DNA from: Candidatus Baldrarchaeota archaeon | GTDB lineage: Archaea > Asgardarchaeota > Baldrarchaeia > Baldrarchaeales > DXJG01 | Assembly (NCBI GenBank): GCA_019056805.1 | Contig: DXJG01000010.1 | Coordinates: forward strand, 30,001-62,000 | Direction: 5' to 3' | Length of the DNA stretch: 32,000 bases | Shown: positions 1 to 32,000 of the stretch, in pieces | Numbering within the stretch: position 1 is the first letter of the stretch | How the letters are laid out: each line of letters starts with the position of its first letter | Position numbers and translations under genes: made by a program | Notes under the pieces: generated by a model | Databases searched by the model: none | What the model was told of the DNA's origin: nothing | The model's input: only the letters and a program-made list of their open reading frames with translations

Positions 1-1080
1 AAAGACTTCTGGAATACATTCAAATACCTCCTAAACTACGCAGATCAAAGAAAACCAGATCTATTTCTAATATCAGGAGACCTATACGACAAAGTTAACC
101 CCAGAAACCCACCGAGAACACAAATCCTAAAATATTTCAGGCATCTGCACAACAAAGGAATAAAAATCTTCCTAATAGGAGGACACCACGACACTCCACG
201 CTCAATTGAGGAAGGAGCTTCGCCTCTAGACGAACTCGCCGCCTCAGGATACGTAACATACCTCCCAGGAATAAACAAACCAGCCGTACAACACGTAAAA
301 ATAAAAGACCTAGACATCTGCATATCCGGCCTAACCTACAACTTCAACCTAAACCCGGGAGAAGACCCCTTAGAAAAAACAAAACCGAAAACAGAAGGCG
401 ACATCAACATACTAATGCTACACTACACAATACAAGGATTCACACCAACCTATATGACAAACGAACCAACAGTAAAAACCTCAAACATACCAAACGAAAT
501 AAACTACGTAGCAGCAGGACATCTACACGAACACAAAGAAAAACAACGAGGAAAAACCCTCATTGCATACCCTGGAAGCACAGAAAGAAGAAGTTTCCTA
601 GAAGAAAAAACAGAGAAAAAAGGCTTCCTATGGATAGAACTAAACCAAGAAAAAACAGTAAACAAAGAATTTATCGAAGTACCTACGAGACCAATGAAAA
701 CCCTAACCTACAAAATCACACCAAACACAAAAAACCCAACAACAGAAATAATCACCTACGCCTTCCAACATAAAAACCCAGAACTAATTTTAAGACTACA
801 AATAACAGGAAAAGTACCCCTAAACATCCTAACACAATACCAAAGAAACGAAATACTAAGAAAACTCCTCGACCACTTCTTCTACATAGTAATAGACGAC
901 AGAGACCTCATATACAAGGCAGAGAAATTCGAAACAATAGAAAGGTTAACGCCTCTCAAAGCCTTCACAGACTACATGAACCAACTAATACAAAAAGAAA
1001 AAGACCCCCAACGAAAAAGAATACTCGAACTAGCAAAAGAAATAGGCATAGAAAAACTTGAAGAGGCAGGAGCATGGTAG
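1..1080 (+). CDS. mre11: Mre11/SbcD-family metallophosphoesterase DNA nuclease, 5'-partial
   Basis: Frame 1 is open from base 1 (KDFWNTFKYLL...), so the track ORF at 415 is internal. Motifs: ISGDLYD, IGGHHD (GNHD position), LMLHYT, AAGHLH, AYPGS. Overlaps the SMC-like ATPase start. Confidence 0.92.
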   Translation, partial: KDFWNTFKYLLNYADQRKPDLFLISGDLYDKVNPRNPPRTQILKYFRHLHNKGIKIFLIGGHHDTPRSIEEGASPLDELAASGYVTYLPGINKPAVQHVKIKDLDICISGLTYNFNLNPGEDPLEKTKPKTEGDINILMLHYTIQGFTPTYMTNEPTVKTSNIPNEINYVAAGHLHEHKEKQRGKTLIAYPGSTERRSFLEEKTEKKGFLWIELNQEKTVNKEFIEVPTRPMKTLTYKITPNTKNPTTEIITYAFQHKNPELILRLQITGKVPLNILTQYQRNEILRKLLDHFFYIVIDDRDLIYKAEKFETIERLTPLKAFTDYMNQLIQKEKDPQRKRILELAKEIGIEKLEEAGAW

Positions 1081-3467
1081 TCTTAAACCGTCTAGAAGCT
1101 CAAAACTTCAGAAAACTAAACCTAACACTAGACTTCCCAGAAGGAATGCTAATAATAAAAGGACCAAATGAAGCGGGAAAATCAACAATCCTAGAAGCAA
1201 TACTTTATGCCCTATTCGGAAAACTAATGCGAGGAACAAAAGAACTAGCCATAAACCACCAATCAAACATCGCAAAAATAAAACTAACATTCACAATAAA
1301 CAACCAACAATACCTAGTCCAAAGAATCATAAAAAGAAACGGAACACAAGCAAAAATCTGGAAAATAACCCCAAACGGACTAGAACCACAAGCATTAACA
1401 ATACAAGAAACAAACAAATTCATAAAAGACCTACTGGGAGGCCTATCCTTCAACGAAATCCTAGTAACAAACATAGTAGCACAAAAAGAACTAAACAAAC
1501 TCACAGAACTAAAAGGACAAAACAGAGAAAAAATAATAAACGCCCTTCTAGGCCTCGACAGCTACAACAAAGCAATAGAAAAAATAACAGAAGACAGAAG
1601 AAACAAAAAACACGAACTAGAAACAAAAACAGAAAAACTTAACCAAATAACCAAAAGACTAGAAGCATATAGAAGAGATGTAGAAGATCTGAAAAGTAAG
1701 CAACAAAAACTAAAAGAAAACCAAGAAAAACTCGAAAAGAAAACCAAAGAATTTGAAGAAAAACATCCCGTATATCTCAAACTAAAAGAATATAGAGAAG
1801 CTCTAAACAAAAAACGCCAATTAGAAGCTGAACTAAAAGGAATAGAAAACATGATAAAACAACTTCAACAAAACCTACAAAACCTAGAAAAACAAACAAC
1901 AGAAAAACAACAAACACTTAACAAAACAAAAGAAATACTGACACAACAAAACGAACAACTCAACAAAGAAAAACTAAAATTAGAAGAATACAAAAACTTG
2001 GAAAAAACAGAAGAAATACTGATAAAAGTAGAAAGGAGATTTAGAGATCTTCAAGAACTGGGAAATAGGAAAAGAGAAATTTTATATCAATTAGAAGGGC
2101 TAAATGAAGATCTAAGAAAACTAAAAGAAAAACTTGAATCAAAAGAAACTAAAGAAACCTTAAGAAAAGAAAAAGAATTAAAAGAAAAACTTGGAAAAAC
2201 AAAAATATCACCCCTAATACTCATCCTCCTACTTTTACCATCACTCCTAGCCATATTATCACCCCTACTCATCACAATAGGACCTGTAGCTGTAATTCTC
2301 TACATTTTCTATATTACAAGAACTAGGAATTCTTTTCAACAAGAATTGATCCAAATAAAAGACAAAGTAATAGAACTAAAGGGTCTACCCGCCCTAATCC
2401 AACAAAACGAAAAACAAATACATGAAATAAAGCAAAACATAGCAATCATGGAAAAACAAGAAGAAAGCCTAAAACAAGAAATAAAAACAGTCCTACTTAA
2501 CTTAGAAGAAAAATATAAGCCGAAAACATGGACTAACCTCGAAGAACTATTACAAAAAACTAAAGAAAACTTAAGACAACTACAAAAAGAAAAAATAGCA
2601 ACAGAAACAAAAATAACCATACTAACGAACAAGATCCAAATGCTAAAAACTCAAATCGAAGAACTAGAAAATGGTATTGAAAAACTAAAGGAAAAAAGAG
2701 AAGAAACAACAAAAAGTATAGAAGAAAAGAACAACGAACGGTTAGAAATTCAACAACAATTAGATTCAATAAATCTACCAAAATTACCGGGAGACATTCA
2801 ATACAGCGAAGAACTATTTGAGAAAACAGAGCAAGAAATTACAGATCTTAAAGGAGAAATAAATACTCTAAAAGGTATCATCGAAGAGCTTCAAAGAAAT
2901 ATCGGGGAGCTTAAGAGAAGAGTAGAAGAGAATAAAAGCGTAGAGCAAGAATATAAGCAAGCAAAACAAGAAGTAGAAGAACTTGAAACACTTATTGAAG
3001 CACAAACAACAGCAATAGAAAAATTGAAAGAAACAGCAAGAAGCATGCGAGAAAAATTTTTGCCAGCGATAGAAACAAACATGAGCCAAATAATCTCCCA
3101 AATAACAGGAGGAACCTATAAAGCAGTAAGACTAGACGAAAACTACAACATCGAAGTCCTAGACTCTAACGCAGGAAAATTCATACCAAAAGACATATAC
3201 AGCGGAGGAACCGTAGACCAGTTTCTCCTAGCAATGAGACTAGCCTTCATACTATCCCTACTACCACAAACAAAACAAACATACCCCCGATTCCTATTCC
3301 TAGACGAACCCCTAGCATCATCAGACCAAAACAGAAGAAACAACATAATAAACCTACTAACAAAAACACTAAGCGAAGAATTCAAACAAATAATACTAAT
3401 AACACACCTAAACATAAACCCACCAAACACAAAAACAATAACAATAAACCAAGGAAAAACAGCTTGA
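1074..3467 (+). CDS. rad50: Rad50/SbcC-family (YhaN/SbcE-like) SMC ATPase with central hydrophobic segment and no zinc hook
   Basis: Walker A GPNEAGKST, Q-loop VAQKE, long coiled coils, signature YSGGTVDQFLLAMRLA, Walker B LFLDEP, H-loop LITH. No Cys in 797 aa. Confidence 0.9.
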   Translation: MVVLNRLEAQNFRKLNLTLDFPEGMLIIKGPNEAGKSTILEAILYALFGKLMRGTKELAINHQSNIAKIKLTFTINNQQYLVQRIIKRNGTQAKIWKITPNGLEPQALTIQETNKFIKDLLGGLSFNEILVTNIVAQKELNKLTELKGQNREKIINALLGLDSYNKAIEKITEDRRNKKHELETKTEKLNQITKRLEAYRRDVEDLKSKQQKLKENQEKLEKKTKEFEEKHPVYLKLKEYREALNKKRQLEAELKGIENMIKQLQQNLQNLEKQTTEKQQTLNKTKEILTQQNEQLNKEKLKLEEYKNLEKTEEILIKVERRFRDLQELGNRKREILYQLEGLNEDLRKLKEKLESKETKETLRKEKELKEKLGKTKISPLILILLLLPSLLAILSPLLITIGPVAVILYIFYITRTRNSFQQELIQIKDKVIELKGLPALIQQNEKQIHEIKQNIAIMEKQEESLKQEIKTVLLNLEEKYKPKTWTNLEELLQKTKENLRQLQKEKIATETKITILTNKIQMLKTQIEELENGIEKLKEKREETTKSIEEKNNERLEIQQQLDSINLPKLPGDIQYSEELFEKTEQEITDLKGEINTLKGIIEELQRNIGELKRRVEENKSVEQEYKQAKQEVEELETLIEAQTTAIEKLKETARSMREKFLPAIETNMSQIISQITGGTYKAVRLDENYNIEVLDSNAGKFIPKDIYSGGTVDQFLLAMRLAFILSLLPQTKQTYPRFLFLDEPLASSDQNRRNNIINLLTKTLSEEFKQIILITHLNINPPNTKTITINQGKTA

Positions 3468-3618
3468 ATTTAGCATCAAAGAGTTTAAAGAACTCACCTC
3501 CACAAGGAGTTAAAAAAGTCACTTACAATAGATGCCTCAGTCTATATCGACAGATACTCAAAAAACTACTAATAACAGAAGCGTCAACAATTACTAAAAA
3601 CAAAACTCATATACTCTA

Positions 3619-3837
3619 TCAAGCGCCAATTTCCCGTGAAATCAATTTAGCTATTTGTTTAAGCAATTTTTCACGAGCATTAGAAATCTCCACCCCAACC
3701 AATTTACCACCCTCATCATACTCAACCCTAACTCCTTCATCAACCTCCTCAGAATCAACAGCAACACCTTTTCCAAACGAGATATAAAGAATATCCGACT
3801 CTTCATCATACCAAATCTTCACTTTACCCTTACCCAT
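3619..3837 (-). CDS. DUF2283-family putative antitoxin
   Basis: MGKGKVKIWYDEESDILYISF...VRVEYDEGGKLVGVEI matches the DUF2283 pattern. The internal ATG at 3837 is Met67 of track ORF 3619..4035. Confidence 0.75.
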   Translation of the reverse strand: MGKGKVKIWYDEESDILYISFGKGVAVDSEEVDEGVRVEYDEGGKLVGVEISNAREKLLKQIAKLISREIGA

Positions 3838-4049
3838 CTCCCAAAACCCACCCTTTCTTTCAATTTCCCTATCAATTCTCCTACAAGGATAAACAGTAAC
3901 AACCCTAATAACATTATCCCCCCTAACATAAACAACCACCAAATTAGTTTTAACACCCTCTACTCCAACTTCAGAAACAGCTACAAAAGCCCTAGACAAA
4001 AGATCATAAAAAACAAACCTAGGATTAACAAGCACATTCTTTCAATTGC
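3838..4049 (-). pseudogene. DUF4258-like toxin remnant, in frame with the DUF2283 gene
   Basis: VLVNPRFVFYD...LVVVYVRGDNVIRVVTVYP resembles DUF4258. The N-terminal motif AIERM (4035-4049) is in another frame and the usual intervening helix is missing. Confidence 0.5.
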
Positions 4050-4243
4050 AGCAAGAAAAACAGACAACCCATGAACCACATTATAACCAAAGAATAAATT
4101 TTCTCGTAATGAAATCATCTTGCTAATTCGCATTTCATAATCGTACTATCTGTTCATTCACATTGGTTACAGAGAACTTTCGAACCGTCTCTATCTCTCC
4201 TAAACTTCCTCCAAGACAGGAGACTTCGTGGCTTGAGGGCTCT

Positions 4244-4567
4244 CTAAGTAGTTGGAAGCTCTGCACAATGCTTATGTAAAGCTTCAAGAACCCTTTTTAC
4301 AACTGTCCGCCTAAGATCACCAGTTAATCTATCATATATACCTTCAACCGTATCAAGACAATCAAAAATTATTTCACCCACCGAAGAAGGCTTCTGCATA
4401 TCCCTATAATAACCATCAAACAGAAAAACTATATACTCAACCACAGAATCCACTACCTTATTTATAAGCACCTTTTCTTTATCTAACGCTTTCTTAGCAA
4501 ACTCATATACCCGCTTCTGCTTCTCATACACTTTCTTCGGATCCGGAAAATATTCCACACACAACAC
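4244..4567 (-). CDS. hypothetical protein (107 aa)
   Basis: GTG start preceded by GAGGA; plausible helical composition; no motif recognised. Confidence 0.55.
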   Translation of the reverse strand: MLCVEYFPDPKKVYEKQKRVYEFAKKALDKEKVLINKVVDSVVEYIVFLFDGYYRDMQKPSSVGEIIFDCLDTVEGIYDRLTGDLRRTVVKRVLEALHKHCAELPTT

Positions 4568-5014
4568 ATCCTCAACAATTTAACAAATCAAACTACAATT
4601 CATATTTCCAACAAACTTAAAACACTATCTATTTCAATACACAATTCCTGAACATATTTTCCTCTTCTACACATCACCAAGAAAACCTTTGCCCCATTCT
4701 TTTATTCCATCTTCTGTTTCTGAATGAGTATTGAATAATTTGTTACGTGCTCTAAGATTTTGTTGTATTTTTCTCCTCTTCTTTGTATAGTGTTTCTAAT
4801 TTTCGAGGGCTAATATCGTGTGTTGTGGTGGAGAGTGTACTGGAAAAAGAAATGTAATGAACTTTTAAATTGACTTAGGAACGCCATTAAAAAGAAATTT
4901 TAGAAATCATTGATCCAGCTGAAAGAGTATACAATATTCATTATTATAGCAAAAACACCAAAACTTGAATAACACAGCACATTTGTGATAAAATCGTTAA
5001 AAAGAGTAAAGTTT

Positions 5015-5107
5015 GGTGGGTTCCGTCAAAAAACGAGAGTGCACCGCATAGTGCGCACAGGGGGAGGAGGGGGGAGACCTACTCACACACCGACGGAACC
5101 TTTCACC
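5015..5107. other. GC-rich intergenic stem-loop element (candidate ncRNA or cis-element)
   Basis: Perfect 9-bp inverted repeat GGTTCCGTC (5019-5027) / GACGGAACC (5092-5100), extended by GGTG/CACC. Inner hairpin GCAC-CGCATA-GTGC. About 60% GC (56/93 by hand count). Confidence 0.4.
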
Positions 5108-5126
5108 CTTATGCTTTCCCAATATA

Positions 5127-5369
5127 CTAAACACTCAATTTCCCCTCCTCATCATCCTCAATATATTTAATATATTTTTTCAATGCTTCCACAAAAACTT
5201 TAAACTCTCTAAAACTCATCCTCGAAATATAATCCTTAAAATCCATTAAAATTATTCCAGAACGCTTATCAAAAGACAGCTCCACCCTAGAACCATTAAA
5301 CAACCTTAAAAACCCAACAACCCTACCCTCTTCATTCCTCACCTTCACACCCCTCACCCCACCACCCAT
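5127..5369 (-). CDS. small hypothetical protein (80 aa)
   Basis: ORF 12 bp downstream of the RHH gene, same strand; no motif recognised. Confidence 0.55.
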   Translation of the reverse strand: MGGGVRGVKVRNEEGRVVGFLRLFNGSRVELSFDKRSGIILMDFKDYISRMSFREFKVFVEALKKYIKYIEDDEEGKLSV

Positions 5370-5381
5370 CGTACAAAATCT

Positions 5382-5612
5382 TCAAGTAAATGACGTCTGC
5401 GATGCTTCCTCCGACTTAACCTCTTCCCCAATACTCTCACTAACACTACCTGACGCTTTCTTCGCTTCATGACAACGACATGCCTTCAAAAGCAAAGCTT
5501 TCACCAAATCACCAAAAGTAAGCTTAACCCCTCTCATAGCATGCTCATACTTCAACTTCAACAAAAGCTTGTAAGTCTCCTCATCCACCTTAATACTTTT
5601 CAACCTTACCAC
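5382..5612 (-). CDS. ribbon-helix-helix (CopG/VapB-like) DNA-binding protein
   Basis: KSIKVDEETYKLLLKLK...LTFGDLVKALL fits the beta-helix-helix pattern. Confidence 0.65.
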   Translation of the reverse strand: MVRLKSIKVDEETYKLLLKLKYEHAMRGVKLTFGDLVKALLLKACRCHEAKKASGSVSESIGEEVKSEEASQTSFT

Positions 5613-5730
5613 CAGTACAAAAGTAGAAAATAGCTAATATATAAAATTAACCATATACTCTATTAGGGGCTGTAAACGTTTAGAAGTTTTCAAACTTATC
5701 TAAGTCTTCAAAACCGTTTCTCTTCACCTA

Positions 5731-5738
5731 GCGCGCGC
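5731..5738. repeat. GCGCGCGC octamer, copy 1 (within the palindrome TAGCGCGCGCTA)
   Basis: Read directly: 5721 tcttcaccta gcgcgcgcta. Confidence 0.95.
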
Positions 5739-5893
5739 TATCTAAATACACATGTATCGGCACAGCACCCTTCAACACAAAATCCTCAGGTATACTTACA
5801 TCAATTGTTAGCGTGCCAACCATGATTGGCCAATCGTTTACAACCTCAATATTATAGTAGAACTGACCTGGATTCGTTGCAACAAGCTTATAG

Positions 5894-5904
5894 CCCCCCC
5901 CCCC
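5894..5904 (-). repeat. G11 homopolymer (C11 on + strand) at a frameshift
   Basis: 5891 tagccccccc ccccga. A run of 9 or 12 G would restore the frame. Confidence 0.9.
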
Positions 5905-6601
5905 GACCTATCCTTTGCAAAGACGACGTCGAAGTATGTTATTGGATTAAATTCGCTGTCAGTTAGATACGAGTTAACTTTGAGACTAACCAAGATAACC
6001 GTTACAGAATTCGGCGTTTCTTCATTACCTGCAACATTAACACTATAATATTCAATGGTGTAGTTTCCGTCTGGGCCTTCAAGCTTGAAGGGTCCAACAT
6101 ACTCAGTCCAGTTGCCACCATTAATACGATAGTAGGTATGTGCAACACCTGAAACATTGGCTACTCCTAGAACATCGTCGCTTGCTGTAAGCGTGAACTC
6201 CGTAGCAGAAGTAACATAGATATTACCTGCTTCATCAACGCAGTGGGTTCCAATAGTCAAATTGGGTTTTGGAGGAGTCTTATCAATCTTTATTACCTCA
6301 CACTCCGTTGCTTCCACGTTCCCTGCATTATCTGTTGAATTGTAGTAAACCGTAATTATTCCCTCAGTTGTGATAGTAAACGGCTCCGTATAAGTTATCC
6401 AAGTGACGCCATCAAAACTATACGCCGTTTCAGCTACACCCGAAATATCATCCGTCGCCGATAAAGTAACGGTCACGTCCGAAACATACCAGCCTTCAAA
6501 CCCTAGCGTGCCATTTAAACTAATCGTGGTCTCAGGAGGAGTCGTATCAGCAGGTTTAGCCCAGCCACTCCTCTCCGTAAACGGATAGTAGTCATAATCT
6601 G

Positions 6602-6609
6602 GCGCGCGC
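6602..6609. repeat. GCGCGCGC octamer, copy 2
   Basis: Read directly: 6601 ggcgcgcgca. Confidence 0.95.
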
Positions 6610-7143
6610 ATTGCGGACAATAAATCTTGTCTTCAACTGTAGAAGTTACCGGTTGCACTTTTTTATCAGAGCCCCAAAAAACACCAAGTAAAGCCCCATA
6701 TATCAATGGAACAATAAATGAACCGACAATTGATCCAACCGTCTCATCTCCAACACCCGAAGCAAAGATAAGAACAATCCAGCCAAGTATTGAGTAGACA
6801 ATGGCAGTGAGGTAACGTGACTTAATAGGAAATATATAGCATAAAATATCGCATAGACGAGTCCAATAATCGTACTGCCAAGAATAAGGATAACATACAC
6901 GACTACAAAAATACTACCGAATATAATGATCTCAAGTCCTCCAGATCCTCCACCAGACGTTGCAAAACCACCAAAAATATAAGAAATAACTGCTCCCAGA
7001 CCTGCACCTAATCTCCCAAAAACCGCCCCCAAAACAATAACGATGAAAACCGTTAACAACGCAAAAATAAAACCAAAAACAACACCCACAAATGCACCAG
7101 CTCTCATTCCCCTTGTAAGATAAAGCGACATTTCACTCACCAA
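6602..7143 (-). pseudogene. multi-pass membrane protein with truncated C-terminal zinc ribbon
   Basis: Hydrophobic ORF 7143-6703. After a frameshift near 6830 it continues FPIKSRYLTAIVYSILGW...LIYGALLGVFWG...KIYCPQC and is cut at GCGCGCGC before the second CxxC. Confidence 0.65.
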
Positions 7144-7249
7144 GCTTTAAAACAACTCTTATTCAAATCTTTCAAAATTTTAAATTAATAGTAAAATCTC
7201 AACCTTTTAAAATGATCGTATAAACCATCACAGTATCCTTAAAGTATTG

Positions 7250-7519
7250 TTAAAATATTCCTCGATAAGCTCTTCTTCGGTGGCGAACATAATAAATAAC
7301 TACGATTTTCGCCTTAGTATCCACTTGGTAAATAACTCTGTAATCCCCGACCCTAATTCGATAAATTCGCTCAACACCCCTAAGCTTACGACAATCCGGC
7401 GGAAAAGGATTTACTGAAAGCGATTCAACAACCTCAATAATCCTTAAAACATGCTTCGGCTCAATACTCTCCAAATCCTTCTCAGCCGATCTCTTCCACA
7501 AAATTTTATAAGAGCCCAC
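7250..7519 (-). CDS. relE: RelE/ParE-family toxin
   Basis: YKILWKRSAEKDL...KLRG...YRIRVGDYRVIY...HRRRAY. Confidence 0.9.
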   Translation of the reverse strand: MGSYKILWKRSAEKDLESIEPKHVLRIIEVVESLSVNPFPPDCRKLRGVERIYRIRVGDYRVIYQVDTKAKIVVIYYVRHRRRAYRGIF

Positions 7520-7706
7520 GACTCCTCAACCTTTTCTTAACCTCTTCAAAAGACACCGTAGGTTCATCTCGACGCTCAGCAACCACAGCCAAATCATGAA
7601 GATCCTCCAAAAGATCCTCAAACTCATCAATAGGAATAATAACCGCAACTTTTCCCCCCTTCTCATCCACAATATACTGCCTCTGAACCTTCTTCAAAAA
7701 CACCAC
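7506..7706 (-). CDS. cognate antitoxin (Phd/RelB-like)
   Basis: KVAVIIPIDEFEDLLEDLHD...VSFEEVKKRL; acidic, upstream of and overlapping relE. Confidence 0.8.
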   Translation of the reverse strand: MVFLKKVQRQYIVDEKGGKVAVIIPIDEFEDLLEDLHDLAVVAERRDEPTVSFEEVKKRLRSRGLL

Positions 7707-8041
7707 CCCAACAACCTATAAAGAGAACCTAATAAACTTCTCCAAACCACACCAAATAAACCTTTCCACTACCAACCACACCAACAAAAAGTAAGCCCAC
7801 ATCCAACTTAACAACAACAGCAGGTATCCCCACTCTACTATCACTTTCTTCATTAACATTAGAATAAAATTCTTTGCTTGTTTTCTTGGCTTAACTGCCT
7901 ATGCTACTTAGTAAATACAAGTAAAATTTTCTGAAAATTCTAAAAGAAAAAGAGGATATTAGTTAAGTTAGAAGATCATTGTTCATCATCTTATGAACGC
8001 ACTCATACTTCTCAAATGTACAAACCTACCTCACTCGAAAA

Positions 8042-8300
8042 TCACTCATAACCTTTAGAATAAAGTATTGCCGCTCTAGCAAGATCGAAAGCTATATCCC
8101 TCAAAGCCGCCGAACGACTAGAAACATCTTCAATACTTTTAGCAATTTTTATTGCTTCCTCGAACATTTTCTCTGCCTTTTCACGTTCCCCATTCTTAAA
8201 AAGCTCAAAAGCAATAGACTTCAAAGCCTTCACACGAAAATTCCCATCCATAATGCTCCTAGCTATTTCAACAGCTTCTTCGAATCTTCCAGCCTTGACA
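8042..8300 (-). pseudogene. TPR-like helical-repeat protein remnant
   Basis: Two repeats, FEEAVEIARSI...RVKALKSIA and FEEAIKIAKSI...RSAALRDIA. The track N-terminus overlaps the start of a + strand gene, so the true 5' end appears lost. Confidence 0.55.
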
Positions 8301-8324
8301 ATTTCACAAACAATAAAAAATAAG

Positions 8325-8899
8325 ATGATAATAATGGCAAAACCTTCCATTCACCTATTCATGGTTCTTGGAAGTATCATCTCCATAGTTTTCGGAGTAT
8401 TAACAAGCTTCTCCCAGGCTTAGGCTATCTTAAAAGCACCATCCACGCCGAAACAATCGTGACCATCGACCACCTACCAACCAAATTTCAACCCTACCCA
8501 TACACCTACAGCCCACTCATAATAAGCTTCGCAGGCATCCTAACCCTAATAGCATCAATTAAACGCGGGGAAAGAGAACCCATCCTCTGCCTACTAGCAA
8601 CTACCCTAGACTCCCTAGGAATATTCTCCTCCCTATTCGAAATAGGAATCGAAGTTCTCACATATAGAGGAGTTGCAACATTTACAATCTATTTTCCCTG
8701 GATAGCATACCTAACAATGCTTCTCGGATTCCTAATAATATTTGTAAGCATCATAGTTAGGTTTCGAGGATCCACCCTAACTCTCCTAGCCATCCCACTA
8801 CTCCTACCATTAATAATCCCCACAATCTCCCTCTACATCTACATTATCCCCGAACTTCAAATCACAACGGCCACAATAATAAATGAAAGCGCGCGCTAA
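8325..8899 (+). pseudogene. membrane protein, frameshifted near 8414 and ending at GCGCGCGC
   Basis: MIIMAKPSIHLFMVLGSIISIVFG... (8325-8422) shifts into PGLGYLKST...TIDHLP (track ORF 8459..8899). About four hydrophobic segments; ends INES-AR* on agc gcg cgc taa. Confidence 0.55.
8889..8896. repeat. GCGCGCGC octamer, copy 3 (a shorter GCGCGC follows at 8937-8942)
   Basis: Read directly: 8881 aaatgaaagc gcgcgctaac. Confidence 0.95.
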
Positions 8900-8958
8900 C
8901 ATACACTAAACAATAGCTCTATTTAACAAACAAGTGGCGCGCACCTAAACAACTTGCA

Positions 8959-9276
8959 TTACCCATCTGCCTTAGGTCTTAAGTCTTCCCCACACTCAGG
9001 ACAGAAATTTACATTAGAGGGGATGCGGGCTTTGCAACTTGGACAAATCGCAAGAAGAGACTCAGATACTTTAGGCGTTATAGGTGTAGGCTCCAGAGAA
9101 ACTTTCTTAGGTGAAGGTGCAGAAACCTTCTTCGACGAAGATGTAGCTAACCCCATGACAATAAATAAGATACTAAGAACAACGATACCTATTGCAGCCG
9201 GGTGTTGTAATCGATTATATGTCCAAAAACCGAATACGAGTAAAAAAATTCCAAAAACCACTTGTCCACGATCCAT
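8959..9276 (-). CDS. 2-TM membrane protein with C-terminal zinc ribbon
   Basis: Two N-terminal hydrophobic helices; CPSC...FCPECG. Confidence 0.8.
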   Translation of the reverse strand: MDRGQVVFGIFLLVFGFWTYNRLQHPAAIGIVVLSILFIVMGLATSSSKKVSAPSPKKVSLEPTPITPKVSESLLAICPSCKARIPSNVNFCPECGEDLRPKADG

Positions 9277-9669
9277 TTTTCCACCTCCTTTTCAACATTA
9301 TTCTTTCTTTTAGTTTCTTTTAGAGAGAGAAGAAACCGTTAACCCACAACGGATCTCATAGCAAACTCCCCTTAGCTCACTTAAGGGGCTTCCTGCATCA
9401 GAGAAATACTTGCCCGTAGCTAACACATAAACTGGGACAAGAAATAGAAACATTCTATCCACAGGAACTATGAGCCTTCTCAACTCCGATCAAGACTGAT
9501 CTAATAAAATATTTCTAGAAACTATAAATACTTTTCGGCTATAAAAGAGGAAGTTACACTATCAATCTCTGCTATTTTTCTAGGTTCATACACCAATTAG
9601 AAGTATTTTAGAGAAAAGCAAAAACACTATGAAAAGAAAGAGCAGTGCAAAACAATGTTTATTAACGTA

Positions 9670-9677
9670 TTTATATA
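9670..9677 (+). promoter_or_regulatory. candidate TATA box for the AbrB-VapC operon
   Basis: TTTATATA about 21 nt before the ATG at 9699, which fits a leaderless archaeal transcript. Confidence 0.4.
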
Positions 9678-9698
9678 ATGTATCTTTGGTGATACATA

Positions 9699-9956
9699 AT
9701 GGCGATAACCAAATATAGGACAAAAGTGTTAAGCGGATATAGAATAACCATCCCAAAAGAGATCAGAGAAAAACTCAATATAAAAATCGGAGACGAACTA
9801 GAGATAATTGTAGAAAGCGGAAAATTATTAATCCCCATTATCAAAGAAGATCCCGTCATGATGCTCGCCGGTATAGCAGAAGGCGCACCAACAGAAATCA
9901 AAGGAGACGAACTATTTTTAGAAGAACTAAAAAGGAAGATTAAAAATGAAGACTAA
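9699..9956 (+). CDS. AbrB/MazE/SpoVT-family antitoxin
   Basis: GYRITIPKEIREKLNIKIGDEL. Confidence 0.9.
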   Translation: MAITKYRTKVLSGYRITIPKEIREKLNIKIGDELEIIVESGKLLIPIIKEDPVMMLAGIAEGAPTEIKGDELFLEELKRKIKNED

Positions 9957-10443
9957 ATTCGTTGACACACCAATATTTATAAAATGGATGTCAGCCAAGA
10001 AAAACAAACTATCATTAGAAGCTGCAATAAGCGGCTACATCCTCACAAAAATCATGAAAGGCGAAAAAGCCGTCACAACAACATTAGTAAAAGACGAAGT
10101 CATCATATGGCTCTCCAGATACAAAGCAACCGCACTACCAAAATTTATCCAATCCATAAGAGCACTAGTCAACCTAGAAATCATATCACCAACCCTAAAC
10201 GACCAAGAAGAAGTATGCAACAACTACGGAAAATACCCACTAGGCATTTCAGACCTAATAAACCTAGCGGTAATGCACAGAAAAAACATAAACGAAATAT
10301 ATACAACAGACAAAGGATACGCCTCAACAAACATAAAAATAATATTCCACGAACTATCCAAAGAATCAAGCTTCAAAGCATTCGTAAAAAACCTCAAAAA
10401 CAAAGGATTCAAACCATCCTTTCCACTAAACCATCAAACATAA
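9946..10443 (+). CDS. vapC: PIN-domain (VapC) toxin
   Basis: FVDTPIF, KDEV, LGISDLINLA, IYTTDKGY; overlaps the antitoxin. Confidence 0.85.
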   Translation: MKTKFVDTPIFIKWMSAKKNKLSLEAAISGYILTKIMKGEKAVTTTLVKDEVIIWLSRYKATALPKFIQSIRALVNLEIISPTLNDQEEVCNNYGKYPLGISDLINLAVMHRKNINEIYTTDKGYASTNIKIIFHELSKESSFKAFVKNLKNKGFKPSFPLNHQT

Positions 10444-10704
10444 CAATAATCAAAACACTACCAACACAGCAATCAAGAAAAATTAACCACTATCATCATA
10501 AAGTCTCATAGATTCATATCATACGCTAATTTTAATTTTCCCTACCATATTAACGTCATACAAAACTTCTTCATCAAAACACTCAAGTTGTACTATAATG
10601 AAGATCTAAGATCTACCTAGCTAATATTCGAAAAACTTAATAGTATTAGTTGTAATACATATTACCACAAATTTTTAAAACCTAACAACGTTAGGTGAAA
10701 CCAG

Positions 10705-11514
10705 ATGAATAAAAAAATACTTGCAATAATTTTAGTAATCATTGCAAGCACCCTAATTTTAGGAAAAACCTTAAATATTCTTGAAAGATTCCAGGGAACT
10801 CAAGAAAATGTTGGATTTGAAGAAAATCCACCTCCCGAAGGAGAAAATATAGATAATGAAGAAATTAAAAGTACGGAAATTCCGCTTTCAGAACAAGAAA
10901 TTGAAAACATCTTAACAATTCACATAATCGATGAAACTGATGAGGAAGCTGCAGAAATCGACAATGCGCCTCCAGGTGGAGCCGTTAGCTGGCCACCAGT
11001 AAACATAACAAAAGTCAGCATTGGAACCTATGAAGGATATTTATATGTAAAGTTTGAATTCCTCGGCGAAATACCCGTGGAAAAGGAAGAACCAATAGAA
11101 ATGATAAGTTTCTCAGTAGAGATAGATGCAGACCTTAATTACAATACAGGCTGGCACGGTACAGACATACAAATAGCCGTTCACCTAAAATATGACGAAG
11201 AAACCCACATCATTGAGCCAGGCGATATAGATGTCACTGTATGGTACAATATACCTACAACCGAAGATGAGGATGAGGCTCATAATACAGACATAATATA
11301 TGGAGAATATAAGGGTGGACCTGGAACAAACTACTTCATATTCCGAATACCTATGAACGTCGTTGGTTTACATTCTGGACAACAAATTTACTTCTCAGCA
11401 GGTGCAGAAGCATCAAGCCCAGAATATCATCACTATGCTTTCGATGGATTAAGATCTCCCCAAATATCAGTTCCAGGTACAGATGGCAGCCTATTTCTAT
11501 TAACCATACCCTAG
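10705..11514 (+). CDS. exported or membrane-anchored acidic beta-rich protein of unknown function
   Basis: Signal/anchor MNKKILAIILVIIASTLIL; GGTGA RBS; very D/E-rich. Confidence 0.75.
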   Translation: MNKKILAIILVIIASTLILGKTLNILERFQGTQENVGFEENPPPEGENIDNEEIKSTEIPLSEQEIENILTIHIIDETDEEAAEIDNAPPGGAVSWPPVNITKVSIGTYEGYLYVKFEFLGEIPVEKEEPIEMISFSVEIDADLNYNTGWHGTDIQIAVHLKYDEETHIIEPGDIDVTVWYNIPTTEDEDEAHNTDIIYGEYKGGPGTNYFIFRIPMNVVGLHSGQQIYFSAGAEASSPEYHHYAFDGLRSPQISVPGTDGSLFLLTIP

Positions 11515-11921
11515 ACCATAGTATAAGAGCATAAACCACTAATAAGAATAAACGATTCTTATAGCGTGTAAGAAGAGGGGTGTACCGCCTATCCGATGAA
11601 AAAGATTTTGCGATAATACATAAAACTACTTAGTTTTTCTTTCCTTGTCTCCAAATGTTCTGCATTCTTAGCCTAAAGCTAAAATCCTAAATTCAATAAC
11701 TCAATGATTTCTTTACTAGCCTCTGAGATTAAAGAAATCGTAATTACGGCTTTTGGGTTATTGTTTTTTCTTCCCAACCACGTAACCGTACCCTATGAAA
11801 TCGCTGTATTCTTTGAAAATTTTCCCTATATTTATAAATAAAATGTATAAAAACGTTATATAGATCCTATCAATAAACAGTATTTGACAGTGAGATACTA
11901 AACTTTCAAATATTTCTTGCC

Positions 11922-12626
11922 TTATCTTTTAGTACTTTGAGACTTTTTCCACTTATTATATCCAGATTCCATCATTATCCTCTTCATAATCTTAGATATT
12001 TTTGTTATCGGAGGCAGATATTTGTAGTCTTCGGCTTGAGCTTCAAACATTATTGAAGGAATTCCTCCAACGTAAAGGTCGATGTCCTCTAGGTCCTCAA
12101 AGTCTTCATGCCACGAAATTTCATCAAAAACAACCGAACATAACTCTCGAATTTTATCAAGTATTTCATCTGGTACATTTTGATCGATGATGGCTTCAGC
12201 GGCAATTTCCGCTTCTCCATTGACCCTATATATCCAGAGGTAAATATTGTCAACATACAGTGTTGAAGCTTCCAATTGACCAAGATAAAAATAGATGTAG
12301 CCATCTTCATAGTTAACTTCTATATCCTCCACACGATAATGTTCAAGACATTGAAGATGTTTAAGAAGCGGTCTAACAAACCACCGATAAAAGCGAAACC
12401 CCATATCAAGCGCATACATAAACGCAAATCTTAATTGCTTTCTTTTACCCTTGATACGAGGAGGATTCTCAAGTACAAGAGAATCTACCACAAAATCTCC
12501 CATAATCGCTGCAGCACCAATAACTTCTTTAACTAAATCCTCCACCGATACATTAGTTTTCCGACTCAATTTCTCTAAATATTCGTAAATAGATTTATCA
12601 GCAATATTTACAGTTAATTTTACCAA
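11922..12626 (-). CDS. protein with N-terminal RHH domain and an unknown acidic C-terminal domain
   Basis: VKLTVNIADKSIYEYLEKLSRKTNVSVEDLVKEVI; GGGGTGA RBS upstream. Confidence 0.65.
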   Translation of the reverse strand: MVKLTVNIADKSIYEYLEKLSRKTNVSVEDLVKEVIGAAAIMGDFVVDSLVLENPPRIKGKRKQLRFAFMYALDMGFRFYRWFVRPLLKHLQCLEHYRVEDIEVNYEDGYIYFYLGQLEASTLYVDNIYLWIYRVNGEAEIAAEAIIDQNVPDEILDKIRELCSVVFDEISWHEDFEDLEDIDLYVGGIPSIMFEAQAEDYKYLPPITKISKIMKRIMMESGYNKWKKSQSTKR

Positions 12627-12642
12627 TCTTCACCCCTCCATT

Positions 12643-12777
12643 TCACCTAACTATTTCCATCGTTTCCAAATAAGAAATACGATGTTGAATCAGATCAACA
12701 CCCTGCTCTATTACTCCAAAAAGTAATAAAACAGCAAGCACATTAATATCTACCAAAATACACTCAAGCAGCACCAT
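12643..12777 (-). pseudogene. possible PIN-toxin N-terminal remnant (44 aa)
   Basis: GGGGTGA-ATG VLLECILVDINVLAVLL resembles the PIN beta1 motif ILVDTNVL; premature stop. Confidence 0.35.
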
Positions 12778-12874
12778 TCACCCCTATATCCTCCACACAC
12801 AATACATTAAACAAATCATAACATTTAAACCTTTAGGAAACAAAACCAAGGAATCCTAGTATATATTGAAAAAC

Positions 12875-13065
12875 CTATGACCTTGCTTTAATTAAAAGGT
12901 CAAATCCCCCCTTGCTTCCTCTTTGAGTCATAAGTCTCTCACATGTAGGACAAACCGTAATCACACCTCTAAGTTTCTCAATCTCTGCCTTCAAATCACC
13001 TACCTTAAGTTTTAAACCCTCTATTTTCCTCTCAATCTTCTCTCCAACTCTTCAACGCTCCCCTC
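12875..13065 (-). pseudogene. coiled-coil + CxxC gene remnant
   Basis: My translation: SVEELERR / IERKIEGLKLKVGDLKAEIEKLRGVITVCPTCERLMTQ...*; frameshift near 13045; no start codon. Confidence 0.4.
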
Positions 13066-13199
13066 ACCAACTTTCCATAACAGTTTAACTGAATATATTC
13101 GCTGTAAGTGACAACTGGTTACTTCTTGGACCTGTTTTAATGATAATAGTAACTATACCAACCATCATTCTCTTAGAAAAAATTGCACATCAACCGTGG

Positions 13200-13300
13200 T
13201 TCAGGCAATTTAAAATCTAAAACCGTCCTTTATTTTGCTTTTGTAAATGTAAAACTCATTTCATGGTAATTATTATATTTTTACATAGCCTTTTACTTTT
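13200..13300. other. strand compositional skew inversion point (approximate)
   Basis: + strand is C>>G to the left (13021-13080: 25 C, 1 G) and G>>C to the right (13441-13500: 22 G, 0 C). Confidence 0.7.
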
Positions 13301-13310
13301 GGTGTTGATA

Positions 13311-13703
13311 ATGACTAAGAGTTACTGTAAGTCTCAGTTAATGGAAATGCTGAACACAAAACTTAAGAAAGCTATTGAATCAAATTTACTCTCAAAAAAT
13401 TTTGTTGAACACGTTGAGAAAGAGGAAAAGAAGTTGGAGGAGGATTTTAAAAGTGTGATAAAGGAGATGGATAGGGGAATAGGTGATGTGGTTAGTGATT
13501 TGCCTGTTTCTTTTAATAAAAATAATATTATTGCTGCGATAGTTAACTATTGTAGGCGTATTTATGTTTTCATGGATTCTGTAGAATCTTTTATAGACGA
13601 TTTATTCTCTTATGGTACATTTGGGGAATACAGCTCTTATGTGCTTAAAGAAGAACCTGAAGATTTTCATTTATTTGGAAATGAAGATGTTGTAGATGAT
13701 TAA
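13311..13703 (+). CDS. hypothetical acidic helical protein
   Basis: Track ORF 13263..13703; the ATG at 13311 follows GGTG. No motif recognised. Confidence 0.6.
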   Translation: MTKSYCKSQLMEMLNTKLKKAIESNLLSKNFVEHVEKEEKKLEEDFKSVIKEMDRGIGDVVSDLPVSFNKNNIIAAIVNYCRRIYVFMDSVESFIDDLFSYGTFGEYSSYVLKEEPEDFHLFGNEDVVDD

Positions 13704-13977
13704 CTTAACTTGTCATTCTTTTAATTTTTATGTGTATTGTTGTCTATTCGATGACTTTTTAATATTTGAACTCCATTTTCTTTACGATCTAAATTTGTAA
13801 CATTGCTTTCAATTTTTTCGTCTTGCGAAAAATATTCTAGATTTCAACCTACTATAGTAGGGGGGCTACAAAGTTACTTTAGTAGTTTCTTGGAAAGGTC
13901 CTAATTTGCTATGGTGATAATAGTTATATTTTGGTGTTACATTATTTTGTTCTACATGGACTTGGGGGGGGTCTAGG

Positions 13978-15072
13978 GTGGACCGGGTAGATCAATTTTT
14001 GAAATTGTTTTTTATCCTAGGTTTTGTCATATTTTTGATTGGTAGTTCTGTTGCTTTGGCTGCTGTGGTTCGGCTTTCTGTGGTCGGTGTGACGAGAAAC
14101 CAAGTGATATACGATGAGAAACCTCTAGTCATATCTGCTGGATGGATATCTAAAAGCTACGAGTTGGTCGATGAGATTTTAGAGGTTTATTGGTGGACCT
14201 ATGATTATACCTGGGAATATACGCCTTGGGTCGGAGAGGGAAGAAACTTTGTAATTAGTGGCAGCGCCATTGAACTATCCTCTCCTTAACGCCCCTTTAA
14301 CTTCTATGTGTTTGACTCCGATAATTTCTACTTGTGGCGTGACGGTAAAAAGTACACCGCATTCTATGAGGTTAAAAACGTTTTCTCAACTAGTTTCAGC
14401 TTTACCATAGCTTCGGAAGAAGATCTACCCAGCTCTTTTTACTTTGTTGTTGAAGAAGTTGATGAAGGTTCGCCACCTACTGTTCGAGTCGAGGCTACGA
14501 TGGAATGGATCGAGAAAACATCTCGATACTATTGTTCAAACTATGTAGGCTACAAGGAGTCGATTTCAGGAGAAGAATTCACTGTTAAAGGAACTGTAAA
14601 AGAAGTTAATAACCGTAAATTCAATTTCTACGTGTTGGATTATGATAATTATCAAAGATGGCTGGCAAACCAAACATACATGGCATATTTCGAAGCAAAA
14701 AACACAGCTGCAACAACGTTCACAATTTCATTCATCACTCTACCATCAGAGCTTTACTTCGTTGTTGAGAATCCGAGTAGCGTAGATGAACAGGTAATAA
14801 TCTCCATAACCATACAGTGGAAAGAAAAATCACTCGCAGAAGCTCTTCCAAGCATATTAGCAGGTATTATTATATCCATTACGGGTTTTGGCACAGTAAT
14901 AATGGTAGTACTAAGTCTACCAACCTACCTGTCACTAGACTATATCAAAGTCAAAGCAAGGAAAGAAGAAAAGAAAAAGAGAAGAGAAAAGCCTGAAGAA
15001 AAACTGCTTAGAACAGCTAGAGAAATAATTGATGAAGTTAAGAGGAGATATTTGGGAGAAGAGGCGATATGA
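13978..15072 (+). pseudogene. membrane protein with a duplicated extracellular beta-domain, split by one in-frame TAA (14287-14289)
   Basis: ORFs 13978 and 14308 share a frame: SSP*RPFNFYVFD. Repeat 2 reads NNRKFNFYVLDYDNY...YFVVE. N- and C-terminal TM helices. Confidence 0.8.
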
Positions 15073-15440
15073 GGTTGAAATATACGTTTTGGGGGTTCAC
15101 CTGGTTCCTAATAGCACTCATACAAATGACGTGGGTGGAACAACTGAAAATAATGGCGAAAGCATTAAATTACAGGATAATTGGCTACATTTGGCAAATC
15201 AACTATATTATGATCATAACAGTCTTCCTTCTTCCGGTGACTCTGATTGCAGACTACTTCGCAACTAAGAAGGAGGAGGAGGAAAGAAGATTTAGAGACG
15301 AAGCGATAATCCTGATCAGAGAGATCGAGGAACTGAAAAAACTAGTTGAATTAAGGCAACCGGTGAAATGTTCACGTTGCGGAGCAGCAGTAACACTACC
15401 AGGAGCAAAATACTGTCCTAACTGTGGAACACCACTATAA
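15069..15440 (+). CDS. 2-TM, coiled-coil, C-terminal zinc-ribbon protein
   Basis: CSRCG...KYCPNCG; overlaps the upstream stop (ATGA). Confidence 0.8.
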   Translation: MRLKYTFWGFTWFLIALIQMTWVEQLKIMAKALNYRIIGYIWQINYIMIITVFLLPVTLIADYFATKKEEEERRFRDEAIILIREIEELKKLVELRQPVKCSRCGAAVTLPGAKYCPNCGTPL

Positions 15441-15724
15441 TAAACCTACTACGAACCTCTATTTTTATTTTTTAACGCTTTAAAAAGAGGTAGTCTCTCT
15501 AACTTTTCCTGAACTAGGAGAGGCTGAAAAGGTTTATTTTTCTATCTATTCTTTCAGACTTTACTTTTAATGTGCTTTAACTTTGTTGTTAATTTTGTTT
15601 AAATTTCTAGAAATTTTTTCTCGTTCAAAATTTATAGTTATTGTGTGGGATGTATGGATGAATTTTTATTGTTTTCAAAAAGGTAATAAGAGTATTAGGA
15701 GTATAGGTGTGTGAGGTTGGTTGG

Positions 15725-16702
15725 ATGATTAGGAGTTTGGAGATTGAAAATTTTAAGTCGATTAAGAGTTTGAGGTTGGATTGTAGGAGGATAAATATTT
15801 TTATTGGGGAGCCGAATACTGGGAAATCTAATATTTTAGAGGCTTTGGGTGTTTTTTCTTACGGAGCATATAGTAATTATTATTCTCTTAGGGATTTTGT
15901 TAGGTTGGAGATCATGAGTAATTTGTTTTATGATGAGAATTTAGATGAGACCACAAGAATAAAAGCTGACGATAAAATTTTTAGGATCGAATTTAAGGAT
16001 GGAAGATTTGGGGGTGTTTGTCAAGAAGCTGATAAGGAGATTTTTAGTTTTGTTTTTGACTATGATGGGTCTGGCGAGAGTTCATCTTTTCGAAGACCTT
16101 TGTTGGTTCCTTTTAAGTTTTATAGGTTTGTTGTGAGAGAGAAGTTTCCGAGGAGGGAGTCTGATTTTCTTTTGCCGCCTTTTGGAGAGAATCTTTTAAC
16201 TATTCTTTTGACTCATGGGGATTTGAAGTCTCTTGTTAGTCAAATTTTTAATCAGTTTGGTTTAAAACTGCTTTTTAAGCCTCATGAGAATAAGATTGAA
16301 GTTGCTAAGTTGTATGGGGATGTTCTTATTTCTTACCCGTATTTTTTGGCGTCGGAGACTTTACAAAGAATTGTTTTTTATCTTGCTGCAATTAGTACGA
16401 GTAGAGATTCTATTTTGGTTTTTGAGGAGCCTGCGGCGCATGCTTTTCCTTATTATACGAAGTTTCTTGCTGAGAGGGTTGCTTTGGATGAGAGTAATAA
16501 TCAGTATTTTATTTCGACGCATAATCCTTATTTTCTTCTTTCAGTTTTGGAGAAGTCTCGTAGGGATGAGGTTTCGGTTCATGTTACGTATTTTGAGGAT
16601 TATCAGACAAAGGTTAGGACTCTGGATGAAGAAGGTATGGAGAAGTTGATGGATCTTGATGTGGATGTTTTCTTTAATATTGAGAGTCTTTTGGGGAAGT
16701 AG
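15725..16702 (+). CDS. ABC-type AAA ATPase (AAA_15/AAA_21, OLD/AbiEii-like)
   Basis: IENFKSI, Walker A GEPNTGKSN, Walker B LVFEEP, STH. The ATG at 15725 is preferred to the GTG at 15707. Confidence 0.9.
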   Translation: MIRSLEIENFKSIKSLRLDCRRINIFIGEPNTGKSNILEALGVFSYGAYSNYYSLRDFVRLEIMSNLFYDENLDETTRIKADDKIFRIEFKDGRFGGVCQEADKEIFSFVFDYDGSGESSSFRRPLLVPFKFYRFVVREKFPRRESDFLLPPFGENLLTILLTHGDLKSLVSQIFNQFGLKLLFKPHENKIEVAKLYGDVLISYPYFLASETLQRIVFYLAAISTSRDSILVFEEPAAHAFPYYTKFLAERVALDESNNQYFISTHNPYFLLSVLEKSRRDEVSVHVTYFEDYQTKVRTLDEEGMEKLMDLDVDVFFNIESLLGK

Positions 16703-16704
16703 AG

Positions 16705-17172
16705 ATGATTTTTGTGGAGTGTAAGCCGGATCGTGTTCTTGTAGAGTCTATAACGGGGATTTCGAGGAGGAAGATTAGGCATGCGGGGAATAAGCCTAGG
16801 GTTTGTAAAGAGTTGGAGAGGCGGAGAAATTGTAAGGGTTTGGTGGATGAAGATCCGTGGAGTGTTCAACCTCCTTATTTGAGGAGGATGGTGGTGGTTG
16901 AGGATTTATCAAGTTTTGGTATTAAAATCTTATATGATGAAAGTAGGAGTAATTATTTAGTTGTTTTGTGTCCAAGGTTGGAGGAGTGGATTTTAGAGGC
17001 TGCAAAGGAAGCCAAAATAGATTTGAGAAAGTATGGTTTGCCGAGGGATGTTGAAAGGTTTCATAGAGAGGTAAGTGTTGGGCTTGTAAAGTTTGAAAGG
17101 TTAATAAGTGATTTAAAAGGTCATAGTGAGAGAATTGAAATGTTAAAAAGGTCGTTGGAGTGGGAAAAGTAG
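16705..17172 (+). CDS. TOPRIM-like partner protein of the ATPase
   Basis: IFVECKPD (conserved E) and GLVDEDP (DxD), then LEEW. Confidence 0.6.
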   Translation: MIFVECKPDRVLVESITGISRRKIRHAGNKPRVCKELERRRNCKGLVDEDPWSVQPPYLRRMVVVEDLSSFGIKILYDESRSNYLVVLCPRLEEWILEAAKEAKIDLRKYGLPRDVERFHREVSVGLVKFERLISDLKGHSERIEMLKRSLEWEK

Positions 17173-17267
17173 GTATAACTAACAATAGTGTGTTGGCGTA
17201 ATTTTCTAATTTTGTGAATGAAAATATTCTTCACAGTTTCTTAGATCTCAATGAAATTGATTTGAAG

Positions 17268-17291
17268 AAACCCTTACGAGGGCGTTTTTTT
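17268..17291 (+). terminator. candidate hairpin + T-tract terminator
   Basis: CCCT-TACG-AGGG followed by CGTTTTTTT, downstream of the ATPase operon. Confidence 0.3.
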
Positions 17292-17398
17292 CGGAATATT
17301 TTGGAGGCTTGGGGATTTTCTCTCATGGGGCTAAGAGTTTGTAAGAGGATGTTCTTCTTTTGATGTAGATGGGAGAAATGTGTGAAGTATGTACATAG

Positions 17399-17806
17399 TT
17401 AGTGAATGCGTGGTACTATTCCGTTGAAGTGTTGGTCGAAACTCATTAGCTTATCTATTTTGTGTTTTTCTATTAGGGCTATTGTGGTGCAGTCTGTGAA
17501 GCTTAGTCTTTTTTCTTTATATTTTTTGAATATTTTCCAAGCGTTTTTGAAAATTTCGTTATCTATGAAAAGTAGTTTGATTCTTGGTGATGAGAGTATG
17601 TAGTTTCCGATGTCGATTGCGATTTCAATGTTTTTTGTTCTTACTAATGCTACGGTTACTGCTTCATCAAATATGTATTCTGAGGTGTAAATTAATCCGT
17701 ATTCGCCTGTGAGGGCTTTTGCCATGAGTTTCTTTGCTTTTTCGTGGTTGATGTCGTCGGCGTTTCTTAGGGCGACGAATATGTTTGTGTCTATGAAAAC
17801 TGACAT
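17399..17806 (-). CDS. vapC: PIN-domain (VapC) toxin
   Basis: VFIDTNIFVAL, YIFDEA, LSFTDC, MSFDQHF; ATG at 17806 with GGTGA RBS. Confidence 0.92.
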   Translation of the reverse strand: MSVFIDTNIFVALRNADDINHEKAKKLMAKALTGEYGLIYTSEYIFDEAVTVALVRTKNIEIAIDIGNYILSSPRIKLLFIDNEIFKNAWKIFKKYKEKRLSFTDCTTIALIEKHKIDKLMSFDQHFNGIVPRIH

Positions 17807-17810
17807 GGAA

Positions 17811-18083
17811 TCACCCGTATAGTGCTTCATCTATTTTTGTTGATGCATCTTTTATGCCCCATTTCTTTGGTTTTTCTAGGAGAATCCATGCTGGATCTTT
17901 TTCGAGTGGTGGGAGTTTTTCGGTTAGTTTTTCGATGAATTTTTCTTCGTTTTCTATTATCCATTCAATTGCTTTCTCCACGATTTCCTTTTTTTCTTTT
18001 TTCAAATTGTATTTGAGGAGAAGGTTTGCTATGAATTTGTTAAGTTTTTCATTGACTTTTTTATCTATTTTAATAGAACTCAT
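17811..18083 (-). CDS. VapB-like antitoxin
   Basis: SSIKIDKKVNEKL RHH-like start; C-terminal DASTKIDEALYG motif; directly upstream of vapC. Confidence 0.8.
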   Translation of the reverse strand: MSSIKIDKKVNEKLNKFIANLLLKYNLKKEKKEIVEKAIEWIIENEEKFIEKLTEKLPPLEKDPAWILLEKPKKWGIKDASTKIDEALYG

Positions 18084-18670
18084 TTTTACCTCCGGTATAA
18101 TGTTCTACTAATCTATTAATACATTTTTCTACTATTAGATTCTTAGGTAAAGAAACTAAGAAGTATAGGTTTGATTTATCTGATGTGGTTTATGTTAGGC
18201 TTGATAGTGGAATTGCTACATTGGATACAAGAGTGTTAGCTTTTGGGATTGTAAATATTGATGTGGATAGGAATTCTTAAAGATGGCGAGAGACCTTTTT
18301 GAGGAATGACTATAGAAAAGTTCGTGGAATTCTATAGGAGGAGGTTAGTGAGGAAGAATTAAATGAAATTAAAATTTAAAAATGGAATCTTCAAAAGGAG
18401 GAATCACGCCGTGGAACAACATAAAAGAAAAAGTTAGGAAGTTAATCAAGTGACTAGGTTCAAGGTTTTTCTTCACAGGAAAGATGAAAAATCTTTATAC
18501 ACGCTACCTAAGCAAGTTCTTAAGAAGGTTTACGTATGGTCGTGAAAGGTCAATTTTACGACCAGAAAAATCTGAGTGACATAATTGTTTTTGTTTGTTG
18601 TGGTTGTGTTTCGATTTGTTTAAATGTTTATATGGTTTATTATTTGTGTGGTTGTTAGGGTGGTGATGGT

Positions 18671-18841
18671 GTGTCTGTGGCTGATTATGTAAGAGAGGTT
18701 AGGGAGTCTATTGAAGAGATAAAGAAACTTCTGTATGGTATTTTGGAGACGCTTGAGATTTTGGAGGACAGGGAGTTGATGGAGCAGATTAGGGAATCTG
18801 AGAAGCAGATTGAAAGGGGAGAATACGAGAGGTTTCTTTAA
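18671..18841 (+). CDS. antitoxin of the RelE pair (56 aa, below the ORF-track cutoff)
   Basis: GGTGA RBS then GTG; ...ILETLEILEDRELMEQIRESEKQIERGE; its TAA overlaps the relE ATG (TAATG). Confidence 0.75.
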   Translation: MSVADYVREVRESIEEIKKLLYGILETLEILEDRELMEQIRESEKQIERGEYERFL

Positions 18842-19098
18842 TGGAGTATACTATTTTTGCATCTAAAAGATTTATTAAGGAGTTTGATAAACTTCCAAAG
18901 GATGCTCAAAAGAGAATTAAAGAAAAACTAGAAATTCTCAAGAAGTCTCCTTTTGTTGGTTTGTCTTTGCATGGAAGCCTGAAGGGCAAATATAGGATAA
19001 GGGTTGGAGATTATAGAGTTATTTATATGGTAAGTGAAAAGGAAAAAAGGGTTTATTTACTTGGTGTAGCCCATAGAAGAAAGGTATATGATGTTTAA
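18841..19098 (+). CDS. relE: RelE/StbE-family toxin
   Basis: FIKEFDKLPKDAQKRI...LHGSLKGKYRIRVGDYRVIY...HRRKVY. Confidence 0.92.
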   Translation: MEYTIFASKRFIKEFDKLPKDAQKRIKEKLEILKKSPFVGLSLHGSLKGKYRIRVGDYRVIYMVSEKEKRVYLLGVAHRRKVYDV

Positions 19099-19256
19099 GG
19101 ATTGCTTATTTAAGGTGTTTTTGAATCATTCGATTTGTTTAAATGTTTGGATGTAGTATTATTTGTGTGTATGTTGTTGGGTGGTTTAGTAGATTTTGGT
19201 GGTTTTGTGGAGAGAGTTTTGGTAGGACGGTTTGGTTAAGGTGTGGAGGTGTTATT

Positions 19257-19460
19257 ATGGGGTCGGTTGAGGAAAAATTTAGGCGTTTGCCTTCTGAGTT
19301 GCAGAGAGAAGTTATGGATTTTATTGATTTTTTGCTTCGGAAAGTTAAGAAGAAGCCGGCGAAGAAGCTTAGGTTGGATTGGGCGGGTGGTTTAAAGGAA
19401 TATCGAGATAAGTTTACTTCTTTGGAGCTTCAGAAAAAGGCTCTTGAGTGGTGGGATTGA
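19257..19460 (+). CDS. DUF2281-family antitoxin
   Basis: LPSELQREVMDFIDFL...LDWAGGLKEY; GGAGGTG RBS before the ATG at 19257. Confidence 0.8.
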   Translation: MGSVEEKFRRLPSELQREVMDFIDFLLRKVKKKPAKKLRLDWAGGLKEYRDKFTSLELQKKALEWWD

Positions 19461-19853
19461 TGTACCTTGTGGATACAAACATTTTTCTTGAGCTGGTTTC
19501 TTGAACAGAAGAGGGCAGATGGGGTGAGAAAGTTTTTTCTTCTGTGGATTCGTCAGATATATCGCTTACTGATTTGTCTCTTCATTCTATAGGGATAATT
19601 CTTATTAAATTTAAAAAATTTTAGGGTTTTCGCTAGATTTGTAAGGGATGTTGCTGATGGAAATGTGCAAATTTTGTCTTTAAATTTAGGAGATATGTTT
19701 AGTTTATTGGAGTTTGTGAAAAAGTTTGGTCTTGATTTTGATGATGCTTACCAATACACGATAGCTGAAAAATATAATTTGCAAATTATTAGCTTTGATA
19801 GGGATTTTGATAGAACGGAAAGAAAGAGAAAAGATCCTTTAGATATATTATGA
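19460..19853 (+). pseudogene. PIN toxin pseudogene (about three frameshifts)
   Basis: MYLVDTNIFLEL / EQKRADGVRKF / SLTDLSLHSIGII / ...LDFDDAYQY...ISFDRDFD lie in different frames. Confidence 0.85.
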
Positions 19854-19873
19854 TGAAATGGATGCGTGTTTGG

Positions 19874-20494
19874 CTAGGATTTTAATGATGTGTTGTTGGT
19901 TTGTATGTAGACTTTGATTGTGTGGTATTTTACTTTGAATTTGTTTAGTACTTTTTCTATTTCTATGCGTTTGTTCCATGGGATTATGATTGCTCCTCTT
20001 CCTATTTTGTTGCCTTCGAGTTTCTCTAGTAGACCTTCACGCATGTTTGGTGTCTTTTTCCTGCCGAAGAGTATGTAGTTTAACTTTAATTTTTCTTTAT
20101 GTGATAGATTGGTTAGATTGTATGTTATTATTGCTGCGGGTTTTGTGTTTAGGATGTGGGGTGGTGTTATAAATGGGTATCGCTGGAAGATTACTATTCC
20201 CTCTTGCAATATTGTGTGTAGGAATGTTTCTTCTAGGTTCTTTAGTTCTTCGATGGCTACGGGCATTGCTTGGACAAATAGTCCAGTTTTGCTTATTTTG
20301 TTGTAGAGTTTTTCAAAGTTTTCCCATAGTTTTTGTTTGCTGTTGAATATTATTAGGAGGTCGTAGTCTGAATATTGATCGTAGTCTCCTCTAGCTCTGC
20401 TGCCGAAAAGTATTGCTGCTATTACTCCATCGACAACAACTGCTTCACTAAGTTTATTTAAGTCTGATTCCAGTTTTTCTTTGGATTTCATCAA
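19874..20494 (-). CDS. minimal nucleotidyltransferase (MNT) with an extra C-terminal domain
   Basis: LFGSRARGD...SDYDLL; about 85 extra residues (AIITYNL...GRGAIIIP). Confidence 0.85.
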   Translation of the reverse strand: MMKSKEKLESDLNKLSEAVVVDGVIAAILFGSRARGDYDQYSDYDLLIIFNSKQKLWENFEKLYNKISKTGLFVQAMPVAIEELKNLEETFLHTILQEGIVIFQRYPFITPPHILNTKPAAIITYNLTNLSHKEKLKLNYILFGRKKTPNMREGLLEKLEGNKIGRGAIIIPWNKRIEIEKVLNKFKVKYHTIKVYIQTNNTSLKS

Positions 20495-20840
20495 GGATCC
20501 TCTCCATAGCTTCTATTGCTTTTTTGGCTCTTTCACCATTAATACCATTATATCCGAGAAGCCCGTAGATGCCCCAGAGAATGTCTATATAACTTGCAAC
20601 TTGAGGGAAATTCTTTTTAAGCCACATACTACGTTTGTAGTGTGCGCTTCTTGGATCTTTGTGGAAGTGTAGGTTTTCTTTTGATGCTGCAGCTTCTATG
20701 GCTTGTTCAACAGCTTTAAGAGCTAGGTCTGCTACATTTGTATATCTTTTTTTAGAAAATTCATCTAGTGCTCCGCTTCTTTTTTCTCTTGCAATTCTTG
20801 CATGATGCTCGTCGTTTCCCAACTTCAACACCCTTTTCAT
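20454..20840 (-). CDS. HEPN-domain protein
   Basis: Helical, LALKAVEQAIEA...LGY; overlaps and precedes the MNT gene. Confidence 0.7.
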   Translation of the reverse strand: MKRVLKLGNDEHHARIAREKRSGALDEFSKKRYTNVADLALKAVEQAIEAAASKENLHFHKDPRSAHYKRSMWLKKNFPQVASYIDILWGIYGLLGYNGINGERAKKAIEAMERILDEIQRKTGIRLK

Positions 20841-21017
20841 ATTATATGAAAAAATTATATAATATAAGTATTTTTGTGGAGAGATTGCGAGCCTTATTCA
20901 GGTGGATGAGGTTGGTTGTAATATTGGATAAGATTAGTTTATGTGAACAATATGGGAGGTTGACGAGGATAAAAGGTTGGTAAGTAGTGGTTATTGTGAT
21001 TTTAGTTTGTTGTTTTG

Positions 21018-21536
21018 TTAATTGATGCACCAGAATAGTTCTTTTATTTTTTGAATAATTGTTTGTTTAGTGTTGGGATTTTTTCTGGGAGTTCGTCTAT
21101 TGTGTGGTATGGGCGGTTTTCTTTGATTTTTTGGAAGAGTTTTTCGTCTATTCCCAGTAGTTTTGTCATTGTTTCTTTGGAGGCGATGTTGATTTCTCTG
21201 CGTAGTTTTTCGTATTTTGGGTCTCCTCTATATTTTTCCTCTGTTTCTTTTGTTGCTAGTTCGTGGGCTTGGTCTACGCTAAGGCCTTCGGCTCTATGTT
21301 TTATTTCTCTTAATTCGTGGTAAAGAATGTATTCTTCAAATTCTTTGTATTTTTTGGAAATCCATATTTCGTTGAGTGGTATACCTAGTTTATCTGCGGC
21401 GGGTGGGAACACTAGTTTATCTTTGTATTTAACTCTGTAGCAGGCGATGTGGTCTTCTATGACTTCGTGGGGTACGTAGACTATTTTGTAGCCTAATTTT
21501 TTATTTTCCTCTTTTACATCGTTTTTTTTCTTGCAT
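21018..21536 (-). pseudogene. HExxE + helix-hairpin-helix protein with two poly-A frameshifts
   Basis: ILYHELRE and INIASKETMTKLLGIDEKLFQKI..NRPY (ComEA-like HhH). The ATG at 21536 is out of frame by one A; adding one A near 21048 extends the end to KKIKELFWCIN*. Confidence 0.6.
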
Positions 21537-21712
21537 TTATGACATCTCCCCTAAACACTATATTTAATAAATTCTAGAAATAAAGGCAAAATAACATAAA
21601 GTTAAAATCGGTGATTTAACGGTTTTGTTCGTTTGCGTCTTGTTCTGCCTAAATCTGCCTTCTACGGGGTTCATTAATATATGTTATACGCAAATTATAT
21701 GGGTAGATAAAA

Positions 21713-22252
21713 ATGGCTGGTGAGAATCGGGATTTAGCTGTAAGAATATTACCTTATGATAGTAAGGCACCTGAAATATTTGAGGAGATAAGACGGTTTA
21801 TTTGCGATGTAATTCCGTATCGGATTGAAGTTGAGCATATAGGGAGCACGGCGGTTCCAGGTTTGGGTGGGAAAGGAATTATCGACATATTAATCATAGC
21901 AAAGAAAGAACATATGCAAAGTATAGTTGAAATATTAGAGTCTAAAGGATACAAATATAATCCTCAAGGTGGAACTCCTCCAGAAAGACTTTTTGTCTCG
22001 GGACCATACAAGTATCGTGGAAAAGAACTGCACATACATATTCACATAACGTTTTTTGGAAGCAAAGAACATAGAGATAAATTGCTTTTCCGAGATTATC
22101 TTAGAAAACACCCTGATGAAGCTAAAAGGTATTATGAACTCAAAAAACAATGGAGTAAAGAAGCTGGTCCAGATGGTTCTAAATATACAGAGCTTAAAAC
22201 ACGATATATTAATGAGATATTGGAGAAAGCAAGAAAAGAAGTAGGAAAGTAG
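21713..22252 (+). CDS. GrpB-family (UPF0157) nucleotidyltransferase-fold protein
   Basis: EHIGSTAVPGLGGKGIIDI, HIHI, LLFRDYLR, YTELK. Confidence 0.9.
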   Translation: MAGENRDLAVRILPYDSKAPEIFEEIRRFICDVIPYRIEVEHIGSTAVPGLGGKGIIDILIIAKKEHMQSIVEILESKGYKYNPQGGTPPERLFVSGPYKYRGKELHIHIHITFFGSKEHRDKLLFRDYLRKHPDEAKRYYELKKQWSKEAGPDGSKYTELKTRYINEILEKARKEVGK

Positions 22253-22633
22253 CCGTTACAAAAACGGGGTGGAGCGATTAACCAGCAAAATTCTATTAAT
22301 AAATCAGTTTAACCACATTAATTAAAATGTTTAAGCTAAAAAATGATGTGTGTTATAGTTGTTGTTTTTGAGTTTTATCGTGAAGATAAATTTATTCTTG
22401 GGTAGACTGTTAAGTTTACTGTTCTTTGTGTTTTTTGGGAGTTCGTAAAGGAGTTGGGTAGGTAGAAGGTTAGTGTTGTTAACTGTCCTGTAGAGAAGTT
22501 AAGGGATAGTTGGTTGAGTTTAGGTAGTGAAGGTTTCATGTAGCTGGAGGCTTGAAGGACTTTGTTTGTAATTTTGTTTTTATTGGTTGATAAATTGTTG
22601 TTTTCGGGGGGGTCGTTAGACTGTATGAGCGTG

Positions 22634-23152
22634 TTAGTTTTCTTTAAGGTAGTGTATTAGGTATTTGTTCCAGGTGAGGGAAGTTAGGTAGCCTGCTGCT
22701 ATTCCGTTTATGGTTCCAATTATGAAGATTATGAGGTAGAGTGTTGGTATCATGGGCATTAATCCTATTATGATTGCTGTGCACATTGATATTAGACCTA
22801 CTATAATTGTGCTTAGGGTGAGTGCGGCTGTTAGTCTTATTGTTTTAACTTGGCTGTTGGTTTTAACGTTGAAAGTGTGAATGAAGATATCGATTAGTAG
22901 TCCGTATATTATTGAAAATATTAGGGTGAATGGGATGTATCTGGCTCTTATAATGCTTAAAAGGGCGCCGTTTATTGTTGATGCGTAGGTTGCTCCCCAT
23001 TTGTCTATTAGTAGTGAGGCTAGTGCGAATGTAAGAACTTGAACAACAATAAATGCTTTGTCAATTGGGGTGGGTAGCATAGCCTTAGATAGGAAAGCTA
23101 TAACTCCAAGCAGAGTTGCAAAAGCTAAACGTCTACTAGAGCGGGTGTTCAT
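22634..23152 (-). CDS. small integral membrane protein, ECF S-component-like
   Basis: 172 aa with 5-6 hydrophobic helices; standalone. Confidence 0.55.
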   Translation of the reverse strand: MNTRSSRRLAFATLLGVIAFLSKAMLPTPIDKAFIVVQVLTFALASLLIDKWGATYASTINGALLSIIRARYIPFTLIFSIIYGLLIDIFIHTFNVKTNSQVKTIRLTAALTLSTIIVGLISMCTAIIIGLMPMIPTLYLIIFIIGTINGIAAGYLTSLTWNKYLIHYLKEN

Positions 23153-23417
23153 TTGTTTCCTCCCCTAGTGTTAAACTGTTTTACTTAAGTTTGATAATAA
23201 GTATTATACTCCTAGATATATGTTTAAGGAGTTAATGGCTCAAGCTAAATAGTGCAGATTATTTTGTTTGTGGTTTAGTTATCTTTGTTTTTATGTTTTT
23301 AAATATTTTAATGATCTAATGTTGATGAAGGAGAATAAAGTTTGATGTTATTGAGTTCTTTAATGGTGTTTTTGGCGGTATACTTATATGGTTATGTTGT
23401 TATGTAATATTGTGGTG

Positions 23418-23651
23418 ATGTTGTTGAGAAGGTATGCTACGATTTCGGTTCCTGTGGAGGTTAAAAGGATTCTTGAAAAGGTTAAGGGTGATAGGGAATG
23501 GGGGGAGTTTTTGATTTGGCTGTATGAGGAGGTTAGGAAGCTAAGGGGTGAAAGTTCTTTTAGGGAGTTGGTGGAGATTCTTTCCGAGGAGGAGCTTGAA
23601 AATATTTTAAAGAGTAGTCGGGAGTTTAGGAAGGGGTTTGTTTTGAAATGA
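23418..23651 (+). CDS. VapB-like antitoxin
   Basis: YATISVPVEVKRILEKVKGDREWGEFL...ILKSSREFRK. Confidence 0.85.
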   Translation: MLLRRYATISVPVEVKRILEKVKGDREWGEFLIWLYEEVRKLRGESSFRELVEILSEEELENILKSSREFRKGFVLK

Positions 23652-24001
23652 GCTTGCTGGATACGAGTGTTTTGGTTGAGCTTTTGCGAAGAAAGAAGTA
23701 TGAATTTGCTAGTATTTCTGTTATAACTTTGATCGAGATTTTGAGGGGTGTGAAAGCGGAGAAAAGGGAAAGGGTTAAGGATTTGATTGAGAGGAGTTTT
23801 GATGTGATAGGTTTGGATAATAGAGTTGTTGAAACTTACTGTGATCTTTACGATAGGTTGAGGGAAAGAGGGGAAATGATTTCCGATGCAGATTTACTTA
23901 TAGCTGCTACGGCGATTTCACGTGGCTTAACTTTGAGAACTAGTGATAAAAAACATTTTGAAAGGTTGAAAAAATATGGGTTAAAATTAGACTTAACTTA
24001 A
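23648..24001 (+). CDS. vapC: PIN-domain (VapC) toxin
   Basis: LLDTSVLV, ITLIE, ISDADLLIAATA, TSDKKHF. Confidence 0.92.
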   Translation: MSLLDTSVLVELLRRKKYEFASISVITLIEILRGVKAEKRERVKDLIERSFDVIGLDNRVVETYCDLYDRLRERGEMISDADLLIAATAISRGLTLRTSDKKHFERLKKYGLKLDLT

Positions 24002-24031
24002 AGTAAGTTACTGTTGAATGTTCCAAGATAG

Positions 24032-24169
24032 CTTAGAACTTATCTGTTGATGACGGATTTTGAGGAGCCTGTTCCATCTAAGAAAGTTATGGAGGAATAT
24101 TATAGGGATTTTGGAGATGAACACAATCGTATTCCATGGTTTTTAATTGTAGGGGCTAAGAAAACATGA
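24032..24169 (+). pseudogene. C-terminal remnant of a class I SAM methyltransferase
   Basis: TDFEEPVPS...RIPWFLIVGAKK* resembles the terminal strands of such enzymes; no N-terminus. Confidence 0.45.
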
Positions 24170-24216
24170 ATGTATAAACTTTTAACTTCTTCCTTCACCC
24201 TTTTTCTAGGAGGTTT

Positions 24217-24885
24217 TTATTTTTTCGTGGTTGTTTTCTTAAATGTGAGCACGTAGTGTAGAATGGTTCCATATTTGTTAATTGGTTCGAAATCGGTGTT
24301 TTTGCACCATTTGGTTACTGTTTTTTGACGTGGATAATCTGGATCTAGTAGTAATTCACCTATTGGTAGTATGCCGTCATCTTTTAGAACACGTTTAATT
24401 TCAAGTAATGCTTTCTTTTTATCGGGGATTTCTGCCAGTACTGTGATCATGAAAATTCGGTCAAACATTTTGTTTGTGAAGGGAAGGTAATAGGCAGATG
24501 CCGTTATTGCCGTGCCGTTCGTTATTTTCTCTTTCTTTAGTCTATTGTTTAGTTTTTTTATTAGGGTTGACTGTATATCTACGGCGAAGAGTTTTCCCCT
24601 TTTACCAACGTGTCTTGCTGCTTCGATCGTGAAAGTTCCTGGGCCGGGGCCTATTTCTAAAACATACATACCGTCTTGTATGCCTATCCATTTAACTACT
24701 TTTGTGGGTGGCTGTATTCGTCTTCTAATAGGATTGTCAATAAAGCGGGCAGCGAATGCAGGGATCGGAAAGTGAATATATCGTCTTATAACTCTTATTA
24801 CAGTCTGAACGAAGATAAACCAACCTAGTAAGATAATAAATATCCAAAGAAGTACTGTTAGTATTATAGAAACAATGGGCATCAT
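24217..24885 (-). CDS. class I SAM-dependent methyltransferase with N-terminal TM anchor
   Basis: VLEIGPGPG, AVDIQ, LPF...FDRI, LKDDG. Confidence 0.9.
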   Translation of the reverse strand: MMPIVSIILTVLLWIFIILLGWFIFVQTVIRVIRRYIHFPIPAFAARFIDNPIRRRIQPPTKVVKWIGIQDGMYVLEIGPGPGTFTIEAARHVGKRGKLFAVDIQSTLIKKLNNRLKKEKITNGTAITASAYYLPFTNKMFDRIFMITVLAEIPDKKKALLEIKRVLKDDGILPIGELLLDPDYPRQKTVTKWCKNTDFEPINKYGTILHYVLTFKKTTTKK

Positions 24886-25117
24886 ATTATTCTCCTACAG
24901 TACAGTGTCACTTGATAACTATTAAATGAAATTTGTTTAATGTTAAATTTTAAGTTAAAATTGATTTAAAACAACAGTTTACTTCGTGTTTATTAAGACG
25001 AAGCGAGTTTCATCTTAATAATACTATGTGGAAACCTTCTTTAACCTTACAAGAATATTTCTCTCCAATTACTAAACCATTGCCATTACTATTTTACTGT
25101 TTTTAAGCTTGGTTATT

Positions 25118-25469
25118 TCAGTCTTTTTCAAGTAATTCCAAAGTGTATTTATATGTGATTATCCATGTTAAACCTATTATGAGGACAAGTAGCAATGTTT
25201 TTATGAAGTATAGGTAGAAGAGCTTGTCTATTATAACTCATTTCACTAAGTGCAGTTAACATTCCTGGTTCTCTGGGCCATGGAAAAAATGTTCCAGGCC
25301 CGGTGGAACGCCAATAATAATCCCCATCAAAGTAGCAAATGTGAATAGATACTAAATATGCCTTTATGGTATACGCTGTTATAAATGTTGAAATGATCCA
25401 TAAAGCCACTATTAATAGGTGTTTAGAGAATTTTAGGATTTTTAGTCTTTTATTGAATTTTACATTCAT
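25118..25469 (-). pseudogene. small 2-TM membrane protein with a frameshift near 25237
   Basis: After ALSEMS another frame gives IIDKLFYLYFIKTLLLVLIIGLTWIITY...* (second TM helix). Confidence 0.55.
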
Positions 25470-25802
25470 ACTTTAACACTTCAGTATTTTACATAATTTT
25501 CTTTAATGATAAAATTAAAAGCTGAATTATAAATTTTTACGTTGTGAATCGCCTTTAACCCTGTAGCTTTGCACATGGTTTTACTTCTTCAAGCTGTGAT
25601 TATATTTAGGAACGCTTTCCGTAGCAAAAGGGTTTAATCAGAGTTTTTAAAGTTTATAAGTTAGGTGATGTGTTCAATTAAGGGTCATGATGTTAGGTAT
25701 GTGTCTTGTTCTGTATTATTGTTAGGACGTTGAATTTGATAATTTAAATAATAGCCTGCCTGTATTGAACGAATCTTTGCAAGGTAGAAGGGCATATGCA
25801 AT

Positions 25803-26747
25803 TTACAACTTGTTTAGGATGTGAAGTGTTTTTATGATTTTCTTTATTCGTTCGTTGTACATTTCTTCGAACGTTTTTCCTTGGTAGTTATATATGCCTT
25901 TTCCTGTTTTTATTCCAAGTTGGTTCATTCTTATTTTGTCGGCTAGCCACTTGGGTGGTTTAAATCTTTCATCTTTGAGTGTTTTTGATAGGTAGATTGA
26001 TGCGAGGTATACGATGTCTAGGCCTATGTAATCTAGGTTTCTGAAGGGACCAAATAGCAGGTATATAAGTCCTAGATGTTCTGTCCATGTTTTGTCGATG
26101 TCTTCTATGGTTGTAATGCCTGTTTCTATGAGTTTTGTTGCCTCTGCAAGTACTGCTGCTGCCATTCTATTAACAAGAAAACCTGGAATATCTCTGCATA
26201 CTATAGTTTTCTTTTTGCATTTATCTTCTAAAAATTCTTTTATTCTTTTAACCGTGTTGTCTGAGGTGTGTGTTCCTCGGACTATTTCAACTAGAGGTAG
26301 AATGAAAGGAGGGTTCATCCAATGTGTGCCGATCATTCTTTCAGGTTTTTCTATTGCTTCTGAAATATCACTTATTCTTATTACGGAGGTTGTTGTTGCA
26401 AGTATTGTGTCTTCTGAGACATATTTTTCTACTTCTCTGAAAATTTTTCTTTTAAGCTTTAAATCTTCGGGCACAGCCTCTATAACTAAATCTGCTTCCT
26501 TTACGCATTTCTTAAGGTCATTCATCATTTTAATACGTAAAATTATTTTATCTATATCTTGATGATCGATTATGTTTTCGTTTGCTAGTAATTCTAAATT
26601 AGATTTTATGCGTTTTAAGGCTTCTTTTAAAATTTTATCTTTAATGTCGTATAATGTTACGTTGCAGTTGGCTTGTGCACATGTTTGTGCAATGCCGTGG
26701 CCCATTAGTCCTGCTCCTATAATGGAAACTTGTGTTATTTTTTTCAT
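25803..26747 (-). CDS. 3-hydroxyacyl-CoA dehydrogenase family protein
   Basis: GAGLMGHGIA, VIEAVPEDL, HWMNPP...LVE, PGFLVNR, GIKTGKG. Confidence 0.93.
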   Translation of the reverse strand: MKKITQVSIIGAGLMGHGIAQTCAQANCNVTLYDIKDKILKEALKRIKSNLELLANENIIDHQDIDKIILRIKMMNDLKKCVKEADLVIEAVPEDLKLKRKIFREVEKYVSEDTILATTTSVIRISDISEAIEKPERMIGTHWMNPPFILPLVEIVRGTHTSDNTVKRIKEFLEDKCKKKTIVCRDIPGFLVNRMAAAVLAEATKLIETGITTIEDIDKTWTEHLGLIYLLFGPFRNLDYIGLDIVYLASIYLSKTLKDERFKPPKWLADKIRMNQLGIKTGKGIYNYQGKTFEEMYNERIKKIIKTLHILNKL

Positions 26748-26760
26748 ATAATCATCTCTC

Positions 26761-27741
26761 TTAATACCCGATGTACATATCTTTATGGGTTTGAACGTAT
26801 TTTATGAAGTCTTTAACGATTTCTTCTATGGATGTGTATTTAAGTTTCCAGTTAATGTCTTCTATGTTTCTGTAAAGTTTTTCTTGCCCTGCTTTTACTA
26901 CAAGTGTTGTGAGTAATGTCCATATTTTTGCTACTCGTTCAGCTTCTTCATCTATTTCTATGTTGATTTTTGCGTTTGGAATGTATTTTTTCAACGTTTC
27001 TATAAGTTCTTTCATGGAAATGGGTACGCCTCCAACGATGTAAATTCTTTTCTTAACTCTCTTTGCTTTCCACAGGGATATGAGGAAGTTGACTGCATCT
27101 TTGATATAAAGTATAGGTAACATCGTGTTTTGTGGAATGTCAATTGTAGCCGTTTCATTTAATGCTGCTTTTTCTATTAGGGTGGAGAAAGTTACTGTTG
27201 CTCCTTCACCTCTTCTTCCAGGTCCTATTACAACTGGGAATCTTGCACATCTAAAGTCTATGCCGTGTTTGTAGTGATAGAACATTCCAATTATTTCACC
27301 GAAGACTTTTGTGACACCGTAAAATGATGTTGGATCTCTGTAACTGTTTTCTTTTATAGGGAAGCCAGATTTTGGACCGTAAACAGACAAACTGCTGGTG
27401 AAAATAATCTTTTTCACACCTAGTATTCTTGAGGCTTCAAAAACATTAAATGTTCCTTCGATATTTGTTTTAAATGCTGTTGCATGGCTTTTTTCCGCTT
27501 TAACTGAAAGTTCAGCAGCTGTATGAAAAACATCCTCTATATCGTGTTTACTTATTACTTCCACTACTTCATTCCATAGGTTAACGTCGCCCTCTACAAT
27601 TTTAACACTATTTAGTATATCTTTAATTCTGTTATAGTTGATGTATTTGTCAAATAAAATGATGTCATGGCCTTCTTTGATAAGATTTCTAGCTAAATGT
27701 GAACCGATAAACCCGGTACCTCCGGTTAAAAGAATTGCCAT
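26761..27741 (-). CDS. extended SDR, NAD-dependent epimerase/dehydratase (L-threonine dehydrogenase-like)
   Basis: TGGTGFIG, HTAAELS..AE, SSLSVYG, YGVTK. Confidence 0.9.
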   Translation of the reverse strand: MAILLTGGTGFIGSHLARNLIKEGHDIILFDKYINYNRIKDILNSVKIVEGDVNLWNEVVEVISKHDIEDVFHTAAELSVKAEKSHATAFKTNIEGTFNVFEASRILGVKKIIFTSSLSVYGPKSGFPIKENSYRDPTSFYGVTKVFGEIIGMFYHYKHGIDFRCARFPVVIGPGRRGEGATVTFSTLIEKAALNETATIDIPQNTMLPILYIKDAVNFLISLWKAKRVKKRIYIVGGVPISMKELIETLKKYIPNAKINIEIDEEAERVAKIWTLLTTLVVKAGQEKLYRNIEDINWKLKYTSIEEIVKDFIKYVQTHKDMYIGY

Positions 27742-27902
27742 TTTGTACCCCTCTTAAATAATGTCAAATCTTTGATGTTACCATTTTATTATCTTTTCCT
27801 AAATTTTACTTATGTAATGTTTATTCTTTTTAACATGCTAAGAAATTTTAAATATTTTATTTTCCATATGAAAAGGCAAAGGTACGGAAGTAGGGGAGTT
27901 AC

Positions 27903-29153
27903 ATGGCGGAGGATGTAACTGAAACTTATACTTTTAGAGAGAAGGCAATAGTGTTGCTTGCAGTGTCACTTGGATGGGCTCATGATGCTATAGGCCTTAC
28001 GATAATCAATTTTCTAGCAGTGCCGATAATGGAAGAATTTAATGTAGGGAAGGTTGAGATGGGTTTCATATTTTCTGGTCAATATATAGCGACGGTCTTT
28101 GGCGCTATACTGTTTGGTGAACTTGCTGATAGATTTGGGAGAAAACGTGCATTAATCATTTCTATTCTTTGGGATTCTATATTGACAGCGGCGTCTGCAT
28201 TTGCACCTAACTATTGGACATTGGCGGCATTGAGAATTATTTCGGGTATGGGAGTTTCGTGGGGTATAGCATTTGCTCTTTTAAGCGAGATTTATTCTCC
28301 CAAGCGTAGAGGATTGTTTGGAGGGATTGTTCATGCAACGTTTTGCTTCGGGTACATTGGATCAGCGTTAACTGTTACTTTGCTGTATCCAATTTACGGT
28401 TGGCGCCCCTGCTTTTTCATTGCACTGTTTCCAATACCGATTTTAGTGCTTTTGGAATTTGCTCTCCCTGAGTCGAAACTTTGGGAAAGGTATAAGGAAA
28501 TAGAGGAAGAAGTTGAAGCTTTAAAGACAAAAGTTCGTATAGGTGAGCTCCTTAAAAGTGCATATTTTAAATTAACGTTGCTATGTACATTTCTTTTCTG
28601 GACAGCGGAGTTCGCTTATCATGCGGTGGTGGATTGGGCACCTACATTTCTAAGCGAGGAATGGGGATTTGCTGTTGAAGAAGCAAGTTCCCTAGTTTTG
28701 TTAGTTGCTCTTGAAGCTGTTATTATCCTTCCTTTGATCGGTTTAATTAGTGATTTTATTGGACGGAGAAGGTCTTTTGCAGCGTCGGCTTTTATGGGAT
28801 TGATTGGCACAATTTTACTTGGCTACTTTACGTTGATGATACGTGTTAAAGGACTTGCAATATTGTCGCTTTTTATAATAGCGATGGGATTTGGTTCTCA
28901 TGCTTTGTTTGGGGTTTGGTCTAGTGAAATTTTTCCAACGAAGGTAAGGGCTACGGCTACTTCTTTCATATTTAGTGTTGCAAGAGGATTATCTCTCGGA
29001 GGGCTGATAGTAGGTTATCTTGCTACGATAGTAGGTTTAACAGCTGCGATGCTTTTAGCGGCTCCCGGTTTCCTTTTGATGATTATACTTCCGATGTTTC
29101 TACCAGAAACTAAGGGTAAAGTTTTAAAAGCTGTGGAAGAACCGGTGGTGTGA
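27903..29153 (+). CDS. MFS transporter
   Basis: Motif A GELADRFGRKR, second copy LISDFIGRRR, ESK and PETKG loop motifs; about 12 TM. Confidence 0.95.
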   Translation: MAEDVTETYTFREKAIVLLAVSLGWAHDAIGLTIINFLAVPIMEEFNVGKVEMGFIFSGQYIATVFGAILFGELADRFGRKRALIISILWDSILTAASAFAPNYWTLAALRIISGMGVSWGIAFALLSEIYSPKRRGLFGGIVHATFCFGYIGSALTVTLLYPIYGWRPCFFIALFPIPILVLLEFALPESKLWERYKEIEEEVEALKTKVRIGELLKSAYFKLTLLCTFLFWTAEFAYHAVVDWAPTFLSEEWGFAVEEASSLVLLVALEAVIILPLIGLISDFIGRRRSFAASAFMGLIGTILLGYFTLMIRVKGLAILSLFIIAMGFGSHALFGVWSSEIFPTKVRATATSFIFSVARGLSLGGLIVGYLATIVGLTAAMLLAAPGFLLMIILPMFLPETKGKVLKAVEEPVV

Positions 29154-29154
29154 A

Positions 29155-30846
29155 ATGTCAGAAATTAATGGCGGGAAAATCGTTGCAAAGGTTCTAAAAG
29201 TGGAAGGCATCAAATGTGTTTTTACATTACCTAGCGGCGAAATATTGCCAATACTTGAGGAGCTTGTGGAAGAAGGTATTCAAGTTGTGACGACTAGACA
29301 TGAGCAGGCTGCTGGTAACGCTGCTGATGGTTGGGCTCGTGTTACAAGGTCTCCTGGAGTATGTGTGGTTCCTGCTGGCCCTGGTTTTGCAAATTTGATA
29401 CCAGCAATTATACAAGCCTTTTATGCAGGGAGTCCTGTGGTTGCAATTTCAGGTCATTCACCACATAAATATGTGGATATGGATGCCTTTGAGGAAATTG
29501 ATGGAGTAGAAATTGTTTCATCTGTTACGAAGTGGGCAAAACGATGTATGTTTACTGAAAGGATACATGAATATCTTCAGGAGGCTTTTAGGTATGCAGT
29601 TTCGGGGAAAATGGGACCTGTACTTTTAGAAGTTCCAAAAGATGTTCTTCAAGGGAAATGTAGCGTTGAAAGGATTAAAATCGTTCCTCCAGAGCGGTAT
29701 AGGTCGAAGGGAAGGGTGTATGGTGATCCAAAACTAGTTAAAAAGGCTGTAGATCTTCTAGTAGCTTCGGAAAAACCTCTTATTATTGCTGGCAGTGGAG
29801 TTTATTGGTCTGGCGCATGGCTGGAGTTAGTGAAGCTTGCGGAGCTACTTTCAATACCAGTTGCATGTGAGGGACTTGCAGTGGGCTGTATTCCCTATGA
29901 TCACCCCTTGTATGTTGGAAATGCTATTGGAAACCCATTTATGAGGAATGCGGATGTTCTGTTGGTTGTAGGCGCAAAATTTGATGAATTCCTGGGGTTT
30001 GGACGGGATCCATCTTTCTACTCTGATGATGTAAGGGTAATAAGGATAGATGTGGAGTTTTCTGAGATAGGTAAAAATCGTCCAGTAGATGTGGGTATAG
30101 TAGGCGATGCAAAAGCTGTTCTTTCACAAATGCTTAAAATCATCGGAGAAACAGCTTCCACGGTATCTGAGGAGAGAAATTGGGCGAAGAAGTTTAGATC
30201 TGCTTGGATCAGTCTTAGCGAAAGTTTTGATAAAGTAGCAGAGTCTTCGGAAAAGCCGATTAGACCTCAAAGATTAATGAAGGAAATAAGAGAGGTGGTT
30301 GATGAAGACACCATATGTATTTTGGATGGCGGAGATACGACTGTATGGGCTTATTTATATTTAAGGGCGTATAGACCGGGGCAGATAATAGGTTCACAGG
30401 GGCCTTTTGGACATTTGGGTGCTGGAATACCTATGGGGATAGCGGCGAAACTTGCTTACCCAGATAAGAAAGTTTTTGTTATTACTGGTGATGGAAGTTT
30501 TCTTTTCAATGGAAGTGAATTGGACACTGCTGTAAGATATAATGTTCCAATCGTAGTAATAGTGGTGAATGACTCTGCTTGGGGGATGGTTTATCATACA
30601 AGGTTTATCACATCAAAATCGAAAGAAAAAGCGGGACTTTTCACGTTGTTAAACGAAAGGGTAAGGTATGACAAATTTGCTGAAAGTTTAGGAGCATACG
30701 GGGAGCTGGTTACGGAGCCTGATGAAATAAAACCAGCAATTAAAAGAGCATTTGAATCTGATTTGCCAGCGGTAATTGATGTAAGGGTGTCTAGAGAGTT
30801 TCCGACGCCACTCAGTTATATACTCACCACGAAGAGGAAAATTTGA
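29155..30846 (+). CDS. thiamine-diphosphate enzyme (acetolactate synthase / 2-hydroxyacyl-CoA lyase-like)
   Basis: RHEQAA, GPGFAN, GPFGHLGAG, GDGSF...NDSAWG. Confidence 0.92.
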   Translation: MSEINGGKIVAKVLKVEGIKCVFTLPSGEILPILEELVEEGIQVVTTRHEQAAGNAADGWARVTRSPGVCVVPAGPGFANLIPAIIQAFYAGSPVVAISGHSPHKYVDMDAFEEIDGVEIVSSVTKWAKRCMFTERIHEYLQEAFRYAVSGKMGPVLLEVPKDVLQGKCSVERIKIVPPERYRSKGRVYGDPKLVKKAVDLLVASEKPLIIAGSGVYWSGAWLELVKLAELLSIPVACEGLAVGCIPYDHPLYVGNAIGNPFMRNADVLLVVGAKFDEFLGFGRDPSFYSDDVRVIRIDVEFSEIGKNRPVDVGIVGDAKAVLSQMLKIIGETASTVSEERNWAKKFRSAWISLSESFDKVAESSEKPIRPQRLMKEIREVVDEDTICILDGGDTTVWAYLYLRAYRPGQIIGSQGPFGHLGAGIPMGIAAKLAYPDKKVFVITGDGSFLFNGSELDTAVRYNVPIVVIVVNDSAWGMVYHTRFITSKSKEKAGLFTLLNERVRYDKFAESLGAYGELVTEPDEIKPAIKRAFESDLPAVIDVRVSREFPTPLSYILTTKRKI

Positions 30847-31002
30847 AATGTCATTTTTTATAATAATATCTCTCCTTTTTTAACAGACCTGTGTATTAAA
30901 AGAGTTGTCTACTAAATGTTTATCAGCTAGTTTCAAATATAATCATCACAATATTCATAGCCTTTCAATTAAATCTCAGTGGTAACATGAGGGGAATTTA
31001 AA

Positions 31003-32000
31003 ATGAGTTATGGATATGTTGGTAAAATTTTGAGAGTAAACTTGTCAATAGGAAGTATAGATGTTGAGAAGTTTGATGAAAATTTTTATAGAAAGTATCT
31101 GGGTGGTAGAGCTCTAGCTTTGTATTTCTTGCTTAAAGAATTGAAACCAGGCGTCAACCCTTTTTCTCCCGAAAATAAATTGATATTTGCTACAGGTGTT
31201 GCTACTGGAATACCATTACCAGGTATGAATAGATATGCAGCGGTGTCTAAATCCCCTTTAACAAATACGTTTGGTGAATCTTATGCTGGAGGTTTTTTCG
31301 GGCCAGAGCTTAAATTTGCTGGATTTGACGCTATTATCATAGAGGGGAAAGCCGAAAAACCAGTATATTTATGGATTCATAACGGAGAGATTGAGATAAG
31401 GAAAGCAACGCATATTTGGGGTATGAAAATCAAAGAGACCACCGAAACTATACGTAGAGAAGTTAAAAATCCTAAGGCAAGAGTTGCTGCAATAGGTCCT
31501 GCTGGAGAAAAGTTAGTGCGTTTTGCAAGTATATTGCACGATATGAAATATGCAAATGGTAGATGTGGGTTAGGTGCCGTGATGGGATCTAAAAATCTAA
31601 AAGCCATCGCTGTGGTGGGTAGTCATAAGTTAAGATTTGCAGATAAAGAGAAGATCGTTAAGTTGGCAAAGTGGGCGTCTAAAGCAATAAAAGATATGCC
31701 TGGACCACATTCCAGGTGGATGTATGGCACTGGTGCTGTTTTATTACCGTTAAATGAGCTCGGACTTTTACCAACAAGAAATTTTCTTGATGGTGAATTT
31801 GAACATGCTGAAGATATATCGGGGGAAAGAATGGCAGAAACTATTCTTTTAGGTAGAAAAGGGTGTTATAGTTGTGGAATTATGTGTAAACGAATTGTAA
31901 AAGGAAAATATCCTTATGAAACTGACCCAGACTATGGAGGCCCTGAATATGAAACTTTAGCGGCTTTTGGTTCCTTGTGTGGAGTTGGTGATTTAAATGC
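31003..32000 (+). CDS. aor: tungsten/molybdenum aldehyde:ferredoxin oxidoreductase, 3'-partial
   Basis: MSYGYVGKILRVNLS, YLGGR, KSPLT, LKFAGFDAIIIEGKA, IGPAGE, GRCGLGAVMGSKNLKAI. The frame is open to the window edge, so it is absent from the ORF track. Confidence 0.95.
   Translation, partial: MSYGYVGKILRVNLSIGSIDVEKFDENFYRKYLGGRALALYFLLKELKPGVNPFSPENKLIFATGVATGIPLPGMNRYAAVSKSPLTNTFGESYAGGFFGPELKFAGFDAIIIEGKAEKPVYLWIHNGEIEIRKATHIWGMKIKETTETIRREVKNPKARVAAIGPAGEKLVRFASILHDMKYANGRCGLGAVMGSKNLKAIAVVGSHKLRFADKEKIVKLAKWASKAIKDMPGPHSRWMYGTGAVLLPLNELGLLPTRNFLDGEFEHAEDISGERMAETILLGRKGCYSCGIMCKRIVKGKYPYETDPDYGGPEYETLAAFGSLCGVGDLN

Follow-up and report, generated by a model that had tools for sequence, protein, structure and literature searches.

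The zinc hook is, to our knowledge, considered universal among Rad50/SbcC proteins and essential to their function. A locus in a Candidatus Baldrarchaeota genome, from the Asgard archaea that are the closest prokaryotic relatives of eukaryotes, encodes a Rad50-type ATPase without this hook. The window analyzed here, i.e. the whole stretch of 32,000 nucleotides (contig DXJG01000010.1, positions 30,001 to 62,000), contains a rad50-like gene of a putative membrane-hairpin type (1074..3467, + strand), which encodes a Cys-free protein of 797 aa and is the final gene of a nurA-herA-mre11-rad50 operon. Our analysis suggests that this protein is likely part of an Mre11-Rad50/HerA-NurA end-processing machine that is related to Bacillus SbcE/YhaN and is tethered to the membrane by its apex.

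A cysteine-free Rad50-like protein in a repair-type operon

At the level of its motifs, the ATPase head of the protein is intact, comprising the Walker A, Q-loop, signature, Walker B, D-loop, and His switch elements, all encoded on the + strand. The Walker A motif (GPNEAGKST, aa 30–38; 1161..1187) carries G30, N32, E33, G35, and K36, which are invariant among 72 relatives, and the Q-loop glutamine Q137 (1482..1484) is invariant in both a 24-row and a 72-row alignment. The ABC signature and the helix that follows it, SGGTVDQFLLAMRLA (aa 710–724; 3201..3245), retain S710, G711, D715, and R722 without exception in the 72 aligned relatives, and conservation is 90% or higher at G712, T713, Q716, L718, L719, and A724. 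In the Walker B motif (FLFLDEP, aa 740–746; 3291..3311), F740, D744, and E745 are invariant in the 72-row alignment, as is D751 of the D-loop region, while L743, P746, and the His switch H778 (3405–3407) reach at least 90% there and are invariant in the 24-row alignment. Solved Rad50 heads were the best PDB matches, the closest being the Methanocaldococcus jannaschii Rad50 head (3aux, 3.7e-24). The best NCBIfam Rad50 match (PRK03918) scored 146 bits against a cut-off of 700, and the curated equivalog cut-off was thus not reached. The Pfam model AAA_27 (PF13514) matched the N-terminal domain with 37.7 bits against a gathering score of 22 (E 2.1e-9), while Pfam Rad50_zn_hook found no match in the 797-aa protein, whose composition includes 0 Cys, 2 Trp, and 5 His.

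Directly upstream lies a gene for an Mre11-like metallophosphoesterase nuclease with the motifs GDLYD, GGHHD, and GHLHE, of which the 3′ 359 codons fall within the window (1..1080, + strand); the full gene, with a product of 390 aa, begins at contig coordinate 29908, 93 nt before the first position of the window. Pfam Metallophos matched the window part at 1.3e-10 and the full gene at 6.2e-14, the NCBIfam Mre11_Sulfo match (1.2e-28) stayed under its cut-off, and the match to the sbcd subfamily reached 77.8 bits (cut-off 77.65). The rad50-like start and the mre11 stop overlap by 7 nt (ATGGTAG, 1074–1080). Just upstream of the window, beyond what the earlier note could see, two further genes matched the Pfam families NurA (9.6e-19) and HerA (1.4e-46), so that the contig (contig 18 in our numbering) encodes, on one strand and with overlapping or abutting junctions, NurA (449 aa), HerA (543 aa), Mre11 (390 aa), and Rad50 (797 aa).

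This arrangement resembles the canonical archaeal clusters of M. jannaschii, Pyrococcus furiosus, and Sulfolobus. The 797-aa protein shares with their Rad50 the split ABC head, all catalytic motifs, and the long antiparallel coiled coil, and the loci share an Mre11 gene directly upstream with a stop/start overlap as well as NurA and HerA in the operon. It differs from canonical archaeal Rad50 by a hydrophobic hairpin of 38 aa, the lack of any Cys or CxxC, and the signature SGGTxDQ, and the gene order is nurA-herA-mre11-rad50 rather than herA-mre11-rad50-nurA. The description in an earlier note, made from the DNA alone, of a Rad50/SbcC-type ATPase with an Mre11-type partner is thus borne out by the conserved head motifs and the adjacent gene, and its assignment to a YhaN/SbcE-like lineage agrees with the AAA_27 score above the gathering threshold.

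A hydrophobic apex with the hallmarks of a membrane hairpin

In the AlphaFold2 model (mean pLDDT 85.6), an ascending coiled-coil arm (aa 162–374, with helices at 162–304, 309–354, and 357–374; 1557..2195, + strand) and a descending arm (aa 402–677, with breaks at 476–488, 565–578, and 620–622; 2277..3104, + strand) are predicted to form an antiparallel coiled coil of about 210 residues on each side, or roughly 30 nm, which is capped by a helix-turn-helix at aa 380–415. The capping element comprises a helix at 380–394, a turn at 395–401 (LSPLLIT), and a helix at 402–415 that continues into the descending arm. It coincides with an uncharged run at aa 378–415 (2205..2318, + strand), which lies at the midpoint of the protein (relative position 0.497). 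With 32.5% K/R/D/E in the protein, a 38-residue uncharged run is expected by chance about 2.5e-4 times per protein. The mean Kyte-Doolittle value over 19 residues exceeds 1.6 only at aa 375–417, with a maximum of 2.79, and on a scale of the insertion-free-energy type, negative sums were obtained only for windows starting at aa 378–384 and 398. The run is flanked by basic residues, GKTK upstream and RTR downstream.

Taken at the level of sequence and model, the apex has the hallmarks of an N-in/C-in membrane hairpin, namely two hydrophobic helices, a tight turn, and positive flanks. The composition and the hydrophobicity scan agree with the earlier note, which had described a Cys-free protein with hydrophobic residues at about 378–415 at the coiled-coil midpoint and had placed the segment at 2205–2325, within two codons of the computed run. 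The predicted hydrophobic helices are short, each with about 14–15 residues in the model and at most about 18 by sequence, and they are joined by a turn without a polar loop. Instead of spanning the membrane twice, the segment may thus form a monotopic or re-entrant hairpin.

The segment defines a large clade

The segment recurs throughout the family. All 120 best homologs lack CxxC and carry a hydrophobic mid-segment, so that the absence of the zinc hook, as claimed from the single sequence, extends well beyond it. An exhaustive HMMER search returned 267 cluster representatives at E ≤ 1e-30, and the best 150 of these included 117 new full-length representatives, 108 of the hairpin type and 9 with neither feature; none of the 117 had a mid-protein CxxC. 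Hairpin-type members come from both archaea and bacteria. Across the 120 homologs the corresponding stretch is uncharged over a median of 38 residues and lies at relative position 0.497 (range 0.435–0.544); its position and length are conserved and its sequence is not. Family segments consist of 38–60 consecutive uncharged residues with Kyte-Doolittle means of 2–3, and among the 120 homologs the flanks are net positive in 89% on the N side and 92.5% on the C side, compared with 36% of background 10-mers.

In a tree built from the heads with the apex excluded, whose sampling was seeded with the hairpin-type query, contained 25 hook-type rows, and left out canonical Rad50/SbcC references, the 80 hairpin-type rows formed one side of a branch (SH-aLRT 98). 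The 797-aa protein (P0001) nests there among sequences labeled Thermofilaceae and not with the other Asgard hairpin types. The hairpin segment is the defining trait of a large clade, which fills the Rad50 slot in many archaea, e.g. Thermofilum adornatum, whose locus (CP007493) has the identical four-gene order. The operon was also found in Bathyarchaeia, Nitrososphaeria, Brockarchaeota, other Asgard archaea, Dictyoglomota, and Chloroflexota; among 50 hairpin-type loci, 19–20 show the nurA-herA-mre11-rad50 order and 43 have Mre11 next to the rad50-like gene. These results qualify the earlier note in two respects. Clustering with archaeal Rad50 proteins that share the segment, which it had counted against its reading, was found in part, many such proteins being annotated as Rad50. 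Its treatment of the protein as an unusual paralog holds as to paralogy, because a separate CxxC-hook Rad50 is encoded on another contig of the same genome, but not as to rarity, since the segment defines a large clade.

A zinc-hook paralog in the same genome

What distinguishes this genome is a second cluster on the other contig (contig 17), in which a herA-like gene is followed by an Mre11-like gene and by a Rad50 of 704 aa that bears a CPTC hook at about aa 352, matched by Pfam Rad50_zn_hook with 25.2 bits. This paralog resembles the 797-aa protein in its plan of head, coiled coil, and apex and in having the Mre11-like gene directly upstream and the HerA-like gene before it. It differs by the CPTC hook, a shorter coiled coil, and the deviant signature SFGDRT, and the two heads are only 27–28% identical. 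It scored 155 bits against NCBIfam Rad50, likewise under the equivalog cut-off, and had no AAA_27 match at E ≤ 0.001; orthologs with 32–38% identity were found in several other families of the phylum. A 432-aa ORF upstream of this cluster was considered as NurA and rejected, the likeness being a mere AIDGS/AVDGS resemblance (E 1.3, not significant). A third NurA-HerA pair is also present, bringing the HerA/NurA-containing modules of the genome to three.

The co-occurrence of a hairpin-type Rad50 with a separate zinc-hook cluster suggests a division of labor between membrane-proximal and free end processing, so that the archaeon probably operates one machine tethered to the membrane and another that is free. 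As one genome encodes both architectures, together with separate Mre11 and HerA-type partners for the two, it offers a natural comparison for sub-functionalization.

Relation to SbcE and to defense ATPases

A described relative is SbcE (YhaN) of Bacillus subtilis, a Rad50/SbcC-like ATPase without CxxC, whose central domain is hydrophobic and insoluble (Krishnamurthy et al. 2009, PMC2811018) and whose partner is the nuclease SbcF (YhaO). SbcE forms polar and nucleoid-associated foci without a uniform membrane signal, is concentrated at the cell poles during competence, and has an effect on transformation; its central domain was not called transmembrane or a membrane hairpin (PMC2811018). Like SbcE, the 797-aa protein lacks CxxC and has a hydrophobic center between its arms, a likeness seen through the Pfam model and the published description, and its look-alikes in the ESM-Atlas include AAA_27 clusters from Bacillota. 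The archaeal hairpin proteins differ from SbcE in being encoded in a NurA-HerA operon and in being shorter, at about 800 aa, SbcE presumably having about 960 aa. No relevant publication on an archaeal Rad50 with a transmembrane segment or membrane anchor came up in our literature searches.

Similarity to defense systems was weighed separately. Lamassu LmuB, an SMC-like sensor of DNA ends, has SbcC/Rad50-like ATPases as its ancestors, and the hook is likewise missing from some of its short forms (PMC12663957). Unlike LmuB, the 797-aa protein has no LmuA effector or LmuC partner next to it. The PADLOC LmuB model PDLC03859 matched it at 6.6e-35 and the hook-type paralog at 6.5e-34; because the hook paralog scores alike, the match is generic to Rad50-like ATPases. 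The PADLOC matches to LmuB, DndD, PbeC, and JetC were attributed to generic SMC-like similarity.

A proposed membrane-tethered end-processing machine

We propose that the hairpin enters the inner face of the cytoplasmic membrane while both basic flanks stay in the cytoplasm, and that the Mre11-Rad50 head would be suspended as much as about 30 nm beneath it. The common membrane plane would keep both Rad50 arms of one complex together and so substitute for the hook in joining them, while head engagement by ATP, clamping of DNA ends, cutting by Mre11, and resection by HerA-NurA would proceed as in canonical complexes. The analysis shows the sequence features, their conservation across the family, the operon, and the paralog directly, whereas membrane insertion of the apex, which hydrophobicity, flank charge, and the conservation pattern suggest, is inferred, as are the topology, the arm-joining role, and the biological substrate. 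The core job of the machine is most likely DNA-end resection and repair and not dedicated immunity. In each of four genomes searched (G014, G035, G042, and G043), the hairpin type is the only Mre11-linked Rad50 found, no CxxC-hook Rad50 being detected in these searches, which fits a core function.

That last observation also speaks against the strongest competing explanation, which takes up the earlier note's suggestion of an action on incoming DNA. In this view the tethered complex would serve immunity as an accessory nuclease, attacking the ends of viral or plasmid DNA on entry, with the hook cluster in charge of repair. In the Baldrarchaeota genome, the separate hook cluster would indeed relieve the hairpin type of being the sole Rad50; toxin-antitoxin and defense-like genes border the operon, the nesting of P0001 among Thermofilaceae-labeled sequences is compatible with horizontal acquisition, and Rad50/SbcC relatives have been recruited to immunity elsewhere, as in Lamassu (PMC12663957). 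However, the partners are the standard repair set of NurA, HerA, and Mre11 without an LmuA/LmuC-like effector, the LmuB match is non-specific, and no conserved fifth gene accompanies 50 hairpin-type loci, a context that does not favor defense. We therefore regard an immune role as unlikely.

The same loci bear on a slightly less likely explanation, in which the anchor would place the nuclease/helicase set at a pore for DNA import or export during DNA uptake or cell-to-cell transfer, much as has been suggested for SbcE in competence and for HerA/Rad50 genes beside archaeal Ted DNA-import loci. Such a role would accord with the polar position of SbcE in competent cells and its effect on transformation (PMC2811018), and with the co-localization of rad50 and herA-like genes with Ted systems in Pyrobaculum and Vulcanisaeta (PMC9905601). 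Yet neither the conserved neighbors of the 50 hairpin-type loci nor the genes seen in the window include a pilus, VirB4/CedB, CedA/TedA, or ComEC-like gene; the search for a conserved fifth gene around these loci, e.g. a channel or pilus component, yielded only antisense shadow ORFs and lineage-local genes. Finally, an apex outside the membrane, forming a buried hydrophobic bundle that would replace the hook by protein alone and hold at least two Rad50 arms together in a soluble complex, is very improbable: although the helices are short for full membrane spans and the SbcE central domain is insoluble when expressed alone, as any exposed hydrophobic core would be, the segments hold 38–60 consecutive uncharged residues with Kyte-Doolittle means of 2–3. 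Nothing but hydrophobicity is conserved in the apex, and about 90% of members have basic flanks at either end, as expected of helices that face lipid and not of a specific protein–protein interface.

Extending the proposed membrane tethering to the whole family, we tentatively consider, at clearly lower confidence than for this protein, that a large and mostly unrecognized Rad50-like clade in TACK archaea, Asgard archaea, and several bacterial phyla may have swapped zinc-hook dimerization for membrane insertion of the apex, giving a tethered NurA-HerA-Mre11-Rad50 machine. Where both types occur, DNA ends at the envelope, whether of imported, injected, or membrane-attached DNA, might fall to the tethered one and breaks in the nucleoid to the hook type. 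A widespread natural swap of this kind would bear on whether the hook's purpose is to join the arms or to position the complex, and on where archaeal cells process DNA ends. SbcE/YhaN has been known since 2009, and its central domain has, as far as we know, never been explained; a membrane hairpin, if true, would explain both its insolubility and its polar localization. The presence of the variant in cultivated Thermofilum opens it to experiment.

Operon boundary and surroundings

Downstream of the rad50-like gene, a convergent DUF2283 gene (3619..4035, − strand; Pfam DUF2283 3.6e-17) marks the end of the operon. Two plus-strand ORFs (3464–3787 and 3655–4074) were considered as co-transcribed partners and rejected; they are probably not genes, because they have no family match and overlap the minus-strand DUF2283 gene. 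Next to the operon, toxin-antitoxin and defense-like genes are abundant, including DUF2283, an AAA_15/21 ATPase, PIN, DUF2281, and a nucleotidyltransferase. Among the sequencing runs listed as containing the stretch, none of which is an RNA run, are subsurface and marine metagenomes.

A cysteine-free Rad50-like ATPase with a hydrophobic apex

The open reading frame at 1074-3467 (+) of the window encodes P0001, a 797-aa Rad50-like protein with no cysteine. In a Kyte-Doolittle profile the 19-residue mean exceeds 1.6 in one segment only, aa 375-417 (maximum 2.79), within which an uncharged run at aa 378-415 (nt 2205-2318) has its centre at relative position 0.497. Charged residues make up 32.5% of the protein, a composition that would yield an uncharged run of this kind by chance about 2.5e-4 times per protein. 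Sums of the insertion-free-energy type fell below zero only where the window started at aa 378-384 or 398. Together with the motif SGGTVDQFLLAMRLA at aa 710-724, these data bear out the coordinates and the description of a Cys-free protein with a hydrophobic midpoint that were given in the earlier note.

Domain searches of P0001 matched the Pfam families AAA_27 (PF13514, the YhaN-type N-terminal domain; 37.7 bits vs a gathering score of 22), AAA_15 above its cut-off and AAA_23 exactly at its cut-off (27 bits vs 27), while SMC_N fell under the cut-off. Rad50 models ranked first in NCBIfam, led by PRK03918 at 1.2e-42, although its 146 bits fell far short of the 700-bit cut-off, and the nearest solved sequences were Rad50 heads from M. 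jannaschii (3aux, 3.7e-24), P. furiosus and T. maritima. Alignments of 24 and 72 relatives showed little or no variation in Walker A (GPNEAGKST), Q137, the signature (SGGT.DQ), Walker B (FLFLDEP), D751 or H778, which points to an active ABC ATPase.

An AlphaFold2 model built from the 72-row alignment (mean pLDDT 85.6) displayed a globular head and an ascending arm of helices 162-304, 309-354 and 357-374, followed by a short break at GKTKI. The apex was modeled as a helix (380-394), a turn (395-401) and a second helix (402-436) that runs on as the descending arm to aa 677, and is thus predicted to be a helix-turn-helix made wholly of hydrophobic residues. Each hydrophobic apex helix is only about 14-18 residues long.

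The hydrophobic apex is a family trait

Among the best 120 matches in a search of 5.8 billion proteins, all 120 lacked CxxC and carried a midpoint hydrophobic stretch of about 20-60 aa; their uncharged runs measured 17-61 aa (median 38) and lay at 0.435-0.544 of the protein length. The 10-residue flank carried a net positive charge in 89% of these proteins on the N side and 92.5% on the C side, whereas only 36% of 10-mers taken from them as background did so, and the apex segment retained its hydrophobicity with no other sequence conservation. The hydrophobic apex is therefore a trait of the family and no peculiarity of P0001. Conservation of hydrophobicity only, combined with basic flanks, resembles the pattern of helices that face lipid and have their two ends in the cytoplasm, and is unlike that of a soluble domain for specific interactions.

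An exhaustive search with HMMER through 1.84 billion cluster representatives yielded 15,023 proteins with E<=1e-3, of which 267 had E<=1e-30. The best 150 included 117 new full-length proteins, of which 108 were of the hairpin type, nine from high-GC bacteria had neither hairpin nor hook, and none had a mid-protein CxxC. In a maximum-likelihood tree of head domains only (apex excluded), whose sampling was seeded with a hairpin-type query, included few hook types (25) and lacked named canonical references, the 80 hairpin-type rows formed one side of a branch (SH-aLRT 98), and a single trait change was enough to explain the hairpin distribution.

An apex without hook or hairpin was seen in nine bacterial representatives (P0207, P0212, P0215, P0229, P0231, P0232, P0234, P0252 and P0255) and in an 809-aa Rad50-like protein, with a 366-aa ORF upstream, from a complete genome of the same phylum (L100, G015:C1:346500-351000). 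Such proteins may represent a third kind of apex.

P0001 belongs to a nurA-herA-mre11-rad50 operon

The window begins inside mre11, and the co-oriented partner genes lie further upstream on contig 18, the contig bearing the window. They encode NurA (449 aa, Pfam 9.6e-19), HerA (543 aa, DUF87 1.4e-46, HAS-barrel) and, directly before P0001, Mre11 (390 aa) with the phosphoesterase motifs GDLYD, GGHHD and GHLHE. All junctions overlap or abut, the rad50 start preceding the mre11 stop by 7 nt, and Rad50 closes the operon because a convergent DUF2283 gene (3619-4035, -) sits 3' of it.

A scan of species-representative genomes identified 50 hairpin-type loci in Thermofilaceae, Bathyarchaeia, Nitrososphaeria, Brockarchaeota, Asgard lineages, Dictyoglomota and Anaerolineae. 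Mre11 was adjacent in 43 of them and NurA plus HerA occurred in the same order in 19-20, with no conserved fifth gene across the 50. The four-gene operon is also present in the cultivated species Thermofilum adornatum (strain 1505, CP007493), where the hairpin-type protein is annotated as Rad50; a convergent Roadblock/LC7-domain gene just 3' of this rad50 (L094, 10519-10893) is not kept at other loci.

A proposed membrane-tethered end-processing complex

P0001 pairs an intact ATPase with a coiled-coil apex formed by a conserved, basic-flanked hydrophobic hairpin; it has no cysteine, and its operon encodes Mre11, HerA and NurA as partners. We infer that the apex hairpin would insert into the cytoplasmic membrane from inside and tether the complex, so that the catalytic head would hang up to ~30 nm below the membrane. 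Both arms of one M2R2 complex may co-insert, replacing hook-mediated joining. Given the short helices and the apolar turn, two full spans and a monotopic or re-entrant hairpin are equally likely.

In function and architecture, the nearest described relative of P0001 is B. subtilis SbcE/YhaN. SbcE has no CxxC, its central domain was described as 'unique', hydrophobic and insoluble, and its interaction partner is the nuclease SbcF; the central domain was not read as a membrane hairpin, and the family was placed in Gram-positive bacteria only (PMC2811018). A study of Lamassu evolution noted a hook-less short LmuB and did not mention membrane segments (PMC12663957), and neither 'membrane' nor 'hook' appears in reviews of the archaeal NurA-HerA-Mre11-Rad50 set, one of which dates from 2026 and covers Asgard homologues. 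We found no published description of a membrane-hairpin Rad50 architecture, one relevant classification paper lying outside the search.

The interpretation in the earlier note is supported in part: AAA_27, the hydrophobic apex and the lack of CxxC suggest a membrane-hairpin Rad50 of the SbcE/YhaN lineage. As to its role, ordinary resection and repair of DNA ends is favoured by the operon partners and by the genomes without a detected hook-type Rad50. A specialised role on DNA at the envelope would be compatible with a co-existing hook cluster, toxin-antitoxin/defence-like neighbours and the competence phenotype of SbcE (PMC2811018). The action on incoming DNA proposed in that note, or a defence role, is hypothetical.

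Distribution of hairpin and hook types

The hook cluster, a second end-processing module, is located outside the window on contig 17 of the source genome (172503-179307; L011:4504-11307). It encodes, in order, a 432-aa ORF with no family match and an AIDGS motif resembling NurA AVDGS (E 1.3 only), a 587-aa HerA-like ATPase (DUF87 7.9e-19), a 470-aa Mre11-like phosphoesterase and a zinc-hook Rad50 of 704 aa whose CPTC lies near aa 352 (Pfam Rad50_zn_hook, 25.2 bits). This Rad50 has a deviant signature motif (SFGDRT) and shares only 27-28% head identity with P0001; a zinc-ribbon protein gene follows it. A third NurA (386 aa) is encoded on contig 9 (~150923-154774; L014), directly followed by a HerA-family ATPase and preceded by a 400-aa ORF, and the genome contains at least seven DUF87/HerA-family matches in all.

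The source genome is thereby a further example in which hairpin-type and hook-type modules coexist. A survey of 41 relatives showed the hairpin type and the contig-17 type together only in the source genus and, with the queries used, the hairpin type alone in family f12 and single genomes of f13 and f17; several other families of the phylum had only hook-type orthologues of the contig-17 Rad50 (32-38% identity). A CxxC-hook Rad50 was not found in four other genomes searched (G014, G035, G042 and G043), and both types were present in the Thermofilaceae-labelled MAG G041. With a Thermofilum query (E<=1e-40), the hairpin type was detected in at least 10 of the 268 phylum genomes with a completeness of 85% or more. 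This phylum-level search did not return Thermofilum itself, which agrees, if only indirectly, with an Asgard placement of the source organism.

In the head-only tree, P0001 was nested (support 98) among sequences of Thermofilaceae-labelled MAGs (48% identity), apart from other Asgard hairpin types (~30% identity). HerA and Mre11 of contig 18 were likewise closer to these MAGs (L015/L016; HerA E ~1e-250 to 1e-260), whose operon as a whole was the nearest to that of P0001. Because all three proteins side with the Thermofilaceae-labelled MAGs, transfer of the whole operon between phyla is plausible; alternatively, these affinities suggest that the MAGs may be mislabelled.

Other genes of the window

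Positions 3619-20840 hold mostly small hypothetical, toxin-antitoxin-like and defence-like genes, including an AAA_15/AAA_21 ATPase (15707-16702, +) with a 155-aa ORF after it, a PIN gene (17399-17830, -), a DUF2281 gene (19143-19460, +) and a nucleotidyltransferase (19874-20494, -) overlapped by a 128-aa ORF. The + strand GC skew flips sign at ~12000-14000, where values near -0.27 to the left give way to +0.2 to +0.48 further right, and the cumulative skew reaches its minimum at 12-14 kb.

Follow-up and report, generated by a model that had tools for sequence, protein, structure and literature searches.

In our study, the octamer GCGCGCGC was found to mark three gene joins in a 32,000-nucleotide stretch of DNA (the window) from an uncultured Asgard archaeon of hydrothermal sediment. 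The octamer lies exactly at the joins and is missing from uncut relatives, and it therefore resembles a constant patch that some undescribed route of rejoining broken DNA leaves behind. We consider that the octamers are a fixed (GC)4 filler from illegitimate end joining, with a probability slightly above one half (about 0.55). Homology boundaries in the relatives mark the octamers as true break-and-join points of genes, as a preliminary description of this DNA had proposed.

Occurrence and form of the octamer

A sequence count of the window confirmed the three copies already described (Table 1) and found no further copy, and none of 100 dinucleotide-preserving shuffles of the window gave any GCGCGCGC. 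The GC content of the window ranged from 31 to 43% per kb. The genome (1,922,513 bases) contained six octamers, whereas Markov models of order 1–3 predicted 0.25–0.8, which upholds the earlier statement that the word exceeds chance. Three of the six were located within 3.2 kb (P = 1.8e-4). Five of the six were the 10-mer AGCGCGCGCT, of which no more than 0.1 copies were expected, the octamer being flanked by A and T in five of six genome copies. Alternating-GC runs of 4, 5, 6, 7, and 8 nucleotides numbered 930, 166, 26, 5, and 6, respectively, and no run was longer than 8. One-off variants of the octamer were not enriched (50 observed versus 73 expected) and formed no near-match halo. With a run-length peak at 8 and no excess of variants, GCGCGCGC behaves as an exact word.

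None of the six octamers was located in an intact gene, versus 85% for random positions and 84% for (GC)3 hexamers; the hexamers behave as random positions and have no association with breaks. For this genus, the search for intact homologues that contain or end at the octamer also gave a result in favor of the joins. The GCGCGC reported earlier at 8937 was present (8937–8942), in a 7-nt insertion relative to the related contig L101. The frequency of this hexamer was ordinary, with 31 overlapping or 25 non-overlapping matches in the genome versus 17–35 expected.

Four genomes of the genus contained 6, 6, 5, and 3 copies of GCGCGCGC versus 0, 1, 1, and 0 copies of CGCGCGCG. The half-site consensus was (GC)4-T-a, and the second position was A in 16 of 24 half-sites of the genus, giving TAGCGCGCGCTA-type palindromes. 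The flanking A and T at 8889 were both ancestral; at other joins the A was not. Nothing was common beyond the 10-mer among 51 A(GC)4T sites from 30 genomes. No terminal repeats, no repeats longer than the palindrome of 8–14 nt, no tRNA gene, and no Rfam family were found in the window. Endings in SAR followed by a stop codon were found in 25 of 102 orientations across all Asgard sites, which is about chance and no enrichment.

Gene joins in the window

Table 1. Features at and around the three octamers (positions in the window)
Feature	Position	Strand	Remarks
Octamer 1, GCGCGCGC	5731..5738	.	Inside palindrome TAGCGCGCGCTA; L091/L092 homology stops here
Internal fragment of NosD/beta-helix + Ig-like surface-protein gene	5739..6601	-	Both ends cut
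Poly-C tract (11 C) in surface fragment	5895..5905	.	Frameshift; 12 C restores frame
Octamer 2, GCGCGCGC	6602..6609	.	5' cut end of surface fragment meets end of membrane-protein pseudogene (..YCPQCAR)
Orphan multi-pass membrane protein	6610..7143	-	Frameshift near 6835; half zinc knuckle (CPQC) at octamer
ParE toxin / RelB antitoxin pair	7250..7706	-	Shuffled toxin-antitoxin module, 87% identical to G001:C274
TPR gene	8042..8350	-	5' end replaced by upstream region of next gene; join without octamer
Membrane-protein gene M	8334..8888	+	Frameshift near 8415; cut after codon ..NE
Octamer 3, GCGCGCGC	8889..8896	.	Left flank follows L074/L078 up to 8888; right flank follows L101 from 8897
Zinc-ribbon gene 3' flank	8897..8958	.	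Colinear with contig L101
Intact membrane-anchored zinc-ribbon protein	8959..9276	-	87% identical to L101 copy

The surface-gene fragment was found to be 863 bp long, exactly between the first two octamers, and to encode residues 694–970 of the 1145-aa homologue P0029, with 80% and 71% amino acid identity to its homologues. At 6602, surface proteins of 1070–1145 aa matched the fragment, in both DNA and protein, from the octamer onward, beginning with residue 694 of 1145. At 5731 the homology stopped at ..HVYLD, followed by SAR and a stop codon, and the homologue runs about 175 residues further. The frame cuts described earlier at 5731 and on the surface-gene side of 6602 were thus confirmed. 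The DNA homology covered 5737–6602 in L091 (76%) and 5741–6600 in L092, with an overlap of 0–2 nt between this flank homology and octamer 1, which joins 70 nt of untraced DNA (5661–5730) to the 3' cut end of the fragment. The remaining parts of the surface gene were found nowhere in the genome, and none of the three broken genes had a paralogue elsewhere in the genome. In the poly-C tract, a Logan contig of run X1 contained one extra C and an X3 contig contained 11.

The truncation of the CPQC membrane protein at octamer 2 is plausible. No usable homologue of this protein was found in two large protein searches, and a sub-threshold LITAF-like zinc-ribbon match (E 0.003) covered the first knuckle only.

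Gene M still occupied its native position next to gene S, an arrangement also seen in L074 and L078. Its homologues of 262–264 aa continue for 76 residues past ..NE, i.e., M lacks its last 76 codons, which confirms the frame cut described earlier at 8889, and the genome has no copy of the lost 3' part. The two flanks at 8889 trace to different loci in the relatives and the eight bases are part of neither; the uncut parents read ..gaaa/atct on the left (L074, L078) and ..ggtg/taac on the right (L101), with GCGCGCGC in neither. The order of the TPR gene was circularly permuted relative to contig L074. Joins without an octamer were present in the same 3 kb, between TPR and M at about 8294–8311 and at the module borders 7247/7772.

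Joins in the rest of the genome and in other Asgard genomes

At C9:510305, an octamer truncates the native tyrosyl-tRNA synthetase gene, of which only the C-terminal 196 aa are left. This synthetase is whole at the syntenic place in the genomes G001 and G004, and the homology ends 1–3 nt from the motif. The native gene was replaced in place by a foreign copy, which had no close donor among 400 Asgard genomes; the right border of the replacement contained no GC motif. Two sites in sister genomes gave the same picture: an 80-nt gene fragment terminates at the motif in G001:C196, and in G002:C20 an aldehyde:ferredoxin oxidoreductase gene has SAR with a stop codon in place of its last 8 codons. 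The complete Asgard genome G015 contained 17 A(GC)4T copies, clustered between single-gene modules. The A(GC)4T copies interrupted a dispersed repeat at points that differed from one repeat copy to another, and the motif was present on both sides of an MFS transporter gene, a flavin reductase gene, and a 118-nt piece. The 10-mer was also found inside intact housekeeping domains in other Asgard lineages (Hef, archaeosine TGT, RsmB, PmbA, and a PALP enzyme); the word is therefore not a seam everywhere.

Seven flanks could be aligned to an uncut relative, i.e., the six gene-side flanks and the right flank of 8889, and neither GCGC nor (GC)n was present at the break point in any of these relatives, the reference sequences being 70–95% identical and not the direct ancestor. 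This argues that the word was new at the join and was not a cut site, and against the sequence-specific breakage at (GC)4 that the preliminary description had inferred. The octamer and the homology boundary coincided to the base at every site that could be evaluated.

Origin of the octamer

On comparison with the uncut sequences, the word appears to have been added at the join. We suggest that, when DNA breaks in this lineage and two unrelated ends are joined, so that sequence is deleted or replaced or a stray fragment is captured, a self-complementary (GC)4 filler of fixed sequence would stay at the join, usually between A and T. Illegitimate (non-homologous) end joining may add or ligate a defined GC unit, and the window would be a toxin-antitoxin or defence island in which several such events accumulated. 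More tentatively, and with less confidence than in the filler itself, some archaea, here Asgard, may possess an end-joining or fragment-capture route that places a defined, self-complementary (GC)4 linker wherever ends are joined illegitimately. If so, GCGCGCGC would be made by an undescribed enzyme activity, and recent deletions, replacements, and captures of DNA could be read from its presence. We know of, and found, no enzyme or template that supplies a fixed (GC)4, and no description of the word was found in the literature on archaea and on Asgard mobile elements (aloposons and Atabeyarchaeia elements). Some observations count against the filler: the join between TPR and M and the nearby module borders lack an octamer, as does the right border of the synthetase replacement, no allele pair with and without the patch was seen in the contigs, to which this comparison was confined, and the A..T flanks (five of six copies) are not accounted for by the filler model.

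The main alternative in the preliminary description was a library or assembly chimera, and the genome is indeed metagenome-assembled with unrelated sequences linked at the joins. However, all three joins were bridged without difference by contigs of X2, a second sample from the study that yielded this genome, and of X3 and X5, which belong to other studies; an assembler would not be misled by a match of only eight bases, and the motif is also present in complete single-contig genomes. A chimera is therefore rejected as extremely improbable. Contigs of four runs, in which rare variants are not covered, contained no alternative joint and no octamer-free allele. It is rather unlikely, though the least so among the alternatives, that the octamer is a short palindromic target duplicated at a staggered-cut insertion, as in target duplication by transposons or CRISPR repeat duplication, with hot-spot repeats giving octamer-insert-octamer arrays. 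The identical octamers on both sides of the 863-bp fragment, the three motif-flanked pieces of G015, and the clustering of the copies would agree with such insertion, but single octamers cut native genes in place (the synthetase, M, and the G002 oxidoreductase) whose uncut relatives have no target, M still lies at its native locus, and there is no integrase or transposase gene nearby.

A GCGC-specific nuclease (restriction enzyme) with a 4-nt stagger, followed by fill-in and blunt joining (GCGC+GCGC), or a (GC)n fragile site, had also been considered. Fill-in would yield exactly 8 bases and never longer runs, GCGC m4C methylation has been reported in related Asgard genomes (PMC11529989), and GCGC is mildly under-represented in the genome (ratio 0.81). 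However, GCGC was absent from the break point in all seven alignable flanks, the avoidance of GCGC is weak and not specific, CGCG and GGCC being as under-represented, and breaks show no link to (GC)3 sites; a cut at GCGC thus has little probability. An origin as the footprint or terminal stub of a cut-and-paste element that targets TA, has GC-rich ends, and deletes flanking DNA at excision is slightly less probable still. The half-site consensus would suit such ends, but no full-length element with them was found, exactly 8 nt would be needed every time, and the flanks are non-contiguous in relatives. The recombinase or transposon scars proposed earlier likewise found no support, since nothing was conserved beyond about 12 nt, no inverted terminal repeats were present, and the genome has lost the missing gene parts altogether instead of carrying them at another place. 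Enrichment of the word by biased substitution or repair, as proposed for HIP1, or by chance, with the seams reflecting tolerance in junk DNA, would fit the 10-mers inside intact domains in Odin-like and other genomes, where octamer counts are near the CGCGCGCG counts. This is very improbable in view of the base-exact match to homology boundaries, the missing near-match halo, and the clustering given above.

The octamer pair was also considered as a bulge-helix-bulge splicing structure and rejected on its sequence; the helix is a perfect 8 bp without bulges, and excision of 5739–6609 would yield only ..CPQCAR and a stop codon. A snap-back or P-nucleotide palindrome was rejected because the core is constant and not derived from the flanks.

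In the archaeal lineage nearest to eukaryotes, little is understood of how double-strand breaks are joined without homologous recombination, and the (GC)4 filler, if true, would point to an undescribed repair or recombination activity there. As a simple annotation tag, it would also help to date and map the loss and replacement of genes and the capture of DNA in uncultured archaea, one such event being the exchange of the tyrosyl-tRNA synthetase in place, and it would explain many pseudo-C-termini that end in SAR and a stop codon. Should the word instead turn out to be a target that insertion duplicates, it would signal a cassette-capturing system of a new type.

Comparison with known systems

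The octamer resembles HIP1 (GCGATCGC) of cyanobacteria in being a GC-rich octamer palindrome far above expectation. HIP1 has been described at the borders of deletions, and published work links it to methyltransferases. It occurs in thousands of copies per genome, mostly in genes and in frame, whereas GCGCGCGC was found in 3–6 copies per genome in the genus, six in the genome studied here, and in no intact gene. REP/BIME sequences with their RAYT transposases are likewise short intergenic palindromes tied to rearrangements. They are imperfect hairpins of 20–40 nt with conserved heads and many diverged copies, whereas here only 8–12 nt are common and neither a hairpin loop nor diverged copies were present.

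Target or repeat duplication (transposons, casposons, and CRISPR repeats) and integron attC sites share identical short flanks and hot-spot arrays with the octamer. In contrast to these systems, no integrase and no attC-like structure were found, and single copies cut target-free native genes. As to transposons and insertion sequences, there were no repeats beyond the palindrome and no transposase domain nearby. As to site-specific recombination (integron attC, Xer dif, and integrase att), the 51 sites had no conserved arms and the window contained no recombinase gene.

Filler DNA or N-nucleotides from end joining (TdT, Pol mu, the LigD polymerase domain, and the templated inserts of Pol theta) is similar in that the extra bases lie outside both flanks, exactly at the joins, with 0–2 nt of flank overlap, and at 8889 the join bases are absent from both parental flanks. 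Most archaea are devoid of Ku and LigD. Known fillers are variable or copied from nearby DNA, whereas here one exact 8-mer is constant at independent joins in several genomes.

Occurrence of the (GC)4 octamer

Sequence search found the octamer GCGCGCGC, (GC)4, at only the three window positions named in the preliminary description, and its rarity was borne out. The source genome (1.92 Mb, 18 contigs, 35.5% GC), of which the window is C18:30001–62000, contained 6 copies, whereas Markov models of order 1–3 predicted 0.25–0.8, and none of 100 dinucleotide-preserving shuffles of the window contained any. The 10-mer AGCGCGCGCT, A(GC)4T, accounted for 5 of the 6 octamers (at most 0.1 expected). Alternating-GC runs of lengths 4–7 numbered 930, 166, 26, and 5, respectively; there were 6 of length 8, the greatest length observed. 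One-mismatch variants of the octamer were not enriched (50 observed, 73 expected). Half of the genomic octamers (3/6) were clustered inside 3.2 kb (P = 1.8e-4). None of the 6 was located in an intact gene; by contrast, open frames of 100 aa or more contained 16 of the 19 (GC)3 hexamers and 85% of random positions. The hexamer is ordinary, whereas the octamer is not. The organism is an Asgard archaeon, its top protein matches being Asgard, and the related contigs came from metagenomes of Guaymas Basin sediment and hydrothermal vents.

Features around the octamers, in window positions (X2, another sample of the same study; X3 and X5, other studies; G001, sister genome; L074, L078, and L101, related contigs)
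Feature	Position	Strand	Observation
Toxin-antitoxin modules (DUF2283 gene, ParE/RelB)	3628–4039 and 7247–7772		87–90% identical to G001:C274 (L071); order differs
Small gene S	5382–5612		310 nt from M in L074 and L078
Octamer	5731		junction spanned identically in X2, X3
Octamer	6602		junction spanned identically in X2, X3, X5
Octamer	8889		junction spanned identically in X2, X5
GCGCGC hexamer	8937		only copy in window outside octamers
Mosaic: untraced DNA			70 bases
Mosaic: surface-protein gene piece	between octamers 5731 and 6602	minus	863 bp; directly after membrane gene
Mosaic: orphan membrane-protein gene (pseudogene)	7143 down to 6610	minus	frameshift near 6835; ends ..YCPQCAR at octamer 6602
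Mosaic: ParE/RelB pair			87% identity to differently arranged G001 contig
Mosaic: TPR gene			5' end fused to M upstream region
Membrane gene M	8334–8888	plus	frameshift near 8415; matches proteins of 262–264 aa
Zinc-ribbon protein	8959–9276		87% identical to counterpart on metagenome contig L101

Junctions and truncated genes

Logan contigs from X2, X3, and X5 spanned the junctions with no differences, and since each was carried unchanged by another sample and by at least one other study, the library or assembly chimera considered earlier is ruled out. The sole variant was one additional C in the poly-C tract 5895–5905, seen when the source run (X1) was assembled independently. With 11 C the frame of the surface fragment is shifted; with the 12 C of that assembly it forms a single open frame (6620 to 5729). 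An in-frame ATG arises at the join 6602 (ATG CGC GCG CCA..). The frameshift near 6835 was found in four assemblies and that near 8415 in the assemblies of X1 and X2; therefore, both membrane-protein genes adjoining octamers are pseudogenes and not sequencing errors.

The surface piece showed 80% protein identity with residues 694–920 of the homologue P0029 (1145 aa) and 71% with residues 622–851 of P0039 (1070 aa); when the poly-C frameshift is bridged, the P0029 match reaches about residue 970. The DNA matches to the contigs of these homologues (76% identity) covered 5737–6602 and 5741–6600, so the homology starts at one octamer and stops at the other, with an overlap of 0–2 nt. The homologues extend 693 residues before and about 175 after the piece, confirming that the gene was cut at 6602 and 5731, and its remainder was not found anywhere in the source genome.

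At 8889, both parents of the join were traced. Homologues of gene M continue as ..NE|NLSSLII.. for another 76 residues, but the window has ..NE|SAR*, and DNA homology to L074 and L078 (83%) stops at 8888; the gene thus ends by truncation, as had been proposed. The right flank aligned with L101 (83%) from 8897, the first base past the octamer. In the uncut parents, the left sequence is gaaa|atct and the right ggtg|taac; the eight bases of the octamer are part of neither. The hexamer at 8937 was within a 7-nt insertion relative to L101, which contains no GCGCGC; the surrounding sequence was colinear. The reverse complement of L101 contained a perfect hairpin at 3196–3213 (caccttcc ga ggaaggtg; 8-bp stem, 2-nt loop), directly adjoining the point at which the window has octamer 8889.

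Local mosaic

Relative to L074 and L078, window 5661–8293 was additional mosaic DNA, and several of its joins lacked an octamer. Relative to L074 5959–7024, the TPR gene and gene M (8067–8888) stand in circularly permuted order, with an 18-nt overlap at 8294–8311; such an arrangement would be expected from a circular intermediate or from the junction of a tandem duplication. A 55-nt stretch (7247–7301) was repeated in G001:C274 with 95% identity. The neighborhood, in which an SbcC-like ATPase, DUF2283, MazE/PIN, an ABC ATPase, and a nucleotidyltransferase were found, is a toxin-antitoxin/defence island. Window 1–3467, 2.3 kb from the octamer cluster, encodes a weak metallophosphoesterase (SbcD-like) and an SbcC/Rad50-like ATPase of 797 aa. 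The GC skew of the window changed sign near 13 kb.

Octamers in other places and genomes

The octamer at C9:510305 of the source genome is part of the 16-nt palindrome CTTAGCGCGCGCTAAG. It truncates the native tyrosyl-tRNA synthetase, of which the C-terminal 196 residues (Pfam positions 143–292 of 292) are left; the 5' half was not found in this genome. The whole synthetase was present at the syntenic place in G001 (373 aa) and in G004 of the same order (378 aa), with homology ending 1–3 nt from the motif. The 3.2-kb replacement (C9:510302–513500) contained an intact divergent synthetase, 46% identical to that of G001 and in opposite orientation, and synteny returned past it. The octamer at C11:15337 adjoins a decayed metallophosphoesterase fragment, and that at C9:136040 lies 6 nt beyond an EVE-domain gene. 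This gene (C9:135533–136033) contained one in-frame stop, and its neighbor was a gene of 445+ aa without a Pfam match. G001 has an 80-nt gene fragment that ends at the motif and shares 95% identity with an ATPase gene of the source genome; in the sister genome G002, an aldehyde:ferredoxin oxidoreductase gene lacks its final eight codons and has SAR* in their place.

Across the genus (four genomes), the counts were 6, 6, 5, and 3 for GCGCGCGC versus 0, 1, 1, and 0 for CGCGCGCG, and A..T flanks were present on 12 of the 20 octamers. G015, a complete 2.81-Mb Asgard genome, contained 41 octamers, 17 as A(GC)4T, 8 of these 17 inside 54 kb. In an 11-kb stretch, all five copies lay in gaps between modules that are conserved, scattered, in two related genomes; these octamers flank single genes and cut copies of a dispersed ~45-nt repeat at differing positions. 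This repeat (..CGAAAGACTC..GTATTTGAGTC..; L036 1721–1756, 3333–3368, 8400–8435, and 10346–10381) has an internal inverted repeat and lies downstream of single-gene modules; many short copies were found in two related genomes. The 10-mer was also within intact housekeeping domains in some genomes, Odin-like ones among them, and there the counts of GCGCGCGC and CGCGCGCG were similar; therefore, the word is not a seam in every genome. A(GC)4T was in frame in RsmB, archaeosine TGT, Hef, PmbA, a PALP enzyme, and a luciferase-like domain (L028, L044, and L045 of G005; L042, L048, and L049). In G005 (1.4 Mb), 4 of the 6 octamers had A..T flanks.

Nature of the octamer

The word is a mark of joins and not a site of DNA cutting. 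Cleavage at (GC)n, or fill-in of a staggered GCGC cut, would predict exactly eight bases, and GCGC methylation has been reported in related Asgard genomes (PMC11529989); however, GCGC was absent at the break point in every uncut relative compared, which argues against both proposals. Recombinase or transposon scars, also suggested earlier, fare no better, because nothing is conserved beyond about 12 nt around the octamer sites, no terminal repeats or recombinase genes were found in the window, and the lost gene parts are absent, not displaced. Target duplication on insertion would explain the octamer-insert-octamer units and the clustering, but leaves unaccounted for the cases in which a lone octamer truncates a native gene in place.

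No published description of a (GC)4 word at joins was found in the literature. As cutting at (GC)n, a transposon or recombination site, and target duplication are each argued against or insufficient, the best reading, at slightly better than even odds (about 0.55), is a putative fixed filler: illegitimate joining of DNA ends would leave (GC)4 at the join, with A and T preferred on its sides.
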